Source of the DNA: Nanobdellota archaeon
Lineage (GTDB): Archaea > Nanobdellota > Nanobdellia > Pacearchaeales > GW2011-AR1
NCBI GenBank assembly: GCA_024654505.1
Contig: JANLHN010000003.1
Location: 4,314-68,313, forward strand
Reading direction: 5' to 3'
Length of the DNA stretch: 64,000 nucleotides
Below the pieces are notes generated by a model. The model worked only from the letters and a program-made list of their open reading frames with translations. It made no database searches and had not been told where the DNA came from. Shown one piece after another: positions 1 through 64,000 of this stretch. A program made the position numbers and the translations under genes. The stretch's first letter is position 1. Each line of letters begins with the position of its first letter.

Positions 1-1
1 A

Positions 2-1351
2 CTTGCTCCAAAGAGAGAGGATTCTCATGGAGAAGTTGAGAGGAGAGTTGTTTCACAATTACTAACTATGATGGATGGTTTGCAGTCTCGGGGAAGAGTT
101 GTTGTTATTGGTGCAACGAACAGACCTAACTCCCTTGACCCTGCATTAAGGCGACCTGGAAGATTTGACAGAGAAGTTGAGATTTCTGTTCCAGATAAAG
201 CTGGAAGATTACAAATTTTGAAGATTCATACTCGTGGGATGCCATTGACTAAAGATGTTGATTTGGATATGTTAGCTTCTAAAACACATGGTTTTGTTGG
301 TGCAGATATTAATTCTTTGGCTAAAGAAGCAGCGATGAATGTTCTTAGGAAAAATATCCATAAGTTTAATTTAGAAGATGAGGAAGAAGTCCCCCAAAGT
401 ATTCTAAATGAGTTGAAAGTTTCTGGTGTAGATTTTCAAGAGGCGTTAAAGACAGTTAGGCCTTCTGCTATGAGAGAAGTTTTGGTCGAGACTCCAAATG
501 TTGGATGGGATGATGTTGGTGGAGTTGATGATGTTAAAAGGGATTTGAGAGAAGCAATTGAATGGCCTTTGAAATTTCCTGAATCATTTACAAGAATGGG
601 AATCAAGCCTCCAAAAGGAGTTTTACTTTATGGACCTCCTGGAACAGGGAAGACCTTGTTAGCGAAGGCGGTTGCTAAAGAATCTGAGGCTAACTTTATT
701 CAAGTAAAGGGGCCTTCGCTGTTGTCTATGTGGGTTGGAAAATCTGAAGAAGGAGTTAGAAAGATTTTTGAGAGAGCCAGACAAGTTTCACCATGTATTA
801 TTTTCTTTGATGAAATTGATTCTTTAGCTGGAAAGCGAGGACAAGGATTTGGTGGCGGAGCAAAGGTAACGGAGAATGTTTTGAATCAATTACTTTCTGA
901 GATGGATGGTATTGAAGATTTGGCTAATGTGATTGTTATTGGTGCGACAAATAGGCCTGATATGTTAGATTCTGCATTGATGAGGCCTGGAAGATTTGAT
1001 AGGATTGTTTATGTTAATGTTCCTGATGAGGCTGGCAGATTAAAGATTTTACAAATTCATACAAAGAATATGCCTTTAGATAAGTCTGTTGATTTAGGGA
1101 TAATTGCAGCAGATACTGATGGGTATACTGGTGCAGATATAGAAGCATTAGTTAGAGAAGCCGCAATGCTTTCTCTCCGAGATGATATTAATTCAAAGAT
1201 TGTAACAAAGAAATATTTTGATAAGGCAATGGATAAAGTTCTACCTTCGGTTTCAAAGAACGATCAAGAGAGATACAAACAAGTTGAAGCAAAGTATCTT
1301 AGGTCGGCGAAGGCAGCTTTAGCAGAGAGTAGTGCGAAATATGCTGGGTAG
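2..1351 (+). CDS. cdc48: Cdc48/VCP-like AAA+ ATPase, 5' partial; D1 C-terminal part and D2 domain
   Basis: The open frame runs to the window edge, and the upstream residues [24 protein letters not shown] match the Cdc48 D1 second region of homology. The D2 Walker [16 protein letters not shown] and a second SRH are present. Confidence 0.85.
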
Positions 1352-1389
1352 TTGGGAAGATTTTTATATCCTTAAATGGTGTTAATTTT

Positions 1390-2253
1390 ATGAAAGCAGT
1401 AAAGATTTATGAGGCCTTGGAAAGAGATTTCATAACTCCTGAGCTTAGTGATGATTGGAGTGGAGAGCATAAAACTGGGAACGTAAGAGAGTTTCTTACT
1501 GATAGGTATAAGGAAAGGTGGATGGGACTAGCCTGTGATTTTACTGAGGATGTTAAGAGGGTGTATACTGCTGTTTTTCCTTCTGATAAAGTTATGCAAG
1601 AAATTTTAGATGATGGCGCAGAAGATGCTATGTTGTTTGTTCATCATCCGGCAGTTTGGAATCCTGCGTTGCCTAAGCTTTGGCAGAATATGAATCCTGA
1701 ATTACTTAAGGAATTTAAGGCGAGAAGAATTTCTGTGTACAACTTACATGTGCCTTTAGATAATTATATGGAACAGGGTACTTCGTTTGCTTTAGCAAAG
1801 GCTTTGGGTATTACTCCTGTAAAATCTTTCTTGCCATATCATGGTGCAATGGCTGGGGTGATTGGTAAAACAAATATTCAAACAGTGAGAGAATTACAAA
1901 AGAAGTTTGCGGAAGCTGTTGGGCATGATGTTTCGTTATATAGCTATGGAGATGATGAAATAGTTGGAGGATTAGTGGGGATAGTGGCTGGAGGGGGCAA
2001 TGAAATTTTAACTCATCAAGAATTGTTTGGAGAAGGAGTAAATGTTTTTGTTACAGGAATATCTAAGCCAAAATCTACTTACTTACCCTCTGTAGAAGCT
2101 CATGATTTTGCTAGAGAACATAAAATCAACATTCTTGGAGGAACACATTATTCTACTGAGAAGTTTGCGTGTATTGCAATGTGTGATTATTTTGGAAAGC
2201 TCGGTTTAGAAGCAAAATTCTTAGATGATGCTCCCGCAATGGAAGATATGTAA
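1390..2253 (+). CDS. NIF3-family dinuclear metal centre protein (DUF34)
   Basis: Metal-ligand motifs FVHHP and YNLHVPLDNY resemble NIF3 VHHG/HLPLDAH. A C-terminal GGTHYSTEKF motif is also present. Confidence 0.55.
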   Translation: MKAVKIYEALERDFITPELSDDWSGEHKTGNVREFLTDRYKERWMGLACDFTEDVKRVYTAVFPSDKVMQEILDDGAEDAMLFVHHPAVWNPALPKLWQNMNPELLKEFKARRISVYNLHVPLDNYMEQGTSFALAKALGITPVKSFLPYHGAMAGVIGKTNIQTVRELQKKFAEAVGHDVSLYSYGDDEIVGGLVGIVAGGGNEILTHQELFGEGVNVFVTGISKPKSTYLPSVEAHDFAREHKINILGGTHYSTEKFACIAMCDYFGKLGLEAKFLDDAPAMEDM

Positions 2254-2291
2254 TTGGAAGTGTTTTTAAAATCAGTTTATCTTGTTCTGTA

Positions 2292-3152
2292 ATGAAAAGA
2301 GGATTGGCTTTTATAGGGCTATTTATAGTTGTCTTTTTATCATTGGTTGTTAGCGCAGAGAGCAGAGAAATATCTCAATTTTCTACTTATTATAATGATA
2401 ACATCGCGGGAACGTCTTCTGTTGATAGGATATTTGGAAATCAAAGAATAGATGTTTATCTTGATGAAGAATTGTCTTATCATTTGATTACTTCAGAAGG
2501 AAAGATTATTGAAGAGGGAAATGGTGGAGTCGAGAAGCCATCACTTAATATTTATGTTGGTAGCGGTGTTCTTAATGAGTTAATGGAAGGTACTTTAGAT
2601 TTTCAAGAGGCATTGGCCACTGGAGGGATTGAGTATAGGGGTGTTGGTTTCATTTCTAATATCAAGTTTAGAATTCTCCATTTTTTCCAAAACCTATTTG
2701 TTAAACCAAAGGCTCCTAAAAATGAGATTAATGATTTGGGTTCAGAGTGTGGGAATAATAAATGTGAGGCTGGAGAGAATCCAAAGAATTGTTATAATGA
2801 TTGTTGTGGAACTTGTGGAGATGGAAAATGTAAGGGATATAGTTGTGGTGAAGACAATCCTTTAAGTGAGAAGTATTGTCCCAAACAAACGGGTGGAGAT
2901 TGCGGGAACATTTGTGGCGATGGAACCTGTGATAAGGGAGAAAATCCCCAAGAATGTCCTGCAGACTGTGATTGGATAAAGTGTGGCGATGGAATATGCT
3001 CTCCTGGAGAAGATGATTCGTTAAGTGATAAGTATTGTCCTAAACAAACGGGTGGAGATTGTGGAAACATCTGTGGCGATGGAACCTGTGATAATGGAGA
3101 GAACTTTAGGGAATGTCCTGGAGATTGTAAGATTGTAATGGGGTTTGATTGA
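2292..3152 (+). CDS. secreted Cys-rich repeat protein; N-terminal signal/TM followed by tandem CGDGTCDxGEN..ECPxDC repeats
   Basis: Hydrophobic N-terminus. Three or more near-identical ~40-aa Cys-rich repeats (KYCPKQTGGDCGNICGDGTCD). Confidence 0.6.
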   Translation: MKRGLAFIGLFIVVFLSLVVSAESREISQFSTYYNDNIAGTSSVDRIFGNQRIDVYLDEELSYHLITSEGKIIEEGNGGVEKPSLNIYVGSGVLNELMEGTLDFQEALATGGIEYRGVGFISNIKFRILHFFQNLFVKPKAPKNEINDLGSECGNNKCEAGENPKNCYNDCCGTCGDGKCKGYSCGEDNPLSEKYCPKQTGGDCGNICGDGTCDKGENPQECPADCDWIKCGDGICSPGEDDSLSDKYCPKQTGGDCGNICGDGTCDNGENFRECPGDCKIVMGFD

Positions 3153-3302
3153 AAAAACAAGTTTTTATAATCATTTAATTATGTTTTATTATGGTGATTA
3201 AAACCATTGTATTCGACATCGAGGGAGTGATGTCTATGGAAAATATGTGATTGTGTTTTTAACCACAATAATTCTTTTAAACCTATAATTGGTTTGTTTT
3301 TC

Positions 3303-3758
3303 ATGGCAGGAGATAGAGAAGTTAGCGATATTGAGAAATTGATGGCTAGATCAACAATTAATTTTCCTAGATCAATTGATCATAAAGAAGTTGGTGGCCT
3401 TTTAACTCATGTGGCCAGAGGAATTGGACCTGCTACAACAATTAATTATCGAGTTTCAAGTAATGAGAATATTGTTCCTGAAAGAAATAATTTGGGGAGT
3501 CTTACTGGGAAACATATTTCTGACCCAGGATCTGCAACGACTAGTGGAAATATATCTACTTCCTATGGTGAAGGAAGTGGAGCTGAACTTGCTATAATAT
3601 CTTTTGATTTAAAGAGAGAACATAGAACAGATATTAGAGGATATGATTCAATGAAATTCTTTACAACACCTGGTTATTCTTTAGAAGAACTTAATCCTAC
3701 TGAGTTGAGGTTGATGGATAATGTCCGAGCCCAAGTTAGAGGGTGGTTTGGTGTTTAA
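3303..3758 (+). CDS. hypothetical protein (ATG start; leaderless behind a conserved promoter)
   Basis: The ORF has a conserved CACAATAATTCTTTTAAACC promoter 38 nt upstream of the ATG. The same module precedes the genes at 15293 and 62180. Confidence 0.5.
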   Translation: MAGDREVSDIEKLMARSTINFPRSIDHKEVGGLLTHVARGIGPATTINYRVSSNENIVPERNNLGSLTGKHISDPGSATTSGNISTSYGEGSGAELAIISFDLKREHRTDIRGYDSMKFFTTPGYSLEELNPTELRLMDNVRAQVRGWFGV

Positions 3759-3828
3759 GGTTAGATTATTTTTTCTTCGGCCCGGTATTCTTTCTAGAAA
3801 AGATTGAGTTTTAGAACTAAAACCAAAG

Positions 3829-4707
3829 TTATTTAGTCAATATAACTACTAAATCTTCCCTATCTTCTTTACCTGGGACAATACATGGAAATTTTCTTTC
3901 TTCATAAGCCATTTCTAAAGTTTCAAAACTTGTTCTTCTTTTTGCAGGGTCATCTACAGGACCCTTATATCTTGGGGTTTTTTCTCCCATCGGGCTTGCA
4001 TCATAAACATAGGCGCCACAAATAACCCCTCCCTGGCTTAAATGATCTCTTATTGGAGAGACTATTTTCCTACAGAATCTTTCTAGATGATTAGGACTAT
4101 GGGGAAACATACTTTGAGTATAATCGGCTAGATTTGAGAGCATGACTACCCCAAATTCTTCATCTAATTTAGATGCTAAGTCTTTGGCAGATGAGTTGAT
4201 TAATTTAACCTCCGATTTTACTCTTGCTCTAACTGCTTCATATTGTTCTTCTGAATGTAAATAAGGATTACTTCGAATTCTTAATTTATCAATATCAAAT
4301 CTTTTATTAAATAACTTTGATCTTCGAACTTCTTCCCCATCCATTTCATTGATTCTGTAGACTCCATCAAAAAATCTAACGCAACCAAGAGATAATTCGT
4401 TTCTTATGGAAGAGTAAACCTTAAAATCCATTGTTCCTCCATCGCCTAGTAAAAAGAATCTTTTGAACTGCTCAAAATCTAACCTTTTTAATGCTTTAAT
4501 TTTAAGTTCTGCAAAGAAAGTAGCAAGAGTATTTATGTCAAAACAAACAACATCTTCTGCTCCAAATAAAAAAGAATTTATCATATGGTCTGCAGAACCT
4601 GTGACTGTTAGAACTTTCTTTCCTTCTAAATTTAAATTAGGCATGTATCCTGCAAGATTTTCTGTAGTAAATGGATAAACTTTTGACCTAGTTTCAAATG
4701 TAGGCAT
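3829..4707 (-). CDS. putative SAM-dependent methyltransferase-like protein (DUF3419/BtaA-like)
   Basis: Its N-terminal region, with GSADHM after a glycine-rich stretch, resembles class I methyltransferase-like DUF3419. It is the last gene of the radical-SAM operon. Confidence 0.35.
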   Translation of the reverse strand: MPTFETRSKVYPFTTENLAGYMPNLNLEGKKVLTVTGSADHMINSFLFGAEDVVCFDINTLATFFAELKIKALKRLDFEQFKRFFLLGDGGTMDFKVYSSIRNELSLGCVRFFDGVYRINEMDGEEVRRSKLFNKRFDIDKLRIRSNPYLHSEEQYEAVRARVKSEVKLINSSAKDLASKLDEEFGVVMLSNLADYTQSMFPHSPNHLERFCRKIVSPIRDHLSQGGVICGAYVYDASPMGEKTPRYKGPVDDPAKRRTSFETLEMAYEERKFPCIVPGKEDREDLVVILTK

Positions 4708-4729
4708 CTTATTGAGTTTTAATAAAAGA

Positions 4730-5467
4730 TTATTTAGAACTTTGAATAATATCTAATAATCTACTTTTAATCCTCCTTTTTACTTCTGTTGGACCTTTTC
4801 TTTTACTAAGTATTAAATATAATTCTGCTGCTCTTGCTATTAGCCATGTATTTGTGTCTTCTCCAAGAAGAGAATAATCAAAATCAATATTTGTTCTATA
4901 AATTCTTTCTATCTCCTTCCTTCTATCTGGGTTAGAGATTATCATTGAGGCAACATCTCTCCCAGGATGTCCCAGTCCACTTAACTCAAAATCAAAATAA
5001 TAATTTTGCCCCTGAAATGTGACCATATTTTTGTCCTGTAAGTCTCCATGAAGAATTGTTGTTAATTCCATTTCTACTTTTAAGTCAGATAGTGCTTTTT
5101 CAACAAGAGCCCCAAGTTCACCGAAGGCATCCTTATTTTCAAGAATAAATGAGGCAACAGCCTGTATGTTATGGGGGAATAACAATCGATTATTAGGAAG
5201 GGGATTTTTTATAAAATATGAATGGACTCTTGCCCATTCTGCGGCTGTTTGAAGAATGTCTTTTTTTTCAGTTTCTATAAAATGTGTTTTGAGACAAAGC
5301 CCTTCAACCCCATAAACTTTTGGCGTTCTAACTAATCCTGTTTTTTGGAACAAATCATAAAAGAATAATTCTCTTCTTAGGAAAATTGGCTTTTGGTGTC
5401 TTTTAGATACAATTTTTTGTCCTTCAACTTCGTAAACCTCTGAAAAATTCCGATTAAAATCTTCCAT
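4730..5467 (-). CDS. aminoglycoside/choline-kinase-like phosphotransferase (APH family)
   Basis: Catalytic HGDLQDKN motif (the APH HGD..N motif) and a downstream D-[FY] region. There is a 2-nt gap to the upstream methyltransferase. Confidence 0.6.
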   Translation of the reverse strand: MEDFNRNFSEVYEVEGQKIVSKRHQKPIFLRRELFFYDLFQKTGLVRTPKVYGVEGLCLKTHFIETEKKDILQTAAEWARVHSYFIKNPLPNNRLLFPHNIQAVASFILENKDAFGELGALVEKALSDLKVEMELTTILHGDLQDKNMVTFQGQNYYFDFELSGLGHPGRDVASMIISNPDRRKEIERIYRTNIDFDYSLLGEDTNTWLIARAAELYLILSKRKGPTEVKRRIKSRLLDIIQSSK

Positions 5468-5468
5468 G

Positions 5469-5972
5469 TTAAACCTTTTTGGCCAGAAATAAAATCATTT
5501 TATGTCGATGTGGGGGTTTACCATGTTCTTTGGAAAGCACAGAGGTATTGTAAATGATTTCCCAATCAGGGTATAATTTATTTAATACCTCTTCATCTGG
5601 ATAAAAATAAATCTCGTTTTCTGGATTCTCTTCATTAGACATACAAATTAGAAAGTGGAAGCCTTCTCTAATAGTGTTTTTTTGCATTTTTTTTATTAAT
5701 TGTTTAGCTTCTTCTTCTTTTAACAAATGTAAAATCCCCGTCCCAACAATTAAATCGTATTTCGGCTCGAATTTAAAGTCTAATATGTCTTGTTGGATGA
5801 ATGTGAAATTCTCTGATGATTGGGTTGTGGGTTTTCTATCAATTCCTATTACATTTATTCCCAAGTCAATAAATTTTTGAGAAAATTTACATTTACCACA
5901 GCCGATATCCAAAACAGATGTAGGGTTTAATTTTTGCATAATCTCCACAATTATAGGTTTAGCTGGTTGCAT
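5469..5972 (-). CDS. class I SAM-dependent methyltransferase
   Basis: Motif I VLDIGCGKCKF and motif II IDRKP. Overlaps the radical-SAM gene by 14 nt. Confidence 0.7.
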   Translation of the reverse strand: MQPAKPIIVEIMQKLNPTSVLDIGCGKCKFSQKFIDLGINVIGIDRKPTTQSSENFTFIQQDILDFKFEPKYDLIVGTGILHLLKEEEAKQLIKKMQKNTIREGFHFLICMSNEENPENEIYFYPDEEVLNKLYPDWEIIYNTSVLSKEHGKPPHRHKMILFLAKKV

Positions 5973-7050
5973 CTTTTGTATACCTGTCCTTGAGGTCTCC
6001 TGGTTTAACTAGGTTTCTAAAACACATAGGGTCTTTATTCATAAAATCTCCTGTTGTTGCATATGCTATTGCTCTACATCCCTTACAGTGAGAAACATAT
6101 TCACAACCAAATTCTTTTTTTAAACGCTCCAAATCTCTTAAATCTTTCATGACTTTCTTTTCTGTGATAAGCCTAACTAGTCCTTCACTAATATGCCCTA
6201 TCTCTATTGGGAGTCTTCTACATGGATAAACTACTCCATTAGAAAGAACTGCAACTCCTGAAAATCCTGCACCACAACCCCCTAAATATTTTCCTTTTTC
6301 TCTAGAAGCCTCTTTTAAAGGGTCATCACAATGCATTAAGTGCCATAAGACTTCTGTTTCGAGGAGAGATATTTTATCTCCATATCTTTCTTCTAATTCT
6401 CTTTGGACCTTATAAATATCATACATCCCTTTTGCATCAATAAATTCGGGGTCATTAACTCCCAGCTCTCTTGTTGGAACATAGGACTGAATTCCAAATA
6501 TATCTGCTCCAGCCTCTATAGAATCTTTTATGGCCTGCTCAATATGGTCTTTGTTTGATTGCATGGCTGTAAAAGAGACTGTAACTCCTATATCTTCTGC
6601 CCGACAATTAGCAATACCTTGCATAGCCCTATCAAAGGCATAGGGTCTTTGTCTTACATCATTATGCCTTTCTCTGTCTCCATCAACTGAAATTTGTAAT
6701 CTTTTTATTCCTCTTTCTTTCAATGCTCTTGCTTTTTCAGGTGTTATTAGGGTTCCATTAGTAAGAATTTTTGTGGCTACACCCCTTTGTTGAGTATACT
6801 CTAAGATTTTAAATAAATCCCTTCGCTTTAGAGGTTCTCCACCAGAAATGTGAAACCTTGGGTCCATACCCCATCTTTGAGATGTATCTACAAGATCATC
6901 AACCATGTCTTCTACTTCGGAGAGACTCATTAAGTCAGAGTCTTCTTGTCTATGGGCTTTTTCACCCTTTTCATTATGGTAACAATGGCGACACCTAAGA
7001 TTACAATCATTTGTCGAATCCCATTGAATGAACAGTTGCTTTTTTGTCAT
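5959..7050 (-). CDS. radical SAM enzyme with C-terminal SPASM domain (peptide-maturase type)
   Basis: CNLRCRHC CxxxCxxC cluster at the N-terminus. The SPASM signature GGCGAGF..YPCRR..C..CKGCR..PMC is present. Confidence 0.8.
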   Translation of the reverse strand: MTKKQLFIQWDSTNDCNLRCRHCYHNEKGEKAHRQEDSDLMSLSEVEDMVDDLVDTSQRWGMDPRFHISGGEPLKRRDLFKILEYTQQRGVATKILTNGTLITPEKARALKERGIKRLQISVDGDRERHNDVRQRPYAFDRAMQGIANCRAEDIGVTVSFTAMQSNKDHIEQAIKDSIEAGADIFGIQSYVPTRELGVNDPEFIDAKGMYDIYKVQRELEERYGDKISLLETEVLWHLMHCDDPLKEASREKGKYLGGCGAGFSGVAVLSNGVVYPCRRLPIEIGHISEGLVRLITEKKVMKDLRDLERLKKEFGCEYVSHCKGCRAIAYATTGDFMNKDPMCFRNLVKPGDLKDRYTKDATS

Positions 7051-7102
7051 TTGAATACCTTTCTATCTAAAACAACCTCTTAAATAGGCCCTAATTAAAA
7101 TT

Positions 7103-7285
7103 CTATTTTTCTTTTGAAGCGTAGCGATCGTTGCCATCGCAACTGACACAATTACTGCACCCCGAAACACAGGTATATCCTTCCTGTCTTACTTCGGGCA
7201 TCATGCTAGAGAGATATGCTTCTTCTCCGGCAGTCATTACACTAGGGGCCTCTTCAGCTAAAGCTTCTAAAACCGCATTTACCAT
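7103..7285 (-). CDS. putative RiPP precursor peptide (acidic helical leader plus Cys-rich core CVSGCSNCVSCDG)
   Basis: A 60-aa ORF lies 52 nt upstream of the rSAM/SPASM gene on the same strand. The leader is MVNAVLEALAEEAP.., and the C-terminal 25 aa carry four Cys. Confidence 0.5.
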   Translation of the reverse strand: MVNAVLEALAEEAPSVMTAGEEAYLSSMMPEVRQEGYTCVSGCSNCVSCDGNDRYASKEK

Positions 7286-7344
7286 ATTTTTAATTAGCGA
7301 TTGAGATATTTAAATGTTGCTAAATATAGGATATCTGAGACAAT

Positions 7345-7734
7345 TCACCTCTTCTTTGGTCCCGTATTCTTTCTAGAAAAGATTGTTAGTAGCTTATCAT
7401 CGATGTTGTCGGTGATTTTAGAGGGCCTTTTCTTTTGATTGACAACGCTTCTTCTCAAAATATCTTCGATTTGTTCGTTTAGGGTAAAGAGATTTTTGAC
7501 CGCCCTTTTTTCTAATGAATCTATGATTGATTTATCCAAGTAGGCGAATGTTTTGACTTTGTTACCCACATCTTTTTTTGTTATAATCTTTTTTGATTCT
7601 TTATTGAGTTCAGAGAAGACTTCTTTTATTGTTTTTTCTGTCCAATTATATTTGAGAAGTAGATTCTTTATCATTTGGTCGCTGTAACCTCTTCGCCTTG
7701 CTTCAAGAACATAGTTGAGGAGTTTTTGGTTCAT
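7345..7734 (-). CDS. hypothetical protein with possible ribbon-helix-helix-like C-terminal region
   Basis: ORF only. KTFAYLDKSIIDSLEKRAVKNL resembles a CopG-like RHH strand-helix. Confidence 0.3.
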   Translation of the reverse strand: MNQKLLNYVLEARRRGYSDQMIKNLLLKYNWTEKTIKEVFSELNKESKKIITKKDVGNKVKTFAYLDKSIIDSLEKRAVKNLFTLNEQIEDILRRSVVNQKKRPSKITDNIDDKLLTIFSRKNTGPKKR

Positions 7735-7848
7735 TTAAAGTCCTCTTTTGTTAATTTTGTCCATTGAAAAAATCATCCAGCGACCCTTTCGGATCACTGG
7801 GGGTCATGTTAATATTAAGAATGAGTCTATGTTTAAAAGTCTTTTGTT

Positions 7849-8142
7849 TTACTTCTTCTTACCAACATAGACCTTTTGGACTTGGAAGCTTTTGTAAATT
7901 CCTTCTAAAATGTCTGTGCCGGCGTATCCAGCTAATAAAGATAACCGATAATCAAAATTAAATACTAAACCTACAAAGACTCCGATGATTGCGGCGACTA
8001 GAACAGTTATACCATAATATCCCCAAAGAATTTTTCTCCGCAAGGATAATGCTTTGAGTAGTCCGACAATTCCCCTAGTTAGTCCACCGATACCGCCGAG
8101 GACTGCGGGTAAAACAAATTCATTTATAGTAGTTGGGTCCAT
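7849..8142 (-). CDS. small membrane protein (two TM)
   Basis: Hydrophobic segments in a 97-aa ORF. Confidence 0.4.
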   Translation of the reverse strand: MDPTTINEFVLPAVLGGIGGLTRGIVGLLKALSLRRKILWGYYGITVLVAAIIGVFVGLVFNFDYRLSLLAGYAGTDILEGIYKSFQVQKVYVGKKK

Positions 8143-8248
8143 TTTATAAACTAGAAACCTCTGTCATTTATCCCCCCGAAGATGATGCGCCCATGTTTTA
8201 CTATCTTTACCTCTTTATGTTAGCAGGGTTGATGAATTATTTAAGGGT

Positions 8249-8270
8249 TGTGGTTTTGTTCAAAACCACA
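8249..8270 (-). terminator. perfect 9-bp hairpin TGTGGTTTT-gttc-AAAACCACA downstream of the Cas4-like/Doc operon
   Basis: Inverted repeat read directly; it lies 67 nt after the Doc stop. Confidence 0.35.
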
Positions 8271-8336
8271 AAGGGGGATGTGGGAGATGTTTTGGGAAGA
8301 AAGTCTGAATAAGGACCTGCTTTTTACACAGAAATT

Positions 8337-8792
8337 TTAATCAAGCTTTTTTAATAACTCCTTATCTTTATCTATATTCTCTTTTGTTATCCTATTAAAT
8401 TCGGGATGTTCATCTGTAAGTCTTGAATGTGAAGAGAGCCAATTTGTAACTGTTTTTACATCTGTTTTTCCTTGAGCAACACTTCCAGTAACAAAATTAA
8501 TTATCCCTGTCTCAGAGGCATCAATAACTATCGCCCCAGAAGCCATAATTCCTTTTGCTATCTCAAACGCAGTTCTTTTATTTCCATTTTCAAAAGGATG
8601 TCCTGCTCCTGCATAATAAAGAAAATTTCCTGCTTGTTTTATTGGGTCTATTTCGTTATTTACTGAATCTACTGCAAACTCTAAAGTTGACTTATTTATA
8701 ATTCCAAAATTCCCTCCACTAACAGATAAAATATGTTTGTTGTGATTAATTATTTCTTCTGTAGTTCTTTTAATATTTTTAAAATAAGTCAT
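8337..8792 (-). CDS. doc: Doc/Fic family toxin (death-on-curing-like)
   Basis: HPFENGNKRTA matches the Doc variant of the Fic motif, HxFx(D/N)GNKR. Confidence 0.75.
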   Translation of the reverse strand: MTYFKNIKRTTEEIINHNKHILSVSGGNFGIINKSTLEFAVDSVNNEIDPIKQAGNFLYYAGAGHPFENGNKRTAFEIAKGIMASGAIVIDASETGIINFVTGSVAQGKTDVKTVTNWLSSHSRLTDEHPEFNRITKENIDKDKELLKKLD

Positions 8793-9439
8793 CTCCCATC
8801 ACACCACCCGCAACTCTTCTTTGGACAATCTTCGTTCAACAGCTTCAAGGCATCCTTCCAGGCTTTTTCTGCCATTTTGGTGTCAACCCTCATCTTAACT
8901 AGTTCGGTATCAAAGATGACTTCGCCGGTTGTGGCGACTTCTTTTGGAACATAGAATAAAAGGAAGAAGAAGTCTTCTGTTTCATGGCCGATTTTTCTTA
9001 GGAGGAAGTTGTAGGTATTTTGTTGGAGTCTGTAATGTTCTGCAGTATCTTCTTTTAGGGCGTAGCCCCTTGTTTTGTAATCTAGGACGATTAGTTTTTT
9101 GCCTTTGACTAGGATATTATCTATTGCTCCATGAAGTTCGTTTCCGGCCTTGTCTGTGAATGAGATTCCCTTAAAGTTGCTTTGCCAGACTTTCATCTTT
9201 TCTTCATCATCAAATAGCTTCATGTTTGTGCAGTGTTGGTGTTCGCAGAGTTCTGGAGGTAGTTCTCCCTTGTCTCGGAATTTGTTAAAGTGGTGTTTTA
9301 AGATTTTGTCCATGCCCGAGGGAAGAGATGGGAAGGGGCCTGAAGGTCTTTTCCATACTTTGTGTTGTGTAAGCCAGAAACAGCGGGGGCAGTCTTTCAT
9401 GAGATTAATGGCGGAGGGGGAGAGCTTGTGTGTGGTCAT
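8789..9439 (-). CDS. Cas4-like PD-(D/E)xK nuclease with 4-Cys Fe-S cluster signature
   Basis: An N-terminal CPRCFWL Cys is paired with a C-terminal C..CGWC triad. IVLDYKT is the PD-(D/E)xK core. The ATGA 4-nt overlap with doc indicates translational coupling. Confidence 0.6.
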   Translation of the reverse strand: MTTHKLSPSAINLMKDCPRCFWLTQHKVWKRPSGPFPSLPSGMDKILKHHFNKFRDKGELPPELCEHQHCTNMKLFDDEEKMKVWQSNFKGISFTDKAGNELHGAIDNILVKGKKLIVLDYKTRGYALKEDTAEHYRLQQNTYNFLLRKIGHETEDFFFLLFYVPKEVATTGEVIFDTELVKMRVDTKMAEKAWKDALKLLNEDCPKKSCGWCDGR

Positions 9440-9720
9440 TTTTTCTTTAGTTTTATCTCTCCTTTTGTTGCTGTTGCTTCTAATTCATCACCTTCTTTAA
9501 AACCCGAGTCTTTCACTACATCTTTTGGGATTACCACCTCATATTTAGGATATTTCTTTCCCTTTTGAGTATAGTGTTTTTGTAGCTTCATCCCCTTTTT
9601 AAAAGGAAATATTATTTAAAGATATCGGCGCCGAAAGGTTTATAAAGTTTAGGCGCCTAAGTGTTCCATAATTAAAAAGAGTATACAAAACATTTTAAAT
9701 GAAAGAGGTTAGGGGTTGAT

Positions 9721-10782
9721 ATGGAAAAAGAGTGGAAGGCAATAAGCTTATTTGCTGGGTGTGGAGGAGATACCCAAGGTTTAGAGGACGCTGGAATTAA
9801 GGTTGTGGGATTTGTTGAATTCTGGAAGAGGGCAATTGAAACACATAAACTCAATTTTCCAGAATCTACTTTTATTGGGCAAGATGTTGGGGGAGATATA
9901 ACCAAGATTTCTGATGAAGAGTTTAGGAAATATGAGGGGCAAATTGATGTTTTATTTGCCGGGTTTCCATGTCAGGGATTTTCTCATGCTGGAAAGAAAG
10001 ACCCAAACGATACAAGGAATAAATTATTTTGGGAGTTTGTTAGAGCTACAAAATTAATAAAACCTAAATGGATAATTGGAGAAAATGTTGCCGGATTATT
10101 ACATAGAAAAACTGATGATGGGGAAAGTGATGTAGCGGAAGTTATTGTTAAAGCATTTGAAGAAATCGGTTATAAAATGGCTAAACCAAAAGTTTTGAAA
10201 GCGGAAGAATATGGAGTCCCTCAAAAAAGGCGGAGGGTTTTCTTTGTTGGTAGTAAAGAGGGTATAGAGTTTGGTTTTCCAAAACCCTTACACACCAAGA
10301 ATAATTTACCCACAATAAGGCATTTAATTGAACTAACTAATATAAATTCTGTTGAAAGTAATCCCTCAGAGGTTCATGAATTAAAGGAAAAGGATATATT
10401 ATTCTATGATTCTGATGAAGAGCCAACAGGGAAACCACATCCCTATTTATTAATGAAATTAAAAGAAGGGAAAATTTCTTTTGGTAGAAGAATATCCCCC
10501 CACCATATAGAGATGGCAAACTTAGACTCTCCTACCAAGACAATCCATTGTGGATATAGTTTTCAACCAAGATTATATGTAGGAATAAAAAATAATAAAG
10601 GTTTTTTTCTAAGAGATTTTACAAACAAGGAATTGGCACAGATACAGGGCTTTCCAAAAGAATATATGTTCGCGGGGAATCGAGCAGATGTTGTAAAGCA
10701 AATTGGAAATGCTGTTCCTCCAAAACTTGTTGAAGAAATAGCCCGAGAGATTATGAAAAGAGATAAAAAATTGAGTGGTTAA
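9721..10782 (+). CDS. dcm: DNA (cytosine-5)-methyltransferase
   Basis: Motif I FAGCGG, motif IV GFPCQGFS, ENV, QKRRR. Confidence 0.9.
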   Translation: MEKEWKAISLFAGCGGDTQGLEDAGIKVVGFVEFWKRAIETHKLNFPESTFIGQDVGGDITKISDEEFRKYEGQIDVLFAGFPCQGFSHAGKKDPNDTRNKLFWEFVRATKLIKPKWIIGENVAGLLHRKTDDGESDVAEVIVKAFEEIGYKMAKPKVLKAEEYGVPQKRRRVFFVGSKEGIEFGFPKPLHTKNNLPTIRHLIELTNINSVESNPSEVHELKEKDILFYDSDEEPTGKPHPYLLMKLKEGKISFGRRISPHHIEMANLDSPTKTIHCGYSFQPRLYVGIKNNKGFFLRDFTNKELAQIQGFPKEYMFAGNRADVVKQIGNAVPPKLVEEIAREIMKRDKKLSG

Positions 10783-10844
10783 GTTATAATTTTGTCTAGA
10801 TGGAAGTGCATTTTACTTAAATAGCATACACCCCTTTATTATTC

Positions 10845-11687
10845 ATGCCTCAAAAGATAGATTCAATTGGGAGAGCACATGAATGGACTACAGCTTCCCT
10901 TTTAGATGATTCTGAAAATTTAAAGAAGAAATCAAAAGAGTATCTAAATCGGCTTTCATTGAAAATAGATCAAGATAGGGTGATTTTAGCAAGTAAAAAA
11001 GCTTCTGAAAAGATTAGGGAATTAGTGGGACAAGAAATAAAAACTGCCAAAGTTGTTGGGGAGGAAAATAAAAAACAAGGTGGAGAAGATTTCGATATTT
11101 TATTAGAATTGGTGGACGGATCTAGGAAAGGATATTCTCTTAAAACCCAAAATAATTTTAGTGGAGTTAATGTTAGGAATTTTACTCCAAACTCTCTTTG
11201 TAAAATCTTTACGGGTAAGGGATTTGAAGATTTTTTAGATAACGAAGAAAAAAAGAATTATTTGGAATTGGGTGATCTTTATTCAAAAGATATGGTTAAA
11301 TCAGAGGTTATTGGGAAATGGGGAGCTCAAAAATTAGCCGAGATTTTGAGTAGGGAATTTTCTATAGACAAAATATCTTTTGTTAAAAATTTACTTTCAG
11401 AAATGAGGGGAGGAACTAATCTTCTTTTGACTGTGGTTAATAAAAATGGAGAATTTAAGGGTTATTGTACTAAATTTTCTTCCATTTTCGAGAAGCTGAG
11501 AAAGGAACCGGAGAATCTTAGAATATCTTTCCAGGGTATAAGTGTTCTCTTTTATCTAAAAGAGGATAGAATATGTAAGTTTGATATCTATATGCAATCT
11601 ACTAGCTCTGGAAAGAAAAAGAAACTCCGGGGAGTAATAAGGATTGACTTTATTCCCGACAATTCTGGAATTCAAGAAACCTTATAA
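10845..11687 (+). CDS. hypothetical protein; candidate restriction endonuclease or partner of the adjacent MTase
   Basis: Position only, 62 nt after the C5-MTase. No recognisable motif. Confidence 0.25.
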   Translation: MPQKIDSIGRAHEWTTASLLDDSENLKKKSKEYLNRLSLKIDQDRVILASKKASEKIRELVGQEIKTAKVVGEENKKQGGEDFDILLELVDGSRKGYSLKTQNNFSGVNVRNFTPNSLCKIFTGKGFEDFLDNEEKKNYLELGDLYSKDMVKSEVIGKWGAQKLAEILSREFSIDKISFVKNLLSEMRGGTNLLLTVVNKNGEFKGYCTKFSSIFEKLRKEPENLRISFQGISVLFYLKEDRICKFDIYMQSTSSGKKKKLRGVIRIDFIPDNSGIQETL

Positions 11688-11709
11688 ATATCTTCTTCTT
11701 CATCTATTA

Positions 11710-12096
11710 ATGGCTGATGAAAGGGATGTAGTGGTAGTCTCTATAGATGATTACTCTTGGAACATTCTAAAAAAGAAAAACTTTTTTGCCTTTCCAAAAG
11801 GATCGAGGAAGATATTAAAGTATTTTGCGTTTTATACTGGTGGGAAAATTACTCATTATGCTAAGGTTAAATCATTTAAGGAGGCGAGTAAGGGTGAGGT
11901 TGGTTTTGGTTATTGGCTTTACTGTTTTCCAGATGCAAATCCCCCATTCCACCTAGTTCTTTTTGAGCGGATGATTAAATTAAAAAACACTATAAAGAAA
12001 GACAATCTTGGAAGGGGAAGGGGTCATGTTCAGGGTAGGATATATACTACCCTAAACAAACTTCTAAAAGCAAAAACAATTAAAGATTTGGCTTAG
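11710..12096 (+). CDS. hypothetical protein, possibly PUA-like (ASCH/EVE-type) fold
   Basis: ATG MADERD start chosen over the upstream alternative. The beta-rich small protein follows the MTase locus. The fold call is a weak guess. Confidence 0.25.
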   Translation: MADERDVVVVSIDDYSWNILKKKNFFAFPKGSRKILKYFAFYTGGKITHYAKVKSFKEASKGEVGFGYWLYCFPDANPPFHLVLFERMIKLKNTIKKDNLGRGRGHVQGRIYTTLNKLLKAKTIKDLA

Positions 12097-12143
12097 ATCG
12101 GGGTTATAGTAACTCTTTTATATGTGTTCCACATGTTAAATCT

Positions 12144-12431
12144 ATGGTAAAGAAAAGCCAAGATTCTTCCCAATTGAGTGTTGTAATTGGTATTTGTTTA
12201 ATCTTGGGTTTTATATTATTCTGGTTGAATTCAGGTTCTAGTGACAATTCAAGAATAATTAAGGATTACACTTCTTGTGTTGAATGGTGTGTTTCTGACC
12301 AAGAAACATGTATGTTTTTTAATATAGTCTATGATAACCAAAGAAATGCGTGGATGGACTTTGATGAAGTTGAGTTATGTAATTTGGAACTTGAGGGTTG
12401 TGTGGAGGATTGTGCCCCGAATATAAAATAA
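12144..12431 (+). CDS. small secreted/membrane Cys-containing protein
   Basis: N-terminal TM plus six Cys. Confidence 0.4.
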   Translation: MVKKSQDSSQLSVVIGICLILGFILFWLNSGSSDNSRIIKDYTSCVEWCVSDQETCMFFNIVYDNQRNAWMDFDEVELCNLELEGCVEDCAPNIK

Positions 12432-12958
12432 TGAAAAAGAAAAAATATGATCTAACAGAGGGGGAAGAAATAATAAAAGACTACTTGGATTCGGAAGATA
12501 TCAAATATGAGATCCAAAAGGAGATAGGCCCTTTAATAGAAGATTCTTATGAGAAGAGAATCTCTGACTTTTATTTGACTCAATATAAAGTTCATGTTGA
12601 ATTTTTTGGGCAATGGGGTATAGAAAAACATAAGGCAAGATATAAAGAAAAGAGGGATATTTACCAAAAGAATAAGGTTCCCTGTATTTACTTTTATCCT
12701 GAAAATCTTGGCTTCTTAGATAAAATATTCAAAAGAAGGTTAAAAAAAGTTTTACAGGATAACAAAGCTCTTAGGTGGCAATTATTTAGGTTAAATTGGC
12801 AGATGTTTCAAGAGCAACTTAGTTTATTTGTTGTTTTATTAGTTCTCTTAGTTTTTTATGTCGATGGGACAATATGGAAGGTTTTTTTTAGCCTGGTTGC
12901 ATTGTATCAATTTTATTTGGCAGCGAGAAATTCTTTTTTTAAGAGAATAGTAAAATAG
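12431..12958 (+). CDS. hypothetical protein with C-terminal TM segment
   Basis: ORF; MKKKKYD start taken right after the upstream stop. Confidence 0.4.
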   Translation: MKKKKYDLTEGEEIIKDYLDSEDIKYEIQKEIGPLIEDSYEKRISDFYLTQYKVHVEFFGQWGIEKHKARYKEKRDIYQKNKVPCIYFYPENLGFLDKIFKRRLKKVLQDNKALRWQLFRLNWQMFQEQLSLFVVLLVLLVFYVDGTIWKVFFSLVALYQFYLAARNSFFKRIVK

Positions 12959-13000
12959 TATTCATACCAATCTCCAATAACTATCCCTATAAAATCCTTT

Positions 13001-13047
13001 CCCCCAACATCCACCCCCACAATATTTATATTTGGGGGATGTGGGGG
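13001..13047 (+). promoter_or_regulatory. rarA promoter: TATA-like AATATTTATATTT flanked by the inverted G/C-rich repeats CCCCCAACATCCACCCCC and GGGGGATGTGGGGG
   Basis: Read directly. The ATG is 7 nt downstream of the right repeat, so the transcript is leaderless. Confidence 0.45.
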
Positions 13048-13053
13048 TTTAAC

Positions 13054-14310
13054 ATGAAAGTTAATAGCAACTCACCCCTCGCTTATCGTATACGTCCGCG
13101 AGTCATAGATGAAGTAATAGGGCAGGAGGCTTTGCTGGGGATGGGGAAGCCTCTTCGGATTATGTTGGAAGATAATAAGCTGCCCGGGTCGGTTATTTTA
13201 TGGGGGCCGCCGGGATGTGGGAAGACGACACTTGCTCGGCTCATGTCTAAATTGGTCGGTTATGACCTTGTGGAGATTAGTGCTGTGAGGGCTGGGAAGG
13301 CAGACATTGAAAGGGCTATAAATTCTTCTCGATTGATGGGGAAAAAGACAATTTTATTTGTGGATGAAATTCATAGATTTAATAAATTACAACAGGACTT
13401 CTTGCTTCCATTTGTTGAGTCGGGGGTAATTACTCTTGTGGGGGCGACTACAGAGAATCCCAGTTTTGAAGTTATTTCTCCATTGCTCTCAAGAAGCAGA
13501 GTTTTCATTTTACAATCTCTTAATGAGGGAGATTTACTTTCTATTTTGAATCGGGCGATTAATCATCCAGAGGGGATTAATGATGTGAATATTAATGAAG
13601 ATAATAAGAAACTAATTGCTAATTTATCTAATGGGGATGCTCGGGCCGCCCTGAATATTTTAGAGTTGGTTAGTTCATTAACTAAGGGCAAGGAAGTGAC
13701 TAAGGAAATTATTTTGACATCTGTTCAAAAGTCTTTGAGATATGATAAGGGTGGAGAGGAACATTATAACATTATTTCTGCGATGCATAAGAGTCTTAGA
13801 GATTCTGATGTTCAAGCGAGTATTTATTGGACTATGAGGATGATTGAGGCTGGAGAAGACCCAGAGTATATAATCAGAAGAATGATTCGTTTTGCAAGTG
13901 AGGATATAGGGAATGCGGACCCGAATGCTTTAGGAGTTGCGGTTAATGCAATGCACTCAGTTAGATTTCTTGGGTATCCTGAATGTAATACTGCTTTGAT
14001 TCAATGTGCAATATATTTGGCGAACGCCCCTAAGTCAAATAAGGTATACGAGGCAGTTAACAAAGCAAAAGAAGTGATAAAGAGAACCGGAAATTTGGGA
14101 GTTCCATTAAACATTCGTAATGCTCCAACACAATTTATGAAAAACATTGGTTATGGTGGAGGTTATAGGTATGCACATGATTTCAAAGATGCTAAAGTAG
14201 AACAAGAGCATCTTCCTTCAGAAATTAAAGATGAAGTTTTCTATGAACCAACGGATAGGGGATTTGAGGGAGAGATGAAGAGGAAGAGAGATGTAAGAGA
14301 GGAAAGGTAG
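13054..14310 (+). CDS. rarA: replication-associated recombination protein A (RarA/MgsA AAA+ ATPase)
   Basis: LWGPPGCGKTTLA Walker A, a DEIHRF sensor region and a conserved MgsA C-terminal domain (AMHKSLRDSD..IYW..RMIEAGEDP). Confidence 0.85.
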   Translation: MKVNSNSPLAYRIRPRVIDEVIGQEALLGMGKPLRIMLEDNKLPGSVILWGPPGCGKTTLARLMSKLVGYDLVEISAVRAGKADIERAINSSRLMGKKTILFVDEIHRFNKLQQDFLLPFVESGVITLVGATTENPSFEVISPLLSRSRVFILQSLNEGDLLSILNRAINHPEGINDVNINEDNKKLIANLSNGDARAALNILELVSSLTKGKEVTKEIILTSVQKSLRYDKGGEEHYNIISAMHKSLRDSDVQASIYWTMRMIEAGEDPEYIIRRMIRFASEDIGNADPNALGVAVNAMHSVRFLGYPECNTALIQCAIYLANAPKSNKVYEAVNKAKEVIKRTGNLGVPLNIRNAPTQFMKNIGYGGGYRYAHDFKDAKVEQEHLPSEIKDEVFYEPTDRGFEGEMKRKRDVREER

Positions 14311-14344
14311 AGTTTTTATAATTGTTAAAATTAGCATAATTGGG

Positions 14345-15112
14345 ATGAAACCAAAAATAAAATTTAGCATTCCAAAGCCTGAAAAGGCGGCAGAGTTTGT
14401 TTATTCTCTAAAAGAAAATCTAGGGGGAACACTGGGAGATGCTAAAGAAAGGTATGAGAATGAGGCCGAATGTATATTTATTCCCTTAAGTAAAAGTTTG
14501 GTTGAAAGGATGATTCTGAGTAAGAAATTAACTCCGAAACTAAGAGAAGAACTCTCAAAGATAATTACGCCGATATTGGAAAGAAAAAAAGAAAAGTTGG
14601 AGGGGATGATAGTTAAGATTGAGAGATTATGGGGGGAAGTAGGGAGTAGTTATTGGGAAGAAATAGAGAATTATTTTCCTGGGATGTTTGAAAAGGAGTA
14701 TAATGCTTATTTAACTAATGTTGTTTGCGGGGCTTATTTTGGGAAAAATGAAGTTACTATTCCCCTTTACAAGGGAGAAAATGAGAAGTTATTCGTCTAT
14801 GTTATGGCTGAAGAATTATTACATCTTGTTTATTGGAAATTTTTGGAAAAGCTTTTTGGTAAAGAGAAAACAGAGTTTATGTGGAAGTCAGGAAAGAAAA
14901 AGTGGAATGCATGGAATATTAGTGAGGTAATCCCTGAGTATATTTTAATTAATAATCCTAAATTCCAGAAGTTGGGGTGGAGAAAGTTTGATAGAACAAC
15001 ACATTATCCTTGGCTTGATGATTTGAAGGAGATTCTTAATCCTTTGTGGGAAAAAAAGACTAGTTTTAAAGATTTTGTAATAAAAAGTTATAAGGTTTTG
15101 GGAGTTTTATGA
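14345..15112 (+). CDS. hypothetical protein
   Basis: ORF only. Confidence 0.4.
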   Translation: MKPKIKFSIPKPEKAAEFVYSLKENLGGTLGDAKERYENEAECIFIPLSKSLVERMILSKKLTPKLREELSKIITPILERKKEKLEGMIVKIERLWGEVGSSYWEEIENYFPGMFEKEYNAYLTNVVCGAYFGKNEVTIPLYKGENEKLFVYVMAEELLHLVYWKFLEKLFGKEKTEFMWKSGKKKWNAWNISEVIPEYILINNPKFQKLGWRKFDRTTHYPWLDDLKEILNPLWEKKTSFKDFVIKSYKVLGVL

Positions 15113-15253
15113 ATAAAAAGATAATTTCTTTTATTACCAATGGTAAAGAATTTCTTGTTTTAAGAAATAATCTCAAAGACCCAGCTCATGGAGGGGACCA
15201 TTTAGAGAGCAATTTTTTGGCTTTTGTGATGAAGAAGCGGGATGAAAGAAGAA

Positions 15254-15273
15254 CACAATAATTCTTAAAAACC
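15254..15273 (+). promoter_or_regulatory. conserved leaderless promoter module CACAATAATTCTTAAAAACC (BRE/TATA)
   Basis: Near-identical 20-mers occur at 3265-3283 and 62141-62160. Each sits 38-39 nt upstream of an ATG. Confidence 0.5.
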
Positions 15274-15292
15274 TTGGATTGGTTTGTTTTTT

Positions 15293-15715
15293 ATGGCAGA
15301 AGATTTTGAAAGATTTAAATTGAAAACATATGATTTATGGGATTTATTTCTTCATGAGAGACAGTCTCCATACATCGGGAGGGCTTATGCCTGGGCAAGG
15401 AGACCTGAAGCAGATTTAGTTTCTGATGCTTCTAGAGGAGAGATATTGGAATTATTTGAAGTGGTTATTCCTGATTGGGAAAGAGCAACAAGGGAATTAT
15501 TTAGGCATGACAGATCTAATGTGGCGATACTCGGGAATGAAGCACCCCATCTTCATGCACATTTAATACCTCGATATCAAACATCTAGAACTTTCGCAGG
15601 GATAGATTTTGTTGACCCAAATCCTAGGGGAAATTATGCTCCCTACCCAAAAGTAGGTTTGGATGAAGCTGTTGTTTTTCAGATTAGAGATTTGATGAAG
15701 GGAAAACTTTCTTAA
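15293..15715 (+). CDS. HIT family protein (histidine triad hydrolase)
   Basis: HLHAHLIPR histidine-triad motif. Confidence 0.7.
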   Translation: MAEDFERFKLKTYDLWDLFLHERQSPYIGRAYAWARRPEADLVSDASRGEILELFEVVIPDWERATRELFRHDRSNVAILGNEAPHLHAHLIPRYQTSRTFAGIDFVDPNPRGNYAPYPKVGLDEAVVFQIRDLMKGKLS

Positions 15716-15737
15716 ACTCTCCTTTCTTTTATAAAAC

Positions 15738-16181
15738 ATGGACTTTACCACAATAATCCTTGTCGTCATCTTGTTAGTTGTTGTATATATTGCTTATAAG
15801 GTTGGACATCGCACGGGGGCTGGAATGATGGACAGAAAATGGCAGGAAGATTTGCCAGGATATCGCCAAGATGCGATTAATAGGTCTAGGGCTGTTCTTG
15901 GAGGGCATTTCTCTGAACAACTCGCTCCTTATCTGCCAGACTTTCCTTTTTCTCCAACAGAGTCTAGATTTATTGGAAAGCCAATAGATTTGATTGTCTT
16001 CAAAGGTGCAGATGGGAAGAACATTGATGAAGTTGTTTTTGTTGAAGTGAAGTCTGGAAAATCAAAACTTTCTGCACAAGAAAAAAATTTGAAAGAAACT
16101 ATTGATAAAAAGAGAGTTAGATGGGAAGAATATAGAATTCCAGAAGATATTACAAAGAAGAGGGATGTTGAGGAAGGCTAA
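15738..16181 (+). CDS. membrane-anchored PD-(D/E)xK / Holliday-junction-resolvase-like nuclease
   Basis: An N-terminal TM is followed by the IDLIVFK..VVFVEVKSGKS D..E.K core. Confidence 0.4.
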   Translation: MDFTTIILVVILLVVVYIAYKVGHRTGAGMMDRKWQEDLPGYRQDAINRSRAVLGGHFSEQLAPYLPDFPFSPTESRFIGKPIDLIVFKGADGKNIDEVVFVEVKSGKSKLSAQEKNLKETIDKKRVRWEEYRIPEDITKKRDVEEG

Positions 16182-16324
16182 ATCTCTTGTTTAAAAAGTA
16201 GTCATCTTAACCTTATCTTCAGTGATGGGAAAAATTACATCCTCTTCAGGGTCTGGAGAGTTCTTGAATATAGATTATCAATAAGAATAATTCTTAAATA
16301 GTCTGATTAATTTAAACAAATAAG

Positions 16325-16657
16325 ATGAGCCACAAATACATCCAAAAAACTAGTTATTTAAGATTTGACCCGCGAATATTGGAAGGGAGTGATGGGAGGG
16401 CCTTTCCGAGGACTGCGAGAATTCTTTGGCTTGGGTTGACTAGCAAAGTTCTAGACACTCCAAAGTTTAGAGACGAATGTTTGGAGCTCGCCGATGATTT
16501 CAAAAACGGAGGAGTTCCAAGAAGCCCAGATGAGCTGGGAAGAAAGTTGGAAGAGCACAGAATAAGAGTTGTTCCTGAACATTTAGAGGAATTATTTCCT
16601 TACATCCAAGAAGGTAGAGTTCCAGAGTATGAGATTGTTGAAGCAAAAAAGAAATAA
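16325..16657 (+). CDS. hypothetical protein
   Basis: ORF only. Confidence 0.35.
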   Translation: MSHKYIQKTSYLRFDPRILEGSDGRAFPRTARILWLGLTSKVLDTPKFRDECLELADDFKNGGVPRSPDELGRKLEEHRIRVVPEHLEELFPYIQEGRVPEYEIVEAKKK

Positions 16658-16664
16658 CATTCTT

Positions 16665-17570
16665 TTAAATCGTCGTTACTCGAACCTTTCCTTCAGCAAT
16701 TACAAAGGTATTTTCTATTTGACTGACTGGGGCCTTGCTTTTTTCTATCAACAAAGGGTAGTGATGTAAGATATCTTGTTTGACTAGGTTTGGTAAGATG
16801 AATTTTAATCTTGGGAGGCCGGCTTTCTCTAGCCATCTGGAACAGAATGGCCGGGTCTTGTAATTATCTTTGATGAATTGGATTACTTTTCTTGAATCAT
16901 TATCTCTAACTTGTGCTTCGGATATTAGGGCGTAGATTCCTCCGAGGTTTCCCTCATAGATATCTCCAATACCTGTTGTAACAAAGGGTTCTACTGCGAT
17001 TGCGATATTGTCTAGGATTGTTTTGTTGTCCGTTCTGTTATTTGAGACTGTTAGTCCTGCGTGGATAATATGTTGTCCTAATTGATGTCCTGAAAGGGAT
17101 TTGATTGTAGAGAACTGGGTGTTGTTTTCTTTGTTCCATTCTTGGACTGTGTCTTGAACCGAATTTCCAATTTTATTAACTTCTATTCCAGGTTTGATAA
17201 CTTCAAAAAGATTTTTCATTATTGTTTCATTTAGGTTAATCATTTCTTTATGTCTATTGTCTTCTGTTAGGTCTATGGTCATTGCAGTGTCTGCGATGTA
17301 GCCATCAATTGCGATTCCAATATCTATTGTGAAAAGTCCTTTTGCAACTTCTTCGCAGCCGATTTCTGGGGTAAAGTGTGCAGCGATTTCATCAATACAT
17401 AAATTAACTGGAAAGGCGGTCTCGGCCCCCATTTCTTCTATCTTGTCATCTATTGCAATTGCTATGTCAATTAATTTCATTCCTGGTTTGACTAGGTTTC
17501 TTGCGAACTTTTTTATCTCTGAGGCAATTTGTCCTGCCTTGATATAAGACTCAATTTCATGTTTATTCAT
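16665..17570 (-). CDS. map: methionine aminopeptidase, archaeal type 2
   Basis: Pita-bread metal ligands and a MetAP2-type insert. The N-terminus is archaeal-like, MNKHEIESYIKAGQIASEI. Confidence 0.85.
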   Translation of the reverse strand: MNKHEIESYIKAGQIASEIKKFARNLVKPGMKLIDIAIAIDDKIEEMGAETAFPVNLCIDEIAAHFTPEIGCEEVAKGLFTIDIGIAIDGYIADTAMTIDLTEDNRHKEMINLNETIMKNLFEVIKPGIEVNKIGNSVQDTVQEWNKENNTQFSTIKSLSGHQLGQHIIHAGLTVSNNRTDNKTILDNIAIAVEPFVTTGIGDIYEGNLGGIYALISEAQVRDNDSRKVIQFIKDNYKTRPFCSRWLEKAGLPRLKFILPNLVKQDILHHYPLLIEKSKAPVSQIENTFVIAEGKVRVTTI

Positions 17571-17589
17571 CCTATTTTATGTTAAAAGA

Positions 17590-19158
17590 AGTATTTAGGT
17601 TTTGTGGAAACGGCCTTTACGGCCGTTTTTAACCCGGGGCTCCCGGGTTTGGTTCCAAGAGGGTTGTTGTGTTCTTTGTGTGCTGTATAGTGTACTATAA
17701 GATAAATAAAAAAATTCATCCAACATCAGCCCGCCCCCTCCTGGTAAAGAAACCCAGGGTAGGAGAGGGGGGGCGGGCTACGACGGACGAGGAGGGGTGA
17801 GCAGGGAACTTTCTCCTACTCCTCAGGACAACGAGACCCTCTAGGAGAGGGGGACCGACCTACCGTGCCATTCCATCCCGAGGGAGGGAAGGGAGGCGCC
17901 GTGGGAAGCGCAGGGCAGGGATGAAACGACCTTGGGGTTTGCCAAACCACCAAGACAGGAGGGTAGTCGGTCGTCGTGCTATTCTCACGACTTTTCCTGG
18001 TTTGAGCAGGGAGAGAGACCCACCAAGGGAGGAGAGGGCCTTGGCAAGTCAAGATGGGTTAGTCGCCCCCAGCAGCTTAGTCGCGCTGGATGCACGAAAT
18101 TGACGGGATGCTTCACCCGACAGGTGCTGGGGGCGACTGGGTACTGTCTCGATGAAACGGAACTTCCGCTCCACCGCACTTTCCCAAGATTTCTGGTGTC
18201 CCGCCGGTGTCACTTCCTTCCGTTTGGAGGGCCCTTTTGTCCCTTTGGATATCCTTCATCCTGAGTTTTTTTTACCCTTCCTTTCACAGTATGGGTTTTT
18301 TCTCAGAAGTAGGTTTTCCTCGGGGAGATTCTACGGATTTGTCCGCTTCCTCCCTCGCATCCGTGAGCAACACCGACGGGACTAGCCCTATCAAAGGGGG
18401 GAACCCACTACATGGCAAGGGTGTACCTCTAACCAGTTTGGAGAACCCCATTTAGCCACTTATCCCTTGCAGGGTGGTTAGGGTTCGCCTTACTAGCACG
18501 TGAGGCCAGTGCCTAGTTTTCCGGGATCGCCGCCAGTGTGATAGGACCATGGGTTTCAAGAAGGAACTACCGCCCCCTCAGTTCCCTTTTGGGCAACTTA
18601 CCCTTGGGGTACTGGGGCTTTTAGGGGGCGGTTTTGATGCCGAGTAGATAGGGTTCTCCGCCGCCAATACTTTCGTGTTAGACGGCGGACCCATCAGGTA
18701 AAGGAAAAGGTCTCGGTGTGCCGGCCCGCTTACCTACAACATCTAGGGGAGGAGACCTCTTGCTACGCGCGGTCGCTCAGAGTGCCGACCTGGGCGGAGG
18801 GTATGCCCACAAACACTACCTTCCAGACTCTCGTGGTGACCGAGGGGCGGAAGTGTGATTCTCATTGCGGGCTTCATTCGCTCCACAGGACAGAAGACAG
18901 GGGCGGACCGGCACGATTTTCAGGCCAGGTGGGTGAAGCTAAGACATTGCCGAAGACCTTGACAGGAAATGCACAAGACGACCCCACCTGGCCCTAGATT
19001 TCAGTGAGAAATACCTGAAACACCTCTCAGCGACGGACACAGCAACAACTAGAAATAGAATTCTTATTCGATTGCTCGAATCTTCTTCCTGGTTTCTGGT
19101 GTTGCTAGGAATCGTCGTTGGTGGTTCTAAGATGACGGGGTCATCGAAGGAAGGTGTG
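17590..19158. other. GC-rich non-coding block (about 1.5 kb) with no long ORF on either strand; structured RNA or decayed foreign DNA
   Basis: Only 60-110-codon ORFs on both strands. The 16S/23S universal motifs searched for were not found. A GC hairpin, CCCGCCCCCTCCT..AGGAGAGGGGGGGCGGG, lies at the left edge. The edge motifs match those of the 27-34 kb island. Confidence 0.4.
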
Positions 19159-19232
19159 TTTTTTGGTATTTGTGAATATGATTGTAATGAAAATTGTTGT
19201 GATTATCCATTTAAATAGATTACTATACTGGG

Positions 19233-29052: not shown

Positions 29053-30333
29053 CTAGGTGAGGGGGAACTCGAGCAGGTCCTTGGTCCAGTCGCCGTTCTC
29101 CATGATGACGACCTCGCGGCCGTCCTGGAGCGTGGCGGTGATGATGGTGTCCATGTCCGAGACCATGACGTCGTGGTGGGTGTTGGACATGTTGCAGCCG
29201 ACTTCCTTCTTCTCCTTGTTGCCCATCTTGTCACCACCCCGGAGAGCGGTGGCGTAGGCCATGCCGGTGGCGACGTGGCACGACGCGTTCTCGTCGTAGA
29301 GCGTGTGCTGGTAGACGCGACCGGTCTGGAAGATGGGGGAGCGCTTGACGGCCACGAGAGCCACCTCGCCGAGGAAGCGAGCTCCCTCGTCGGTGTCCAC
29401 CATCTTCTCGTACGAGTCGAGGTTGTTGCCCTCGATCTTGACGAGCTTGCCCTCCTTGAAGTACAGGACGAGGTTCTCGACCTTGTTGCCGTGGACGATG
29501 CTGGGGCGCGTGCAGCGCAGGACGCCGTTCGCGGTCCGCAGGTCAGGGGTGGTGAAGGTCTCGAACGTGGGGATGTTCAGGGTGACCATCTTGCCCTTGG
29601 CCGTGTCCTTCTTCGCCGAGATCCACTCGTGCTTGGGATGGAAGCCGACGGTGAAGTCGGTTCCCTCGCCGGCGTAGTGGAGGTTCGTGATCCGCATCGC
29701 GTTGAGGCGGGCCGTGACATCCATGAGGGTGTCGACATGTGCGTCCCAGAGCTTGAGGCAGTTGGGCGAGTCGGCGAATGTGAATGAGAAGACGTCGTCC
29801 CAGAGGGCGGCGACAGCCTCGTCCGTCGGGAGGTCCGGGAAGACCTTGGCGGCCCATCCCGGAGAGGGCGGGCCGGCGAGACACCATGCCACCATGCGGC
29901 GGTTGATGCCTTCTTCGCGCCAGCGGTTCAGGAGCGTCATCGTCGTCGTCGTGTAGGCCTGCATCTCCTCTTCGAGGCCCTTGAAGACGTCGGGGTGGTT
30001 CTGGCTTCGGAAGCCCAGGAAGCACCCTTGGGTCTCGATGACGCGTTCCATCTGGATCCGCCGCCACGTGTGTACGAGGTTGCGGTCCTGCTCGGGGGCG
30101 TGGCGCAGCTGGATTGCGGTCAGCATCTCGGAGCCGAACCGGTGGTCCACGTTGCGTGCCCCCAACTTGTAGGCCACCTCGGAGGCCATCTCGGCGAGTC
30201 TGACGTCGGACTCTTCGAAGGCCACGACGACGAACTCTCCTTCTTGGACGTTGAGGCCACGCCTCACGATCAGCTCCACGTAGTTGCGGAGTTTCTCATC
30301 GAAGCTCAGGACCTGGGTCTCTTGGACACTCAT
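29053..30333 (-). CDS. M29 family aminopeptidase (AmpS/aminopeptidase T-like)
   Basis: MSVQETQVLSFDEKLRNYVELIVRRGLNVQEGEFV is a typical M29 N-terminus. The internal ATG with a GGAGGAAGG RBS is chosen over the 24-codon upstream extension. Confidence 0.7.
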   Translation of the reverse strand: MSVQETQVLSFDEKLRNYVELIVRRGLNVQEGEFVVVAFEESDVRLAEMASEVAYKLGARNVDHRFGSEMLTAIQLRHAPEQDRNLVHTWRRIQMERVIETQGCFLGFRSQNHPDVFKGLEEEMQAYTTTTMTLLNRWREEGINRRMVAWCLAGPPSPGWAAKVFPDLPTDEAVAALWDDVFSFTFADSPNCLKLWDAHVDTLMDVTARLNAMRITNLHYAGEGTDFTVGFHPKHEWISAKKDTAKGKMVTLNIPTFETFTTPDLRTANGVLRCTRPSIVHGNKVENLVLYFKEGKLVKIEGNNLDSYEKMVDTDEGARFLGEVALVAVKRSPIFQTGRVYQHTLYDENASCHVATGMAYATALRGGDKMGNKEKKEVGCNMSNTHHDVMVSDMDTIITATLQDGREVVIMENGDWTKDLLEFPLT

Positions 30334-30430
30334 GTGTCTAATTTCCTTCCTCCGTCTGCATACCTCACGCGAGGTTCCGGGCTGCGGACCGGCTATCCTA
30401 AACACCTGTTCAAGATAGGTTGCATTAAGG

Positions 30431-30502
30431 GCTCTTCGTCCCTCCGGCCGAAGAGCTTGTTGTAGAATTGTGGCTGAGCCCTATTTGTATAGCACCGGGC
30501 CC
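30431..30502. repeat. 72-nt intergenic module (hairpin GCTCTTCG..CGAAGAGC plus TATACAAATAGGG), copy A
   Basis: Copy B at 33617-33686 is about 90% identical. Confidence 0.6.
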
Positions 30503-30530
30503 GGGGGTGCTTGTCGGCGTTCGGTTCCGG

Positions 30531-33470
30531 CTAGTCGCGCCGGCCGGTGTTGGGACGCGCGGCCATGATGGCCTCCACGAGTCCTTCCCAGCCCGGCACG
30601 TTGCCGAACACCTTCTGGATGGTCTGGGCCGTCTGGTCCTTGCCGAACATGGCGATCGGCGCACACATCTGTGCGATTTCGGCGAGGACCTTCTTGTCGC
30701 CCAGGTCCTTGAGGGCCGGAGCGATCTTCTCGGACATGACGGAGACGAGAGCGTTGGTGATGTCGCCGTCGTTCTTGGCCTCCTGGAGACGGCGCTCGAG
30801 CTCGATGCCACCCACGCGGAGGTTCTCCTCCGTCTGGGCCTTCTTGCGCTCGAGTTCCGCTGCCGCGATCTTGCTGTGGCTCTCCTGCTCGGCCAGCTTG
30901 GCTTCCAGGCGCTCCTTCTCGTGAAGGATCTCCGCCTGGAGCTGCTTCTCCTTGAGAGCCACGTCGGCCTGGAGCTGCTTCTCCTTGAGAGCCACGTCGG
31001 CTTCCGCCATCGCAGCCTTGAGAGCCACGTCGGCTTCCAGCTTCGTGGTGGCCAGCTTGGCCTCCCTCTCCGCCGCCACCTTCTTCATCGCGAAGTTGGC
31101 GTCGTCTTCGAAGGTCCTCTGGTCCAACTTGTCTTCCTGGTCCTTCTTCGCCATCGCGGTCTTGGCACCGATCTCGGCGAGTGCGAGCGACGTCCTGCGC
31201 TCGATCTCCTCCTCCTTCAGTTCCGCGATCGCCCTTGCGGTCTTGGCCCTTTCGTCTTCCTTGCTGCGCTCGATCTCCTCCAGCTTCGTGGTGAGCTCGA
31301 GTTCTCTGCGAGCGGCCTTCAGCTTGAGAGTGCCGGTGACGGCCTCCAGCTCCGCCGCACGCAGTTCTTCTCCTACCGTTCCGTCGACGATGCGGATCGC
31401 TTCGATCTGCACCTCCTTGATGTGCATCCCGTTCTCCGGGAAGGTGCGGCCGGGACGCTTGCCGTCTGCGCCCTGCTTCCCGATGATGGCGTCCCTGACG
31501 ATGTTGATGCCCACATCGTGCATCTCCTCGACCGAGTGGGTCGAAGCGATGTTCCGAAGGAGGCTCCGCATCGTGGCGACGAGCAGCTGGATGTAGTTCT
31601 CGACTGAGAACCAGAGATCCTTGTGCTCCTTCAGGAAGTCCACCGTGTAGGCGATGCGGACCTTGAACTGGACGAAGTCCCTCGTCTCGACCGTGACCTC
31701 GTCTGAGACGGGGTTGTTGGCGATGCGGAGGTACACGTCCTCCTTGACCTTGTCGTCGGTCTTGGGGGTTCCGGTGAGCAGCTTGAAGATGGTGACGCCT
31801 TCGTCGTACTCAAGGAGTACGGTTTCCGGACCCACCACGACCTTCTGCTCGCCCGTCTTGGAGGTCACCTGGACAGCGTATCCCTCGTAGACCGAGACGC
31901 CCACGGCGCCCTGGAACCTCGTGTCGAGCTTGAGACTCCGGGGAGGAGTGAATGCACCGCGACGGCTGATCTCATCACCGGCGAACTTCTCCTCGGCGTG
32001 GCTGCCGATGGGGGCAGCGTAGGCCTCTTCGCAGAACTCCTCCGAGCCCCTCCGACGACCAGCGGTGAACGAGGCCGCCCGCAGCATCGCGGACTGGCTG
32101 CCCATTGCCTTGGAGATCTCCCGGAGTTGCCGGTTGTGCACCTGCGCTTCCATGTTGCCGGGGAAGAGCAGGTTGACGAGGCGGTCGGTCAGACCCCTCA
32201 CGATGTGGACCTGCCTGCGGGGGTCCGCCAGGAAGAGCTTCGGACCGCGGATGAGAGTTATGGTCCCCTCAACCTTGTCCAGGACGTATCGACCCTCACC
32301 CTTCGGGATGATGACGGCGAAGTGCTTCTCCTGCTTCTCGCCGCTCTCGTTCTCGTAGGTGATGACCGCGTGCTCGGGTCGGGGGAAGTAGATCTTCGTG
32401 TCCCTCCCCGTGATGAAGAGCTCTTCACCCTTCGTGTATGTCCTTCCGTTCTCCGTGTACTCCTCGATGACCTTGACGTGGATGCCCATGTCATCGTTGA
32501 GCTCGATCGCGCGGAAGACGCGGCTGCCCTCGTCGCTGGTGACGAAGGTCTCGGTGCTCTTGGGGAACACCACCCTGGGACCGCGGAGGAAGCGCTTCTC
32601 GCCGTTCTCGCCGAGGAGCACGCAGAACTCCATGGTTTCCAGAGTCACGGCCGAACGGACGTACTTCTCCTTCCCGTCCTCGGGGATGACGCGACCGCCG
32701 GTCGGCGGGATGAAATAGGAGTACACTGTGCCCTTGATGACGACCCGCTGGCCGCGTGTGTAGGCGGCCTGCTCGAGTTCGTCTTCGGGTTCTCCGGCGG
32801 AAGGCTCTTCCGAAGAGGTGTTACCACCTTCGTCGTCGCCATCGTCGCCATCGAGCGTGGGCTCGGTGTCTTTGATGCTCTGCTCGCCGCCGCCGGTCTG
32901 CCCTCCACTTCCGGTCTGCTCGCCGCCGCCGGTCTGCCCGTGCCTGGTGCTGCTCTGCTCGGATGTGGGGACGACCCGGTCGATGACCGCGGTCTTCATG
33001 CCCTCCTCGAACTGCTCCGGGTTCGTGATCTCGAGAACCAGGAACTCGTTCGTCTTGAGGACGTGTCCCGGGACGACCTGGACCTTCTGGCCAGGCCACA
33101 GCGGGATGGAGATGGGGCCGGGGATGTTGACGGTCTTGCCCACCTCCAGTCGTTCCCCCGAGTTCTTCGTACCGGTCTCCGGGAGCTTCCGGTTGCTGAT
33201 AGGGGTAGGGTTTGCCAGCACCAGGTAGGACTTCTCGTCAGCCGTGGCGAATCGCTGCTTCGCCTTGTCCGCCGGCGCCTCCACGAACCTGTCGTCTCCG
33301 TCCAGGACGACGACCTTGTCGTCGCTGGTGAGGTTGACCAGGCAGGGACCGACCCAGACCCGGACATCTCCCTTTTTGGTGTCCTGCACCCAGATGAACT
33401 CGTTGGGTGCCAGGGGAATCTCCAACTCTCTTGGAGTTGTTCCCCTCCTCAGGTCCTGCTCTCCGTTCAT
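30531..33470 (-). CDS. Major Vault Protein homologue (MVP repeats, shoulder domain and a coiled-coil cap helix)
   Basis: Shoulder-domain matches to metazoan MVP: [24 protein letters not shown] against [45 protein letters not shown] against [22 protein letters not shown], and WFSVENY..RNIAS..EEMHD..IVRDAI. A long E/K/A-rich helix sits at the C-terminus. Confidence 0.8.
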   Translation of the reverse strand: [979 protein letters not shown]

Positions 33471-33475
33471 GTCTA

Positions 33476-33615
33476 ACTTCTTTCCGCTCTTGCGAGCATG
33501 AGCCTACTCTCTTCCCACGAGATTACACAATGAGTGTTTTCTCGCTTGACTTCTTGCACCATGCAAGTTCCTGGGCTTAGAACCAGGCGCACCTTGGAAG
33601 GTGTGGTGGGTTAGA
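33476..33615. repeat. 140-nt 5' leader/promoter module, copy 1 (upstream of the MVP gene)
   Basis: Near-identical (2-3 mismatches) to 34343-34483. It contains the inverted repeat TTGCA-CCA-TGCAA. Confidence 0.7.
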
Positions 33616-33616
33616 G

Positions 33617-33686
33617 CGCTCTTCGTCCCTCCGGCCGAAGAGCTTGGTTGTAGAAATGATGGGCCCTATTTGTATAGCACCGGGCC
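33617..33686. repeat. 72-nt intergenic module, copy B
   Basis: See 30431-30502. Confidence 0.6.
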
Positions 33687-33710
33687 CATTGGTGCACGCC
33701 GTCGCCGAAG

Positions 33711-34337
33711 CTACGGGTTCTTGACTGGGGCGGCGATACCTGCGGGTGTCTTCCCGGGAGGGGTGGCCGCGGGTGCCTGACCGACTCCGGCAGGGGTCCG
33801 CTGGATGGGCTGGGCTCCCTTTGGGTCCTCTCCGCGGGGGTCCACCTTCTCCATCTTGGCGAACTCGAAGTCCGTCGTCCAGATGGTCATGTTGTCGTCT
33901 CCTCGCCGGAGGAACTTGGCGTCCTTCGTCGTGAACTCCAGCCACAGCGGACAGCCGTTCCGGAACAGGTTGCACAGGTTCTCTGCGGTGGCCTTGTCGA
34001 CTTGCTGTTCGCAGCGGATTCGCTGCTCGCTCGCGTCGTAGGCCTCGAACCAGATGTTGACTGGGAGTTCCTTGCCCTTGATGATCCGGATGGCTCCCAC
34101 GTTCCATCCGTCGAGGGTCCACTCTCCCGAGGTGGGGAGGGAGGAAGTGTAGACGACCGGGGCCGGCCTGGGGGCGGGCACCGGAGCCGGAACAACAGGG
34201 GTCGGGGCCGGAACGACTGTCAGGGTCGTGGTCGGCCGGTCGAGAGCGTGGCGGTCGCAGTTCTGGTGGCGATCGGTCATGCACCCGGTGAGGGTCAGGC
34301 TGGCGATGAGGGCCAGTGCGAACAGGATGCGCTTCAC
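33711..34337 (-). CDS. lipoprotein (signal peptide with lipobox LTLTGC)
   Basis: MKRILFALALIASLTLTGC, a Pro/Ala-rich linker and a GTG start. Confidence 0.55.
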   Translation of the reverse strand: MKRILFALALIASLTLTGCMTDRHQNCDRHALDRPTTTLTVVPAPTPVVPAPVPAPRPAPVVYTSSLPTSGEWTLDGWNVGAIRIIKGKELPVNIWFEAYDASEQRIRCEQQVDKATAENLCNLFRNGCPLWLEFTTKDAKFLRRGDDNMTIWTTDFEFAKMEKVDPRGEDPKGAQPIQRTPAGVGQAPAATPPGKTPAGIAAPVKNP

Positions 34338-34342
34338 GGGAT

Positions 34343-34483
34343 TCTTCCTTCCGCTCTTGCGAGCATGAGCTTACTCTCTTCCCACGAGATTACACAACGA
34401 GTGTTTTCTCGCTTGACTTCTTGCACCATGCAAGTTCCTGGGCTTAGAACCAGGCGCACCTTGGAAGGTGTGGTGGGTTAGAG
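34343..34483. repeat. 140-nt 5' leader/promoter module, copy 2 (upstream of the lipoprotein gene); ends exactly at the island/host boundary
   Basis: See 33476-33615. Confidence 0.7.
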
Positions 34484-34884
34484 TGACTTCTTATTTCTAT
34501 CAAGAACTAGGACTCAAGTAGTAACATATAGGTATTTCACTGATTTACCGACGTGAAATTGGTGATTTCTCGACGGAAAACCCTGTCTTTAGTAAAGCTC
34601 TAGCTACATAGAAGAATGATACCCTTTGTTGAAATCGGTTATTTCTAACTGATTTCGAGGGTGTTCCGCTGTGTTTCTGGAGTGTCGCTAAGGTGAAATA
34701 TGTGGTACGAAGAACGACAGATGTCGTTCGAGCGGTATGCTTTCGCATTATGTTACTACTTTTGTATGAATATTTATAAAAAAACCCCTTTAAAAATCTT
34801 TCGATTATGTTGTCCTTTAATAGTGACAGAGGATTAGGAGATTCCTATAATTTTGGATGTTAATAGTTAGAAATATTGGTCTTT

Positions 34885-35595
34885 TTAAGGATTACTGCTC
34901 TCTTGTATTGCTTCTGTTTCTGCATGTAGGACTTCCTTATCTTCTTGTATTTGTTCACTGGCTTCTGCCGTTTCTTTTTTCTCGCCCCTGTTAGCAATCC
35001 ATTCACTTAGTTTTCCAAGGAGTTGAGTAATCATTGTTGTGATAAATATGAAGCCTACCACAAATAGGAACATTACAATATAAGATATGATTGTTCCAGA
35101 GGGGAGCACCCAGTTCCAGATTATCTCTCCTAGATTGTAAACTCCTTTAGCAATGGCTGGAAGTGCCTTTGTAATTAGGAGAGTGATAAATAGGGCAAGC
35201 CCAATCCAGTGCGCCCATATATTTTTAACAAGAAGATTAGATATATTCCCTTTAAGAACAAGATTAAGGAACAACCATAGCCATATGTAAACAGTGGAGA
35301 AGAAAAGCAAAGAAACTGCGGGGATTATTCCAAAGACAAGAGCCAACCAAGGGGCACTGTCTTCAAACCATTTGTTTATTGAGTCTATTCTTTCTTCTGC
35401 CTTTGATTTTATTGGTGCAAATTTGCTACTATTAAAATTTCCAGAACTATCTAGCGGGATGTCGTTGTCTATTATTTCCTTTATTTGCGCAACATCTTTA
35501 TCACTCCCAGAGGTTATTGGAGGGTCTTGTGCAACAACATAAAACATCAAAGATATAATTAAGAGTGATATTACTAATAAAATTCCCCTTTTCAT
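34885..35595 (-). CDS. membrane protein (signal/TM plus multiple TM)
   Basis: Hydrophobicity. Confidence 0.45.
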   Translation of the reverse strand: MKRGILLVISLLIISLMFYVVAQDPPITSGSDKDVAQIKEIIDNDIPLDSSGNFNSSKFAPIKSKAEERIDSINKWFEDSAPWLALVFGIIPAVSLLFFSTVYIWLWLFLNLVLKGNISNLLVKNIWAHWIGLALFITLLITKALPAIAKGVYNLGEIIWNWVLPSGTIISYIVMFLFVVGFIFITTMITQLLGKLSEWIANRGEKKETAEASEQIQEDKEVLHAETEAIQESSNP

Positions 35596-35677
35596 AAAAA
35601 TCATAGGTCTCTTTTACTTTTAAACTTTGTTAGAAAGAGTTTTAAATATGTATTAACTAAATAAATCATGAAATTAT

Positions 35678-35730
35678 GACTTCATTGAAGTTTCATGTTT
35701 CAATTTATTAAAGGAGAAGACAAAAATATG
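35678..35730 (+). promoter_or_regulatory. conserved leader module GACTTCATTGAAGTTTCATGTTTCAATTTATTAAAGGAGAAGA..ATG (palindrome ACTTCA/TGAAGT plus SD)
   Basis: The same module lies upstream of the genes at 39655 (minus strand) and 47557. Confidence 0.55.
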
Positions 35731-36405
35731 AAAAAGAAGTTAATATTGTTGGTATTTGTTTTTTTATTAATTCTCCCCATTATTTTTGCTCAAGAGAGTG
35801 ATCCTCCCGTGGCTGGTTCGGGTGACTCAGGTGAAAGTGTTGTGACTGATGGAGAAGGAGTTAATTTAGTTGATAAATCAAAAGAACTTGGGAGTAATTT
35901 ATTTGATAAATCAAAAGTATCATTTCCTATAGAAATCTCTGTTCCTAAATGGATGCAGTCTGGTTCTGAAATTATATTTAAAGTGACCTCAGGGGATAAC
36001 TTAAGTATCTTTTTATTTATTGTTTTAATAGGCATATTTATTATTGTTTTTTCAATTCTTCAGAATGTTATTCACTTATTTACTCCATCTTCTGGAACCA
36101 TTTCAAGTGTAGTTTCCTTGGTGTTTACTCTTGTCCTTTCTTTCTTTGGAATTATAAAATCCTTGGCTCTTTCATTGTTTAGCTTTAAAAGTGAAAGTCT
36201 TGGTACCTTTCCTTCAATCTTAGTGATTCTAGGAGCTATAGGGCTTTGTTTTCTCCTCCATATTGTTGTAAATAAGGTTGTGAGAAAGAAAAAGATAGGA
36301 GATGCCATAGATGAAGGAACTGCTGCCGGAACTCAGATGTCTAAGTTAAAGGCCATGGCAGAAGTACAAGAGGTAGTAAATGATGGTACAATGGGTCCTC
36401 CATAG
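35728..36405 (+). CDS. secreted/membrane protein (signal peptide, acidic Gly/Ser region, four TM)
   Basis: ATG MKKKLIL behind AAAGGAGAAG. The upstream MFQFIKGED extension is a conserved leader, not protein. Confidence 0.5.
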   Translation: MKKKLILLVFVFLLILPIIFAQESDPPVAGSGDSGESVVTDGEGVNLVDKSKELGSNLFDKSKVSFPIEISVPKWMQSGSEIIFKVTSGDNLSIFLFIVLIGIFIIVFSILQNVIHLFTPSSGTISSVVSLVFTLVLSFFGIIKSLALSLFSFKSESLGTFPSILVILGAIGLCFLLHIVVNKVVRKKKIGDAIDEGTAAGTQMSKLKAMAEVQEVVNDGTMGPP

Positions 36406-36627
36406 GGTTGAGGGATTAGGAATGTTTATTTTATAGATTCTATTTGTAAGTATAGGAGGTAATATTCACATTAAAGTTTCTAAGGATTTATTCTGTATGT
36501 TTCTAGATTGGCTAGAATCCTAGCTCACCCTTTACTTTTTTATCTCTGCCTTTGTATTAATATAATATTTCTAGATATCTCAACAAAATGATGGAGAATA
36601 TATAGGGCAAGGAGATAATTTCTATAA

Positions 36628-37479
36628 CTAGTTCTTCAATCCAGATAGCTCTCTTATTGTCTTTTCAATCTCTTTTATATGCTTTCTAGCTGCCACTTTG
36701 TCTGCAGGTAATGCCATTGGATTTGCAATAATATTCTGATAGGCTTCTATACTTGTTGTTAGAGTATTTATTTGCGCCAAGGCTCGAGAGCCCTTGGCTT
36801 TAGAGATGCCTAGGTCTGCTCTTTCTTTGTAGATTAATCTTCTGAAGGTTGCATCAAACCAGAACATTAATAGGGAAAGTACAGCAAATATAATATATAC
36901 CCAAAGTGTAGCTTTAGCCCCTTCCACACCAAAGGTTCCTGTGGCGATAAGGTAACTTAAGAATGCAAAATAAACTAACCAAATTACTTTATTTGCTAAA
37001 CGAGACCGAATCTTCATAGTTATAAAGAACATAGCTAAGAAAGGTAATCCTATAAGTAATGTTGCAATGAATGCACTTGCCGGAGATGTTAAAGACATCC
37101 AAAGATCTTTAGGCATAAATCTAACACCTATGATTGCGACGATTATTCCGACAAAGAAGTTTGCAAGGTGTCCTGCTTTTGATTCACCAAAGATATTTAC
37201 AGAATCAAGAGTTGATACAATAACTATAGATGCTAAGAGAAACGTTAAAACCATTAAGAAGGCATTATTCTGTCCTGTTTGGTCTAATCCTAAAACTGCT
37301 TTGAATATCGGACCTAAAATTGTCATAAATAACTCACTTACCAAATTCATACCTTTCTCTGCGGTACCTCCCTCTAGAGCAAACCAACCGATAAGAAAAA
37401 TCCCTGCAAAAATAATAAGAATACCAACGACAACTCCTGCAAATATGTTTTGTCCTCTTTTGTTGAAGCCCGTTTTCAT
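36628..37479 (-). CDS. multi-pass membrane protein, paralogue family member 1
   Basis: About 60% identical to the 37642-38478 product. Shared C-terminal motif EKTIRELSGL. Confidence 0.55.
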   Translation of the reverse strand: MKTGFNKRGQNIFAGVVVGILIIFAGIFLIGWFALEGGTAEKGMNLVSELFMTILGPIFKAVLGLDQTGQNNAFLMVLTFLLASIVIVSTLDSVNIFGESKAGHLANFFVGIIVAIIGVRFMPKDLWMSLTSPASAFIATLLIGLPFLAMFFITMKIRSRLANKVIWLVYFAFLSYLIATGTFGVEGAKATLWVYIIFAVLSLLMFWFDATFRRLIYKERADLGISKAKGSRALAQINTLTTSIEAYQNIIANPMALPADKVAARKHIKEIEKTIRELSGLKN

Positions 37480-37641
37480 TTCCTCTTTAGTTAATCTTTC
37501 TTTATAAATATTTCGCTGGTGAATTATCTTTTTCTAAATAAAATTTTTCTCAAATAAATTAATTTCTTTTTTTGAGATTATTAGACATTATGTACTTACA
37601 AAAGATGTTTAATATTTGGGAATTTTAGGAAGACTATCTAA

Positions 37642-38478
37642 TTATTTTCCTAGTCCGGATAACTCTCTTATTGTCTTTTCAGTGTTCATCATTGCTTTCC
37701 TAGCGTCTGCTTTTGTTTTTGGATCAGAATTAGGGTCTGCAATAACAGTTTGATATTCTTGTATTAAGGCTTTTAGCTTCTGTATTTGGATTAGGGCTTG
37801 GGTTCCTTTTGCTTGAGCTATTCCTGTTTCAACTCTTTCTTTGTAAAATATTCTTCTTATACTTGCGTCAAAGATTAACATTACCAGGGAAAGAAATGCG
37901 AAGATGATATATATCCACATTGTAGCCTTAGCTCCATCTACATCGAATGTCCCTGTAGCTATAAGGTAACTTAAGAATGCAAAATAAACTAACCAGATTA
38001 CCTTATTTGCTAAACGAGACTTAATCTTCATAGTTATGAAGAACATTACTAAGAAGGGTAATCCTACGAGTATTGTTGCAATAAATGCGCTTGCAGGAGA
38101 TGATAATCCATTCCAAAGGGTTGAAGGCATAAATCTAACACCTATGACTGCGACAATCATTCCAACGAAGAAGTTTACAAGGTGTCCAGATTTGGACTCA
38201 CCAAAAATATTTATAGAATCTAAAGTTGATACTACTACTATTGCAGCCATTAGGAAGGCTAAGACCATCATAAAATCATTTGTTCCATCAAAACCTAGCA
38301 AGCCCTTAAATAATGGCCCAAGAATATCTACAAATATACTACTTACTAGATTCATGCCCCCTTCTGCAGAGCCCTTGTCAATCCAACCAAAGATAAGAAT
38401 CCCGAAAAAAATAACAAGAAGAACGACGACAACTCCTGCAAATATATTCTGTCCTCTTTTGTTGAAGCCCTTTTTCAT
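37642..38478 (-). CDS. multi-pass membrane protein, paralogue family member 2
   Basis: Tandem paralogue. Confidence 0.55.
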   Translation of the reverse strand: MKKGFNKRGQNIFAGVVVVLLVIFFGILIFGWIDKGSAEGGMNLVSSIFVDILGPLFKGLLGFDGTNDFMMVLAFLMAAIVVVSTLDSINIFGESKSGHLVNFFVGMIVAVIGVRFMPSTLWNGLSSPASAFIATILVGLPFLVMFFITMKIKSRLANKVIWLVYFAFLSYLIATGTFDVDGAKATMWIYIIFAFLSLVMLIFDASIRRIFYKERVETGIAQAKGTQALIQIQKLKALIQEYQTVIADPNSDPKTKADARKAMMNTEKTIRELSGLGK

Positions 38479-38563
38479 TTCTTCTTTAGTTAATCTTTCT
38501 TTATAAATATTTCGCTGGTAGATTGTTTAATATCAAACAAATGTTTTTAAACTTTGATGGGTT

Positions 38564-39370
38564 GTGAGAATTATGAAAAAAAAGATGTTAACTTCTCTAG
38601 TTACTTTATTTTCCTTTTCACTTGTGAGTGCCGCAGATGTTAGTGGAGAAATTCAAAAAGTGGGAGTTCTCTTGGGTTGGATAGGGGAACTGGTAGGAGT
38701 TCTTCTTAAGTTTATCTCGTTGGTACTATTTACACCCCCCTATGATAATCAAGAGCTGATTTATACTAAGCTTTTATTTTTTTTCCTTACATTTATAGTA
38801 ATTTATTTTATCCTTAATAAAAACAAGATTCTTTCTGATAAAAAAGGACTGAATTTTATAATAGGGCTAGCAATATCAATTCTTGCTGTTAGATATTTGC
38901 CTGATGAGTTAATTCAAGGTATTCGAATTCCTTATGGTGCTTTAAGTGTAGCTATCTTAGTCTTCTTACCATTAGCAATATTTTTCTTCTTTCTACATAA
39001 CAGTAATAATTTCCAAACATTTGGACGTCGGGCCGGATGGGTAATCTTTGCAGCGGCGTTTATTGCTCTTTGGTATTATGATAGCTCAAAAATTGGAATA
39101 ACAAATATTATCTACTGGATTGGTTTGGGGTTTGTTATACTCTCTTTTATCTTTGATAACGCAATCCATAAGTGGTTTGGATTGGCAGATTATAGGCAGG
39201 GAAGTGTGGGAGCCAAGACAAAACTTCGAGATAAGATGACTCTAAAAATCTTAGAGATGAGAGAGGAACAAATGAATTATTTGACTGCTACTCCTCCACA
39301 GACTGCCGCAGCAGAGCGTGTGGGGGATAGGATTAAGGAAATGGAAAAGGCCTTGAGAAATATCGGATAA
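38564..39370 (+). CDS. multi-pass membrane protein, distant paralogue of the two preceding genes
   Basis: Shared TM-core motifs (AVRYLPDEL / GVRFMPKDL; FIFDNAIHKWF / MFWFDATFRRLIY) and the C-terminal KEMEKALRNIG. Confidence 0.5.
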   Translation: MRIMKKKMLTSLVTLFSFSLVSAADVSGEIQKVGVLLGWIGELVGVLLKFISLVLFTPPYDNQELIYTKLLFFFLTFIVIYFILNKNKILSDKKGLNFIIGLAISILAVRYLPDELIQGIRIPYGALSVAILVFLPLAIFFFFLHNSNNFQTFGRRAGWVIFAAAFIALWYYDSSKIGITNIIYWIGLGFVILSFIFDNAIHKWFGLADYRQGSVGAKTKLRDKMTLKILEMREEQMNYLTATPPQTAAAERVGDRIKEMEKALRNIG

Positions 39371-39385
39371 TCTTTCTAAATAAAT

Positions 39386-39655
39386 TTAATCATCACTGCT
39401 TCTTTGGTAGGCTACAATTTTTCTATTTTTTCCTTCTCCTTCATAAATAGGAACTTCTCTTGCGGCCTGGTTTCCTCCAGACCCTCCCATTAGAGAGAAT
39501 AAAACTCCAACGACGATTAGGATAACTCCAGCTATTGTTATTATCATAGGACTTATGGTGTTCAGGATTGCCCATTCAAGTTTGAATGTTCCAAAACCTA
39601 TAGCCATTATCACTAAGCCAGATATTGCGATTGTATAGCTCACCCACTTTTTCAT
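39386..39655 (-). CDS. small membrane protein (three TM)
   Basis: ATG MKKWVSY behind the conserved leader module. Confidence 0.45.
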   Translation of the reverse strand: MKKWVSYTIAISGLVIMAIGFGTFKLEWAILNTISPMIITIAGVILIVVGVLFSLMGGSGGNQAAREVPIYEGEGKNRKIVAYQRSSDD

Positions 39656-39802
39656 ATTTTCATCTTCTCCTTTGATAAATTGAAACATGAGACTTCAATG
39701 AAGTCACTTTTCATATTTTATACTAGTCTAAGTTATTTATAAAACTTTGTTTAAGTCATCCTAAAGTATATTTTCTAGACTAAAAATATATATAAAGCAC
39801 TT

Positions 39803-40003
39803 TTGTTTATTTATGTAATGAACAAATTTATTGGGATAATTTTTGGGTTGATTTTGTTTCTTGCACCAATTTCTGCATGGATTGTGAATATTTGGGGTGT
39901 TGGTGATGCTGCATCTGTTTTTTTTAAGGGTGGTCTTGTTTGGATGTTGATTATTCTTGGGGCAATCCTATTAGTTATGAGTCTTAGCAGTTTGAAAGAA
40001 TAA
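39803..40003 (+). CDS. small membrane protein
   Basis: Two TM. Confidence 0.35.
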   Translation: MFIYVMNKFIGIIFGLILFLAPISAWIVNIWGVGDAASVFFKGGLVWMLIILGAILLVMSLSSLKE

Positions 40004-40014
40004 ATTATTAATTT

Positions 40015-43000
40015 CTAAAGCACAACTATCAAGATAATTATAACTATAAGAATTATGATTCCAATTATTAGGAATTTAAGGATTATTGGTAAGATCCCTT
40101 CGTTTGCTGTTGATGCTGTGGATGCTGTAGGGCTTTCACTATTGTCTTTATCAAGGGCAATTGAGTTTCCAGTTATTAATCTGGTTGTTGTTTCTCCACT
40201 ACCTAATATAATTGAATCCCCTGCGTTCAATACAATTGGTTCAATAGTTTTAACCTGGAGTTGTGGGATTATTTGATCATTAAAGTCTCCACAATTTCCC
40301 TCAATACATTGGCCGCTGTTTCCACCACTTGATGTGCTTCTGCTGTTTGAAGAACTTTTATATTCTCGATTGTCCTGACTATTAATACATCCAGAATCTA
40401 CCATGTCGATATCTCCATCTCCGTCGTTGTCGATTCCATCTTGACATTGTGCCATAGGATTTGTTTCATCATTGTCTGTAGCACTTGAGCATCCAAAGTC
40501 TGCTAAGTCTATGTAACCATCTCCGTCATTGTCAATTCCATCAGAACATTGTGGGGTTGTTGGAGGAATGGTATTTGTTTCATTATCATCATCCCAAGCA
40601 GAACATCCCATGTCTAATTGGTCTATGAATGAATCTCCGTCATCATCTAGACCATTAGAACATTGGTATGTTAAGTTGTTATTCACTTCATCATCGTCCA
40701 TTGAAGATGAACATCCAAAGTCTGCAGGGAAGTCTATTGAACCATCCCCGTCGTTGTCAATTCCATCTGAACATTGGTGAATATGAGAGTGATCCATTTC
40801 GTCATTATCCGAAGCATTCATACAGCCTGGGTCCGCGGGGAAATCAATTAATCCATTCCCGTCGTTGTCAGTTCCATCTGAACATTGAGGGGTTGTTGGA
40901 GGAATGGTATTTGTTTCATTATCATCATCCCAAGCAGAACATCCAGCATCAAGTTGGTCTATGAACGAATCTCCGTCATTGTCAGTTCCATCATTACATT
41001 GGAATGTTCCATTGTTTGTTTCATCATCGTCTGTAGCACTTGAGCATCCAAAGTCTGCTAGGTCTATGTAACCATCTCCGTCATTGTCAGTTCCATCAGA
41101 GCATTGATAATTTCTTACTAATATTGTTCCAACATTCACAGTTGCTGAATTATTACTTGGGTCAGTTGCAGTCATGTTTAGAGTGTAGTCTCCTACAGAC
41201 AATCCAGCAGGTATAATATATAGGACAGGCAAACTAGAGTTATTTGGAATGCTTGTTGGTCCTTGGGTGTTCACGAGGGTGCCGTTGCTATCATAAAGGT
41301 TAAATGTGATGTCTATAAGGTATTCTGAGCTATCAAAATCTACTGAAAGGTTTTGACTTTGTCCAAAGTTTGTTAGGGGTAATGAGGGAATTGTAAGAAT
41401 ATTAGATATTACAGGAGCTGTTACATCCTTAGATTCGTCATCATCTGTTGCGATAGAACAACTAGGGTCTGCTAAATCAGTTACACCATCTCCATCATTA
41501 TCAACACTATCTTGACATTGCGTTGTTGCTGAACTTTCGTTGTTTCCTTGATTTGTTGAACATCCAGGGTCTGCTAAATCAGTTACACCATCTCCATCAT
41601 TATCAACACCATCTTGACATTGGGCAAGAGGATTTGTTTCGTTGTTATCTGTTAGTGCCGAACATGAGAAATCATTTGGATAATCTGTTGCATTGTCTCC
41701 ATCATTATCAATTCCGTCTTGACATTGGGAGGTTGCTGTTGATTCGTTGTTTCTTGTCTTATTATAAGTACTTGGGTTTGTAACATCTGTCCAACATCCA
41801 GGGTCTGCTGTATCTGTTAAGGAATCCCCATCATTATCAACACTATCTTGACATTGTGTTGTTGCAGAGCCTTCGTTATTCCCTTGGTTTGTTAGGCAAC
41901 CAGGGTCAGCTAAATCAGTTACACCATCTCCATCATTGTCAATACCATCTTGACATTGTGTAAGGGGTGTGCCTTCTGTTGCGTCGTTTGCGCTTGAACA
42001 TGAAAAGTCATTTGGATAATCAGTTACACCATCTCCATCATTATCAATTCCATCCCTACATTGTGGAATTAAACTACATTGCCAAACCTTTACAATAACC
42101 TTCCCTTCTCCATTCCTGTTGTCAGTTATTGGTGTGTCTTTTATCCATACCCAAACATTGTTAGATAGCCAGCTACTATATGTTATGTTTGCGAATTGTA
42201 GGGCTCCTGCGTTTGCAGATTGTGCGGCTGATGCGTTTTTGTAATAGGCATCTTCTCCGAGGAAAAATCCGTTATAGTTGTTTGAACTAGTTTTGTATCT
42301 TACTTTTGCATCTGATAACCAAGTGTATCCATTTTTCCCACCAACATTTGTTGAGTCCTTATTATCAGAATTCCATCTACTCCATGCTCCAGAATATAAT
42401 TCAAATACATATTCTCCTACTGGAAGTTTGAATCCATTTCTTTGTGTGTCCCCTGCTGTGGCGGATTTTGTTGCATCTAGAGTTTTTGTTGTTTTAAGAA
42501 CCGCTTCGTATCCCGCGTCACAAATGTTTGTTTGGACACACTTTTGTATTCCTTCTCCGGGAATTCCCATATTTATCCTAGAAGCATACATTCCCCTTAG
42601 ATTCTTTTGGGGGTCTCTATTCTGGTTTACTGCAGTGATTCCCCAAGCAACTTGGCCATTTCCTTCGTCAGAATATACTGTGAAAGAATTTCCGCTTTTT
42701 CCTGCCAAAACAATTAGTCTACTATTAGAACTTATATTGTTTGCTGCTTTACAGATTATATGGCTTATGTGGTCGTCTCCAGAATCAACATAAATTACAC
42801 CAGTCATAATCTTCCCAGAACCACAAGAATTTTTTCCATCTACAGTAAGTTTTACTTTTGTTTCTGTATGGCTTACCAGAACTCCAGAGGTGTTCATACA
42901 TTTTAAGGCAGTTGCATGTCGGTCATCTTTATCATCCATTGCAAAACCACTAACAATCATGTTTCCAGGACACTTATATGTTCCAGAACCTTTTCCTTCC

Positions 43001-43146
43001 ATTTGAATAGTTTTTGTATCTGCTTGGTCAATTCCATTATCATAGCAAGTTTGGCTTGCGGCTGCAGTTACTATTGCTGAAAGTCCAATTAATAAGACTA
43101 ATGTTAAAAGAAAGACTATTTTGTTTGTGAAAGTAATCTTAGACAT
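40015..43146 (-). CDS. giant surface protein: signal peptide, 20+ CxDGxDNDGDGxxD Ca-binding-type repeats, C-terminal TM anchor
   Basis: Repeated QCQDGIDNDGDGVTDLADPGC units, the C-terminal hydrophobic tail ILPIILKFLIIGIIILIVIIILIVVL and an N-terminal TM. Confidence 0.65.
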   Translation of the reverse strand: MSKITFTNKIVFLLTLVLLIGLSAIVTAAASQTCYDNGIDQADTKTIQMEGKGSGTYKCPGNMIVSGFAMDDKDDRHATALKCMNTSGVLVSHTETKVKLTVDGKNSCGSGKIMTGVIYVDSGDDHISHIICKAANNISSNSRLIVLAGKSGNSFTVYSDEGNGQVAWGITAVNQNRDPQKNLRGMYASRINMGIPGEGIQKCVQTNICDAGYEAVLKTTKTLDATKSATAGDTQRNGFKLPVGEYVFELYSGAWSRWNSDNKDSTNVGGKNGYTWLSDAKVRYKTSSNNYNGFFLGEDAYYKNASAAQSANAGALQFANITYSSWLSNNVWVWIKDTPITDNRNGEGKVIVKVWQCSLIPQCRDGIDNDGDGVTDYPNDFSCSSANDATEGTPLTQCQDGIDNDGDGVTDLADPGCLTNQGNNEGSATTQCQDSVDNDGDSLTDTADPGCWTDVTNPSTYNKTRNNESTATSQCQDGIDNDGDNATDYPNDFSCSALTDNNETNPLAQCQDGVDNDGDGVTDLADPGCSTNQGNNESSATTQCQDSVDNDGDGVTDLADPSCSIATDDDESKDVTAPVISNILTIPSLPLTNFGQSQNLSVDFDSSEYLIDITFNLYDSNGTLVNTQGPTSIPNNSSLPVLYIIPAGLSVGDYTLNMTATDPSNNSATVNVGTILVRNYQCSDGTDNDGDGYIDLADFGCSSATDDDETNNGTFQCNDGTDNDGDSFIDQLDAGCSAWDDDNETNTIPPTTPQCSDGTDNDGNGLIDFPADPGCMNASDNDEMDHSHIHQCSDGIDNDGDGSIDFPADFGCSSSMDDDEVNNNLTYQCSNGLDDDGDSFIDQLDMGCSAWDDDNETNTIPPTTPQCSDGIDNDGDGYIDLADFGCSSATDNDETNPMAQCQDGIDNDGDGDIDMVDSGCINSQDNREYKSSSNSRSTSSGGNSGQCIEGNCGDFNDQIIPQLQVKTIEPIVLNAGDSIILGSGETTTRLITGNSIALDKDNSESPTASTASTANEGILPIILKFLIIGIIILIVIIILIVVL

Positions 43147-43243
43147 AGTACTACTACAAAATTACACCTTTATAAGAATTTCTGAGAAAATTCGTCTATG
43201 GGCAGTAGTGAAATAAATGTCTGAGATGTTGGTGTTAAACTTC

Positions 43244-44296
43244 TTAAGGGGCACAAGTACATACTGCTTCTCCAGTGGGTGATAATGTTCCCGTAACTAC
43301 TCCTCTAGGTTGTCCAACGACATATGAAGGTGAAGCACCACATTTTAAGTTATTATTTAGTGTTGCAGTACACGACTTTACAGGTGGTTTAATCTGGTTA
43401 GAGCAAAATTCTTTACTTGCAGTAGGACAATCCTTAATACCATCTACTTCTTCTTGACATAGTTGTTGCAATCTTGATTTAACTATATTTTTAGCTTTGG
43501 TTTGTTCTTTCAAATTATTATTCTGTTCATCCTTGTCAACATTATACCCTTCACTGGTGGAGATAGAACCTACGATAACTTTAGTACTTCCACCACATTT
43601 CCCTTTAGGAGGATTGACTTTTACTTCAGTTATTTTGGTTCCTCCATCTTCTAAAATGAAATAATTATTTCCATTGACATTCACAATATTCCCCTTATTA
43701 TCTGGGGGTGCACATAAACAAGTAATTTTTACATCTCCCTCTGAAGGAATTCTTAATACCATCTGACATTCCTGTTGGGGTGTTTCGCAGTCACCAAAAC
43801 AATCCTCTGGTCCCGCAATACCTCCATACTTAAAATTATCATCGGTAGTATATCCTCCTATACTTTTCCCTTGTTCTTCGGCCGCTTCTATGGCGTCGTC
43901 CATTGCTTCAATTTCATCGTCATCATTTAGGGTATAACCTCCTTCCTTAGATCCAAATTCCTTACACATAACACAACCACTAACTACTAGTGCTTGGGAG
44001 AGTGCCCCTCCAGGAATGAGTGAGACCATATTTACATCTTCTATAGGTCTTATACCATTAGCTAAACTTGCTTGATTATCTCTTAGTTCATTTGTTGGTA
44101 GAACGGGATTGATAATTCCTTCTTCTTCATTATCTCCAGGGAACACCCATCTCGCCAAATCTTCTAATGGACTCATTCTTACTTCTTTATTAAGTCCAAA
44201 CCAATTTGTTGAATACCCTATAATTAAAATGACAAGTATTATGATAAAAATCGTCAATCCCCATGATTTTTTAGAATTCTCTTTTTTCTTTACCAT
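43244..44296 (-). CDS. secreted Cys-rich protein with N-terminal TM anchor
   Basis: Signal-anchor plus about 16 Cys. Confidence 0.5.
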   Translation of the reverse strand: MVKKKENSKKSWGLTIFIIILVILIIGYSTNWFGLNKEVRMSPLEDLARWVFPGDNEEEGIINPVLPTNELRDNQASLANGIRPIEDVNMVSLIPGGALSQALVVSGCVMCKEFGSKEGGYTLNDDDEIEAMDDAIEAAEEQGKSIGGYTTDDNFKYGGIAGPEDCFGDCETPQQECQMVLRIPSEGDVKITCLCAPPDNKGNIVNVNGNNYFILEDGGTKITEVKVNPPKGKCGGSTKVIVGSISTSEGYNVDKDEQNNNLKEQTKAKNIVKSRLQQLCQEEVDGIKDCPTASKEFCSNQIKPPVKSCTATLNNNLKCGASPSYVVGQPRGVVTGTLSPTGEAVCTCAP

Positions 44297-44344
44297 CTTT
44301 TGATATCTTTATTAATTTCTTTTAGTATAAAAAGATTGCTATAC

Positions 44345-44923
44345 TTACTTCATTAAGAATATCAGGCACCCCTCTATGATAGAGGCGATTAATAATAATG
44401 GAATGATTACAAATATAAAAAATCTTATTGCTTCCTTAAATTCTTTTTTTGTTTTTCTTTCTTTTGAGAACAATGATACTCCTAACCTTAATCCAATCCC
44501 TATAGAGAACATAACTGCAGGGAGTTCAAATATCCCATGAGGAAGAATCCTCCACAAAATTAAAGGGCCTTCTATGTTTGATGCTTCTCTTGAAACGAAG
44601 CCGAGAAGATATCCATTGGTTACTGCTATAATTAACGGAATAATTCCAAATCCTATCCCAAATATTATTGCAAAAAAACTTGCTTGAAGATTATTAAAGA
44701 AGATGGCTATAATTCCTTCTATAAGGGTTTTCCCAAAGAAGATATCTGCCAATTCTATGAGGAGATTAATAATTTGTTCTCGAAAAAATATGGGAAAGAG
44801 AAATCCGACTATAAAAAAGAAGGCAAAAAGAATTATTGCAAAGAGTATATACTTTTTTGTTTCTTTAAGGAATTTCCAACAGAGAGAATAATTTTTGCTC
44901 AGAGAGTTTGTTTTCTTTTTCAT
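44345..44923 (-). CDS. SpoIIM/DUF95 family membrane protein
   Basis: ILPHGIFELPA signature and five TM. Confidence 0.6.
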   Translation of the reverse strand: MKKKTNSLSKNYSLCWKFLKETKKYILFAIILFAFFFIVGFLFPIFFREQIINLLIELADIFFGKTLIEGIIAIFFNNLQASFFAIIFGIGFGIIPLIIAVTNGYLLGFVSREASNIEGPLILWRILPHGIFELPAVMFSIGIGLRLGVSLFSKERKTKKEFKEAIRFFIFVIIPLLLIASIIEGCLIFLMK

Positions 44924-45639
44924 CGAGAGAAGTATTGGCTAATCATTTTAGTCCTTCTAGGGTATTTCCTTTTAAGGTAAAACCCATAACCTATTCCTAG
45001 AAGAAGTCCTCCAAGGTGTGCTATGTTTCCAATTGGAATTCCCAAACCCGAAGAGATTATCCAGACTACCACAATCAGAAAGGTCATTGCGGCCCACATT
45101 GGAAGGGGGATTATAAAAAATACCAAAACTGGGAGTCTTGGTGTTAAAACTGCTAAAAGTCCTCCAAGTCCGAAGATGGCTCCAGAAGCACCGACGGCAT
45201 AAATGTTTAAATCTGTTCCAGTCAATGCCGCAATTGCTACAAAAAATATCCCCGCGAAAATTCCTGTTGCGAAATAAATTCCTAAGAATCTTTTTTTACC
45301 AATTAATTTTTCTACAAAATTCCCAATAAACATTAGAGAAATCATATTTACAAATAAATGTGTAAGGTTTGCATGCATAAACATACTTGTTATGAAGGTC
45401 CAGATTGCCCCTCCCGAAAGAATTGTTGAGGGTTGTAATGCTGTGAGTGCCAGGGCCTCTTCTGTATTGCTGTTATTTACCAAGAGAATAAATGCTAAGA
45501 AGGCGATTACATTGATTATAACTATTATACTTGTGTACGAAAGTTTTGGCATGTTAATACCAACTGGCCTAATTCCTCTTCTAACTATCCCTGTTCTTGG
45601 ATTACCTTCTCTATATTTTTCATCAAACCACTTAGCCAT
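44920..45639 (-). CDS. rhomboid family intramembrane serine protease
   Basis: GASGAIFGLGG catalytic Ser motif and the AHLGG His motif. Confidence 0.8.
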   Translation of the reverse strand: MAKWFDEKYREGNPRTGIVRRGIRPVGINMPKLSYTSIIVIINVIAFLAFILLVNNSNTEEALALTALQPSTILSGGAIWTFITSMFMHANLTHLFVNMISLMFIGNFVEKLIGKKRFLGIYFATGIFAGIFFVAIAALTGTDLNIYAVGASGAIFGLGGLLAVLTPRLPVLVFFIIPLPMWAAMTFLIVVVWIISSGLGIPIGNIAHLGGLLLGIGYGFYLKRKYPRRTKMISQYFSR

Positions 45640-45647
45640 TTAATAGA

Positions 45648-46382
45648 TTACTTTTTCTTTTTAGTTTTTTTAACCTTTGAAACTTTTTTCTTCACAGGTT
45701 TCTTTTCCGTCTTTGAAACTTTTTTCTTCACAGGTTTCTTTTTACTTTCTGCTATCTTCTTTCTTGCTACCGCCCTAGCTGTTCTTAAAATTTTCTTTTG
45801 GGCATCAACTTCTTTTTGCTCTTTTTTATCTGCCCTTTTTCTTTTTTTCTTATCTTTTTCTCTAACAGTGCTCAGTTCGTTGACAATGAGTGCTAAATCC
45901 TTTTCTGTTTTGGTTATTATTGTTTTCGTTTCTCTGATTGACCCACTATTGTCTGAAAGCTCATAAACTTCGGCACACTCTTCACACGTGAATCCATTTT
46001 CTAGAGCTTTCTCTTCTGTAACTTCGATATTACACGATTTACATACATAATATCTTTTTGTTTCTCTGTTCCCTAAGATATTTTTGAAATCTTTAATTTT
46101 TGAAAGAAGAGATTGTTCAAGTTTTTCTAAACACTTTTCAGTCTTTAGTGTCCAATAATAAATGTACCACCCCTTTCTTTTATCCTTCTTTCTAATAAAA
46201 GATACAAGCCCATCTGCAGATAGTTTATATAAAATGTTTCTTACTTGATTTATCGTCAGATTCATCTTTTTTGCGATGGTAAATTCATTAACGTCTTTTT
46301 TTCTAAATAAGATGTCTACTATTCTGCCGGTCCCCTCATTTGCCATTTCCTCGACGAGATCGTGTAGAAGTTTGATTTGCAT
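45648..46382 (-). CDS. tfe: transcription factor E (TFIIE-alpha homologue) with Lys-rich C-terminal tail
   Basis: N-terminal winged helix plus a zinc ribbon CKSCN..CEEC. Confidence 0.6.
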   Translation of the reverse strand: MQIKLLHDLVEEMANEGTGRIVDILFRKKDVNEFTIAKKMNLTINQVRNILYKLSADGLVSFIRKKDKRKGWYIYYWTLKTEKCLEKLEQSLLSKIKDFKNILGNRETKRYYVCKSCNIEVTEEKALENGFTCEECAEVYELSDNSGSIRETKTIITKTEKDLALIVNELSTVREKDKKKRKRADKKEQKEVDAQKKILRTARAVARKKIAESKKKPVKKKVSKTEKKPVKKKVSKVKKTKKKK

Positions 46383-46515
46383 AACTAATAAATATTATTT
46401 CCTTTTAAATACCTTTCTTAAAGGTTTTTTTAGCGAAGATAAAACTGGTTTTTTTTGTGTAGTCCTTTTAAAGTTACTATAAACCTATAAAAACGAATTA
46501 TCCCCTTAATATGTT

Positions 46516-47058
46516 ATGGGACTCTTTAGTAAAAAGGAATCTGTGCCGGAATTGCCACCGGCCCCAGTTTTGCCTGACCTCCCAAGTATTTCTCATGAAA
46601 ATAGGGATTTGCCTGCTTTGCCCGTTCTTCCATTTACAAAAGAGACTGGTAGTGTGAATAAGAGAAGTGCGATTAGTGACGATTTATCTTTGGAAGAAAA
46701 TGAGGTAAAAGTAGATATTCCGGAAGATTTTGATGTTCATGAGATGGGAATTCCAAAGCTTCCAAGTCGGGTTCCTGAGATGAACCGAAGAAGAACTTTA
46801 GAGTTAAATGCTTCTGTAGACAACAAACCAGTTACCAAATCTATGGAACCTATATTCGTTAGAATTGATAAGTTTCAGGCTTCACAGAAAAATTTTAAAG
46901 AAATAAGGGAAAAGGTGACTGACATTGAAAACGTTTTAGAGAAAATAAAAGGTGTTCGGGCTAAAGAAGAGGAAGAAATTAATAATTGGTCCACAGAGGT
47001 CGAGAAATTAAAATCTAGATTAACAGATATTGACTCTGATATCTTTAATCAATTCTAA
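46516..47058 (+). CDS. hypothetical Pro-rich/coiled-coil protein
   Basis: ORF. Confidence 0.4.
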   Translation: MGLFSKKESVPELPPAPVLPDLPSISHENRDLPALPVLPFTKETGSVNKRSAISDDLSLEENEVKVDIPEDFDVHEMGIPKLPSRVPEMNRRRTLELNASVDNKPVTKSMEPIFVRIDKFQASQKNFKEIREKVTDIENVLEKIKGVRAKEEEEINNWSTEVEKLKSRLTDIDSDIFNQF

Positions 47059-47416
47059 TATGGCCTCCCAGGAGGACCTTTATGTTTTGATTGATAATGA
47101 GAGATATAGGGCTGGAAAGTCAGATATATTAAACAGCCAGGCAGATTTATTGAGGATTTTGAAACATATTCACCACCTAAAGGTTCTCTCTAGACAAAAA
47201 GCGGATCTTAATGCTGAGTTACATAGGTTGTTTTCATATATTGCTAAGACTATAGAGACTATAGAAGAAAGATTTCCAAATCCGAAAGTACCAAAAAAGA
47301 TAAATATGAATGGGGTTCGTGAGGAAAAGAAAGAAAAATCGGATTACTCTAAAAAAGAGAGCATAGATATGGAATTAGAGAGCATCCAAGAAAAGTTAAG
47401 ATTATTAAATGGTTAA
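47030..47416 (+). CDS. hypothetical coiled-coil protein
   Basis: ORF overlapping the preceding gene by 29 nt. Confidence 0.4.
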   Translation: MTLISLINSNMASQEDLYVLIDNERYRAGKSDILNSQADLLRILKHIHHLKVLSRQKADLNAELHRLFSYIAKTIETIEERFPNPKVPKKINMNGVREEKKEKSDYSKKESIDMELESIQEKLRLLNG

Positions 47417-47556
47417 AGTGATTTTTTGGAAGTTTATTCAATAACTAAATTTAAAAGTTACCTCATCTATGTTTAAACATGAAAAAGTGACTTCAACCAA
47501 GTAGGTCTAGGGAGGAAGTCTCATGTTTCATTTTGTTCAATAGAGGATATAAAAAA

Positions 47557-49323
47557 ATGAAAAGAAAAGAGTTAATTGAGACTTATTTAAAATTCTTTAA
47601 ATCGAAGAAGCATAAAGAGGTTGCTAATGTTAGTTTGGTCCCGGAGAACGATCCTTCTGTTCTCTTTACGACGGCAGGAATGCACCCTCTTGTTCCTTTT
47701 CTCCTAGGACAGAAACACCCTCAAGGGAAGAGGTTAGTAGGGGTTCAAAGGTGTATTAGGACTGGAGATATTGAAGAGGTAGGGGATACGTCACATCATA
47801 CTTTTTTTGAAATGCTTGGAAACTGGTCACTTGGAGATTATTTTAAGAAGGAAGCAATTGAGATGTCCTTTGAGTTTTTGACTAAGGTGTTGAAAATGCC
47901 CGTTGAGAGACTAGCATTCAGTGTTTTTGAAGGAGATGGGGAAGTAGATAAGGATACTGATTCTGCAGATATTTGGGCTTCTCTTGGAGTGAGTAACGAA
48001 AGAATTGTATATTTAGAGGAAAATTGGTGGGGTCCGGCGGGAAAGACAGGTCCTTGTGGTCCTGATACTGAAATGTTTTATTGGAAGCCAAACAAAGGAA
48101 AGTTACCTGGAAAATTTAATCCAAAAGATAGTAATTGGTTAGAAATTTGGAATGATGTTTTTATGGAATACAATAAAGACACTAAAGGGAATTATAATTT
48201 AGCGAAGCAGGAAAATGTTGATACTGGGATGGGTGTTGAAAGGACTCTTGCTGTTTTGAATGGACTTGAGGATAATTATTTAGGAGAGGTTTGGCAACCG
48301 ATTATTCAAAAGATTGAAATGATTTCAAAACATAAGTATGGGGAGGATGAAATAGTTACTAGGGCAATGAGGATTGTTGCAGACCATATCAAGGCAGCAG
48401 TTTTTATAATTAATGATGGTATTGTGCCAGGTAATTCGGAACAAGGGTATGTTTTGAGGAGATTGATTAGGAGAGCCGTTAGATATGGGAGGGTTTTAGG
48501 GATTGAAAGTTTTACAACGAGTATTGCAGATGTTGTTTATGAACTCTATGGAGATTATAAATTAGATGCGAGGAAAATTACATTGGAGCTGGCTAATGAG
48601 GAAGAAAGATTTTTGAAAACTTTAGCTCAAGGCCTCAGGATTTTTGATAAGGTTGCTGGTTCTAAAAAGATGTCTGGAACGGAGGCCTTTTTGCTTTACC
48701 AATCGTATGGTTTTCCAATTGAAATGACCTTGGAGTTAGCTAAAGAAAAGGGAATTAAGGTTGATGAAAAAGAATATTCTGATGCGTTAAATAAACATTC
48801 TGAGTTGTCTAGAACTGCTGCTGCTGGGAAGTTTAAATCTGGTTTAGCTGATGACAGCGAGGCGACAACAAGATTGCATACCGCGACACATCTTCTTTTG
48901 GCCGCGATGAATAAAGTATTACCAAAACTTGAAGGGATGAAGGAGATTCAACAAAGAGGAAGCAATATCAATGCAGAAAGAGCTCGGTTTGATTTTTCAT
49001 ACGACAGAAAACTTACTGATGATGAGGTTAAGGAGTTAGAGGATTTAGTTAATGGGTGGATTTGGGATGGCGCGGAGGTTAAAAGAGATGAGATGAGTTT
49101 AGATGAAGCAAAGAAGTTTGGTGCGGCTGGAATCTTTGAGGATAAATATAAAGTTGCCGAAAAGATAAGTGTGTATTCAATTGGAGATGGAAAAATAAGT
49201 AAAGAGATTTGTACGGGACCACATGTCAAGAGCCTAAAGGAACTTCAAGGATGCACCTTCAAAATAAAGAAGCAAGATTCTGTTGGTGCCGGTGCTCGAA
49301 GAGTTAAGGTTGTTTTAGAGTGA
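47557..49323 (+). CDS. alaS: alanyl-tRNA synthetase, short form (catalytic + tRNA-recognition + editing HxxxH/CxxxH; no C-Ala domain)
   Basis: NDPSVLFTTAGM, GPCGPDTEMFYW, HTATHLL, ICTGPHV. Confidence 0.8.
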   Translation: MKRKELIETYLKFFKSKKHKEVANVSLVPENDPSVLFTTAGMHPLVPFLLGQKHPQGKRLVGVQRCIRTGDIEEVGDTSHHTFFEMLGNWSLGDYFKKEAIEMSFEFLTKVLKMPVERLAFSVFEGDGEVDKDTDSADIWASLGVSNERIVYLEENWWGPAGKTGPCGPDTEMFYWKPNKGKLPGKFNPKDSNWLEIWNDVFMEYNKDTKGNYNLAKQENVDTGMGVERTLAVLNGLEDNYLGEVWQPIIQKIEMISKHKYGEDEIVTRAMRIVADHIKAAVFIINDGIVPGNSEQGYVLRRLIRRAVRYGRVLGIESFTTSIADVVYELYGDYKLDARKITLELANEEERFLKTLAQGLRIFDKVAGSKKMSGTEAFLLYQSYGFPIEMTLELAKEKGIKVDEKEYSDALNKHSELSRTAAAGKFKSGLADDSEATTRLHTATHLLLAAMNKVLPKLEGMKEIQQRGSNINAERARFDFSYDRKLTDDEVKELEDLVNGWIWDGAEVKRDEMSLDEAKKFGAAGIFEDKYKVAEKISVYSIGDGKISKEICTGPHVKSLKELQGCTFKIKKQDSVGAGARRVKVVLE

Positions 49324-49704
49324 TTACTTTTTCTTTATTGCTTTTTCTATAGAATCAAGTTTTTCTAATATATTTTCAATTTCCCTTTCGGCTTTAACAT
49401 TAACTCTGTAATCGTATCCTGATTTTAATCTGTCTTTCTGGGCTTGCCTGTTTTGACTCATAAGAATTATTGGCGCTTGTAATGCGGCTACGCAAGATAG
49501 AACAAGGTTGAGTAAAATAAAAGGGTATGGGTCCCAGGCATTTACCCACATGTAAACATTTGCCATTATCCACAAGATTAAAATTACAACAAATCCTAAA
49601 ATAAAAGTCCAACTTCCTGCATAACTTGCCAAACCATCAGCAGCTCTTTCACCAAAAGTTCTTTGACCTCTAATAATGTGATTAAACAATCCCTCTTTTT
49701 CCAT
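49324..49704 (-). CDS. DUF1003 family membrane protein
   Basis: Two TM plus PIILMSQNRQ. Confidence 0.5.
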   Translation of the reverse strand: MEKEGLFNHIIRGQRTFGERAADGLASYAGSWTFILGFVVILILWIMANVYMWVNAWDPYPFILLNLVLSCVAALQAPIILMSQNRQAQKDRLKSGYDYRVNVKAEREIENILEKLDSIEKAIKKK

Positions 49705-49734
49705 GTTTTATTGAAGGGTGTTTAGTTTAAAAGT

Positions 49735-50016
49735 TTAGCGTTGTTCATCTTTTTCTGAGACGAGCGTATCGTATAAAGCTCTACAAGTTAATTCTTCTCC
49801 ATCTCGCTCAATATGGGGATAAGTTTCACAAAATTTTCTCGCGAATCCATTTTCCACCCAATGAGTTATTGCTTCATCATCACTCATTTCTCGACCCCTT
49901 TCTTCTTCTAGTTTTTCTTTATGGACAGCAACACATTCTAATTGCCTAAAGAGATATCTTTTTTCTGGATTTGAAGGAGGTACATTTCTTCTTTCTAATT
50001 CTTCTTTTAATTTCAT
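49735..50016 (-). CDS. hypothetical protein
   Basis: ORF. Confidence 0.35.
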   Translation of the reverse strand: MKLKEELERRNVPPSNPEKRYLFRQLECVAVHKEKLEEERGREMSDDEAITHWVENGFARKFCETYPHIERDGEELTCRALYDTLVSEKDEQR

Positions 50017-50076
50017 AGGATAACCTTTGGGAGAGAATTTGTTCTACTTTATAATAACTTGGATGGTTTAAAAGGA

Positions 50077-52842
50077 TTATTCCAAAAAAATACTGGGCTT
50101 TCCAGGCTTTGCTTTACCGGCCTTTCCTTGAGGGTCATATTTGTTTTTGTCGTTGACAGCGAAGACATCTATGGGAAGGCCGACTTTCTTAGAGATTTTT
50201 TCTTTATTTATCTTTTTTATTTCAAAATGCATTGCGTAAAGATAAATCTTTTTTGGTTTAGTCGGAGTCTTTTCAAGAAAATAATTTATGTCTCTGATAA
50301 CTGTTTCATCCAAATTTGATTCAGATTTTTTATCTGTTACTTTTCCTGCCTTTGGCCATTCGCTCGTTGAAATGAGGTTTTTATTCCCTAGCCTGTTCCA
50401 AAGCTCTTCAGTTATGTGTGGGCAGATTGGGTTAAGAATTTGCAAAAATCTTTCTTTTGTTTCTTTTGATGCAGGATTTTTTTCAATTAAATCGAAAAGT
50501 TCTCTAATTTCAATCGTTGCTTTTCTATATTGGAAGTTTTCATAATAACTTTCTACATTTGAAATTGTTTTATTCAATTTATTTAGAACTTCTGGAGAAT
50601 CTTTTTCTTCCTTAGATTCCTCAAAATAATTTATAATTCTTTTAATTAATTTTGAACTTCCTTGTATTCCTTTAGTGCTCCAATTAAATCCTTTGTCGGG
50701 GGCTGCTACAGAAGTTATAAAGAACCTAAGAGTATCTGAGCCATATTCTTGGATTAATTTTAGGGGTTCTACGACATTCCCTTTAGATTTGCTCTGTTTT
50801 TGTCCTTTCTCGTCGTTAATCATCCCCTGATGGAACAATCTTTTTATAGGTTCTCTGAAGTTTAGTAATCCCATATCATTCAAGAATTTAGTATAAAACC
50901 TTGAATAAATTAAATGCATACATGAATGTTCTGCTCCACCAATGTAAGTATCTATTGGGCACCAATAATTTACCTTATTTTTATCAAAGATTTCTTTTTT
51001 GTTCTGGGTGTCACAATATCTAAAGAAATACCAGGATGAGTTGACAAAGGTGTCCATTGTATCTGTTTCTCTTTTTGCCTTCCCCTTGCATTTTGGACAA
51101 GATACATTTACCCAATCTTTTGCCGTTTCCAATGGGTTTCCTTCACCGAACTTAACTTTCTCTGGGAGGATTACTGGAAGGTCCTTTTCTGGAACTGGAA
51201 CAGTCCCACATTTTTCACAATGGATGATTGGAATAGGGGTTCCCCAATATCTTTGACGTGAGATTCCCCAATCTCTGAGTTTGAATTGGACGATTTTTTT
51301 ACCAAATTCCTTTGTTATTTGATTTATTGCTTCTTTGTTATCAAGGCCATTGAATTTTCCTGAGCTGATTAGGGTTCCTGTGTCTGTGTGAATTAGTAAT
51401 TCTTTGTAAAAGTCATTTTCTGCAAGCCATGAATAAACATTTTCAGGATTCTTTTTTGGTTTTTCATTATTAAAAGTCATTCCATAATTATCAATCAGGT
51501 CGTTTGTTTTTTCATTTAGTTCAAATTCTTCTAATTTTTTATTTTTGTGTTTAAATATAAAATAAAATCCTTTAGGGGTGCTAAACTCATTCCAAAATCC
51601 TGGCTGAAGGTTTTTTCTAATAAAACTTTTATATTCTTCAAGTTTACCAAAAGGAATCTTGATTTTGAAAAATCCTTCTTCTGTTTTTTCAATGATTTTT
51701 ATCCCTATCTTGGCTATGTCTTTTTCATTGATACCCATAACATAACTATAACTTTCATTATGCTCTTTTAGCACAACAGGTTTGATTTTAATTTTATACT
51801 TTTTTGCGAACTCGAAATCTCTTTGGTCGTGGGCGGGGACTGCCATTACCATTCCAGAACCATAATCAGCGATGACAAAATTTCCAACATAGATTGGAAC
51901 TTTTTCTTTGTTGGCTGGATTGATCGCATAACTTCCAGTGAATGCTCCTAGCTTATCCATTTCTGCTAAATCTTTTTCACTTACCGAACCTAGTTTATTC
52001 AAGAAGTTTTCAACTTCTTTCTTCTGTTCTTTTGTGACTAAGCTCATTAACCCTTCATGTTGTGCCGAGATGACCATAAAAGTTACACCGAAGATTGTGT
52101 CTGGCCTTGTTGTAAATATTGGCCATGGTTTTTTATTTATTTCAAAATCAATTTGGGTTCCATGACTTTTTCCAATCCAATTTCTTTGCATTGCTTTTGT
52201 TTTCTCTGGCCAGTCAAGTTTGTCTATGTTCTCATAAAGTTCATCTGCATAGTCGGTTATTTTGAAAAACCATTGTTTTAAGTGTTTGATTTTTACAGGT
52301 GTTTCACATCTATCACAAGTTCCCGATTGTGCCTGTTCATTTGCTAGAACGGTTTTACAACTTGGGCACCAATTAACAGCCCTTGTTTTTTGATATGCTA
52401 AACTCTTTTTGAACATCTCTAAAAATACCCATTGGTCCCATTTGTAATATTCGGGGTCTGCTGTAGAAATGACTCTTGACCAATCATAGCTTAGGCCCAA
52501 TGCTTTTTGTTGTTTCATAAAATTAGGGATAGATTTGTCAGTGTATTCTTTTGGATGGGTTCCAACTTTTATTGCTGCGTTTTCAGCTGGAAGACCTAAA
52601 GAGTCATACCCCACAGGGTACATTACATTCAAACCACTTAATCTTTTGAATCTGGCGAGGATGTCTACCAACGTAAAATTAAATGTGTGTCCCATATGGA
52701 TTCCTTCACCAGAAGGATAGGGAAACATTTCAAGAGTGTAATATTTCTTCTTCTTTGAGTCTTCTTTTACTTCAAATGTTTTCTCTTTAGACCACCTATC
52801 TTGCCATTTCTTTTCGATTTTAAAGAAGTTGATTTCCACCAT
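50077..52842 (-). CDS. leuS: leucyl-tRNA synthetase
   Basis: HMGH (HIGH), the CP1 editing domain and KMSKS-like SKSKGN. Confidence 0.85.
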   Translation of the reverse strand: MVEINFFKIEKKWQDRWSKEKTFEVKEDSKKKKYYTLEMFPYPSGEGIHMGHTFNFTLVDILARFKRLSGLNVMYPVGYDSLGLPAENAAIKVGTHPKEYTDKSIPNFMKQQKALGLSYDWSRVISTADPEYYKWDQWVFLEMFKKSLAYQKTRAVNWCPSCKTVLANEQAQSGTCDRCETPVKIKHLKQWFFKITDYADELYENIDKLDWPEKTKAMQRNWIGKSHGTQIDFEINKKPWPIFTTRPDTIFGVTFMVISAQHEGLMSLVTKEQKKEVENFLNKLGSVSEKDLAEMDKLGAFTGSYAINPANKEKVPIYVGNFVIADYGSGMVMAVPAHDQRDFEFAKKYKIKIKPVVLKEHNESYSYVMGINEKDIAKIGIKIIEKTEEGFFKIKIPFGKLEEYKSFIRKNLQPGFWNEFSTPKGFYFIFKHKNKKLEEFELNEKTNDLIDNYGMTFNNEKPKKNPENVYSWLAENDFYKELLIHTDTGTLISSGKFNGLDNKEAINQITKEFGKKIVQFKLRDWGISRQRYWGTPIPIIHCEKCGTVPVPEKDLPVILPEKVKFGEGNPLETAKDWVNVSCPKCKGKAKRETDTMDTFVNSSWYFFRYCDTQNKKEIFDKNKVNYWCPIDTYIGGAEHSCMHLIYSRFYTKFLNDMGLLNFREPIKRLFHQGMINDEKGQKQSKSKGNVVEPLKLIQEYGSDTLRFFITSVAAPDKGFNWSTKGIQGSSKLIKRIINYFEESKEEKDSPEVLNKLNKTISNVESYYENFQYRKATIEIRELFDLIEKNPASKETKERFLQILNPICPHITEELWNRLGNKNLISTSEWPKAGKVTDKKSESNLDETVIRDINYFLEKTPTKPKKIYLYAMHFEIKKINKEKISKKVGLPIDVFAVNDKNKYDPQGKAGKAKPGKPSIFLE

Positions 52843-53017
52843 GTTAATCCAAGGGTTATGGAGTTTTAAAAGATTGCTTTCTGCCCCAAATCTGGCTTCG
52901 CCCAGATTTTTTACACAGAGGGATTAAGTAAGATTCTAAGTTTTTTTATGGGTTGATTGAGGGGATTACATTTAAAAATTAACTATTCATTTTCTTGTAA
53001 AGACACTACGTGTAAAA

Positions 53018-53046
53018 GCTCTCGTAGTCTAGTGGCCAAGGATACC
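53018..53046 (+). pseudogene. partial duplicate of the tRNA-Glu 5' half (29 nt identical to 53159-53187; acceptor+D arm), diverging into TCACAATTTGCATTTG
   Basis: Direct comparison. No matching 3' half was found downstream of it. Confidence 0.6.
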
Positions 53047-53158
53047 TCTTCACAATTTGCATTTGACGAATACAGAAATTAGGTCAAAAGCGAATTGCTC
53101 ACCCTCTCAGTCTCGATGGCGTAATCTTTAAAAGCCACTGACTACTTTCTTTCATTAG

Positions 53159-53356
53159 GCTCTCGTAGTCTAGTGGCCAAGGATACCGCCCTCTCAATTT
53201 GAGGTTCCTCGAGATAGAAGTTGGTAAGTTAAACTTCAAGAGGTGGGGAGTTCCAGTCGATGAGACCATAACTCCAGTCTGACTTCAGACAACTACTTTA
53301 AGCGAGGAATCCTTCGGAGAACGGCGGCGACCCGGGTTCAAATCCCGGCGGGAGCA
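53159..53356 (+). tRNA. tRNA-Glu(CUC) with 125-nt intron (53198-53322) after position 38
   Basis: Acceptor GCTCTCG/CGGGAGC, D-arm TAGTCTAGTGGCCAAGGAT, anticodon loop CTCTCAA on stem CCGCC/GGCGG, T-arm CCGGGTTCAAATCCCGG. Confidence 0.7.
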
Positions 53357-53488
53357 TATACCCTCAATGATACCTTCAGGGAGTGCTATTTTACGTATAA
53401 AAGAGGGTAGAAATCATCTAATTATTGGGTAAATTTGCTGAAAGTACAATGCTCCGGCGGAGCATAGAGACATGATAAGCTAACCTTT

Positions 53489-54175
53489 TTATTCTAGATG
53501 TTTCTTACAACCGATCAACTTGATTTCGTATTTTTTTCCTTTTCTTTCTACTAGGCTAACATAGGTGTTTCCATATTTTCCACTATGCTCTCTTACTAAT
53601 TTTCCGCCCTCTTCTCTACTTCCAGTAGTAATTGCAAGAAGTGTTAAGACTGAGGACCCATGAGCAACTACTAAAACATTTTTGTTCTCACGTTCTATAT
53701 CTTTGAATGATTCTTCACATTTTTTAATGAATTCTTCAAGATTTTCATCATCTAACATATCCCTAAGCCTAGGATCAGTTTTTATTTTTACATTATGAAA
53801 TTTGTTTATTTCTTTAGCAGTTTGCACTGCCCTCTTTAGATCTGAAGAATAGATTACACTAATTTTCTCACTTTTTAATCTTTCAGCAACTTTTATTGCT
53901 TGTTCTTTACCTTTCTCTGATAAGGGGGTATCTGCCCAATCATCACCTTTTCCTTGAGAAATGTCTTTATGATTCGCAACGGATTCACCATGGCGTACAA
54001 GAATAATATTCATAAAGGAATTGGTTATCTTTAATATATAAATATATTGTAATTGTATTTTAGTTACGGCAAATTCTATTAAATGACTTTTATTACTTAA
54101 TGAGTCATCAATTAAAAGTTTTTCAAATCTAGCTAAAGATGACTTATCAATATTGATATTAATCTTCTTTTTCAT
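53489..54175 (-). CDS. histidine phosphatase family protein (PGM-like) with ~50-aa N-terminal RHH-like extension
   Basis: LVRHGES and SSDLKRAVQTA. The N-terminus NIDKSSLARFEKLLIDDS resembles CopG. Confidence 0.6.
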   Translation of the reverse strand: MKKKININIDKSSLARFEKLLIDDSLSNKSHLIEFAVTKIQLQYIYILKITNSFMNIILVRHGESVANHKDISQGKGDDWADTPLSEKGKEQAIKVAERLKSEKISVIYSSDLKRAVQTAKEINKFHNVKIKTDPRLRDMLDDENLEEFIKKCEESFKDIERENKNVLVVAHGSSVLTLLAITTGSREEGGKLVREHSGKYGNTYVSLVERKGKKYEIKLIGCKKHLE

Positions 54176-54651
54176 TTTAATCTTTTAATCCCCCATTTTT
54201 CATAAGCAGCAAATACCTTATCTATTTCTTCTTTCGAGGAAGAAAAAACCTCAATTTCTTTCAGCTTAGTCAACTCAACTCTTGGGATGTAGATGGCCTG
54301 GTTTTGCCCCCTTTGATACAATGTATCCTCTTGATCATTAGAATTAAGTTCTAAACCCAACACCACCCCAGAACTTCCACTCTGGATAGCATAACCCCTA
54401 GCACTTATTTTAGAAGGAGTTAGACTTATCCTCTTTACTCTATGTTCTACATCTCCATCTCTATAGCCGATTGAAGCAAAAGCTAAAACGGCTTCCTCTA
54501 AAGTTTTACAGGAATACCTCTTCATTAACTCATCCTTCATCTTTCTAATCTCTAAACTTCTTAATGATCGCTCATAAGGGCTAATTATCGCCCCATCTCT
54601 AGCTATAGCTAAAGCTGCCCCAATATCGGTTCCATGATAGTACCTAACCAT
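54172..54651 (-). CDS. hypothetical protein with N-terminal YYHGT motif (possible ADP-ribosyltransferase/Tpt1-like fold)
   Basis: The YHGT motif is as in KptA (LYHGT). The fold call is weak. Confidence 0.3.
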   Translation of the reverse strand: MVRYYHGTDIGAALAIARDGAIISPYERSLRSLEIRKMKDELMKRYSCKTLEEAVLAFASIGYRDGDVEHRVKRISLTPSKISARGYAIQSGSSGVVLGLELNSNDQEDTLYQRGQNQAIYIPRVELTKLKEIEVFSSSKEEIDKVFAAYEKWGIKRLK

Positions 54652-54850
54652 AAAAGTTACAAGGAGTCATACCTTTTAAATCTTAGCATTTGTTACTACT
54701 TTAAAGATACACTAATGGATTAACCTATCAAATTTTTAATCTGTCACCCTCCCGTGGTCGACAACTTTTATATATCGTGTCAGCAACGGTGAATCATGCT
54801 ATTACACCAAAACCTCACAAAACAAGGAACACTCCTCGAAAGCATCATTG

Positions 54851-54865
54851 GACGGTCCAACCCGG
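54851..54865 (+). repeat. 15-nt exact copy of the tRNA-Glu 3' end (CCCGGCGGGAGCATA); att-like scar
   Basis: Identical to 53345-53359. Degenerate versions lie at 53443-53457 and 54895-54907. Confidence 0.55.
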
Positions 54866-54978
54866 CGGGAGCATAGCGACCAGAGGGTGCAATCTTCGAT
54901 TGCCGAGGCGGGAGCATTAGATAAGATTTGACCAATTAGTGAGACTTTTGGTAAAGATTATTATAATAGGGTTTAGAA

Positions 54979-55431
54979 CTATCTTAGGGATTCTTGAACT
55001 CTAGATTTTAAGATATTATATCTAACCTGATTCATACCATAAGACAACATCTCATCTCTTGTTGAAGAGAAACCTCTTGGAGTATAGTTTCTAGTTACAA
55101 CCCTAGTTCCAGCAGGAAATTGGTCTTTTGTAAAATCTTTTTCTACACCCTCAACCCTATTGAGGTAATGAGAGATTTGACTTCCATCGGGAAGATTTGC
55201 ATCAGCAATAACAATTTCCCCACCAAGATAATCATTTACAACTAAGGAGGTGGCAGCACATTGTGCAAAGGCAGGATTATCACTAGACCAATTCCCGGGG
55301 TCAGAACTACTTTGTCTAGTCCAAGAAGTTCTTAATGCTGTTTCAAGTCTGGATTCATCGACAGCACCTGGAAAATCTTTGCTCCTTTTTATTGGTTTAT
55401 CTTGTGTTAAATTCATACTTCTATAAGTCAA
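54979..55431 (-). CDS. hypothetical protein
   Basis: ORF. Confidence 0.35.
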   Translation of the reverse strand: MTYRSMNLTQDKPIKRSKDFPGAVDESRLETALRTSWTRQSSSDPGNWSSDNPAFAQCAATSLVVNDYLGGEIVIADANLPDGSQISHYLNRVEGVEKDFTKDQFPAGTRVVTRNYTPRGFSSTRDEMLSYGMNQVRYNILKSRVQESLR

Positions 55432-55564
55432 AGGAGATATTTAAACCTTTCCATTTGTTACTACTTGATAGTTAATCATAAAGCACGAATAAAGTAATTG
55501 TTTAATTCCTTAATCGTTAGGCTCATTACACACTCCTAGCGTTTCCGAGGAGAGGGTGTGATTT

Positions 55565-57442
55565 TTATTCCCCCATCTCCATCATATCATCATTGATAAA
55601 ATAAGTGGGTTTCTTCCCTGGATATGTGATATAAAGCATCTTTTTTGCTCGAGATATGGCTACATAAAACAACCTTTTTTCTTCTTCAGTCTTATTGTAA
55701 TTGTCCATCTTTACCATTTCTATTGCTGGATGGTCTGTTGCCTTGCATGGAAAATTCTGTTCATTTGCCCCTATTAGGAATACCTTTTCTGCCTCAAGTC
55801 CCTTTATTGCATGAATTGTTGCAAGAGTTACATCACCTTCCTTGCCTTCTACAGGTCTTCTTACTTCATCTGTCTTCAAGACATGGGAGATATTTGCCAT
55901 TTTCATTATTTGGGATAGTTCTTGTAATTGTCTGTTTGTTCTGGCGAGGACAAATATTTCATTTCTCGGAACCTTTGACTCCAATATTTTTCTTATTACA
56001 AATTCTCTCTCTGCATTCTCATTCTCGAAATTTATGATTTTGATTTTTGATTCATCTTGACGGTGGTGCTCTAAATCTGGAAGACCCATTTCTTTAATTG
56101 CCTTATTCATAAATTCAACTATTCTCTTGCTACTCCTATAGTTCTTTGTTAGGTGTATAACTTCACTTTGACCATATTCTTTTTCAAAGTCTAAGATATA
56201 TCCTATATCTGAACCCCTCCAACCAAAAATGCTCTGTCTAGGGTCTCCAACAGCGAATATGTTTTTTGCTTTAAGTAAGTTTATCAATTCAACTTGCATT
56301 GCATTGACATCTTGGTATTCATCAATGAGTAAATGTTCAAATTCAGGAACTTCTTTCGGATTTTCTTTTAAGAATTTTATTGCATCGATTAGTTGGTCGG
56401 AATAATCTCTAAGTCCTTGTATCTCCATATGCTCTTTTAAGTATTTGTTAATTAGGTAAACTCTCTCGGCATTTTTCTTGTCTTTTGGTTCTACATCTTT
56501 GCTAAAATTATATTCTTTCTCTCCAGTTACTTTAAAATATTCCATCACAGAAAAACAATCATTCATAAAATTATTGAATAATTGATTTTGGGTTTTGAAT
56601 TTTCTTTGTTGTGGTCCAAAGTATTCTTTTATTACATCTTCCATTTCAATTCCAAGTCTCCCAAATGCCATGGTCATTCCTAAAATCTTATCCCCATATC
56701 CTTGGACGCCCATTCTTTTTCCATAAATTACTCCCTCATATTTTTTTAAGATTCTCTCACAGAATGAATTGAAGGTATTTACTTTTACGCCGAAGATTCC
56801 GCTATCTTTTAATCTTTTTTCCATTTCATTCTTGGCCTTACGAGTGAATGTAATGGCTAGAATTTTCTCTGGATTGATTTCTCTGTGTCTTATCAAAAAT
56901 TCTATTCTTTTTGTTAGGACTGTGGTCTTTCCAGAACCGGCTCCAGCAACACAAAGAATCTTTGATGCCATGGAGATAATTGCCTTTTTTTGATTTTCAT
57001 TATATCCATTGAGAAAGTCATCTAATTTTACAAATTCGTCTCTTTCTTTTTTTGTTATCTCGGCTTCACTGAATTCTATTTTGTTGTTTAAACTTTTGTT
57101 TTGGAGTGTGGGATTAAGAATTTCTTTCCCTCCTTTTGAAGTTATTTCTAAAACCTTTATGAATTTATTATAATCGCTTGTGACCCATTCAATCATCCTA
57201 TTCATTATTAAATTGTCTATTTTTTGTGAAATTGCTGTGCTTTCCCATTTAAGAGTTCCAAAAGTGTGTAGTCTGTCGAGCCGATTATTTATTATAGATT
57301 TATTCTTATAATCTCCCTTTAGAAAATCTATCAATAAATTCTTTCCTACCTGGAAGGGTAATTCCATTAAAGCTTTTAAAATCTTTAAGTATTCCAAATC
57401 TTTCGATTTTACCTCTTCCTGTTTTTGAATAACGTCCTCCAT
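55565..57442 (-). CDS. UvrD/PcrA-like superfamily 1 helicase with N-terminal winged-helix extension
   Basis: AGAGSGKTTVL Walker A, DEYQDVN motif II and the VISRAKK motif VI. Confidence 0.8.
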   Translation of the reverse strand: MEDVIQKQEEVKSKDLEYLKILKALMELPFQVGKNLLIDFLKGDYKNKSIINNRLDRLHTFGTLKWESTAISQKIDNLIMNRMIEWVTSDYNKFIKVLEITSKGGKEILNPTLQNKSLNNKIEFSEAEITKKERDEFVKLDDFLNGYNENQKKAIISMASKILCVAGAGSGKTTVLTKRIEFLIRHREINPEKILAITFTRKAKNEMEKRLKDSGIFGVKVNTFNSFCERILKKYEGVIYGKRMGVQGYGDKILGMTMAFGRLGIEMEDVIKEYFGPQQRKFKTQNQLFNNFMNDCFSVMEYFKVTGEKEYNFSKDVEPKDKKNAERVYLINKYLKEHMEIQGLRDYSDQLIDAIKFLKENPKEVPEFEHLLIDEYQDVNAMQVELINLLKAKNIFAVGDPRQSIFGWRGSDIGYILDFEKEYGQSEVIHLTKNYRSSKRIVEFMNKAIKEMGLPDLEHHRQDESKIKIINFENENAEREFVIRKILESKVPRNEIFVLARTNRQLQELSQIMKMANISHVLKTDEVRRPVEGKEGDVTLATIHAIKGLEAEKVFLIGANEQNFPCKATDHPAIEMVKMDNYNKTEEEKRLFYVAISRAKKMLYITYPGKKPTYFINDDMMEMGE

Positions 57443-57503
57443 TTTTAGAATTTTCCTGGCCTAGGTTAATATGGTTCTTTTTAGGTAATTTATACCTTTC
57501 GGA

Positions 57504-58073
57504 TTAATAATCATGCCCGGGAAGAAGTTTGTATCCCTTTTTGATTAAAGCTCTTAATTTGTTTAAACTTTTTGTCATCTTCTTTGGGACAGAGTTTTCT
57601 AAATCTGTTCTCCCAACGCCATTGTTGAAAAGAGTGTCTCCTGTGAATAAAAGTTTGTTTTTGTGGTCTACAAATGAGACGCAACCCCTAGTGTGTCCAG
57701 GTGTTTGTATTACTTCTAGCTCATTTATTCTACCTTGAAAAGGAACTAATTTATTCATTAAAACATCATAGACCTCGGTTGGAACACGACTGAAGAAAAA
57801 ATTAAAATGATTTATTTTAAAGTCCTCAATTTCTTCTTCATCTGCATAAAACTCTGCATTTGGGAATAAATCAACATTTCCAGAGTGATCATAATGTAAG
57901 TGTGTTAATAGAACTTTTTTTATTTGGTCTAGGGGGACGATACTCTCAATTTGTATACGAATACTATTTTTTTGAGACATACACCCTGAATCAATTACTA
58001 TAGGTTCTGGTTTTAAAATTAAGTATACGTTTCCTTCACCTGAAATCTTGTAAACATCGTCGGAGATTTTCAT
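57504..58073 (-). CDS. MBL-fold metallo-hydrolase
   Basis: THLHYDHSGN. The internal MKISDD start was chosen to avoid a 59-nt overlap. Confidence 0.6.
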   Translation of the reverse strand: MKISDDVYKISGEGNVYLILKPEPIVIDSGCMSQKNSIRIQIESIVPLDQIKKVLLTHLHYDHSGNVDLFPNAEFYADEEEIEDFKINHFNFFFSRVPTEVYDVLMNKLVPFQGRINELEVIQTPGHTRGCVSFVDHKNKLLFTGDTLFNNGVGRTDLENSVPKKMTKSLNKLRALIKKGYKLLPGHDY

Positions 58074-58074
58074 G

Positions 58075-58785
58075 TTATACCTCGTATGTGAAAATCTTAT
58101 CATATGGTATAAACCACTTGACAGTTTCTTCAACAGAAGCTCCCTCGGCCACCTTTCTAAAGAGCCTTATTGAATTTCCGTGTGCGGAAATAACTACACT
58201 AACTTTGTTCTTTTTCATAAATTTCTTTAAGTCTTTGATAAATTTTCTTACTCTCTTTTCAACATCTTTAAAGGATTCTCCGTTTGGAGGTGCTACATCA
58301 AATCCCCTATGGATTGCTTTATACTCTTCATTTCCTAAAAATTCTTCAACTTTTTTTCTTAATTTTGGCTCAAGATTCTCGATTGCATCCCCCTCTACTT
58401 CCAAGTCATATTCTTGTTTTCCAATCCTTTTTTTGAATTGATCATGTGTAATTCCTTCTAAGTCTCCATAACTTCTTTCAATCATTCTATTATCTTCAAT
58501 AACTAAGACACATTCCGGGTGGTCCTTTAAAACTGGGGCTAGTGTATCTTTAGAACGTGATAGACTTGTTCTTATTGCAACCTGAAACTTCTTTCTTTTT
58601 AGTGTCTTAGCAAACCCTAGTGCCTGTCTTTTTCCCTTAGCAGTTAGTTTGGCATCTAAATGCCCTGTAAACCGTCCATCACGATTATATGTTGTCTCTC
58701 CATGTCTAAATAAATAGATTTTCAACCTCTTTTTCTTCATAGACTTACTACACTCTAGAGGTATAAAAACATTTTTATAAGACAA
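58075..58785 (-). CDS. histidine phosphatase family protein (third paralogue)
   Basis: LFRHGETTYN RHG motif. Confidence 0.65.
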   Translation of the reverse strand: MSYKNVFIPLECSKSMKKKRLKIYLFRHGETTYNRDGRFTGHLDAKLTAKGKRQALGFAKTLKRKKFQVAIRTSLSRSKDTLAPVLKDHPECVLVIEDNRMIERSYGDLEGITHDQFKKRIGKQEYDLEVEGDAIENLEPKLRKKVEEFLGNEEYKAIHRGFDVAPPNGESFKDVEKRVRKFIKDLKKFMKKNKVSVVISAHGNSIRLFRKVAEGASVEETVKWFIPYDKIFTYEV

Positions 58786-58800
58786 AAGTCTTATTATACC

Positions 58801-59112
58801 ATGTCATTTGCTCTCCCAGTCATTGTGCTAATTGCTTTTATTATAGCTGGGTTATTTTTTCTTAAAACAGAACATCAGTTTAGGAAGGTAAAGATTGTAT
58901 TAATAATTTTATTGGGATTTTTTTTGTATTTTTCTATAGTTAGTGTATTTACTTCTGAAACAGTAGACCTATCTTCACCAGGGGGTGTTGTAAAAGGAGT
59001 TTACCTTTATTTTGGTTGGATTGGTAGGGCTGTGGGTAATCTCTGGGATGTTGGAGTTGATACAACTGGAGCGGTTGTAAGGGCTGTTAAGATCAATAGG
59101 ACAGATGGTTAG
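58801..59112 (+). CDS. small membrane protein
   Basis: Two TM. Confidence 0.4.
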   Translation: MSFALPVIVLIAFIIAGLFFLKTEHQFRKVKIVLIILLGFFLYFSIVSVFTSETVDLSSPGGVVKGVYLYFGWIGRAVGNLWDVGVDTTGAVVRAVKINRTDG

Positions 59113-59113
59113 T

Positions 59114-60883
59114 CTATCTTACAGTAACACTTTTAGCTAAATTTCTAGGATAATCCACATTGTATCCTCTAAGAATGCCTATATTATAAGACAAAAGTTG
59201 TATTGGAATCAGGTTTGCGATTACGGAGGCCACTTCATCGACCTTAGGAGTTTTTATCCAATAATCAAAGATTTCGTTTTTTTCTGGACTAACTCCAATT
59301 ATTATAGCCCCACGTGATTTTACTTCCATAGCGTTGCTTAAAATTTCTTCTTTAGTTTTGTCTTCAGCAATTAAAGCAATAACAGGTGTTCCTTTTTCGA
59401 TTAGGGCAATGGGTCCGTGTTTTAATTCTCCCCCCGCAAAACCTTGGGCATGAATATAGGAAACCTCCATTAATTTTATTGCGGATTCTATGGCTAGAGG
59501 ATAGTTTATCCCTCTTCCAATTATGAATATGTCTTTATTTTTATAGACCTGTTTGGCCACATATCCTATATGTGCCTCATATCTTGGGTTTAGCATATCA
59601 TTGACCTTTCCTGAAAGGTCTAAGAGGATTCTATCTGCTTCCTTTATATTTTCTATACATGCGTATGCCAGAAGAATTACTACGGCGATTTGAGAGGTTG
59701 TGGCTTTGGTGGATGCGACCGCCTTTTCTGGACCCGCATTAATTGGGAAAGTGTAATCTGAAATTCTTTCCATTGATGAACCAGGGTTATTCAAAATTGA
59801 AATAATCTTGCAACCCTTTCTTTTTGCAATATTAAGTGCGTCTAGAACATCTGCAGTCTCTCCACTTTGAGAAACGGCGATTACTAGCGTTTCTGGGAGG
59901 AGAAAATGTTCATAGTTTTCAAATTCGGAGGCTGTAATATAATTTATGTGTTTATTTGCAACCTTAGAAAAAACATATTCTGCAATATGGCATACCCTCG
60001 CTGCGGTTCCACACCCAATAAAGAATACCCCTTTAGCCCCATTTATTCTTTTAGCAACTTCAATTAGATGTTCTTTATTTTGATTCATAGCACTAATGAG
60101 TGTTTCTTTTTGTTCCATTATTTCTTTTAACATAAAATGTTTATAGTCTCCAAGTTCTGCTTCTTCCGCCTTCCAATCAATCTCAATAACTCTCTTTTGG
60201 ACTTGATTCCCTGTTTTAAAATCATAAAATTCTAAATGTTCTCCTATACAACAAATCTGCCCGTCATCTAGATAGGTTACCTTTTTTGTTTTGTCTAGAA
60301 AGGCAGGAATGTCTGAGGCAATGAACACTTCTTTTCCATTAGTTATACCTAGGATTAGTGGAGAACCATTTCTGGAAGCAATCATTTCTCCGGTATCTGA
60401 AGATAAGGCTACAAAAGAATTTCTTCCCCTGACTAAATTGGAAATTCTTATCACAGATTCTTTAAGACTCATTCCTTTTTTCAAACCCTCTTCTAAAAGA
60501 TGTGCTAATATTTCTGTATCTGTTTCACTCCTAAGAGTATGTCCTGTTTTTTCTAAATAATCTCTTAGCTCTTTGAAGTTTTCTATTATCCCGTTATGGA
60601 CTACAGCGATTTTTCCAGAACAATCTTTATGGGGGTGAGAGTTGATTTCATTTACTTTCCCATGTGTGGCCCACCGAGTATGGCCGATTCCCATATTCCC
60701 TGGGAGTCTTTCACATTGGGTATCACTAATTTTTCCAACCTTCCTTTCAGTCATTAAATCTCTGTTGTTTAGGGTGGCAAAGCCAAAGCTGTCATACCCT
60801 CTATATTCTAACTTTTTTAATGAGTTTAGGAGTATATCAAACGCATTTTCTGTTTCAGACCAATATCCTACAATTCCACACAT
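59114..60883 (-). CDS. glmS: glutamine-fructose-6-phosphate aminotransferase
   Basis: The N-terminal MCGIVGY catalytic Cys and two SIS domains. Confidence 0.9.
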   Translation of the reverse strand: MCGIVGYWSETENAFDILLNSLKKLEYRGYDSFGFATLNNRDLMTERKVGKISDTQCERLPGNMGIGHTRWATHGKVNEINSHPHKDCSGKIAVVHNGIIENFKELRDYLEKTGHTLRSETDTEILAHLLEEGLKKGMSLKESVIRISNLVRGRNSFVALSSDTGEMIASRNGSPLILGITNGKEVFIASDIPAFLDKTKKVTYLDDGQICCIGEHLEFYDFKTGNQVQKRVIEIDWKAEEAELGDYKHFMLKEIMEQKETLISAMNQNKEHLIEVAKRINGAKGVFFIGCGTAARVCHIAEYVFSKVANKHINYITASEFENYEHFLLPETLVIAVSQSGETADVLDALNIAKRKGCKIISILNNPGSSMERISDYTFPINAGPEKAVASTKATTSQIAVVILLAYACIENIKEADRILLDLSGKVNDMLNPRYEAHIGYVAKQVYKNKDIFIIGRGINYPLAIESAIKLMEVSYIHAQGFAGGELKHGPIALIEKGTPVIALIAEDKTKEEILSNAMEVKSRGAIIIGVSPEKNEIFDYWIKTPKVDEVASVIANLIPIQLLSYNIGILRGYNVDYPRNLAKSVTVR

Positions 60884-60918
60884 GATATCTAAAAGTGAGA
60901 AGTCTTTTTATAGTTTTA

Positions 60919-61257
60919 TTAGAAATTCATTCTAAATTCTAGTCCTTGTTCAGAAAATCCGAGCCTTTTATAAAGTTCATGGGCCCTCGTGTTTGGGTGT
61001 TTACTTGTACAAATTAATTTATAACAATTATTTACTCTAGCTAACCTTACCACTTCCTCAACAATTTGGGTTCCGTACCCTTTGCCCCTCATATCCTCTT
61101 CAACAAATACATCTTCCATTAGCCCAAAGGGGCGGTCGTGAAGGTCGTTCTTCATTACATAAATATATGCTCTGGCAACTTCTCTGCCACCCTCATCAAT
61201 TGATAATCTTATTCCTCTAGCAAGAACTTCAGATAGCAATACTCTTTTCCTTTCCAT
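60919..61257 (-). CDS. GNAT family N-acetyltransferase (short)
   Basis: MRGKGYGTQIV acetyl-CoA binding motif. Confidence 0.6.
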   Translation of the reverse strand: MERKRVLLSEVLARGIRLSIDEGGREVARAYIYVMKNDLHDRPFGLMEDVFVEEDMRGKGYGTQIVEEVVRLARVNNCYKLICTSKHPNTRAHELYKRLGFSEQGLEFRMNF

Positions 61258-61455
61258 AAGCCACAGACGGGGATCACCTCACAATTTGCATTTGCTCAAG
61301 ATAGTTGAGATTAGTTCGCAAAAGCAAATTGTTCGCCCGTGACGTCCCGGGTTTGAACATAAGCCACAGACTGCTCACACTTCACTCTTGATTAATTATA
61401 TTCTAGCTCAAGAGCAAAGATGTTCGGAATCAAACATTTGATCCCTAAAGCAAGA
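61258..61455 (-). repeat. array of scrambled tRNA-derived fragments (two extra copies of the tRNA-Thr 3' end GTCTGTGGCTTATG, T-arm fragments in both orientations) plus the motif TCACAATTTGCATTTG
   Basis: CCGTCTGTGGCTT at 61261-61273 and CAGTCTGTGGCTTATG at ~61326-61345, both read on the minus strand. CCCGGGTTTGAAC at 61347-61359. The 16-mer at 61279-61294 is identical to 53050-53065. Confidence 0.55.
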
Positions 61456-61528
<73 letters not shown>

Positions 61529-61587
61529 ATTATTTCTTATCTTTTTCCTTTACTTAAATTTATAAATGCTTTCCTAATGACTTATTC

Positions 61588-62127
61588 ATGGAAAAGTGGG
61601 TTCGTAGAACCTTCGATTCCATTTTATTCAATAGGAGAAACGAAAAAATGGAAAAAACAGAACGAGACTACAGGGTGGAGTTTGAGGTACTAAGAAAACA
61701 ATATGATTTGCCCGAATTTAAGGGGTTGGCGGAAGATTTTGATATAGAGAAAACTTTTGATAGTGAATCAAATTTTTTATTAAGAGAAATAAGGCGTGGA
61801 ATAAATGAAAAGCTTGCTGCATATTTGCACTTATTTGAGACATTGATTAGTCCGAATGCCCCCCCAATGTTTATTTTTTCTGTTTTAAGAAAGATTAGTG
61901 AGGAAGACCGAAAGGAGATTAAAGAGATTTATAAAAATATTTCAAGACTAGAGTTAGGAATTATGAAATTAGATACTGTTTATTCTGAAGAAAATGAAGC
62001 GGAATTTATTAAGCTGGCATTTGGAGAATGGCAAGAAATGAAACACAAGATTCTCAAAATAATTGAGAACTTTAATGGCAACTTTGATGAGAGTTCAAAT
62101 TCTACACAGAAAGGGTACTTTGGTTAG
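61588..62127 (+). CDS. hypothetical protein
   Basis: ORF. Confidence 0.4.
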   Translation: MEKWVRRTFDSILFNRRNEKMEKTERDYRVEFEVLRKQYDLPEFKGLAEDFDIEKTFDSESNFLLREIRRGINEKLAAYLHLFETLISPNAPPMFIFSVLRKISEEDRKEIKEIYKNISRLELGIMKLDTVYSEENEAEFIKLAFGEWQEMKHKILKIIENFNGNFDESSNSTQKGYFG

Positions 62128-62179
62128 TTTATTATATTATCACAATAATTCTTAAATACCTTCACTACTCTTTGTTATT

Positions 62180-62479
62180 ATGTTAAATTATCTTGAAAGA
62201 TTCAGAGAAAAACTTGGGGATGATTGTTACTCTGAGGCATATAGAATCTTAAGAGATCACCCTGAAGTTATTCCTCGCCTCTCTGTTCCAGAAATTACTG
62301 GGATTCTTGTCACTTTTGATAAGGGGTTTATGAGAGGGGCATCCGCATATTTAGTTGAAAGGGCAAGAGAATCTAAAACTCCTAGGGAAATGGAAGAGAT
62401 TAGGAAAAACCGCTCGATTGCTCGTCTTTTAATGGAGATTGTAGGAGAATCTGGAGGGGATTTTTGTGATAGCACTTAA
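62180..62479 (+). CDS. hypothetical protein (leaderless, conserved promoter 62141-62160)
   Basis: ORF plus promoter module. Confidence 0.45.
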   Translation: MLNYLERFREKLGDDCYSEAYRILRDHPEVIPRLSVPEITGILVTFDKGFMRGASAYLVERARESKTPREMEEIRKNRSIARLLMEIVGESGGDFCDST

Positions 62480-62487
62480 ATTTAATT

Positions 62488-64000
62488 CTAGTTACTCAAA
62501 AATCCCAAATCAATTTCAAGTGCAACAACAGGCATCTTAATCTTCCAGTTTTTGAGAACTCTTGGAGCAATTTCTCCAATTAGTCCAATTGTCTTTTTAT
62601 CGACGATAATTTTTCCAGAACGACCATTAATGTAGTTGTTGTCTTCAACATCTTCAATTGAATATTCTTTGTTAAGCATTTTAAACAAATAATCTAATAT
62701 TTGTTTTAATTCGGTGAAGTTAACCTCCTCATTAGCTAATGCAATTGCTAATCTTTCAGTTTCTTTTATCCCAGTTTCAGTTTCCTTTGAACTGTCCAGA
62801 GCGAAAACTCTTCCCATTTCAAAAATCTTCTGAGGATAAGACGCGTTAGAGTTTTCAGAGAAGATTTGTAGAAGATTTGTTAATAAATCAATTCTAAGAG
62901 TGTCTCTATCTGTTTTAGAGTCCTCAATATCTATAAACTCTTTATAATCAAAGTGCATTTTTTTCACATCTTTCTTTAAAACTAGATGAAAAGAAGAAGT
63001 TTCTAATAAGCCAAGACCGGCTAAGATTTCTGAGATTATTCTTTTATTTTTTCCATGAGGGTCTTCTCCTCCAATAGTTGATATCTCAGGAATTTCTGGT
63101 TCAAAATTTTCATAACCATATGCAATTGCAATATCCTCTGCTAAATCAATCCAATGCAATACATCTGCCCTATAGGAAGGGATTAGGGCTATGCTTTTTC
63201 CCTTTCTATTATCATATCCTATACCCATTTTGGCAAGAAAGTTCCTGGTTTGTTTTTCGGTTAATTCAATTCCAAGTGTTTTTTCTAGGTTTTTAATCTC
63301 GAAAGGCATTTCTGAAAAAGTCATATCTGGTGTAACTAGATTTCCTGATGGGTCTTTGATGTCCATAGAGTAAATCTTTCCACCCATTTCTGAAAGTGTA
63401 AGGATAATAATGTTTAGGCATTTGTTTAGATAGTGCAAATTATGACCCGAACATTCAATAAAAATGTCTTTGGTTTTTTCGGTTATTCTTCCAGTCTCTT
63501 CCGAGTTGATTATTGGTGGCATGCTTAGAATCTTTCCATCAGCATCGGTGAATATTGGAAAAACTTCTGAATTCTCTAGAAGATGTGCGTATTCTTTTCC
63601 AGTTGGATGATTTTTTAGAATTTGTTTCCCATTCATTTCTTTCCTATCTGGAGAATCTAATGGAAGGAAATTTATATCTCCTGGTTCTTTTGCAGAAAAT
63701 GTAATTGGGAGTTTGATTTTTTCTAAAGGATAAATTCCTATTGCAACTTTCTTTCTATTTCGTCCAATTGAATTATGAAGTTTTTCTTGTAGGTCAATAA
63801 TCTCCTTTATTTTTTCATTATCAAACTTTAGATTCTTTACAATTGCACAAACTGTGTGTGGTCTGACGTTTTTTACAGATTTTTCAACCTTCACAAGATA
63901 ATCTTTTTCAGGTTTTTGAATATTAAACTTCGCCAAGTCACTCTTTCCATTGAATTGGTTTACTGCAAGAGCAAAATTCTGTAGGCTTAGCAAATCGGGT
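62488..64000 (-). CDS. pheT: phenylalanyl-tRNA synthetase beta subunit, archaeal type; N-terminus beyond window
   Basis: B3/B4 domain (VRPHTVCAIVKNLKF) and the C-terminal catalytic-like domain EIAPRVLKNWKI. The frame stays open to the window edge. Confidence 0.7.
   Translation of the reverse strand, partial: PDLLSLQNFALAVNQFNGKSDLAKFNIQKPEKDYLVKVEKSVKNVRPHTVCAIVKNLKFDNEKIKEIIDLQEKLHNSIGRNRKKVAIGIYPLEKIKLPITFSAKEPGDINFLPLDSPDRKEMNGKQILKNHPTGKEYAHLLENSEVFPIFTDADGKILSMPPIINSEETGRITEKTKDIFIECSGHNLHYLNKCLNIIILTLSEMGGKIYSMDIKDPSGNLVTPDMTFSEMPFEIKNLEKTLGIELTEKQTRNFLAKMGIGYDNRKGKSIALIPSYRADVLHWIDLAEDIAIAYGYENFEPEIPEISTIGGEDPHGKNKRIISEILAGLGLLETSSFHLVLKKDVKKMHFDYKEFIDIEDSKTDRDTLRIDLLTNLLQIFSENSNASYPQKIFEMGRVFALDSSKETETGIKETERLAIALANEEVNFTELKQILDYLFKMLNKEYSIEDVEDNNYINGRSGKIIVDKKTIGLIGEIAPRVLKNWKIKMPVVALEIDLGFLSN

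Follow-up and report, generated by a model that had tools for sequence, protein, structure and literature searches.

What does an archaeon make with an operon whose first gene encodes a small Cys-rich peptide and whose second encodes a radical SAM (rSAM) enzyme? The operon lies at positions 3829-7285 of a 64,000-nt stretch of DNA from a Nanobdellota archaeon (hereafter, the window), with all five genes on the minus strand. Our analysis indicates that it is probably a self-contained RiPP biosynthetic cassette of a DPANN family, the chemistry of which we infer from its parts. The features of the locus are as follows.

7103-7285, minus strand: precursor peptide gene, 60 aa (ORF call; upstream of rSAM in relatives)
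5959-7050, minus strand: radical SAM/SPASM enzyme, 363 aa (Pfam Radical_SAM and SPASM)
5469-5972, minus strand: TehB-like class I SAM methyltransferase, 167 aa (Pfam TehB, Methyltransf_25)
4730-5467, minus strand: APH/choline-kinase-fold phosphotransferase, 245 aa (Pfam APH)
3829-4707, minus strand: DUF3419/BtaA-family SAM-dependent transferase-like protein, 292 aa (Pfam DUF3419)
7307..7314, minus strand: TATA-box-like TTTAAATA, 29 to 22 nt before the precursor ATG (read in the sequence)
7352..7385, unstranded: direct repeat, left copy, 34 nt (repeat search; only two copies in the window)
3773..3806, unstranded: direct repeat, right copy, 34 nt (repeat search; 31/34 identical to the left copy)

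ORF calling recovered all five genes at the coordinates given in the first-pass annotation, and Pfam matches to the four downstream products bear out the identities proposed there (rSAM/SPASM enzyme, methyltransferase, APH kinase and DUF3419-like protein). The 52-nt gap between precursor and rSAM genes, the 14-nt overlap of rSAM and methyltransferase genes and the 22-nt gap between kinase and DUF3419-like genes also stand, but methyltransferase and kinase genes are separated by 1 nt, not by the 2 nt first reported.

The precursor peptide and its counterparts in DPANN archaea

The first gene product contains YTCVSGCSNCVSCDGNDRY, with Cys39, 43, 46 and 49, and divides into a leader of approximately residues 1-36 with the conserved motif EEAYLSSMMPEVRQEG and a core of approximately residues 37-60, YTCVSGCSNCVSCDGNDRYASKEK. 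The leader motif common to the precursors of relatives is E-x-x-Y/F-L-x-S-M-M. The gene is present in one copy in the window, its product is labelled a hypothetical protein by NCBI (MCR4323400), and no match was found among the curated families of Pfam and NCBIfam. The position of the TATA-like box, 29 nt upstream of the ATG, suggests that transcription begins at the precursor and that the transcript is leaderless or nearly so. Of 45 distinct related loci scored for TTTAWATA with at most one mismatch, 30 had the box starting exactly 29-30 nt ahead of the precursor start codon, a fixed spacing that speaks for expression of the small ORF.

Lack of conservation of the small ORF in relatives had been named beforehand as an outcome that would speak against the peptide. 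Our comparison shows it conserved beside rSAM homologues of only 40-77% identity, and the proposed search for precursor and rSAM pairs in related genomes was positive at 60 of 67 DPANN loci, where the rSAM homologue is immediately preceded by a Cys-rich ORF; at one more locus the ORF is downstream. Given these counterparts, the small ORF is no chance reading frame. There are four main core types, and they follow the rSAM clades: Y-T-C-V-S-G-C-x-x-C-V-S-C-G/D-G-N-D, C-x-x-C-N-N/S-C-G-S-G-D-C-x-S-C-C, C-D-P-C-D-A-C-G-P-x-x-C and N-C-N-T-C-K-Q-C-P-G-C-G-C-M-C. Within subfamily (a), to which the window belongs, the precursors have a mean pN/pS of 0.45 over 171 pairs and a near-invariant block, YLxSMMPExRQEGYTCVSGC. 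The combination looked for in a RiPP cluster, a conserved leader, a variable core and a co-inherited modifying enzyme, is thus found at the 60 of 67 loci, with core type tracking rSAM clade.

The methyltransferase belongs to the same conserved set, adjoining the rSAM gene in 54 of 59 informative loci with all four main clades represented. The first-pass annotation had considered methylation plausible; the enzyme is indeed present, but as a universal third component of the cassette, not an optional tailoring enzyme. Across loci, the comparison shows precursor, rSAM enzyme and methyltransferase to be a conserved, co-diversifying trio in which the leader is conserved and the CxxC-rich core is clade-specific.

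This conserved core of precursor, rSAM enzyme and small TehB-like methyltransferase recurs at approximately 60 related loci of DPANN archaea, which are tiny symbionts. Its occurrence is patchy (approximately 30 GTDB species-representative genomes among those scanned) and its positions are non-syntenic between genomes. Some copies may be decaying, as the precursor is disrupted in five relatives (by frameshifts at L010, L014, L023 and L088, and by an in-frame TAG at L015) and the rSAM gene is truncated in four; this counts against the RiPP reading. We found no published description of the cassette in the literature; the family looks new, is previously uncurated and is restricted to DPANN archaea (Woese-/Pace-/Nanoarchaeota).

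The radical SAM/SPASM enzyme and its nearest relatives

The second gene product matches Radical_SAM (PF04055, 3.8e-26, 92.7 bits against a Pfam cut-off of 29.5) and carries the cluster motif CX3CX2C as CNLRCRHC at residues 16-23; C16-x3-C20-x2-C23 is invariant across 31 sequences, which places the enzyme in the radical SAM superfamily. Its SPASM domain, previously described as full, scores above the Pfam threshold (PF13186, 26.0 bits versus 21.5), but the adjective is slightly overstated. Six invariant Cys in the C-terminal domain (C259, C277, C316, C322, C325 and C343, in the pattern C-x12-G-x4-C ... C-x5-C-x2-C ... x17-C) match six of the seven in the signature CX9-15GX4C ... CX2CX5CX3C ... 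C; the CX2CX5CX3C block lacks its first Cys, which bacterial relatives keep. No N-terminal RRE (PqqD-like) domain was found in the enzyme, whose radical SAM core starts at residue 8-13, and no PqqD-like gene occurs among the conserved neighbours of the cassette. Beside the nearest bacterial relatives (approximately 33% identity) we found no Cys-rich peptide, suggesting that the peptide is specific to this DPANN clade.

An AF2 model of the enzyme (pLDDT 88.8) most closely matches SkfB, the best structural match, along with SuiB, PqqE and anSME (TM approximately 0.7), all SPASM or twitch enzymes that modify peptides, and the best PDB sequence matches are CteB and SkfB, both thioether synthases. 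As in the sactipeptide and ranthipeptide systems of CteB, PapB, SkfB and AlbA, the Cys-rich precursor lies directly upstream of an rSAM/SPASM enzyme, and the cores include PapB-like Cys-x3-Asp spacing, for example C49-D-G-N-D53. The first-pass annotation had claimed the architecture of sactipeptide, ranthipeptide and SCIFF-type systems; by score the cassette is a member of none of SCIFF, ranthipeptide/PapB or ACGX. SCIFF/ranthipeptide membership was rejected on 84.9 versus 340 bits for PapB, 63.8 versus 855 for the ScfB-related model and an unmatched precursor. An RRE, common but not universal in sactipeptide and ranthipeptide maturases, is missing here, as are the first CX2CX5CX3C Cys, a peptidase and an ABC transporter, whereas the methyltransferase, obligatory here, is not part of those systems.

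The ACGX-repeat system of methanogens (TIGR04340), a predicted RiPP system, likewise places a short rSAM/SPASM enzyme of approximately 340-360 aa without RRE beside a small Cys-rich peptide. Its model is the best NCBIfam match and aligns end to end (rSAM residues 8-346 with model positions 5-340). Membership was nevertheless rejected, the score of 185.5 bits being under half of the 400-bit cut-off and the precursors matching no NCBIfam model. The cores here are CxxC arrays, in contrast to the A-C-G-x repeats of ACGX precursors, and the cassette here, in DPANN archaea, always includes a TehB-like methyltransferase.

The best full-length structural superposition is with anSME (TM 0.69-0.72 over approximately 370 columns, approximately 18% identity), which likewise lacks an RRE and acts on Cys or Ser within a peptide. 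The SPASM-region Cys spacings of anSMEcpe closely resemble those of the enzyme here, including x17 ahead of the last Cys. However, anSME has eight auxiliary-cluster Cys to the six here, and its substrate is a sulfatase, whereas a dedicated small peptide is predicted here, with the rSAM enzyme as the predicted maturase of the precursor core.

It is possible, if on balance unlikely, that the peptide is matured intracellularly into a metallophore, a metal buffer or a redox cofactor, which would still be a RiPP and differ only in the role of the product. The rSAM enzyme would make chelating groups for metals out of Cys, to be capped by the methyltransferase, giving something closer to PQQ, mycofactocin or the Cys-derived thiooxazole 'bufferins' than to a secreted antimicrobial. 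Significant sub-threshold NCBIfam matches of the enzyme do include the thio(seleno)oxazole rSAM SbtM as well as the maturases of mycofactocin and PQQ (PqqE), the dense CxxC cores with acidic ends are typical of metal ligands, and a transporter, an immunity gene and (in this subfamily) a protease are absent in and near the cassette. Cys-derived thiooxazole RiPPs are, moreover, copper-binding peptides (PMC11626156). Against this role, the distribution is patchy at approximately 30 species-representative genomes; non-syntenic, repeat-bracketed and partly decaying copies suit an exchangeable accessory trait over a housekeeping cofactor; and fast, clade-specific core diversification is more typical of interaction molecules.

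The enzyme also scores equally near the tetrapyrrole enzyme AhbD and the peptide-associated ACGX family, an observation that counts against the RiPP reading. It could be an AhbD/NirJ-type tetrapyrrole or small-molecule enzyme, with the Cys-rich ORF an unrelated neighbour such as a small regulatory or metal-binding protein, but we consider this highly improbable. The leading NCBIfam matches include AhbD (heme b synthase, TIGR04545), with 185.2 bits, and NirJ2, with 173; the length and domain layout of AhbD/NirJ are similar, the enzyme is as short as AhbD and has no RRE, and JGI calls some homologues 'AdoMet-dependent heme synthase'. Both scores are, however, far under the cut-offs of 500, the ACGX family scores equally, and tetrapyrrole or ahb genes occur neither in the neighbourhood in the window nor among the conserved neighbours. 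Placement inside a cofactor-maturation family had been set in advance as an outcome that would tell against a peptide substrate; at 185 bits against the AhbD cut-off of 500, the enzyme lies outside, and AhbD membership was rejected on this score together with the absence of siroheme-pathway or tetrapyrrole context and the presence of a conserved peptide partner. Retention of the peptide beside the enzyme at 60 of 67 loci, with a core type that changes with the rSAM clade, would be difficult to account for unless the two were directly linked in function. To our knowledge, DPANN archaea generally lack heme biosynthesis. The enzyme reaches the threshold of no curated family.

Methyltransferase, accessory genes and a proposed pathway

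The methyltransferase matches Pfam TehB (4e-15) and Methyltransf_25, carries the motif VLDIGCGKC and matches PDB TehB homologues at 4e-9. NCBIfam TehB equivalogs score only 62-65 bits against cut-offs of 218-303, so it was rejected as a TehB tellurite-resistance equivalog and assigned only as a generic TehB-like class I methyltransferase. A metalloid-handling module, in which the Cys-rich peptide, itself unmodified, binds As, Se or Te species for methylation by the TehB-like enzyme and the rSAM enzyme is auxiliary, can be given next to no credence: although the best family and PDB matches of the methyltransferase are tellurite-resistance TehB proteins and the peptide is thiol-rich, the score is 65 against an equivalog cut-off of 303 bits, a conserved leader with variable core and rSAM co-diversification would be unexpected for a simple chelator, and a kinase, a BtaA-like enzyme and an HExxH protein are accessories unlike those of detoxification.

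The kinase belongs to the APH family (PF01636, 1.6e-7, 31.8 bits versus a cut-off of 23.2), with an intact catalytic loop, HGDLQDKN, on the pattern HxDxxxxN, and DFE as the metal-binding motif. Phosphorylation had been suggested as tailoring; the gene is confined to subfamily (a), occurring at 18 related loci that all belong to the Y[TS]CV[ST]GC-core clade. It is missing at the one informative locus with a YNCVSGC core, L004. The class V lanthipeptide kinase LxmK is likewise an APH-fold kinase in a RiPP cluster, with core Ser/Thr beside Cys; the match of our kinase to the LxmK NCBIfam model is faint and non-significant (E = 0.03), and, unlike LxmK-type systems, the cassette has no phosphoSer/Thr lyase or cyclase partner. 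The kinase may serve tailoring, self-protection or a dehydration step.

The last gene product, named 'BtaA family protein' by NCBI, passes the Pfam threshold for DUF3419 (PF11899, 43.2 bits versus 28.2), with only residues 7-114 aligned to positions 8-116 of the model. BtaA is a SAM:diacylglycerol 3-amino-3-carboxypropyl transferase; the protein here has 292 aa against 385 model positions, only its N-terminal 110 residues align, and its closest relatives are found in peptide- or rSAM-type clusters, not lipid pathways. Within this cassette the gene is limited to a few loci of subfamily (a): the window, L001, L003, L005, L081, L082 and L250. The core ends in SCDGND, with Asp after the last Cys, in the window and all six complete BtaA-bearing cassettes, and in SCGGND or a variant (such as SCGGRD or SCGGNP) in scorable loci without the gene, including L002, L007, L085, L086 and L087. 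The correlations of BtaA-like gene with Asp and of kinase with Thr are weak and may amount to only one or two evolutionary events, since they involve two neighbouring clades and one informative locus, respectively.

In the RiPP reading, transcription from the TATA box would yield the precursor as the first, leaderless cistron, followed by the four enzyme genes in a tight operon. The leader, centred on E-x-x-Y-L-x-S-M-M-P-E, would dock directly onto the RRE-less rSAM/SPASM enzyme, which would draw on a 5'-deoxyadenosyl radical and its auxiliary Fe-S clusters to alter the four core Cys or positions next to them. The most likely product would have thioether cross-links of the sacti-/ranthipeptide type joining Cys to carbon within the peptide; Cys oxidation or heterocycle formation would be an alternative. 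The TehB-like methyltransferase would then methylate the rSAM product, with a thiol- or thiolate-derived group as the best guess for the target because its nearest relatives act on soft nucleophiles. The kinase would phosphorylate a hydroxyl, possibly of the Thr/Ser just ahead of the first Cys, or alternatively inactivate the product for self-protection, and the BtaA-like enzyme would add a methyl or 3-amino-3-carboxypropyl group taken from SAM.

The absence of a transporter and a protease, noted early on, holds for the cassette of this subfamily, which has no immunity gene either; a sister subfamily has a candidate HExxH peptidase in its cassette. With the RRE and one of the seven SPASM Cys also missing, these absences of usual RiPP-cluster parts count against the RiPP reading.

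Direct repeats and possible mobility of the cassette

The operon is flanked by two copies of a 34-nt direct repeat, 31/34 identical at a spacing of 3579 nt; the window has no further copy, and 100 shuffles gave an expectation of 0.00. The flanking gene (7345-7734, minus strand) has the left copy as its final 11 codons, ending in IFSRKNTGPKKR and the stop codon. The right copy, 23 nt past the last stop codon of the operon, is a non-coding relic that in frame still reads IFSRKNTGPKKK and a stop, and all three mismatches between the copies are synonymous. Homologues of the flanking gene at L004 and L011 keep the C-terminal motif FSRK..GPKK. Of 34 relatives, at least 8 likewise carry locus-specific direct repeats on either side of the cassette, which suggests, together with the pair in the window, that the cassette is a mobile module. 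The entire module, promoter included, appears mobile, sitting between the 3' end of a gene and a 34-nt relic of that end.

Taken jointly, these observations would allow a more speculative reading, which we regard as rather unlikely to hold as a whole: that the cassette is a compact, recombinase-free mobile element making a peptide with an undescribed combination of modifications for symbiont interactions. The mobile unit would comprise promoter, precursor, rSAM enzyme and methyltransferase, plus accessory genes in some cases, and would spread among DPANN archaea by insertion at gene ends, making locus-specific duplications of 17-166 nt. In its product, rSAM-modified Cys would be joined by methylation and phosphorylation as well as a SAM-derived group of the BtaA type. 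If this is true, the peptide would serve the interaction of obligate DPANN symbionts with their hosts or competitors.

The operon and its precursor family

The first-pass annotation had read the stretch from 3829 to 7285 as a RiPP-like operon of five minus-strand genes. All five ORFs are present at these coordinates, and the described spacings stand (a 52-nt gap, a 14-nt overlap and a 22-nt gap), except that the methyltransferase and kinase genes are separated by 1 nt, not 2.

Operon genes and promoter element in the window
7103-7285, minus strand: precursor, 60-aa ORF
5959-7050, minus strand: radical SAM/SPASM enzyme (rSAM), 363-aa ORF
5469-5972, minus strand: methyltransferase, 167-aa ORF
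4730-5467, minus strand: kinase, 245-aa ORF
3829-4707, minus strand: DUF3419-like (BtaA-like) gene, 292-aa ORF
7307-7314: TATA box of the precursor, reading TTTAAATA

Pfam confirms Radical_SAM and SPASM in the rSAM (SPASM 26.0 bits, cut-off 21.5), a TehB/class I methyltransferase, an APH fold in the kinase (31.8 bits, cut-off 23.2) and DUF3419 in the last protein (43.2 bits, cut-off 28.2, with only the N-terminal 110 residues aligned). Catalytic motifs are intact in the rSAM (CX3CX2C, residues 16-23), the methyltransferase (VLDIGCGKC) and the kinase (HGDLQDKN and DFE). The proteins are NCBI entries MCR4323396-MCR4323400, annotated merely as radical SAM protein, BtaA family protein or hypothetical protein; the kinase and the BtaA-like protein have no significant PDB sequence match, and the window holds neither a further precursor nor paralogues of the enzymes. 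Homologues are labelled Pacearchaeota, Woesearchaeota or Nanoarchaeota, which bears out the DPANN attribution.

The precursor, MVNAVLEALAEEAPSVMTAGEEAYLSSMMPEVRQEG-YTCVSGCSNCVSCDGNDRYASKEK, was compared across 67 loci with an rSAM 40-77% identical to that of the window, drawn from 30 species-representative genomes and 37 metagenome contigs. In 60 of them a Cys-rich ORF lies upstream of the rSAM gene, ending 6-59 nt before it or overlapping its start by 8 nt. At L021 the Cys-rich ORF is directly downstream instead; four loci without an upstream precursor have a truncated rSAM (L025, L030, L106 and L107), at another (L113) the contig begins within the rSAM, and L112 is the sole locus with no precursor and no such explanation. 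The precursors have in common an N-terminal M-x-x-x-x-L-E and a leader motif, E-x-x-[YF]-[LF]-x-[SK]-[MYI]-[MLV], followed by C-terminal cores of several types, four of them main ones.

Main core types of the precursor
Type (a), which includes the window: Y-[TS]-C-V-[ST]-G-C-x-x-C-[VI]-S-C-[GD]-G-N-D
Type (b): C-x-[TS]-C-N-[NS]-C-G-S-G-[DN]-C-x-S-C-C-x-x-x-D-D
Type (c): Y-x-C-D-P-C-D-A-C-G-P-x-x-C
Type (d): N-C-N-T-C-[KR]-Q-C-P-G-C-G-C-M-C-N-N-D

These types match clades of a neighbour-joining tree of the rSAM, which argues that enzyme and peptide diversified together. The 19 type (a) precursors have a mean pN/pS of 0.45 and hardly vary over the block YLxSMMPExRQEGYTCVSGC. In 30 of 45 distinct loci, a TATA box matching TTTAWATA with no more than one mismatch has its start exactly 29-30 nt upstream of the ATG of the precursor. 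In archaea such spacing sets the transcription start at approximately the ATG, so the precursor is predicted to be a leaderless first cistron. Judged by this fixed spacing, the common leader and the clade-following cores, the small ORF, whose conservation in relatives the first-pass annotation had left to be checked, is a conserved gene that looks expressed, not an ORF that occurs by chance.

In five relatives the precursor is interrupted between or near leader and core while all enzyme genes are intact: L014 and L023 have each lost one G, in different G-runs, L088 carries a TA duplication, L010 is also frameshifted, and L015 contains an in-frame TAG. Three of the five belong to one small clade. 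These disruptions may reflect pseudogenisation, sequencing error or recoding.

A radical SAM clade outside the curated families

No NCBIfam model attains its cut-off on the rSAM.

NCBIfam scores of the window rSAM
ACGX-system rSAM: 185.5 bits, cut-off 400
AhbD: 185.2 bits, cut-off 500
NirJ2: 173 bits, cut-off 500
SbtM: 105 bits, cut-off 350
MftC: 85 bits, cut-off 265
PapB: 85 bits, cut-off 340

With every score below its threshold, the enzyme is not placed in a cofactor-maturation family, the alternative that would have removed the peptide substrate. Its nearest relatives outside DPANN archaea, approximately 33% identical, occur in Nitrospirota and Desulfobacterota. They are no true AhbD themselves (165-195 bits, cut-off 500), lack a neighbouring Cys-rich ORF on both sides, and are a different, unrelated system. 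The sub-threshold scores and the peptide-free bacterial relatives together set the DPANN clade apart as a family of its own, whose defining feature is the peptide partner.

The best PDB sequence matches of the rSAM are the thioether synthases CteB and SkfB. Its AlphaFold model (pLDDT 88.8, pTM 0.88) superposes best on SkfB, BlsE, SuiB, PqqE and anSME, with full-length TM-scores of up to 0.72. The N-terminal RRE domain is absent, and there is no PqqD-like gene among the conserved neighbours. The SPASM signature comprises seven Cys, including a CX2CX5CX3C block. The C-terminal domain here has six invariant Cys (C259, C277, C316, C322, C325 and C343), and the first Cys of the block, kept by the bacterial relatives, is missing; the earlier description of a full SPASM domain is thus close to right but not exact, with a Pfam match and six of the seven Cys.

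Partner genes and predicted chemistry

Partner genes were surveyed by tblastn of the window proteins against all loci and by clustering of all neighbouring ORFs. The methyltransferase gene adjoins the rSAM gene in 54 of the 59 loci with enough flanking sequence and occurs in all four main clades, divergently transcribed in one sub-clade. The five informative loci that lack it are L021, L025, L096, L101 and L112, of which L096 and L101 are members of a small clade with different cores. This distribution makes the methyltransferase a conserved core component of the cassette rather than an optional tailoring enzyme. PDB 6MRO, considered as an MCR Cys S-methyltransferase that would back S-methylation, was dropped; a literature search found it cited only in a crystallisation-methods preprint and a METTL6 structure paper.

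The kinase is confined to clade (a), in 18 loci and the window. L004, the only clade (a) locus that demonstrably lacks it, has the core YNCVSGC, not Y[TS]CV[ST]GC. The BtaA-like gene is found in the window and in L001, L003, L005, L081, L082 and L250, the six related loci having the order methyltransferase-DUF3419-kinase as opposed to methyltransferase-kinase-DUF3419 in the window. All carriers have a core ending in S-C-D-G-N-D, and in clade (a) loci lacking the gene the ending is S-C-G-G-N-D or a near variant. If the peptide is the substrate, such covariation is of the kind expected of an enzyme-substrate pair, although it may represent just one or two events, because the carriers form two neighbouring clades of the rSAM tree.

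More distant BtaA-like homologues (35-46% identity) lie in another conserved cluster (L161:1098-7043, L162:3306-8833, L251:2049-6906 and L248), found on contigs of several different samples. It encodes a B12-binding rSAM, a CoaE-like kinase (at times fused to an rSAM), an rSAM, the DUF3419 protein, a small ORF of 82-154 aa, an ATP-grasp enzyme and a methyltransferase, and looks like a further uncharacterised biosynthetic cluster. Given this setting, the BtaA-like subfamily seems to serve for tailoring in rSAM-type clusters and not to act on lipids.

In clade (c), the subfamily with CDPCDACGP cores, the place of the kinase is taken by a conserved protein of approximately 225 aa encoded directly after the methyltransferase in 15 loci (for example L017:4181-4867; handles within L013-L023, L029, L030 and L102-L110). 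It has an invariant C-G-H-E-L-x-H (HExxH) followed downstream by N-E-[SA]-L-T, matches nothing in Pfam or NCBIfam, and is a candidate leader peptidase. Another copy is encoded upstream on the opposite strand at L085. A 255-aa ORF of the window (14345-15112, plus strand; no Pfam match) aligns with this family at an E-value of about 1e-3 in a small database; as a weak, distant paralogue with EELLH instead of HExxH, it is not counted in the system. No transporter or protease was found within or adjoining clade (a) cassettes or the window operon, as the earlier reading had noted for the window. The truncated rSAM copies have lost the N-terminal 130-150 residues (L106:6001-6693, L107 and L030) or the C-terminal third (L025); the first three keep the methyltransferase and the next accessory gene (kinase or HExxH protein), and L025 keeps neither. 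None of the four has a precursor.

The conserved gene set, the co-diversification of peptide and enzyme, the conserved promoter geometry and the intact catalytic motifs form the basis for a proposed mechanism. The leader would bind the rSAM directly, and the enzyme would modify the precursor core at its Cys. Thioether cross-linking is the commonest outcome for an rSAM/SPASM enzyme acting on a Cys-rich core, and Cys-x3-Asp spacings, as used by PapB, occur in the cores; anSME-type Cys oxidation or SbtM-type heterocycle formation could arise instead. The TehB-like enzyme would then methylate the product, with sulfur as the best guess for its target because the nearest methyltransferase relatives act on soft nucleophiles. 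The kinase might phosphorylate the Thr/Ser before the first Cys or serve in self-protection, and the BtaA-like enzyme might add a SAM-derived group in a manner dependent on Asp50. With its gap, SPASM Cys count and methyltransferase role corrected, the RiPP interpretation as a whole is supported: we consider it quite probable that this is a RiPP-type cassette with the peptide as the rSAM substrate, and regard thioether chemistry specifically as a rather doubtful assignment.

Bracketing repeats and genomic setting

A 34-nt direct repeat brackets the window operon (7352-7385 and 3773-3806, 31 of 34 nt identical), enclosing exactly the promoter and the five genes; the window holds no further copies, with 0.00 expected by chance. 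The left copy is the last 11 codons of the flanking gene at 7345-7734 (minus strand; ...IFSRKNTGPKKR-stop), and FSRK..GPKK is the C-terminus conserved in that gene family. Located 23 nt beyond the operon's final stop codon, the right copy is a relic whose frame still gives IFSRKNTGPKKK-stop, its three mismatches all being synonymous.

In each of 34 non-redundant loci, the 350 nt before the precursor were aligned with 350 nt around the cassette end, mismatched locus pairs serving as the null (99th percentile 14). Eight loci score 16-77 (p at most 0.003 each); the matching stretches include 29/29 nt in L011 and L094, 26/26 in L004, 21/21 in L024 and roughly 110/128 in L093. Widening the scan brought in L026 (166 nt, 96% identity) and L022 (38 nt). 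The repeat sequences are locus-specific; for the window, L026 and L093 they consist of a gene end that has been duplicated. The upstream copy lies just outside the promoter and ends approximately 45-185 nt short of the precursor ATG, with six of the eight within about 45-100 nt; the downstream copy begins anywhere from 16 nt ahead of the last stop codon to 76 nt past it. Genes flanking the cassette are not conserved even among closest relatives, the distribution is patchy (about 30 species-representative genomes), and nine loci are damaged (four with a truncated rSAM, five with a disrupted precursor), so that some copies may be decaying. Taken together, the repeats, the changing flanks, the damaged copies and the patchy distribution indicate that the cassette is probably a mobile, accessory module.

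The sequence between the repeats encodes no recombinase. A 59-aa N-terminal fragment of a tyrosine recombinase (Pfam Phage_int_SAM_4) lies at L250:3678-3857 on the minus strand, approximately 340 nt upstream of the precursor; the other loci and the window show nothing similar, and a flanking recombinase was rejected. Viral carriage was likewise rejected, as the best IMG/VR match is 28% identical and no viral contig has a close relative.

A 7-kb island at 27500-34500 (55-66% GC in a contig of approximately 35% GC), which encodes the vault-like protein and the M29 peptidase listed below and a protein with a weak RING-finger match, could be horizontally acquired or an assembly chimera. A second GC-rich stretch (17500-19000, 51-58% GC) contains nothing convincing as an ORF and gives no Rfam hit with an E-value of 0.1 or below; across all 64 kb, Rfam finds one tRNA only, at 61456-61528 (minus strand). 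A 286-aa protein at 2292-3152 (plus strand), with an N-terminal signal-like segment, repeated Cys-rich modules (CGDGxCxxGENPxxCPxDC) and no match in Pfam or NCBIfam, is probably a secreted or surface protein unconnected with the operon. Beyond the operon's flanking genes, 8337-11687 has a defence- or mobile-like look.

Further features of the window
8337-8792, minus strand: Fic/DOC protein
8789-9439, minus strand: PD-(D/E)XK nuclease-family protein
9721-10782, plus strand: DNA cytosine methyltransferase-like gene with an FAGCGG motif (by sequence reading only)
10845-11687, plus strand: 280-aa ORF, possible restriction partner of the preceding gene (by sequence reading only)
29053-30405: M29 peptidase (4e-115)
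30531-33470, minus strand: 979-aa major-vault-protein-like protein (Pfam MVP_shoulder 1.9e-22, vault repeat 2.9e-11)

The cassette has the familiar architecture of a Cys-rich precursor with an rSAM/SPASM maturase, but it falls in none of the curated families ACGX, SCIFF/ScfB, PapB and AhbD, and differs from them in its obligatory TehB-like methyltransferase partner, the lack of an RRE domain in the rSAM, six rather than seven SPASM Cys, and an unusual accessory set (APH kinase, BtaA-like transferase or HExxH protein). Full-text literature searches (ACGX; RiPP and radical SAM in DPANN; ranthipeptides in Woesearchaeota; BGCs in Nanoarchaeota) found no description of the system; an archaeal RiPP survey covers Nanoarchaeota merely by count (221 BGCs) and reports unsuccessful attempts to activate rSAM-related archaeal clusters. 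Until its chemistry is known, the cassette remains an extension of a familiar theme, with its apparent mobility as an unexpected extra.

The genomes of DPANN archaea are very small, and these organisms probably live on other cells; to our knowledge almost nothing is known of their specialised molecules. A cassette that recurs across Woese-, Pace- and Nanoarchaeota, has its own promoter and is seemingly exchangeable gives a specific candidate for such a molecule that can be tested, and its minimal three-gene version (precursor, rSAM and methyltransferase; approximately 1.8 kb) is small enough for synthesis and co-expression. Its study could reveal the chemistry of an uncurated rSAM/SPASM clade between heme-synthase-like and peptide-maturase families, and the roles of a TehB-like methyltransferase, an APH-fold kinase and a BtaA-like transferase in peptide tailoring. 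The bracketing repeats raise the separate question of how these archaea exchange gene cassettes. The cassette is thus a solid, experimentally tractable lead in a poorly explored lineage.

What the first reader, a model, noticed from the sequence alone, without database searches (positions are those of the whole stretch)
8337..12096. Cas4-like nuclease translationally coupled to a Doc/Fic toxin, beside an orphan C5-MTase and two unknown genes
The Doc-family gene has the HPFENGNKR motif. It is normally paired with a small Phd antitoxin. Here the upstream partner, overlapping by 4 nt (ATGA), is a 216-aa PD-(D/E)xK nuclease with the Cas4-type four-cysteine signature: N-terminal CPRCFWL, C-terminal C..CGWC, core LDYKT. 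There is no CRISPR array and there are no cas genes.

Divergently transcribed is a Dcm-type methyltransferase, followed by a 280-aa and a 130-aa protein of unknown function. The latter could be the restriction or modified-base-reading component.

Together this looks like a compact defence island with an unusual nuclease-toxin coupling. The pair may be a new toxin/antitoxin or abortive-infection module.
Basis: partly seen in the sequence, partly recalled or inferred. Interest (0 to 1): 0.6.

Follow-up and report, generated by a model that had tools for sequence, protein, structure and literature searches.

The report
Defence island: Cas4-like nuclease plus Doc
A small DPANN archaeon carries a defence-gene cluster where a lineage-typical Cas4-like nuclease sits just upstream of a Doc toxin, next to a probable restriction-modification system; the toxin lacks a normal antitoxin and recurs after such nucleases in relatives, so the pairing is a testable lead rather than a proven new system.

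Summary
All ORFs, motifs and the 4-nt ATGA overlap are as described.

- **Nuclease.** It belongs to a large Nanoarchaeota family of Cas4-like (PF12705) "solo" nucleases. Its flanks vary between genomes and are rich in restriction-modification (RM) genes, as already published for DPANN. Only 1 of 75 other species has this Doc next to it.
- **Doc.** From the small Doc subfamily's side the link recurs. In 8 of 16 contexts a PD-(D/E)xK nuclease from one of three families lies directly, or one gene, upstream. Seven contexts have an RM operon upstream.
- **Antitoxin.** The subfamily has no Phd-like partner. It carries a conserved 30-aa C-terminal tail that weakly resembles the tails of antitoxins of related Docs (p~0.01).
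- **AbrB.** It lacks such a tail, and its homologues sit divergent from methyltransferases. It is more likely a regulator.
- **Methyltransferase.** It is probably not orphan. The only known homologue of the 280-aa protein is again linked to an orthologous C5 methyltransferase.

Verdict: a real defence island made of known parts, with an unreported but unproven nuclease-Doc association.

The parts
8337..8792 (-). Doc-family (Fic-fold) kinase-type toxin gene, 151 aa. Doc-type motif HPFENGNKR at residues 65-73. Residues ~121-151 form a subfamily-specific C-terminal extension (...EHPEFNRITKENIDKDKELLKKLD).
   Evidence: Pfam Fic 32 bits and TIGR01550 33.7 bits. A profile of the subfamily hits P1 Doc structures 3k33 and 3dd7, and 9vzc. 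The tail is conserved in 23 of 25 aligned sequences. The tail resembles antitoxin tails: hhalign P = 0.009, and 3 of 300 shuffles reach the score.
8789..9439 (-). Solo Cas4-like PD-(D/E)xK nuclease, 216 aa (PF12705 branch). Motifs: CPRC, GAxD, LDYKT, QxxxY, C-terminal CxxC. Overlaps Doc by 4 nt and the AbrB gene by 4 nt.
   Evidence: PDDEXK_1 39.8 bits. 3465 homologues, mostly ~215 aa, from Nanoarchaeota, Pacearchaeota and Woesearchaeota. AF2 model pLDDT 86.7. Best folds are the AdnAB nuclease domain, Cas4 in Cas4-Cas1-Cas2, RecE, MGME1 and lambda exonuclease. GC 43.6% against 30.5-32.7% for the two flanking genes.
9436..9591 (-). AbrB/MazE-type swapped-hairpin DNA-binding protein, 51 aa (domain only). 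First gene of the AbrB-nuclease-Doc operon.
   Evidence: PF04014 32.8 bits. TIGR01439 AbrB 25.9 bits. TIGR02609 doc_partner 25.8 bits, covering model positions 12-43 of 74 only. Homologues of 53-55 aa in L018 and L108 sit divergent from methyltransferases and are not next to Doc.
9592..9720 (.). 129-bp divergent promoter region between the AbrB gene and the methyltransferase gene. It holds two ~22-nt direct repeats (9638-9659 and 9612-9634). Each is a GGCGCC hexamer followed by a TATA-like box.
   Evidence: Sequence read. The same two-repeat layout, with a different GC-rich hexamer, lies upstream of the AbrB homologues in L018 and L108. GGCGCC occurs only 4 times in the ~56 kb of low-GC sequence, and 2 of them are here, 25 bp apart. 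The operator and promoter roles are inferred.
9721..10782 (+). C5 cytosine DNA methyltransferase, 353 aa (type II MTase).
   Evidence: PF00145 E = 3.8e-71, TIGR00675 215 bits, PADLOC MTase_II E = 1.5e-78. Closest solved relatives are 3g7u, M.HaeIII and M.HhaI. A 62%-identical orthologue lies in L104.
10845..11687 (+). 280-aa protein, candidate cognate restriction endonuclease.
   Evidence: Only 2 proteins in the 5.8-billion-sequence database: itself and P0122 at 47% identity. The P0122 contig L104 also carries the orthologous C5 methyltransferase. Conserved ED-x-D...GYSLK falls on consecutive predicted strands in a low-confidence AF2 model, pLDDT 59.6. No Pfam, PADLOC, PDB or fold match.
11710..12096 (+). 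128-aa protein of an uncharacterised small-domain family, possibly a DNA-binding or base-reading accessory.
   Evidence: 28 representatives in 1.84 billion clusters, mostly 125-135 aa. The domain is fused C-terminally to an HhH-GPD glycosylase (P0177) and to an HSDR_N/Mrr_cat-like nuclease (P0178). No Pfam or PDB match. Absent from L104.

Best explanation
The region is a variable defence island of a DPANN (Nanoarchaeota-type) archaeon. It is built around a resident "solo" Cas4-like nuclease gene.

**One arm.** A type II RM unit: the C5 methyltransferase, the 280-aa candidate endonuclease and a 128-aa accessory DNA-binding domain protein.

**The divergent arm.** A three-gene operon.
- A 51-aa AbrB-type protein comes first. 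It most likely binds the repeated boxes in the shared 129-bp promoter region and regulates transcription. It lacks the toxin-binding tail of true AbrB-type Doc antitoxins.
- The nuclease comes second. It probably degrades DNA ends and works alongside restriction.
- A Doc kinase-type toxin comes last.

**How Doc is controlled.** Doc is not half of a classical Phd/Doc pair. Its subfamily has swapped the upstream antitoxin for a conserved C-terminal tail that resembles antitoxin tails, which suggests self-inhibition in cis. The subfamily has repeatedly been recruited behind PD-(D/E)xK nucleases at the end of RM operons. The most likely role is a latent translation-blocking back-up effector linked to the RM and nuclease machinery, following the logic of the PrrC guardian.

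**Shown:** gene identities, operon layout, recurrence of the pairing, absence of a tailed antitoxin.

**Inferred:** regulation by AbrB, cis-inhibition, any nuclease-Doc cross-talk, the defence phenotype.
For: **Nuclease family and its setting**
- It is a large Nanoarchaeota family of ~215-aa proteins.
- Of 75 immediate neighbours, many are RM genes: N6_Mtase 6, ResIII/SWI2_SNF2 4, N6_N4_Mtase 3, HSDR_N 3, HsdM_N 3, Methylase_S 3, C5 MTase 2. Fic matches 2. PIN and EVE neighbours also occur.
- The nuclease gene is GC-richer than its flanks in 57 of 64 loci. This fits a resident gene with acquired AT-rich neighbours.
- The literature already reports solo-Cas4 in most DPANN genomes and adjacency to RM genes in several (PMC5704561).

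**Doc subfamily contexts**
- PDDEXK_1 nuclease upstream: window, L013, L107, L109/L110, L111.
- DUF2779 upstream, a Cas4-like plus DEDD exonuclease fusion (PMC13621843, PMC3985635): L106, L112.
- Endonuc_Holl upstream: L115.
- That makes 8 of 16 contexts. The genes overlap by 4-19 nt in five of them, and the gap is 1 nt in L115 and 30 nt in L106. An N6-MTase RM gene or operon lies upstream in 7 of 16.
- Doc-linked nucleases are scattered across the nuclease tree, and Doc and nuclease identities do not track each other. This points to repeated recruitment.

**Antitoxin evidence**
- At least 13 of 20 distant Doc homologues have a small upstream antitoxin ending in ...KEYGExLKLLGRE.
- The window's subfamily has none. 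Its own tail ends ...ENIEKDKELLKKLD (hhalign P = 0.009; 3 of 300 shuffles reach the score).
- The window's AbrB covers only positions 12-43 of the 74-position doc_partner model. The L092 antitoxin covers 4-72.
- AbrB homologues in L018 and L108 are divergent from methyltransferases and share the two-repeat promoter layout.

**RM pair.** The methyltransferase and the 280-aa gene are linked in both known instances.
Against: - No experiment or structure supports cis-inhibition. The tail similarity covers 14 columns at p~0.01, and a PDB profile search with the tail found no antitoxin.
- Half of the Doc contexts lack any nuclease, and only 1 of 75 other nuclease loci carries this Doc. The pairing could therefore reflect shared residence in one recombination hot spot.
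- The 16 Doc contexts come from short metagenomic contigs of related lineages and are not phylogenetically independent.
- In the window itself Doc is not inside an RM operon. It lies divergent from one.
- The L013 Doc has Gln in place of the catalytic His, so that copy may be decaying.
- The nuclease assignment of the 280-aa protein rests on linkage and a motif only. Its AF2 model is poor and its fold search gave nothing.
- DUF2779 genes on four bacterial plasmids are not next to Fic or Doc genes.
Confidence: 0.5

Rival explanations
1. Chance neighbours. The nuclease is a resident repair or defence gene whose flanks are a hot spot for acquiring foreign genes. Doc, AbrB and the RM genes are independent cargo with no functional link to the nuclease or to each other. 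The 4-nt overlaps only reflect genome compaction.
For: - The nuclease flanks are hypervariable on both sides in the 75 species loci.
- Only 1 of 75 other loci has this Doc.
- Nuclease and Doc phylogenies are incongruent.
- The flanking genes are AT-richer than the nuclease.
- 4-nt overlaps are common in these genomes: 11% of same-strand gene pairs.
- Integrases and DDE transposases lie nearby.
Against: - Doc also follows DUF2779 and Endonuc_Holl nucleases. These are different genes at other loci, so a single hot spot does not explain them.
- 8 of 16 Doc contexts have a PD-(D/E)xK nuclease directly or one gene upstream.
- The -4 overlap downstream of the nuclease is enriched: 12 of 39 against 50 of 445, Fisher p = 0.0017.
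Confidence: 0.25
2. A new nuclease-toxin module. The Cas4-like nuclease occupies the antitoxin position. It binds and silences Doc, or relieves Doc's autoinhibition, and releases the toxin when it engages foreign DNA ends. This would be a two-component sensor-effector abortive-infection system.
For: - The nuclease lies upstream of the toxin, overlapping it, as antitoxins do.
- The arrangement recurs with three nuclease families.
- The subfamily has no tailed antitoxin.
- The catalytic residues of the nuclease are intact in the window's copy and invariant in an alignment of 18 family members that includes two Doc-linked copies, window and L013.
Against: - Eight of 16 Doc homologues have no nuclease partner, so they must be harmless without it.
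- The nuclease family is overwhelmingly Doc-free.
- No co-variation or co-phylogeny is seen.
- No interaction evidence of any kind was obtainable here.
Confidence: 0.15
3. A classical AbrB-Doc type II toxin-antitoxin system with a passenger gene. The 51-aa AbrB protein is the Doc antitoxin and autorepressor. The nuclease gene has simply come to lie between the two, giving a tripartite operon.
For: - AbrB/MazE domain above the Pfam threshold, and a weak hit to TIGR02609 doc_partner.
- It is the first gene of the same operon, with translational coupling throughout.
- AbrB-type antitoxins do partner distant Doc homologues, for example L092.
Against: - The protein ends exactly at the end of the DNA-binding domain and lacks the ~30-aa tail that covers model positions 44-74.
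- None of the other 15 Doc-subfamily contexts has an AbrB gene adjacent to Doc.
- Its closest homologues (L018, L108) head operons without Doc and sit divergent from methyltransferases.
Confidence: 0.1

Closest known systems
Solo-Cas4 / Cas4-like PF12705 nucleases of DPANN archaea (Hudaiberdiev et al. 2017, PMC5704561)
   Same: A stand-alone ~215-aa PD-(D/E)xK nuclease with conserved cysteines, no CRISPR context, widespread in Pacearchaeota and Woesearchaeota, and often adjacent to RM genes. The paper reports exactly this context for several DPANN genomes and infers an uncharacterised defence role.
   Different: The window's protein falls in the PF12705 branch, not PF01930. It has a CxxC...CxxC cysteine pattern. 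The recurrent downstream Doc gene is not described in that paper.
Phd/Doc of phage P1, and AbrB-type 'doc_partner' (TIGR02609)-Doc type II toxin-antitoxin systems
   Same: The Doc core has the Doc-type motif HxFx(D/N)(A/G)NKR. The subfamily profile matches P1 Doc structures. An AbrB-domain gene lies in the same operon.
   Different: No antitoxin lies directly upstream. The AbrB protein lacks the neutralising tail. A 216-aa nuclease lies between the two. Doc itself carries a 30-aa C-terminal extension absent from P1 Doc (126 aa in the solved chain 3k33).
Class II/III Fic proteins with an inhibitory helix in cis (Engel et al. 2012, cited in PMC13621843; own knowledge)
   Same: The idea is the same: the element that blocks the Fic-fold active site can sit on a separate antitoxin or on the enzyme's own N- or C-terminus. 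Here a tail resembling antitoxin tails sits on the C-terminus of Doc.
   Different: The canonical (S/T)xxxE(G/N) motif is not conserved in the tail. The -4 position is R, Q or K in most members. Cis-inhibition has not, to my knowledge, been described for Doc-type kinases, and it is untested here.
PrrC/EcoprrI and RloC 'RM guardian' toxins (reviewed in PMC12707154)
   Same: A translation-targeting toxin gene is embedded in or attached to an RM operon. In 7 of 16 Doc-subfamily contexts an N6-MTase RM gene or operon lies upstream on the same strand.
   Different: The toxin is a Fic-fold kinase, not an anticodon nuclease. A small nuclease lies between RM and toxin. In the window the RM unit is a divergent type II system. 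Activation by RM inhibition is pure inference.
Controller (C) protein-regulated type II RM systems such as PvuII (own knowledge)
   Same: A small DNA-binding protein gene is divergent from the methyltransferase gene, overlaps the next gene in its operon, and has repeated boxes in the shared promoter.
   Different: The fold is AbrB rather than HTH. The gene it precedes is a conserved exonuclease-type nuclease, not the candidate restriction enzyme, which lies downstream of the methyltransferase.

Membership tests
Cas4 (COG1468 / PF01930 / TIGR00372) | Profile score above the family threshold | tested here: not met
   TIGR00372 scores 19.3 bits against a cut-off of 65. No PF01930 hit at E < 0.1. 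PADLOC Cas4 models reach only E = 3.6e-7 to 6e-4.
Cas4 (COG1468 / PF01930 / TIGR00372) | PD-(D/E)xK catalytic motifs (D...D/ExK, QxxxY) | tested here: met
   GAxD, LDYKT and Q..Y are invariant in an alignment of 18 homologues spanning 33-82% identity.
Cas4 (COG1468 / PF01930 / TIGR00372) | Four-cysteine Fe-S module in the canonical 1+3 layout (C...CxxCx5C; layout from own knowledge of SSO0001) | tested here: not met
   The conserved pattern is an N-terminal CPRC plus a C-terminal CxxC. The C-terminal CxxC is in 62 of 62 and the N-terminal CxxC in 61 of 62 full-length homologues. A third C-terminal Cys occurs only in the closer subgroup, with spacing Cx4CxxC. Metal or cluster binding is untested.
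Cas4 (COG1468 / PF01930 / TIGR00372) | Fold similarity to solved Cas4 structures | tested here: met
   AF2 model pLDDT 86.7. Foldseek hits Cas4 in 7mi4 and 8d3l at E = 4e-5 to 1.6e-4 with TM ~0.45. The AdnAB nuclease domain and RecE score about equally, with MGME1 and lambda exonuclease slightly behind. The protein belongs to the superfamily branch and is not specifically Cas4.
Cas4 (COG1468 / PF01930 / TIGR00372) | Association with cas1/cas2 or a CRISPR array | tested here: not met
   No array-like repeats in the window. No cas family appears among the 25 most frequent Pfam families of the 75 immediate neighbours.
PD-(D/E)XK nuclease PF12705 (PDDEXK_1; AddB/RecB-like, Cas4-like) | Pfam gathering score | tested here: met
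   39.8 bits against a cut-off of 22, residues 92-213.
Doc (death-on-curing) branch of Fic proteins | Fic fold with the Doc-type motif HxFx(D/N)(A/G)NKR | tested here: met
   HPFENGNKR at residues 65-73. F, G, N, K and R are invariant in the subfamily. Pfam Fic 32 bits, above the cut-off of 24. The subfamily profile hits P1 Doc 3k33 at E = 9e-5 and Doc 9vzc at E = 9e-6.
Doc (death-on-curing) branch of Fic proteins | NCBIfam TIGR01550 cut-off | tested here: not met
   33.7 bits against 38.65, covering model positions 5-121 of 122. This is a near miss and marks a divergent subfamily.
Type II toxin-antitoxin pair (Phd/Doc or AbrB-Doc) | Small antitoxin gene immediately upstream of the toxin, carrying a C-terminal toxin-binding tail | tested here: not met
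   The gene directly upstream is the 216-aa nuclease. The AbrB ORF is domain-only, covering TIGR02609 positions 12-43 of 74. At least 13 of 20 distant Doc homologues do have tailed antitoxins.
Type II toxin-antitoxin pair (Phd/Doc or AbrB-Doc) | The pairing is conserved among homologues of the toxin | tested here: not met
   None of the other 15 Doc-subfamily contexts has an AbrB gene adjacent to Doc. One (L108) has one 2.7 kb away in another operon.
Type II toxin-antitoxin pair (Phd/Doc or AbrB-Doc) | Toxicity and neutralisation | not testable with these tools
   Needs expression assays.
Type II restriction-modification system | Methyltransferase with all C5-MTase motifs | tested here: met
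   PF00145 matches full length (2-324 of 324) at E = 3.8e-71.
Type II restriction-modification system | Adjacent cognate endonuclease | tested here: inconclusive
   The 280-aa protein has no family or fold match. Its only homologue is linked to the orthologous methyltransferase. A candidate ED-x-D...S-x-K motif falls on predicted strands.
RM-linked guardian / abortive-infection toxin (PrrC-like logic) | Toxin gene embedded in or appended to an RM operon | tested here: met
   In relatives an N6_Mtase gene, with or without an S subunit, lies upstream on the same strand in L013, L078, L105, L107, L109, L111 and L115. In the window the RM unit is divergent rather than co-transcribed.
RM-linked guardian / abortive-infection toxin (PrrC-like logic) | Toxin kept latent by the RM or nuclease proteins and triggered by their inhibition | not testable with these tools
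   Needs biochemistry or infection assays.

The most novel reading that the evidence does not exclude
This archaeal Doc subfamily is a single-chain toxin-antitoxin. The neutralising tail that related systems carry on a separate antitoxin has moved onto Doc's own C-terminus. The upstream PD-(D/E)xK nuclease (Cas4-like PDDEXK_1, DUF2779 or Hjc-like) is the sensor. When it engages foreign or restricted DNA ends, it displaces the tail and switches on the kinase. That would be a new nuclease-gated Doc abortive-infection module appended to RM systems in DPANN archaea.
Probability: 0.2. Interest if true: 0.7.

Novelty: new variant of a known kind. Interest (0 to 1): 0.45.

Why it matters
DPANN archaea have tiny genomes, mostly lack CRISPR, and are poor in known defence systems. 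How they resist viruses is an open question. The biological role of solo-Cas4 nucleases is also still unknown, although it was flagged in 2017.

A Doc kinase that has lost its separate antitoxin, carries an antitoxin-like tail, and repeatedly sits behind Cas4-like nucleases at the end of RM operons gives a concrete, cloneable hypothesis. It would address two things: what solo-Cas4 does, and how a Fic-fold kinase can be controlled in cis.

If the association is only a hot-spot effect, the locus is still a useful example of how defence cargo accumulates around one resident gene. In that case it adds no new mechanism.

Tried and rejected
1. **Insertion scars.** I looked for att-like or target-site repeats flanking Doc or the RM unit. 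Only low-identity AT-rich chance repeats turned up.
2. **CRISPR and RNA genes.** There is no CRISPR array. Rfam finds only one tRNA in the window.
3. **Virus-borne origin.** The nuclease occurs on 1 of 2.9 million IMG/VR contigs, and Doc on none.
4. **Phd-like tail by PDB sequence search.** Only chance xylanase hits came back.
5. **Fold of the 280-aa protein.** The AF2 model is poor (pLDDT 59.6) and Foldseek gives nothing below E = 0.08. The PDB profile search was empty.
6. **Other Doc-upstream or AbrB-downstream proteins as relatives of the nuclease.** Profile comparison with L108 (350 aa), L112 DUF2779, L115 and L116 was not significant: E = 0.05-0.44, probability about 1% or less. The DUF2779 and Endonuc_Holl assignments rest on Pfam and the literature instead.
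7. **General DUF2779-Fic linkage in bacteria.** Four plasmid loci show defence-type neighbours (Qat, AAA ATPases, PLD) but no Fic gene.
8. **GC-rich block at 27-34 kb as an rRNA operon.** Rejected. There is no rRNA, and the block encodes proteins.
9. **Structure models.** Doc alone and the Doc-nuclease complex could not be modelled.

Full report
**1. What is in the sequence**

The motifs sit where stated.
- Doc lies at 8337-8792 (-). It is 151 aa, with HPFENGNKR at residues 65-73.
- The nuclease lies at 8789-9439 (-). It is 216 aa, with CPRCFWL at residue 17, LDYKT at 119 and CPKKSCGWC at 205-213.
- The two genes share ATGA.

Profile searches support the family assignments.
- Doc matches Pfam Fic at 32 bits (cut-off 24). 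It matches TIGR01550 at 33.7 bits, just below the 38.65 cut-off.
- The nuclease matches PDDEXK_1 at 39.8 bits (cut-off 22). Its Cas4 hits are weak (TIGR00372 19.3 bits against 65).
- The methyltransferase at 9721-10782 (+) is a full-length C5 enzyme (E = 3.8e-71).
- The 280-aa ORF (10845-11687) and the third ORF have no family match. The third ORF's true start is most likely ATG 11710, giving 128 aa.

- It overlaps the nuclease start by 4 nt.
- It matches PF04014 MazE_antitoxin/AbrB above threshold.
- It matches TIGR02609 "doc_partner" below threshold.

The minus-strand unit is therefore a three-gene, translationally coupled operon: AbrB, nuclease, Doc. It is divergent from the operon of the methyltransferase, the 280-aa gene and the 128-aa gene. 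A 129-bp promoter region separates the two.

**2. The organism and the nuclease family**

The nuclease has 3465 homologues.
- The top 120 are 75-84% identical over about their full length, plus one truncated identical copy. They are ~215 aa long.
- Those that carry a source name are labelled as Nanoarchaeota or unclassified archaeon MAGs.

A scan of one genome per species returned 75 loci, almost all labelled Pacearchaeota, Woesearchaeota or Nanoarchaeota.

The window also encodes PolB, FEN1 and, from reading the ORF translation, a RarA-like ATPase that I did not test. It is therefore chromosomal DPANN sequence.

An alignment down to 33% identity keeps CPRC, GAxD, LDYKT, Q..Y and a C-terminal Cys invariant.
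- All 62 full-length homologues have a C-terminal CxxC, and 61 of 62 have the N-terminal CxxC.
- This is a 2+2 cysteine pattern, not the canonical Cas4 1+3 pattern.

An AF2 model is confident (pLDDT 86.7).
- Its best structural neighbours are the AdnAB nuclease domain, Cas4 in Cas4-Cas1-Cas2 complexes, RecE, MGME1 and lambda exonuclease.
- E-values run from 2.5e-5 to 5e-4, with TM-scores between 0.37 and 0.46.

The protein is therefore an exonuclease-type PD-(D/E)xK enzyme of the RecB/Cas4 branch. "Cas4-like" is a fair description. "Cas4" is not.

**3. The nuclease is not a dedicated Doc partner**

Window proteins were searched against the 75 loci. Doc lies next to the nuclease in only one of them, L013. 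The flanks of the nuclease vary on both sides.

Of 75 immediate same-strand neighbours, many are RM genes:
- N6_Mtase 6
- ResIII/SWI2_SNF2 4
- N6_N4_Mtase 3
- HSDR_N 3
- HsdM_N 3
- Methylase_S 3
- C5 methyltransferase 2

Other neighbours are Fic (2), PIN, EVE and HNH proteins. A few loci show what may be an "empty" site, with MgtE-type transporters upstream and a HAD hydrolase downstream.

Downstream genes overlap the nuclease by 4 nt more often than same-strand gene pairs do in general. The counts are 12 of 39 against 50 of 445, Fisher p = 0.0017.

The nuclease gene is GC-richer than its flanks in 57 of 64 loci.
- In the window it is 43.6% GC, against 30.5% for Doc and 32.7% for AbrB.
- This fits a resident gene surrounded by acquired AT-rich cargo.

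All of this matches the literature. Hudaiberdiev et al. 2017 report that most DPANN genomes encode solo-Cas4. They also report that in several of them adjacency to RM genes suggests an uncharacterised defence role. A biochemically studied solo-Cas4 from Methanosarcina is a metal-dependent dsDNA nuclease.

**4. From the Doc side, the pairing recurs**

The Doc subfamily is small, about 30 proteins at 57-75% identity. I recovered 16 contexts with upstream sequence.

| Upstream gene | Loci |
|---|---|
| PDDEXK_1 nuclease (same family as the window's) | window, L013, L107, L111; also L109/L110 with one 157-aa gene in between |
| DUF2779 protein | L106, L112 |
| Endonuc_Holl (Hjc-related PD-(D/E)xK; PF10107, E = 1.7e-35) | L115 |

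According to the literature, DUF2779 proteins are an N-terminal Cas4-like nuclease fused to a DEDD exonuclease.

So 8 of 16 contexts have a PD-(D/E)xK nuclease in the position an antitoxin would occupy.
- The nucleases come from three families.
- The genes overlap by 4-19 nt in five of the eight. The gap is 1 nt in L115 and 30 nt in L106.

In 7 of 16 contexts an N6-methyltransferase RM gene or operon lies upstream on the same strand. Three contexts have a DDE transposase at the head of the same gene string.

Doc-linked nucleases are scattered over the nuclease tree, and identities are incongruent.
- Window against L013: nuclease 78%, Doc 40%.
- Window against L109: nuclease 67%, Doc 69%.

The pairing has therefore been assembled or reshuffled repeatedly. 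It has not been inherited as a unit.

The other eight Doc genes have no recognised nuclease upstream. Several stand alone (L081, L108, L113). The L013 copy has Gln in place of the catalytic His.

**5. Doc has no classical antitoxin, but it has an antitoxin-like tail**

Distant Doc homologues (26-37% identity, L083-L103) follow the textbook layout.
- At least 13 of 20 have a 45-99-aa gene directly upstream.
- The upstream protein has an excisionase-type HTH, an AbrB domain, or no DNA-binding domain.
- It always ends in a tail of the form ...A-V-x-K-x-x-K-E-Y-G-E-x-L-K-L-L-G-R-E.
- The AbrB-type example, L092, covers the doc_partner model end to end, positions 4-72 of 74.

The window's AbrB covers only positions 12-43. 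It stops where the DNA-binding domain ends, so it lacks the tail.

Every close member of the window's Doc subfamily carries a conserved ~30-aa C-terminal extension ending ...ENIEKDKELLKKLD. This extension is missing from the more distant Doc proteins P0153 and P0154.

I compared a profile of this extension with a profile of the antitoxin tails.
- The two C-termini align over 14 columns (P = 0.009).
- Only 3 of 300 column shuffles reach the observed score.

This is suggestive, not proof.

If the similarity is real, this is a Doc with its neutralising element in cis. Class II and III Fic proteins carry their inhibitory helix on the enzyme in a comparable way.

**6. AbrB looks like a regulator**

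Its closest homologues are 53-55 aa long.
- One is in L018, at 64% identity over the 42 aligned residues.
- One is in L108.
- Both head operons that do not contain Doc, and both are divergent from a methyltransferase gene. In L018 it is a C5 enzyme with a Bsp6I-family endonuclease. In L108 it is an N4/N6 enzyme.

All three AbrB genes are preceded by the same layout.
- Two ~22-nt direct repeats lie about 25-32 nt apart.
- Each repeat is a locus-specific GC-rich hexamer followed by a TATA-like box.
- In the window the hexamer is GGCGCC, at 9627 and 9652. Those are two of only four occurrences in the ~56 kb of low-GC sequence.

The arrangement recalls controller-protein RM systems. That is a resemblance from my own knowledge, not a tested membership.

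**7. The RM arm**

The 280-aa protein has a single homologue among 5.8 billion proteins, P0122 at 47% identity. That contig, L104, also carries:
- a C5 methyltransferase 62% identical to the window's,
- a small ribbon-helix-helix-like ORF divergent from that methyltransferase (my reading of the sequence, not profile-tested),
- an HhH-GPD glycosylase gene.

Extreme rarity combined with conserved linkage is typical of restriction endonucleases. A conserved ED-x-D...GYSLK motif falls on successive predicted strands. However, the AF2 model is poor and the fold search is empty, so the assignment remains an inference.

The 128-aa protein belongs to a small uncharacterised family. Its domain is also found fused to an HhH-GPD glycosylase and to an Mrr/HsdR_N-like nuclease. 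This fits a DNA-binding or base-reading accessory.

**8. Synthesis and verdict**

The finding is real, and it is a defence island. Most parts are known kinds:
- a solo Cas4-like nuclease beside RM genes, as already published for DPANN;
- a C5 RM system;
- a Doc toxin;
- an AbrB regulator.

What appears unreported is the recurrent placement of one Doc subfamily directly behind PD-(D/E)xK nucleases of three families. These usually sit at the end of RM operons. The subfamily has also lost the separate antitoxin and gained an antitoxin-like tail.

My preferred reading has confidence about 0.5. Doc is a latent, self-inhibited back-up effector attached to the RM and nuclease machinery, and AbrB is the transcriptional regulator.

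The main rival is mere co-residence in a recombination hot spot (0.25).

I rate it a new variant of a known kind, with moderate interest (0.45).

Noticed in passing
window 27,450-34,450: A ~7-kb block of 54-66% GC with sharp borders inside a 30-40% GC contig. On the minus strand it encodes a 979-aa protein (30531-33470) with Pfam MVP_shoulder (E = 1.9e-22) and Vault_3 (E = 2.9e-11). That protein matches rat major vault protein structures at E ~7e-17 over residues 522-846. The block also encodes an M29 aminopeptidase (29053-30405) and two ORFs with no Pfam family match. It could be a foreign island or an assembly chimera. A vault-protein homologue on a DPANN contig is odd.
   Followed up: partly
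window 4730-7285 (- strand): A RiPP-like gene string: a 60-aa Cys-rich peptide (7103-7285...CVSGCSNCVSCDGN...), a radical-SAM/SPASM enzyme (5959-7050), a SAM-methyltransferase-like ORF (5469-5972, assigned by eye and not profile-tested) and an APH-type kinase-like protein (4730-5467).
   Followed up: no
window 12398-12958 (+): A 186-aa protein just beyond the RM arm. It matches the C-terminal region of PADLOC candidate PDC-S69 (E = 1.3e-11) and HEAT_CxxC_PD-DEXK (E = 2.5e-6). It may be another defence-island gene.
   Followed up: no
window 9612-9659; L018 ~8510-8570; L108 ~3700-3760: A conserved promoter or operator layout upstream of three AbrB-type genes. Two ~22-nt direct repeats each combine a locus-specific GC-rich hexamer (GGCGCC, GGTCTC, or TCCCC/CCCCC) with TAAA and a TATA-like box. 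The hexamer differs between loci but is repeated within each locus.
   Followed up: partly
L104 59-742 (-) and P0177: An HhH-GPD glycosylase gene sits next to the homologue of the 280-aa protein, in the same contig as the orthologous C5 methyltransferase. Another HhH-GPD glycosylase is fused to the 128-aa domain. This hints at a 5mC-deamination (T:G) repair function attached to these C5 RM systems, as with Mig.MthI (comparison from my own knowledge).
   Followed up: no
L107, L109, L115 (operons upstream of Doc): A recurrent operon: an N6_Mtase/Eco57I-type protein of more than 650 aa (with a weak HSDR_N_2 hit in L109), then a ~450-500-aa protein with no significant Pfam match (possibly a specificity subunit), then a small PD-(D/E)xK nuclease, then Doc. 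The nuclease slot is filled by different families: PDDEXK_1 or Endonuc_Holl.
   Followed up: partly
L069 5049-7140: In one Woesearchaeota genome the same nuclease is flanked by a 314-aa Fic protein upstream (E = 1e-18, gap 7 nt) and a PIN-domain protein downstream (E = 1e-8). In L070 a 313-aa Fic gene is adjacent on the opposite strand.
   Followed up: partly
L013 6627-7085: The Doc copy next to the nuclease in L013 has Gln where the catalytic His of the Fic motif should be (KQPFTNGNKR). It may be inactive.
   Followed up: no

Follow-up and report, generated by a model that had tools for sequence, protein, structure and literature searches.

To our knowledge, rRNAs aside, RNAs of more than 1 kb are very rare in bacteria and archaea, and none has been described in DPANN archaea. 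Among the described families, the bacterial structured RNAs GOLLD, ROOL, OLE and HEARO, whose functions are unknown or only partly known, are close to the locus analyzed here, a GC-rich block of ∼1.5 kb (∼17.7–19.2 kb) within a 64-kb stretch of DNA, hereafter the window. Like the block, they are long, intergenic and non-coding, GC-rich for an AT-rich genome, dense in hairpins, and narrowly distributed. They differ in having multi-helix cores conserved throughout, whereas the block is conserved in sequence at its two ends only; in addition, the block matches none of their covariance models, is larger than any of the four (1.5–2.1 kb), and resides in a DPANN host.

The GC-rich structural RNA genes of AT-rich archaea provide a second point of comparison, since high GC content is reportedly a signature of structural RNA in AT-rich genomes, as exploited in the 2002 GC-content screen of Klein, Misulovin and Eddy. 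The GC content of the block core (0.57 in the window and 0.59 in the closest relative) equals that of the host tRNA-Thr (0.59), the classic structural-RNA signature for such genomes; however, the RNAs recovered by GC screens are mostly <400 nt and of known classes, whereas the block is a 1.5-kb orphan. Yeast telomerase RNA, said to have been portrayed by Zappulla and Cech in 2004 as a “flexible scaffold,” offers a third comparison, as it likewise consists of short conserved modules joined by fast-evolving structured arms and has a length that shifts by hundreds of nucleotides from one fairly close relative to another. The block differs in having no telomerase, template region, or shared sequence, and the flexible scaffold was adopted as a working model by analogy, not as a claim of membership. 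With its ends conserved and its center seemingly kept only in pairing and composition, the block is nearer to eukaryotic scaffold RNAs than to the known prokaryotic ones, its architecture being unusual for a prokaryotic RNA.

We propose that the block is a gene for a long (∼1.5 kb), highly structured, and lineage-restricted non-coding RNA on the minus strand of the window, a reading to which we assign a probability of roughly one half, and which rests on the presence of a like block at the same position in the closest relative. The RNA appears to be restricted to a small Pacearchaeota-like (DPANN) lineage. The small genomes of DPANN archaea leave little room for non-functional DNA, and keeping a segment of 1.5–2.1 kb at the GC content of tRNA, when the genome stands at 35%, suggests a function whose upkeep has a cost for the cell.

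Composition and genomic setting of the block

The first-pass annotation described a GC-rich, ∼1.5-kb region with no open reading frame longer than 110 codons, and this description holds: GC content is ≥50% across 17691–19050, reaching 57.1% in the core (17720–19007) as compared with 35.5% for the window minus both of its GC-rich blocks, and the longest open reading frame on either strand is 110 aa. The three-base (GC) periodicity score of the block was 0.02, as compared with 14–230 for the genes of the GC-rich island at 27–34 kb and 8.5 for the host MetAP gene, and no 150-nt window of the block showed a phase bias above noise. No stop-codon reassignment opened a usable frame in the block, a six-frame pseudo-protein query (1,634 aa) found no match at E ≤ 0.01 among 5.8 billion proteins, and the stop-free stretches of the blocks of both the window and the closest relative had no Pfam match at E ≤ 1. 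A protein-coding gene, a recent pseudogene, and a recoded gene were rejected on these grounds.

The block likewise matched no known RNA family. In a scan of the whole window with Rfam 15 at the gathering threshold, only the tRNA-Thr at 61456–61528 was found, and at E ≤ 10 the block drew only sub-threshold chance matches to eukaryotic lncRNA and miRNA models, so the earlier report that 16S and 23S motifs were absent, made by eye, extends to every Rfam family. Rfam found nothing relevant in the block of the relative, and ARAGORN found nothing in that of the window. With no score at the Rfam gathering threshold, rRNA, RNase P, SRP, tmRNA, group I and II introns, GOLLD, ROOL, and OLE were rejected as identities for the block. 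No tandem or unit repeats were found in the core, and an exact 24-mer from the block had no match in a metagenome search. The homology search against viral and plasmid sequences suggested in the first-pass annotation was negative: distant blastn yielded no phage or plasmid match, and a search of IMG/VR with block k-mers and end motifs yielded nothing beyond one chance-level match to the palindrome described below. A phage or plasmid origin was rejected for want of a copy in these collections, and in all collections searched the block had homologs in one relative only.

This relative, represented by metagenome contigs L016 and L017, is the nearest to the window, with proteins 71–78% identical overall (MetAP 71%, PUA 77%, RsmB 76%), and its MetAP and that of the window are mutual nearest neighbors among the 40 compared. 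As determined from tblastn and gene tables, the gene order around the block in relatives is PolB-ZIP-RsmB-x-PUA-[slot]-MetAP, where MetAP is methionine aminopeptidase (Pfam Peptidase_M24). In the window, the gene upstream of the block encodes the PUA-domain protein, the promoter downstream of it is that of MetAP, and both neighboring genes are also on the minus strand. In L016/L017, the PUA-MetAP slot holds a GC-rich non-coding block of 2.1 kb (59% GC, periodicity 0.39). The block is thus conserved at a syntenic position while non-coding in two lineages, and the family consists of these two independent examples, with no block found in the other relatives sampled. Eight sequenced slots from more distant relatives, representing seven distinct contexts, measured 166–805 nt at 29–37% GC and had no block, and in L025 and the P0126 contig a protein gene was called in the slot.

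Blastn aligns the two blocks at their ends (5′, E = 4e-11; 3′, E = 1e-11), where they are ∼62–85% identical, comparable to the divergence of the flanking host genes. Their centers, including the 1.96-kb core of L016, have no collinear similarity; we infer homology of the centers from their position and style. A like block with co-diverged ends in the same slot of the closest relative argues that the block is not a recent insertion, and its presence/absence pattern does not fit one either, as it is missing only from the more distant relatives.

Conserved ends and a chain of hairpins

The 5′ module (19000–19166, minus strand) comprises 167 nt at 44% GC and matches L016 at 5128–5359. Upstream of it, a TATA-like box, TATTTAAAT (19209–19217, minus strand), lies 16 nt past the end of the PUA reading frame and ∼50 nt before the conserved 5′ motif, with a TATA-like sequence, TTTATTTAAAC, at the equivalent place in L016 (5161–5171); on sequence grounds, it is the candidate promoter of the RNA. 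Transcription would start ∼25 nt downstream of this box. The module begins with CACCTTCC, the complement of GGAAGGTGTG, and this motif is kept in L016. On the minus strand it reads CACACCTTCC (19149–19158; GCACCTTCC in L016), the reverse complement of GGAAGGTGTG, and forms the 5′ strand of the module’s closing helix, pairing with GAGGUGU at ∼19030–19024 in the minimum-energy fold. In the predicted architecture, one hairpin and a long branched stem sit inside the closing helix that the CACACCUU motif forms. The first ∼170 nt of the RNA would therefore fold as a closed domain whose closing helix uses CACCUUCC, the motif being conserved and the fold predicted.

All 27 consensus pairs predicted by RNAalifold for the 5′ module hold in both sequences, three with compensatory changes and four with G-U-compatible one-sided changes, although with only two sequences the covariation is not significant, its score being matched in 54 of 500 shuffles. 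The fold z-scores were −3.8 (window) and −2.3 (L016), and the consensus fold had an energy of −22.1 kcal/mol, with the antisense strand also folding (−18.0 kcal/mol). A covariance model of the module, R1, matched only this site and L016/L017. Hairpins of the 5′ and 3′ ends are kept despite sequence change, with GAUGAC/GUCAUC in the window replaced by GAUGGCC/GGCCAUC in L016, and AUUCGA-GCAA-UCGAAU by ACC-UACG-GGU. A C/D-box reading of CGAUGA...CUGA in the module was rejected because CUGA is not conserved in L016.

Downstream of this module, the variable core (17720–18999, minus strand, 57% GC) is a chain of stem-closed hairpin domains that cannot be aligned with the core of L016. From 5′ to 3′ on the minus strand, it includes a domain closed by the perfect 11-bp stem GGCCAGGTGGG/CCCACCTGGCC with a 49-nt interior (18923–18993), Hb with a perfect 10-bp stem (18569–18632), Hc with a perfect 14-bp stem and a 50-nt interior (18061–18138), and Ha (AGCCCGCCCCC/GGGGGCGGGCT, 17728–17779), the last before the T-run described below. 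Ha is the hairpin previously noted as CCCGCCCCC/GGGGGCGGG, whose 11 bp pair perfectly at these coordinates. The block has four perfect stems of ≥10 bp as compared with 0.15 expected, and the L016 block has six of ≥9 bp as compared with 0.97 expected; GC-rich coding controls had none of ≥10 bp. Both centers are chains of perfectly paired GC stems. An integron attC reading of GTTGGAT after Ha was rejected, as no matching R″ core was seen by eye.

Several known elements share this style. REP/BIME elements and yeast mitochondrial GC clusters are likewise GC-rich, perfectly palindromic, non-coding hairpins of AT-rich genomes, and the recurrence of one block hairpin type in the intergenic spacers of the island extends the likeness. 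They differ in that the block hairpins are not dispersed, occurring within the 64 kb only in the block and the island, and form no repeated units. In the proposed RNA, the 5′ domain would be followed by this fast-evolving chain of GC-clamped hairpin domains, in which pairing and GC content, but not sequence, are kept. That pattern is observed in two genomes; selection would account for it.

Folding favors the MetAP-sense strand to some degree, with a mean window z of −2.3 as compared with −1.4 for the other strand in the window, and −2.0 as compared with −1.1 in L016, a slight improvement on the averages of −1.4 to −1.6 for GC-rich coding controls. Pyrimidine tracts of at least 8 nt are enriched 2.2-fold on the minus (sense) strand in both genomes (P ≤ 0.002), whereas purine tracts on that strand are not enriched in either block. 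GNRA and UNCG tetraloops, alone or combined, showed no significant enrichment on either strand, and neither unpaired-base composition nor whole-block minimum free energy (−589 and −588 kcal/mol for the two strands) was informative for the choice of strand. C outnumbers G on the proposed RNA strand, a bias not usual in structural RNAs.

At the other end of the block, the only run of at least five T on the minus strand across the block, a T7 run at 17708–17714, is a candidate archaeal terminator. It is not conserved in L016, in which no T-run occurs between the block and the MetAP gene, and the 3′ end of the RNA is therefore uncertain. The 3′ module, which aligns between the window and L016, consists of a palindrome, GTATAGTGCACTATAC, and two hairpins. 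At the block boundary, the near-palindrome TATAGTGTACTATA, followed by an A-run, is present as described in the first-pass annotation, although at 17686–17699 and not 17685–17698, and it is imperfect, with arms TATAGT/ACTATA around a GT center; the homologous place in L016 (7322–7337) has the same palindrome in a perfect 18-bp form, AGTATAGTGCACTATACT. Hairpin A (AACCCGGG-AGC-CCCGGGTT, 17631–17649, minus strand) has one compensatory pair relative to L016, and hairpin B (AAACGGCC-GUAAA-GGCCGUUU, 17608–17628, minus strand), which also aligns with L016, has a wholly different stem there (GGCGACC-GAAA-GGUCGCC as compared with GGCC-GUAAA-GGCC here). The transcription unit would end a short way ahead of the MetAP promoter, near the T-run, the conserved palindrome, and this conserved pair of hairpins. 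If transcribed, the 16-nt palindrome might allow the RNA to dimerize. On the plus strand of both genomes, the 3′ hairpins resemble a hairpin plus T5–T6 terminator, for which we offer no explanation.

These features bear on the idea that the block is a cis-acting part of a neighboring unit, namely a giant 3′ UTR of RsmB-PUA, a leader or insulator of MetAP, or a plus-strand RNA. Such a role would suit its strand, shared with its neighbors, and its place, with the PUA stop codon immediately on one side and the MetAP promoter on the other, and the lack of a T-run before MetAP in L016 is in its favor; a plus-strand RNA would fit the terminator-like 3′ hairpins, the excess of G over C on that strand, and the equal minimum free energies. 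However, a conserved TATA box (region 85% identical to L016 across 34 nt) belongs to the MetAP gene itself and lies at leaderless spacing from the start codon. The TATA box preceding the 5′ module is also conserved, whereas L016 has no plus-strand promoter beside the palindrome. Runs of T8 (18265–18272) and T6 (18295–18300) on the plus strand would be expected to stop archaeal RNA polymerase mid-block, and relatives manage with an empty slot of 166 nt. We regard a cis-acting role as unlikely.

Functionless GC-rich DNA, either the remnant of a horizontally acquired gene or junk gained along with the island, is very improbable. Its attractions are a composition anomalous for the genome, a homolog detected in one relative only, and a distance of just 8 kb from the clearly foreign island (GC3 80–89%; nearest homologs of its major vault protein, MVP, bacterial at 42% identity). 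These are countered by the lack of codon periodicity (local or global), protein remnants, or usable recoding; by the persistence of a like block in a relative at 71–78% protein identity; by the GC content of neutral DNA in these slots, which is 29–37%; by the strong over-representation of perfect long stems; and by end modules conserved with compensatory changes.

Relationship to the 27–34 kb island

The first-pass annotation also held that the edges of the block share motifs with the island, and the motifs were found exactly where it had placed them: ATAGTGCACTAT at 27378–27389, GGAAGGTGTG at 19149–19158, and GGAAGGTGTGGTGGGTTAGAG at 34463–34483. The palindrome is shared beyond chance, with exactly two copies of ATAGTRYACTAT in the 64 kb as compared with 0.01 expected; GGAAGGTGTG is not clearly so, as the score of a local alignment of the end regions was equaled in 6–9% of shuffles. 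It has three copies in the window as compared with 0.1 expected, its link between block and island is weak, and the CACACCTTCC motif is also found in both island leaders. The similarity of hairpin style stands, given the excess of long stems and the 13-mer CGCCCCCKCAGTT common to Hb and the island intergenic hairpin H1 (27636–27669, minus strand; near-copy H2 at 28994–29027), which is of the same type, with two occurrences as compared with 0.01 expected; the two hairpins also share AACTG.GGGGGCGG. All three patterns, the palindrome, GGAAGGTGTG, and the 13-mer, were defined after inspection of the data. Local alignment of the block and island end regions (Smith-Waterman with shuffles) gave p = 0.05–0.09.

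The alignment of block and island that had been suggested revealed no extended homology, as blastn returned chance matches of ≤26 nt and MAFFT likewise short motifs only, so that the common sequence amounts to the 12-nt palindrome, the 10-mer, and one hairpin type. Model R1 had no match in the island leaders, which are not homologous to the 5′ module. The view of the block as a decayed or cargo-less sibling of the island is not supported, given this lack of homology, the absence of a coding trace, the failure of R1 to match the leaders, and the evidence above against a recent insertion. The alternative put forward with it, a large structured RNA belonging to the island, fared better in its first part, a structured RNA being the best-supported reading, than in its second, membership of the island.

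The strongest form of the sibling idea treats the block as a mobile or integrative element without coding content, or a hot spot of cassette exchange, with the 5′ module and the palindrome as ends or attachment sites and the center as exchangeable cargo, and the island as its gene-carrying relative. The block resembles islands with att sites, including the MVP island, in its compositional anomaly, border palindrome, opposite-border 10-mer, and hairpin type. A mobile element would explain conserved ends around unrelated centers in the two genomes; three GC-rich segments that have the palindrome on one side and the CACCTTCC motif on the opposite side in the same order and orientation; the 13-mer common to Hb and H1; the hypervariability of the PUA-MetAP slot among relatives; and, in one relative, an integrase gene immediately ahead of RsmB, at a distance of four genes upstream from the slot. 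Beyond the right edge of the block there is also a degenerate palindrome copy, ATAGATTACTATAC (19215–19228), which matches at 11 of 14 positions and overlaps the TATA-like box, so that palindrome-like copies flank the block at 17686–17699 and 19215–19228; the right copy is absent in L016, and its meaning is uncertain. Unlike such islands, however, the block has no recombinase, coding cargo, or extended end homology, and its ends have co-diverged in the relative.

No integrase, transposase, or recombinase was found by Pfam, NCBIfam, or PHROGs in the open reading frames across 13–49 kb, no terminal repeats or target duplications were convincing, and the right flank of the island has no palindrome copy with ≤2 mismatches. 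The island leaders are unrelated to the 5′ module, and no copy of the block occurs in the phage, plasmid, or IMG/VR collections. Ends that have diverged like the flanking host genes fit vertical descent over recent independent insertion, and because ∼90% of prokaryotic DNA is coding, two non-coding centers are unlikely as random captures. We consider a mobile element unlikely.

Under the structured-RNA reading, what joins block and island functionally would be the operator-like palindrome. The second exact copy, ATAGTGCACTAT, separates the TATA box (TTTAAATA, 27401–27394, minus strand) from the leaderless start codon, an ATG at 27370, of a gene beside the island that encodes a 61-aa protein (27185–27370, minus strand) with weak Pfam winged-helix matches (TBPIP, E = 1e-3) and no PDB or PHROG match. 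The palindrome, of which the promoter of this gene carries the only other exact copy, probably serves as a DNA operator bound by the winged-helix protein, the candidate binder judging from the position of the site. The shared palindrome hints at joint control of the RNA and the foreign island. The RNA itself may act as a scaffold or decoy, by analogy with telomerase RNA, in which the conserved ends would carry out the function or bind protein, while the array of hairpins would provide a stable bulk displaying CU-rich single-stranded tracts.

A bolder version of this reading, which we consider improbable, would make the block the founding member of a class of >1-kb RNAs in DPANN archaea, acting as a sponge or in association with a vault-like particle. 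Its conserved 5′ junction domain would start with CACCUUCC, resembling the anti-Shine-Dalgarno region at the 16S rRNA 3′ end, its hairpin array would display CU-rich (CCUCC-like) single strands, and its control would be exerted through a palindromic operator common to the horizontally acquired vault-protein island. Each large gene of the island is preceded by a Shine-Dalgarno-like GGAAGG sequence, and the RNA could act as a sponge for these sequences, its 5′ CCUUCCUUC pairing with GGAAGGAAG, the ribosome-binding sites in the island; alternatively, an archaeal vault-like particle could have the RNA as its partner or cargo.

The block resembles vault RNA in being a non-coding RNA candidate with an MVP homolog encoded 11 kb away. 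It differs in that vault RNAs are RNA polymerase III transcripts of ∼80–150 nt bound through TEP1, whereas the candidate is 1.5 kb, no TROVE/TEP1 domain was found in the scanned open reading frames of the window, and nothing ties the L016 block to an MVP gene, because the MVP search found no close homolog besides this MAG’s own. Six bacterial MVP loci, representing two bacterial MVP genes, had no large non-coding neighbor, no similarity to the block, and no M29 peptidase or Cys-rich neighbors, and a vault link was rejected. No viral MVP relative was found, and the MVP of the island was the only homolog from an archaeal genome turned up by the search.

A GC-rich block lacking coding signal

Outside its two GC-rich segments, the window has a GC content of 35.5%, that of an AT-rich archaeal genome, and the nearest named relatives of its type II methionine aminopeptidase (MetAP) are from Pacearchaeota and Nanoarchaeota, placing the host among the DPANN archaea; two window proteins have identical NCBI counterparts in an uncultured archaeal MAG. 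The smaller segment (the block) lies among archaeal housekeeping genes, specifically PolB, FEN1, TFE-alpha, AlaRS, a Hjc-like resolvase, RsmB, a PUA-domain protein, and MetAP; it lies in a 1,662-nt spacer between the PUA stop codon (19233) and the MetAP start codon (17570), both genes being on the minus strand. GC content is at least 50% across 17691-19050 and reaches 57% in the core, and the longest ORF is 110 aa, confirming the first-pass annotation of a GC-rich block without a long ORF. That annotation was largely right and needed small corrections: the 14-mer at the left edge, described as a palindrome at 17685-17698, is present but lies at 17686-17699 and is only a near-palindrome, and its remaining motifs occur where reported.

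A protein-coding gene was ruled out by ORF length, periodicity, recoding, and homology search. Three-base GC periodicity was absent from the block (score 0.02, compared with 54-230 in three genes of the larger GC-rich segment, 14 in its fourth gene, and 8.5 in MetAP of the host), phase bias was absent from every 150-nt window, recoding either one or two stop codons opened no believable frame, and the concatenated six-frame translation had no homologs among 5.8 billion proteins. Known RNA families were rejected as well, with no Rfam family detected in the block at curated thresholds or at E ≤ 10 and nothing reported by ARAGORN. No similar sequences were present in phage and plasmid collections, and literature searches brought up no described family of this kind.

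The PUA-MetAP slot in related genomes

The gene order PolB-ZIP-RsmB-x-PUA-slot-MetAP, where the slot is the PUA-MetAP spacer, is kept across relatives. In at least eight of them (MetAPs 50-66% identical), the slot is empty (166 nt, 29% GC) or holds unrelated AT-rich ORFs. The slot of the nearest relative, in contrast, contains a 2.1-kb block of 59% GC (metagenome contig L016, JGI 3300009506; slot DNA 99.96% identical in a second contig, L017, SRR14699975), which also lacks periodicity (0.39) and Pfam or Rfam matches. This block of the same kind at the same position is the decisive result. Window and L016 proteins are 71% (MetAP), 77% (PUA), and 76% (RsmB) identical, and because their MetAPs are reciprocal nearest neighbors among 40 homologs compared, the block is, among the relatives sampled, a shared character of a two-member clade. 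More broadly, the slot is hypervariable in Pacearchaeota-like genomes (L001, L004, L018, L019/L020, L022, L023/L024, and L025), being either the empty 166 nt or occupied by unrelated small ORFs; in L025, RsmB is directly preceded by a phage-integrase-family gene, which is four genes ahead of the slot, and L016 has an additional 124-aa ORF ahead of its GC block.

The two cores differ in length (1.29 kb in the window versus 1.96 kb in L016), show no collinear similarity to each other, and are free of tandem repeats. Each nevertheless consists of successive domains in which a perfect, GC-rich stem of 8-14 bp closes an interior of 23-78 nt. Four stems reach 10 bp or more in the window core (0.15 expected) and six reach 9 bp or more in the L016 core (0.97 expected), whereas stems of 10 bp or longer are absent from GC-rich coding controls. 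On the MetAP-sense strand, both cores have A>T and C≥G and a 2.2-fold excess of pyrimidine tracts (P ≤ 0.002) unmatched by purine tracts, with CCUCC and CCCUCC enriched in the L016 core. The GC content of both cores matches that of the host tRNA-Thr (0.59). Since slot DNA in relatives is 29-37% GC and the housekeeping proteins are 71-78% identical, unconstrained block DNA would be expected to have drifted toward AT. The simplest reading is that pairing and GC content, and not sequence, are under selection. Functionless foreign DNA is given little credence.

Conserved ends and a candidate structured RNA

The two blocks can be aligned at their ends only. In both genomes, a TATA-like box comes straight after the upstream gene (on the minus strand in the window), and ∼45-50 nt past it the motif CACCTTCC-TCGATG, whose complement is the GGAAGGTGTG of the first-pass annotation, opens a 167-nt 5′ module (19166-19000, minus strand; 62-73% identity between the window and L016). 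Folding of either sequence predicted the same closed domain, in which base pairing between the motif and a purine stretch ∼130 nt downstream forms a closing helix around a single hairpin and a long, branched stem. Several helices have changed sequence and kept position (GAUGAC-CCC-GUCAUC versus GAUGGCC-CAU-GGCCAUC; AGCAACA/UGUUGCU versus AG(A)CCAC/GUGGCU; and a terminal hairpin with a GCAA cap in one genome and a UACG cap in the other), and RNAalifold returned 27 pairs, with none broken, three compensatory, and four G-U compatible. At the 3′ end, a palindrome is kept (GTATAGTGCACTATAC in L016; a perfect 18 bp counting flanking bases), followed by two hairpins, the second with a wholly different stem and a G(U)AAA or GAAA loop, and then a strongly conserved MetAP promoter. 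The two hairpins upstream of MetAP (17608-17649; L016 7350-7400) are separated by a conserved A5-A6 run and, read on the plus strand, resemble hairpin-plus-T-run terminators in both genomes, although no plus-strand gene ends at that point.

A covariance model of the 5′ module (R1), searched against the window and 16 related loci, matched only the window block and the L016-type locus, and thus the 5′ module, GC core, and palindrome form one package. That the block is a mobile or cassette element, non-coding and with conserved ends, is considered unlikely. The large structured RNA proposed in the first-pass annotation is the reading best supported by the same-slot block in L016, the conserved ends, and the excess of perfect stems; we put forward the block as a candidate structured-ncRNA gene with a probability of about 0.5, based on sequence, structure prediction, and synteny. 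The chief weaknesses of this reading are the sample of two, centers that cannot be aligned, and a thermodynamic signal just modestly above that of GC-rich coding controls.

The minus (MetAP-sense) strand is favored for this RNA at roughly three to one. The upstream TATA box is conserved, whereas a plus-strand promoter next to the palindrome is absent in L016; mean window z is lower on the minus strand (-2.3 versus -1.4 in the window, -2.0 versus -1.1 in L016); stable tetraloops are exchanged in homologous hairpins of the minus strand (GCAA/UACG, GUAAA/GAAA); T8 and T6 runs interrupt the plus strand mid-block, whereas the minus strand has no run of five or more T before a T7 at the 3′ border; and the pyrimidine-tract excess is restricted to the minus strand. 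However, the two strands have equal whole-block folding energies, neither shows a statistical enrichment of tetraloops, a consensus fold is obtained from the antisense of the 5′ module as well, the absence of T-runs is not significant alone, and C>G is atypical of structural RNA. A plus-strand RNA, or a cis-acting part of a neighboring transcription unit, is a doubtful alternative, slightly behind the cassette element.

Relationship to the vault-protein island

The larger GC-rich segment (the island, 27400-34483) carries four large minus-strand genes (27690-28781, 29053-30405, 30531-33470, and 33577-34284), three with GC3 of 80-89% and the lipoprotein gene with 54%. Their products are a 363-aa Cys-rich, zinc-ribbon-like protein, an M29 peptidase, a 979-aa major-vault-protein (MVP) homolog with Vault_3 and MVP_shoulder domains, and a lipoprotein; two tiny membrane ORFs are also present. 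The best matches to the MVP homolog are bacterial at just ∼42% identity, and a 2019 preprint (10.1101/872010) states that archaea had no known MVP homolog. Near-identical regulatory modules are reused within the island: two 140-nt leaders, 98% identical, lie upstream of the MVP and lipoprotein genes (33477-33616, 34344-34483), and a terminator-like hairpin pair (30428-30459, 33615-33646) and a CCCCGCCCCC hairpin (27636-27669, 28994-29027) each occur twice. A GGAAGGAAG-like ribosome-binding site precedes each large gene and is complementary to CUUCCUUC at the 5′ end of the block.

The block had been suggested to be a decayed sibling of the island. It has no extended similarity elsewhere in the window, and because blastn against the whole window gave chance-level matches only and local alignment of the end regions scored at the 5-9% level of shuffles, it is not a decayed island copy. 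Shared motifs are nevertheless present. Exactly two copies of the palindrome ATAGTRYACTAT are present in the 64-kb window (0.01 expected), each lying ∼20-35 nt away from the left edge of a GC-rich segment; CGCCCCCKCAGTT and AACTG.GGGGGCGG are common to hairpins of the block (18569-18632) and island (27636-27669); and the 10-mer GGAAGGTGTG has three copies (0.1 expected), two of them inside the island's 140-nt internal repeat. All three patterns were chosen after viewing the data; the palindrome and hairpin type are convincing as shared features, and the 10-mer by itself does not.

At the island, the palindrome separates a TATA box (27401-27394, minus strand) from the start codon (ATG, 27370) of a 61-aa protein whose winged-helix matches are weak; this ATG is at leaderless distance from the box. 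Archaeal auto-repressor sites usually occupy such a position. At the left border of the block, a TATA-like run is likewise followed by the palindrome on the minus strand; L016 has kept the palindrome and not the run. We infer that the palindrome is a candidate protein-binding DNA site with the winged-helix protein as its likely binder, which, if true, would place island and block under one regulator; alternatively, it may be transcribed, forming a hairpin or RNA-RNA dimer. An exact 16-nt copy of GTATAGTGCACTATAC lies just upstream of a gene start in a viral contig (IMGVR_UViG_2802428982_000005, 3111-3126; 64% GC), although a lone match across all of IMG/VR does not exceed chance expectation.

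Elsewhere in the window, a 60-nt inverted repeat (35677-35736/39647-39706, 93% complementary) flanks 3.9 kb containing paralogous ORFs without Pfam matches (36628-37479 and 37642-38478), a segment that could be invertible or duplicated. A 1,043-aa ORF (40015-43146, minus strand), also without a Pfam match, is made up of at least nine repeats of ∼100 nt, and members of a 62-nt promoter-like family (CACAATAATTCTTAAAAACC...), at 3264-3325, 15254-15315, and 62141-62202, are found upstream of three genes of the host.

Follow-up and report, generated by a model that had tools for sequence, protein, structure and literature searches.

The locus raises the question of why genes of a GC-rich island in an archaeal genome are preceded and followed by the same duplicated sequences. 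A first-pass annotation of the window, i.e., the whole 64 kb stretch of DNA that was analysed, had proposed a shared regulator, a riboregulator or sRNA, or a cassette-like assembly. The island comprises 7 kb with a GC content of about 62% (range 58-64%), and the surrounding Pacearchaeota-like DPANN archaeal genome has about 35%. In two relatives (L128 and L129) the two flanking genes are directly adjacent, the island is absent, and the GC content is flat (0.36-0.41). The island is foreign DNA that was inserted into the archaeal genome. Phage genes were not found in the island, and neither the island nor its flanks contain an integrase or transposase. All island genes are located on the minus strand, a point absent from the first-pass annotation. 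The order in transcript sense is A2, lipoprotein gene, B2 abutting A1, MVP gene, B1 abutting a twister, aminopeptidase gene, C2, tiny ORF, Cys-rich gene, C1, tiny ORF and terminal hairpin (Table 1; A, B and C denote the repeats described below). The first-pass gene assignments for MVP, aminopeptidase and lipoprotein were borne out (Table 1). The closest non-self relative of the MVP homologue is 42% identical, and the named relatives are bacterial; for the aminopeptidase the closest relative is 45-46% identical, and the lipoprotein has no family match.

Table 1. Features of the island and its upstream border, in transcript sense.
Feature	Position	Strand	Basis and remarks
Nearest host-type BRE/TATA promoter	34787..34803	minus (coding strand of the island)	9.3 bits, host matrix; just outside the island
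Second TATA-like sequence TTTATAAATA	34780-34771	minus	near the host-type promoter, outside the island
GC-rich island	27410..34484	minus-strand genes only	composition and syntenic relatives
Module A2, twister-like domain	34373..34484	minus	descriptor; profile 22.9 bits; MFE fold z=-3.6
Module A2, 3' part	34344..34372	minus	GCUC-GCAA-GAGC (GNRA) hairpin and SD GGAAGGAAG; sequence reading, fold
Lipoprotein gene, 208 aa	33711..34337	minus	gene call; lipobox LTGC; starts with GTG
Module B2, box GGUGCUAUACAAAUA	33663..33687	minus	GGGCCC stem and AU-rich loop; not a host promoter
Module B2, hairpin GCUCUUCG-GCCGGAGGGA-CGAAGAGC	33618..33643	minus	P0-like, abuts P1 of A1; gap 0, -15.5 kcal/mol
Module A1, twister-like domain	33506..33617	minus	descriptor, profile, fold z=-3.45
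Module A1, 3' part	33477..33505	minus	GNRA hairpin and SD GGAAAGAAG before the MVP ATG
MVP homologue (major vault protein), 979 aa	30531..33470	minus	Pfam MVP_shoulder 1.9e-22, Vault_3; ATG at 33470
Module B1, box	30478..30502	minus	identical to B2 box
Module B1, hairpin	30431..30456	minus	P0-like, abuts twister P1; gap 0, -12.1 kcal/mol
Type-P1 twister (cleavage predicted), aminopeptidase leader	30348..30431	minus	Rfam RF03160, outside-only models, profile
M29 aminopeptidase gene, 426 aa	29053..30333	minus	Pfam 3e-115
Hairpin C2	28989..29043	minus	12-bp GC stem, one mismatch; 3' of aminopeptidase stop; intercistronic
Tiny TM ORF 2, 31 aa	28869..28964	minus	GTG start, SD AGGAG upstream
Cys-rich repeat protein gene, 363 aa	27690..28781	minus	gene call
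Hairpin C1	27629..27683	minus	11-bp all-GC stem; z=-3.7
Tiny TM ORF 1, 45 aa	27469..27606	minus	gene call
Strong terminal hairpin, island 3' end	27414..27452	minus	fold z=-3.5

As the first-pass annotation had stated, the MVP and lipoprotein genes are preceded by the same sequence. The two copies of module A (33477-33616 and 34344-34483) are 98% identical over 140 nt, with three mismatches. The proposed 72-nt module B held for its two ends, i.e., a hairpin (GCTCTTCGTCCCTCCGGCCGAAGAGC, 26/26 identical) and a box (GCCCTATTTGTATAGCACCGGGCCC, 25/25 identical), but the about 20 nt in between are divergent and contain indels, and the similarity extends further to about 30519/33704. Both copies of the GC hairpin C were also found (82% identity overall and a fully identical 22-nt core), and each lies 3' of a stop codon and is followed by an SD and a tiny TM ORF. 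In transcript sense, module A is located 5' of a start codon and ends in an RBS, and module B is located 3' of a stop codon. The start of the Cys-rich gene is preceded by GCGGAAGGAAGAAUC-AUG, an RBS block that also occurs in module A2. None of the repeat cores was matched in dinucleotide shuffles of the window, and no third copy of A, B or C exists within the 64 kb. The expectation that the modules recur elsewhere was borne out in part: no further copies of the modules themselves were found in the viral and JGI metagenome collections, but the architecture described below is widely conserved in phage operons.

The leader of the aminopeptidase gene, at first sight unique, abuts B1. Twister ribozymes of type P1 (Rfam RF03160; Roth et al. 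2014; PMC5408937, PMC6154101) share with the island elements P1, the U^AA cleavage-site loop, a 4-bp P2, P3, P4 with a G-U-NNN-A-A-G-C-C loop, T1, a G-A-NNN 3' strand and an optional P5. An Rfam scan, which the first-pass annotation had suggested, matched the aminopeptidase leader to RF03160 with 32.2 bits (E=6e-4 in 8 kb) and left module A unmatched; textbook phage and metagenome twisters score 51-62 bits, all under the gathering score of 67.2. Two models built from outside sequences only gave 24.3 bits (R1) and 35.2 bits (R2, 74 natural twisters with the island sequence excluded; E=2.2e-8). The R2 match covers the full length and is the sole significant one in the 64 kb. With a profile of natural twisters the leader reached 32.9 bits, a score attained by 0/1500 shuffles. 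It is composed of P1 CC(C)U, U^AA, P2 UGCA, L2 AC, an 11-bp P3, P4/L4 CCGG-UCCGCAGC-CCGG, P5 CCUC-GCGU-GAGG, UGCA, GACGG and an AGGA that overlaps the SD. Every apparent deviation from the consensus was found again in natural phage twisters: L4 GUCCGCAGCC together with GACGG in L296 and L330, the CCG/GACGG combination in L268, L291, L302, L311 and L352, L2=AC in L318 and L226, and P5-type insertions in 6/49. The core outside P1 shares 84-89% identity with unrelated phage twisters, and P3 is wholly different, with pairing retained. Judged by its sequence, the aminopeptidase leader is a type-P1 twister of the natural CCG-C/GACGG subtype, with predicted cleavage.

Module A is a more divergent case. 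A2 can be read as P1 ACUC, U^AA, P2, P3 CACCU-UCCA-AGGUG, P4/L4 CCUGG-UUCUAAGC-CCAGG (34454-34437; 33587-33570 in A1), an insertion of about 50 nt with two hairpins at the P5 site, and then GUGG, GAAGA and GAGU in succession; its SD ends 6 nt ahead of the lipoprotein GTG. When 1.03 Mb of loci and the window were scanned with a relaxed architecture descriptor, parts of which were designed after module A had been seen, true twisters were the only matches besides A1, A2 and the aminopeptidase leader; of the island shuffles, 0/3000 matched. The profile, again derived from natural twisters only, gave 22.9 bits for module A and 6.2 for the next-best site; 20/1500 shuffles reached the score of module A (p~0.013 island-wide). 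Its T1, UCU x AGA, is a blend of the natural variants UCC/GAGGA (21 examples) and CCU/GAAGG. Compared with known twisters, module A carries an extra P4 pair besides the insertion, its register requires one extra C 5' of P2, or else the loss of the catalytic G, and it was not detected by Rfam; the two custom covariance models missed it as well (9 bits, E~3). A-type relatives were absent from all collections searched, and A1 and A2, at 98% identity, amount to a single observation. Module A has a twister architecture with a compensated T1 pseudoknot, as modelled here, and cleavage is predicted.

The folds were in agreement with these assignments. Structure prediction and covariation, proposed for the 140-nt leader in the first-pass annotation, gave positive results: unconstrained MFE folds recovered P1-P5 (z=-2.7 to -3.6), and in a hand-curated core alignment 92.8% of the pairs were paired, versus 27-48% with partners slid. 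Pairing was complete (100%) in T1, P2 and P4, and compensatory changes occur in the two island element types alike. In T1 these changes are double, one being a G-C flip without wobble intermediate, which implies that the tertiary fold stayed under selection after the elements had diverged from the consensus. Mutagenesis has shown that activity survives an exchange of T1 pairs, and that the L2 guanine, G13 of Osa-1-4, tolerates no substitution in vitro (PMC5113685). Unlike typical twisters, all three island elements lack this guanine (A in the aminopeptidase leader, C in module A), so that none of them retains an intact T2 pair G13-C31. All three have P5, reported in about 1% of twisters, and they are archaeal, whereas twister reviews describe bacteria and eukaryotes (PMC5408937, PMC6154101).

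A promoter weight matrix built from 58 host genes found no site of at least 6 bits inside the island. Only one oligo-T run of at least four is present on the coding strand (27577-27572, inside tiny TM ORF 1). Both results indicate that the island is probably transcribed as a single polycistronic RNA from the host promoter at about 34.79 kb. The terminal hairpin is closely followed by the next host gene's promoter (27406-27390). The host's own mRNAs are leaderless.

We favour, with some confidence, the explanation that the modules are RNA elements, i.e., intercistronic units of hairpin, twister and RBS that probably cut one transcript into separate messages. Each junction of B with A or with the aminopeptidase leader is best read as a hairpin, a twister-type ribozyme and an RBS, as between the genes of phage operons. 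The intercistronic ribozymes of phages and prophages (type II hammerheads and twisters, e.g., in Mu-like prophages; PMC6765202, PMC8782182) likewise have a hairpin abutting P1, lie about 15-35 nt ahead of an SD and start codon, and occur several per operon; in L133, for example, one twister accompanies three hammerheads. Of the phage twisters, 52% have a stable hairpin directly against P1, versus 10% of random sites, and 35/49 natural twisters have an SD and start codon within 60 nt. Polycistron processing was suggested for bacterial twisters and hammerheads (PMC6765202). The island departs from phage operons in its flanking genes, which code for a vault protein, a peptidase, a lipoprotein and a Cys-rich protein, and in its host, a DPANN archaeon whose mRNAs are leaderless.

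A less probable, but serious, possibility is that the elements are relics of twisters from the donor or a mobile element, which no longer cleave and serve at most as passive structured leaders or stem-loops. The near-identical copies would then stem from recent recombination or duplication, e.g., a Campbell-type insertion of an A-lipoprotein-B unit at A, and the A-gene-B direct-repeat layout is the expected residue of such a homologous insertion. The broken T2 at a position intolerant of substitution in vitro, the P2 register defect of module A and the invisibility of module A to covariance models agree with loss of activity. The identity of A1 and A2 gives no evidence of selection, and their three differences all lie outside helices with a chance of about 0.1. 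In contrast, the preservation of T1 by double compensatory changes, the occurrence of the leader's variant set, including L2=AC, in many intact phage twisters, and the conserved core with a different yet pairing P3 speak against mere relics.

Control at the DNA level is improbable. Module A would be a duplicated promoter or operator with TTGCA-N3-TGCAA as dimeric repressor site, and B a terminator or TATA-like promoter. The perfect palindrome, the AT-rich TATACAAATA in B and the co-regulation expected from identical sequences upstream of two genes would fit, but A and B score about 1 bit with the host matrix versus 8-10 bits at real host promoters, neither contains a sigma-70-like site, and a U tract is missing from the B hairpin. 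The fold backed by MFE and covariation places the palindrome at the P5 position, and module A includes the RBS and stops only 6 nt short of the start codon, as is typical of transcribed leaders. The shared regulator or promoter of the first-pass annotation is therefore not upheld, and its riboregulator idea was right in spirit, as the leaders are structured twister-type RNA, though without a shared promoter role. Still less credible is a gene-by-gene assembly at cassette recombination sites or small mobile repeats (attC-like, MITE, REP-like): the A-gene-B and gene-C-tiny-ORF units appear modular and the A2 5' end falls on the island boundary (34483/34484), but the integrase or transposase is missing, B has neither attC R''-L''/L'-R' symmetry nor GTTRRRY cores on sequence reading, and terminal inverted repeats and further copies in any collection searched are absent. 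An assembly artefact (chimeric insertion or mis-duplicated repeats) can hardly be true, despite the MAG source, the unusual GC block and an exact-protein look-up that gave no independent contig, because both flanks are syntenic with relatives and two precise misjoins would be required, the repeat copies differ by substitutions and indels, which also argues against collapsed repeats, and host promoters lie just upstream of the island and directly after the terminal hairpin.

The B box and hairpin C fall outside the explanation by the twister model. REP-like and other intercistronic stabiliser stem-loops are known in bacterial operons. Hairpin C and the B hairpins resemble these in being stable GC stem-loops 3' of stop codons without a U tract; unlike REP-like elements, they occur in two copies each, without a genome-wide family, and B is physically coupled to a ribozyme.

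In synthetic RiboJ-type insulators, a self-cleaving ribozyme between the promoter-derived leader and the RBS strips the upstream context. At the host/island junction A2 would act similarly, as a functional analogy only: the island elements are natural, belong to another ribozyme class, and their cleavage is only predicted. Under the favoured hairpin-twister-RBS reading, cleavage would occur at U^A between 34480 and 34479, 33613 and 33612, and 30427 and 30426. The upstream message would end in the B hairpin with a 2',3'-cyclic phosphate, shielded from 3' exonucleases, and the downstream message would begin at a 5'-OH, with its leader folded and its SD exposed. For module A, cleavage may be slow or absent, and it would then merely be a structured insulating leader. 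Cutting would uncouple the expression of each gene from its upstream context, in a host with leaderless mRNAs.

The first-pass annotation had described three repeated elements in the island, and all three were confirmed. The two copies of module A, the leader upstream of the major vault protein (MVP) gene (A1) and of the lipoprotein gene (A2), are 98% identical over 140 nt. Module B (B1, B2) has two parts that are identical between the copies, a hairpin (26 nt) and a box (25 nt), separated by sequence that has diverged and contains indels. Hairpin C, a GC stem-loop located 3' of the Cys-rich gene (C1) and of the aminopeptidase gene (C2), is conserved to 82%. No third copy of A, B or C was found within the window, and shuffled sequences produced none.

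The island has a GC content of 58-64%, compared to 32-39% in the surrounding genome, and 100% of its genes are located on the minus strand. PolB and FEN1, also encoded in the window, have relatives in Pacearchaeota/Nanoarchaeota (72-78% identity). In two syntenic relatives (L128 and L129) the genes orthologous to the island's neighbours, which encode a 73-aa TM protein (51% identity) and a 239-aa membrane protein (34-36% identity), immediately adjoin and the GC content is flat, and a third relative has different genes at this site. This identifies the island as an insertion that is specific to the lineage and occupies a variable site. In transcript order it contains A2, the lipoprotein gene, B2, A1, the MVP gene, B1, a 97-nt leader, the aminopeptidase gene, C2, a tiny ORF, the Cys-rich gene, C1, another tiny ORF and a terminal hairpin. 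Among 5.8 billion protein clusters the best identities of the MVP and the M29 aminopeptidase were 42-46%, and the MVP relatives with names are bacterial, with identities of 42% or less, so the donor of the island is unsampled. An exact-protein look-up with the MVP returned no contig, the closest relatives of the MVP and the aminopeptidase are not each other's neighbours and have no twister at their loci, and scans of the island proteins against phage, defence and NCBIfam families gave no useful match.

Coordinates of features in the island, its flanks and further regions of the window
Feature	Coordinates	Strand	Remark
Island	27410-34484	minus	27.41-34.48 kb
Module A, copies A1 and A2	33477-33616; 34344-34483		140 nt
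Twister-like domain of A1 and A2	33617-33506; 34484-34373	minus	first 112 nt
Module B hairpin	30431-30456; 33618-33643		26 nt
Module B box	30478-30502; 33663-33687		25 nt
Hairpin C, copies C1 and C2	27629-27683; 28989-29043		82% identity
Twister-P1 match, aminopeptidase leader	30431-30348	minus	Rfam
Predicted cleavage sites	34480/34479; 33613/33612; 30427/30426		A2; A1; aminopeptidase leader
MVP gene	30531-33470	minus	979 aa
33-nt repeats in the MVP gene	30922-31052		coiled-coil tail
Cys-rich protein gene	27690-28781	minus	363 aa
Spacer to upstream host gene	34484-34884		400 nt, AT-rich
ORF in spacer	34748-34545		67 aa, basic
Host promoter downstream of island	27406-27390		9.1 bits; predicted ATG 27370
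Host-type site upstream of island	34803-34787		9.3 bits
Examples of the host start signal	3264-3325; 15254-15315; 62141-62202
GC-rich region	17720-19000		about 1.3 kb
Repeat-containing gene	40358-42063		about 100-nt units
Inverted repeat	35677-35736; 39647-39706		60 nt
Direct repeats	36719/37733; 37380/38379		300 nt; 169 nt

Several features of the island genes and of the adjacent DNA were observed in addition. The MVP homologue, encoded here in a DPANN archaeon, has shoulder and vault-repeat domains, one or more low-complexity inserts rich in Gly/Gln and acidic residues (around residues 175-235), and a coiled-coil tail where the DNA has 33-nt repeats. The Cys-rich protein has a helical N-terminus followed by CxxC-rich repeats of about 50 aa, its gene shows DNA periodicities of 150 and 306 nt, and the sole family indication was a weak, RING-like one from Pfam (E=0.004). 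The spacer between the island and the upstream host gene contains an oligo-T terminator, TATA-like boxes and a leaderless-style ORF with a perfect 9-bp hairpin (CGAACGACA-UC-UGUCGUUCG); it is missing from the relatives, in which the flanking genes abut.

An Rfam scan had been suggested in the first-pass annotation; run at high sensitivity on the island, it yielded a single match, twister-P1 in the aminopeptidase leader (32.2 bits, E=6e-4; Rfam gathering score 67.2), and the match begins directly after the B1 hairpin. Full-length covariance-model alignments placed the stems P1, P2 and P4 in canonical order, with U-A in the P1/P2 internal loop, and the unconstrained MFE structure contains P1, P2, P3, P4 and P5. 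Loop L4 is GUCCGCAGCC, and pseudoknot T1 is formed by CCG and the CGG of GACGG, the 3' strand that starts with the conserved G45 (catalytic) and A46. Pseudoknot T2 is not formed, as L2 is AC and only C14-G30 is possible. With model R1, a covariance model from five natural twisters, the leader was the first hit in the window (24.3 bits, E=4e-5), and with model R2, which was built from 74 natural twisters and zero island sequence, it was recovered in full length and with exact ends (35.2 bits, E=2.2e-8). All of its departures from the consensus were seen again in intact phage twisters: L4 and GACGG are identical in L296 and L330, the CCG/GACGG combination is present in five further natural twisters, L2 is also AC in L318 and L226, and 6 of 49 carry an insertion of the P5 type. 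From its sequence, the aminopeptidase leader is counted as an authentic representative of a natural twister subtype. In primary sequence it aligns with module A at the RBS end only, and 54 of 2,000 shuffles scored equally well.

The natural twisters used for comparison were recovered from metagenomes with a degenerate DNA pattern. The canonical examples (L131, L133, L135, L136, L138 and L139/L140) are located in Mu-like prophage operons beside type II hammerheads. Canonical phage and metagenome twisters scored 51-62 bits against RF03160, all below the gathering score, so that annotation at this threshold probably misses many phage twisters, including the subtypes CCG/GACGG and UCC/GAGGA, of which 7 and 21 distinct phage examples were parsed, respectively (IMG/VR and metagenome loci L131-L139 and L143-L473). 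Two of the Mu-like prophage contigs carry arrays of differing self-cleaving ribozymes between consecutive genes, i.e., three type II hammerheads and one twister in L133 (1450-1515, 2166-2232, 3011-3077, 6415-6476), and a twister and a near-threshold twister-sister in L138 (166-241, 3032-3100).

For module A the Rfam scan gave no match at E<=10, and the custom covariance models R1 and R2 recognized only its P4/L4 hairpin as a local match (9 bits, E~3, not significant). The architecture of the twister-like domain is as follows: P1 is NCUC, cleavage is predicted in the loop U^AA, P2 can be read as CCCA/UGGG as in the natural twister L131, P3 is present, and P4/L4 is CCUGG-UUCUAAGC-CCAGG, with L4 closed by G-C and having the framework G-U-NNN-A-A-G-C-C. 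P4 is followed by AAC, two hairpins at the P5 site and the 3' end GUGG-GAAGA-GAGU, and the last 30 nt or so of the module form a GNRA hairpin and the SD. P4 has one pair more than usual, and two registers are possible for P2, either CCCA/UGGG, in which G45 is missing, or c+CCAC/GUGG, which keeps GAAGA but requires an additional C on the 5' side. In a scan of the window and a further 1.03 Mb of fetched DNA, a descriptor of the architecture matched nothing but true twisters, the aminopeptidase leader and the two copies of module A, and it had no match in 3,000 dinucleotide-shuffled island sequences. In addition, a stricter profile was used that combined position weights from 68 distinct natural twisters with pairing terms including T1, free spacers and penalised indels. 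The scores were 22.9 bits for module A, 32.9 bits for the aminopeptidase leader and 6.2 bits for the highest-scoring unrelated site. The first value was reached by 20 of 1,500 shuffled islands (island-wide p~0.013) and the second by none of 1,500.

Structure prediction and covariation analysis of the 140-nt leader had also been suggested in the first-pass annotation. The unconstrained MFE structure is a nested twister-like fold (z -3.5). The core alignment had to be curated by hand, since the module A rows were misplaced by MAFFT, and A1 and A2 count as one observation, not two. In the curated alignment 92.8% of the cells are paired, compared to 27-48% when the partners were slid, and T1 is 100% paired. 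T1 of module A is UCU x AGA with three Watson-Crick pairs, and relative to the consensus C-G was replaced twice by U-A, i.e., two compensatory changes; in the aminopeptidase leader C-G was replaced by G-C. The variants UCC/GAGGA, UCA/GAUGA and CCU/GAAGG exist in natural twisters, and in published mutagenesis exchanges of T1 pairs retained activity (PMC5113685). The main rival explanation is that the elements are inactive relics that were duplicated while the island was assembled, and the compensated T1 speaks against pure decay. T2, in turn, is broken also in module A (L2 is CC or CA, depending on the register, and at most one pair is possible), which speaks against full activity; at G13 of Osa-1-4 no substitution was tolerated (PMC5113685). 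Judged by its architecture, module A is probably a divergent variant of the twister class that may be active, and its descent from a twister is considered quite probable. A wider search for the modules did not reveal A-type relatives in viral contigs or JGI metagenomes: the B hairpin and the L4 22-mer of module A had no match in viral contigs, the three viral matches to an A-type L4 were not twister-like, and the module A core with P3 left free had no match in the JGI metagenomes. A looser pattern, run over genome contigs, gave at least 120 chance matches and served as a negative control.

The B hairpin ends exactly where P1 starts, at both junctions. A stable hairpin (-12 kcal/mol or stronger) also abuts P1 in 52% of 50 natural phage twisters, compared to 10% of random positions on the same contigs, and 35 of 49 natural twisters are followed by an SD and a start codon at a distance of at most 60 nt (median 25 nt). 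Because the abutting hairpin and the following SD and start codon mirror the phage twisters, the junctions of B with module A and with the aminopeptidase leader reproduce the phage unit of hairpin, twister and RBS. The B hairpin may correspond to the optional P0 stem that has been reported for 21% of twisters (PMC6154101). In the first unit, A2, host DNA is present where B would stand, and the 25-nt box of module B and hairpin C fall outside this explanation.

The first-pass annotation had taken the identical leaders to imply shared regulation, an RNA-level regulator or cassette-like assembly, which was right in part: the leaders hold up as RNA elements, and shared promoters do not. The host start signal was derived from 58 host genes, with positions measured from the ATG, and consists of an A-rich BRE (AAA) at -34 to -32 and TTTAWAAA at -29 to -22, and the SD is not enriched. 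As the BRE/TATA spacing counts from the ATG itself and an SD enrichment is lacking, most host mRNAs are therefore leaderless. Three of the host genes share a 62-nt upstream block starting with CACAATAATTCTTWAAAACC. The host matrix recovered the promoter of the host gene directly downstream of the island and a host-type site directly upstream of it, and no site of at least 6 bits was found on either strand of the island. As host BRE/TATA promoters A and B reached at best 1.0-1.4 bits, compared to 9.1-9.3 bits for the neighbouring host promoters. A consensus scan of A, B and C for sigma-70 promoters gave no minus-strand site, their hairpins have no U tract as required for intrinsic terminators, and an integron attC/cassette array was rejected because module B, read by sequence, has no R/L core symmetry and an integrase is absent from the ORFs of island and flanks. 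The coding strand of the island contains one oligo-T run of at least 4. Unlike the host genes, the island genes have leaders of 100-150 nt that end in GGAGG/GGAAGG. The simplest reading is that the island forms one polycistronic transcript that enters from host DNA.

One element thus has twister identity (the aminopeptidase leader) and the other twister architecture (module A), the arrangement of hairpins and RBS is that of phage twister units, and the island has no promoters. In the proposed mechanism, the island would be transcribed by read-through from a host promoter, and the transcript would be cleaved at the three predicted sites. The 3' ends of the upstream fragments, expected to be 2',3'-cyclic phosphates, would then be shielded by the B hairpins, and the downstream fragments would begin with a 5'-OH and a folded leader, with the SD freed. 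Reviews describe polycistron processing as a suggested, not a proven, role of bacterial ribozymes (PMC6765202). A more far-reaching reading is, taken as a whole, rather unlikely: module A would be an active, previously undescribed twister variant that dispenses with T2, and the two-hairpin domain of about 50 nt at the P5 site would replace T2 or make cleavage dependent on a ligand or protein, like a natural aptazyme. Module A and the downstream canonical twister would then form a natural insulator/processing kit that lets a promoterless bacterial-type operon including a vault gene run off any upstream promoter, and the operon would be expressed in this way after transfer into an archaeon with leaderless mRNAs.

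Three further regions of the window were noted. A GC-rich region (52-60% GC in a genome with 35%) has no ORF of more than 110 aa and opens with a long GC hairpin (GCCCGCCCCCUCC...GGAGAGGGGGGGCGGGC), which directly follows AT-rich DNA resembling a promoter. The region is no 16S gene, and Rfam offered no credible family, the best match being to a human lncRNA model (E=0.046). The relatives have a 291-aa gene at this position, and the region could be either a large structured RNA or the decayed remains of a second foreign insert. Second, a gene with many tandem-like repeats encodes Asp/Cys-rich units (...DNDGDG...C...), and its product is probably a repetitive surface or calcium-binding-type protein. 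Third, an inverted repeat with 93% complementarity surrounds a block of about 4 kb with paralogous membrane-protein genes, which contains two direct repeats, and each arm comprises a promoter-like region and the initial codons of a gene.

The case rests on one genome and on its sequence. Within this scope, the island is a compact test case outside phage for what bacterial twister and hammerhead ribozymes do. Its operon lacks promoters and has a twister-type element at every major gene junction, three in total, with an RBS downstream and a hairpin upstream of each, though A2 adjoins host DNA rather than module B, and the cleavage sites are predicted at single-nucleotide resolution. The island places twister-type RNAs in an archaeal genome via horizontal transfer, beside a rare prokaryotic vault-protein gene. 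If module A is active, the T2 pseudoknot and a strict P2 geometry would be dispensable, and the searchable sequence space would be widened, because current covariance models miss module A.
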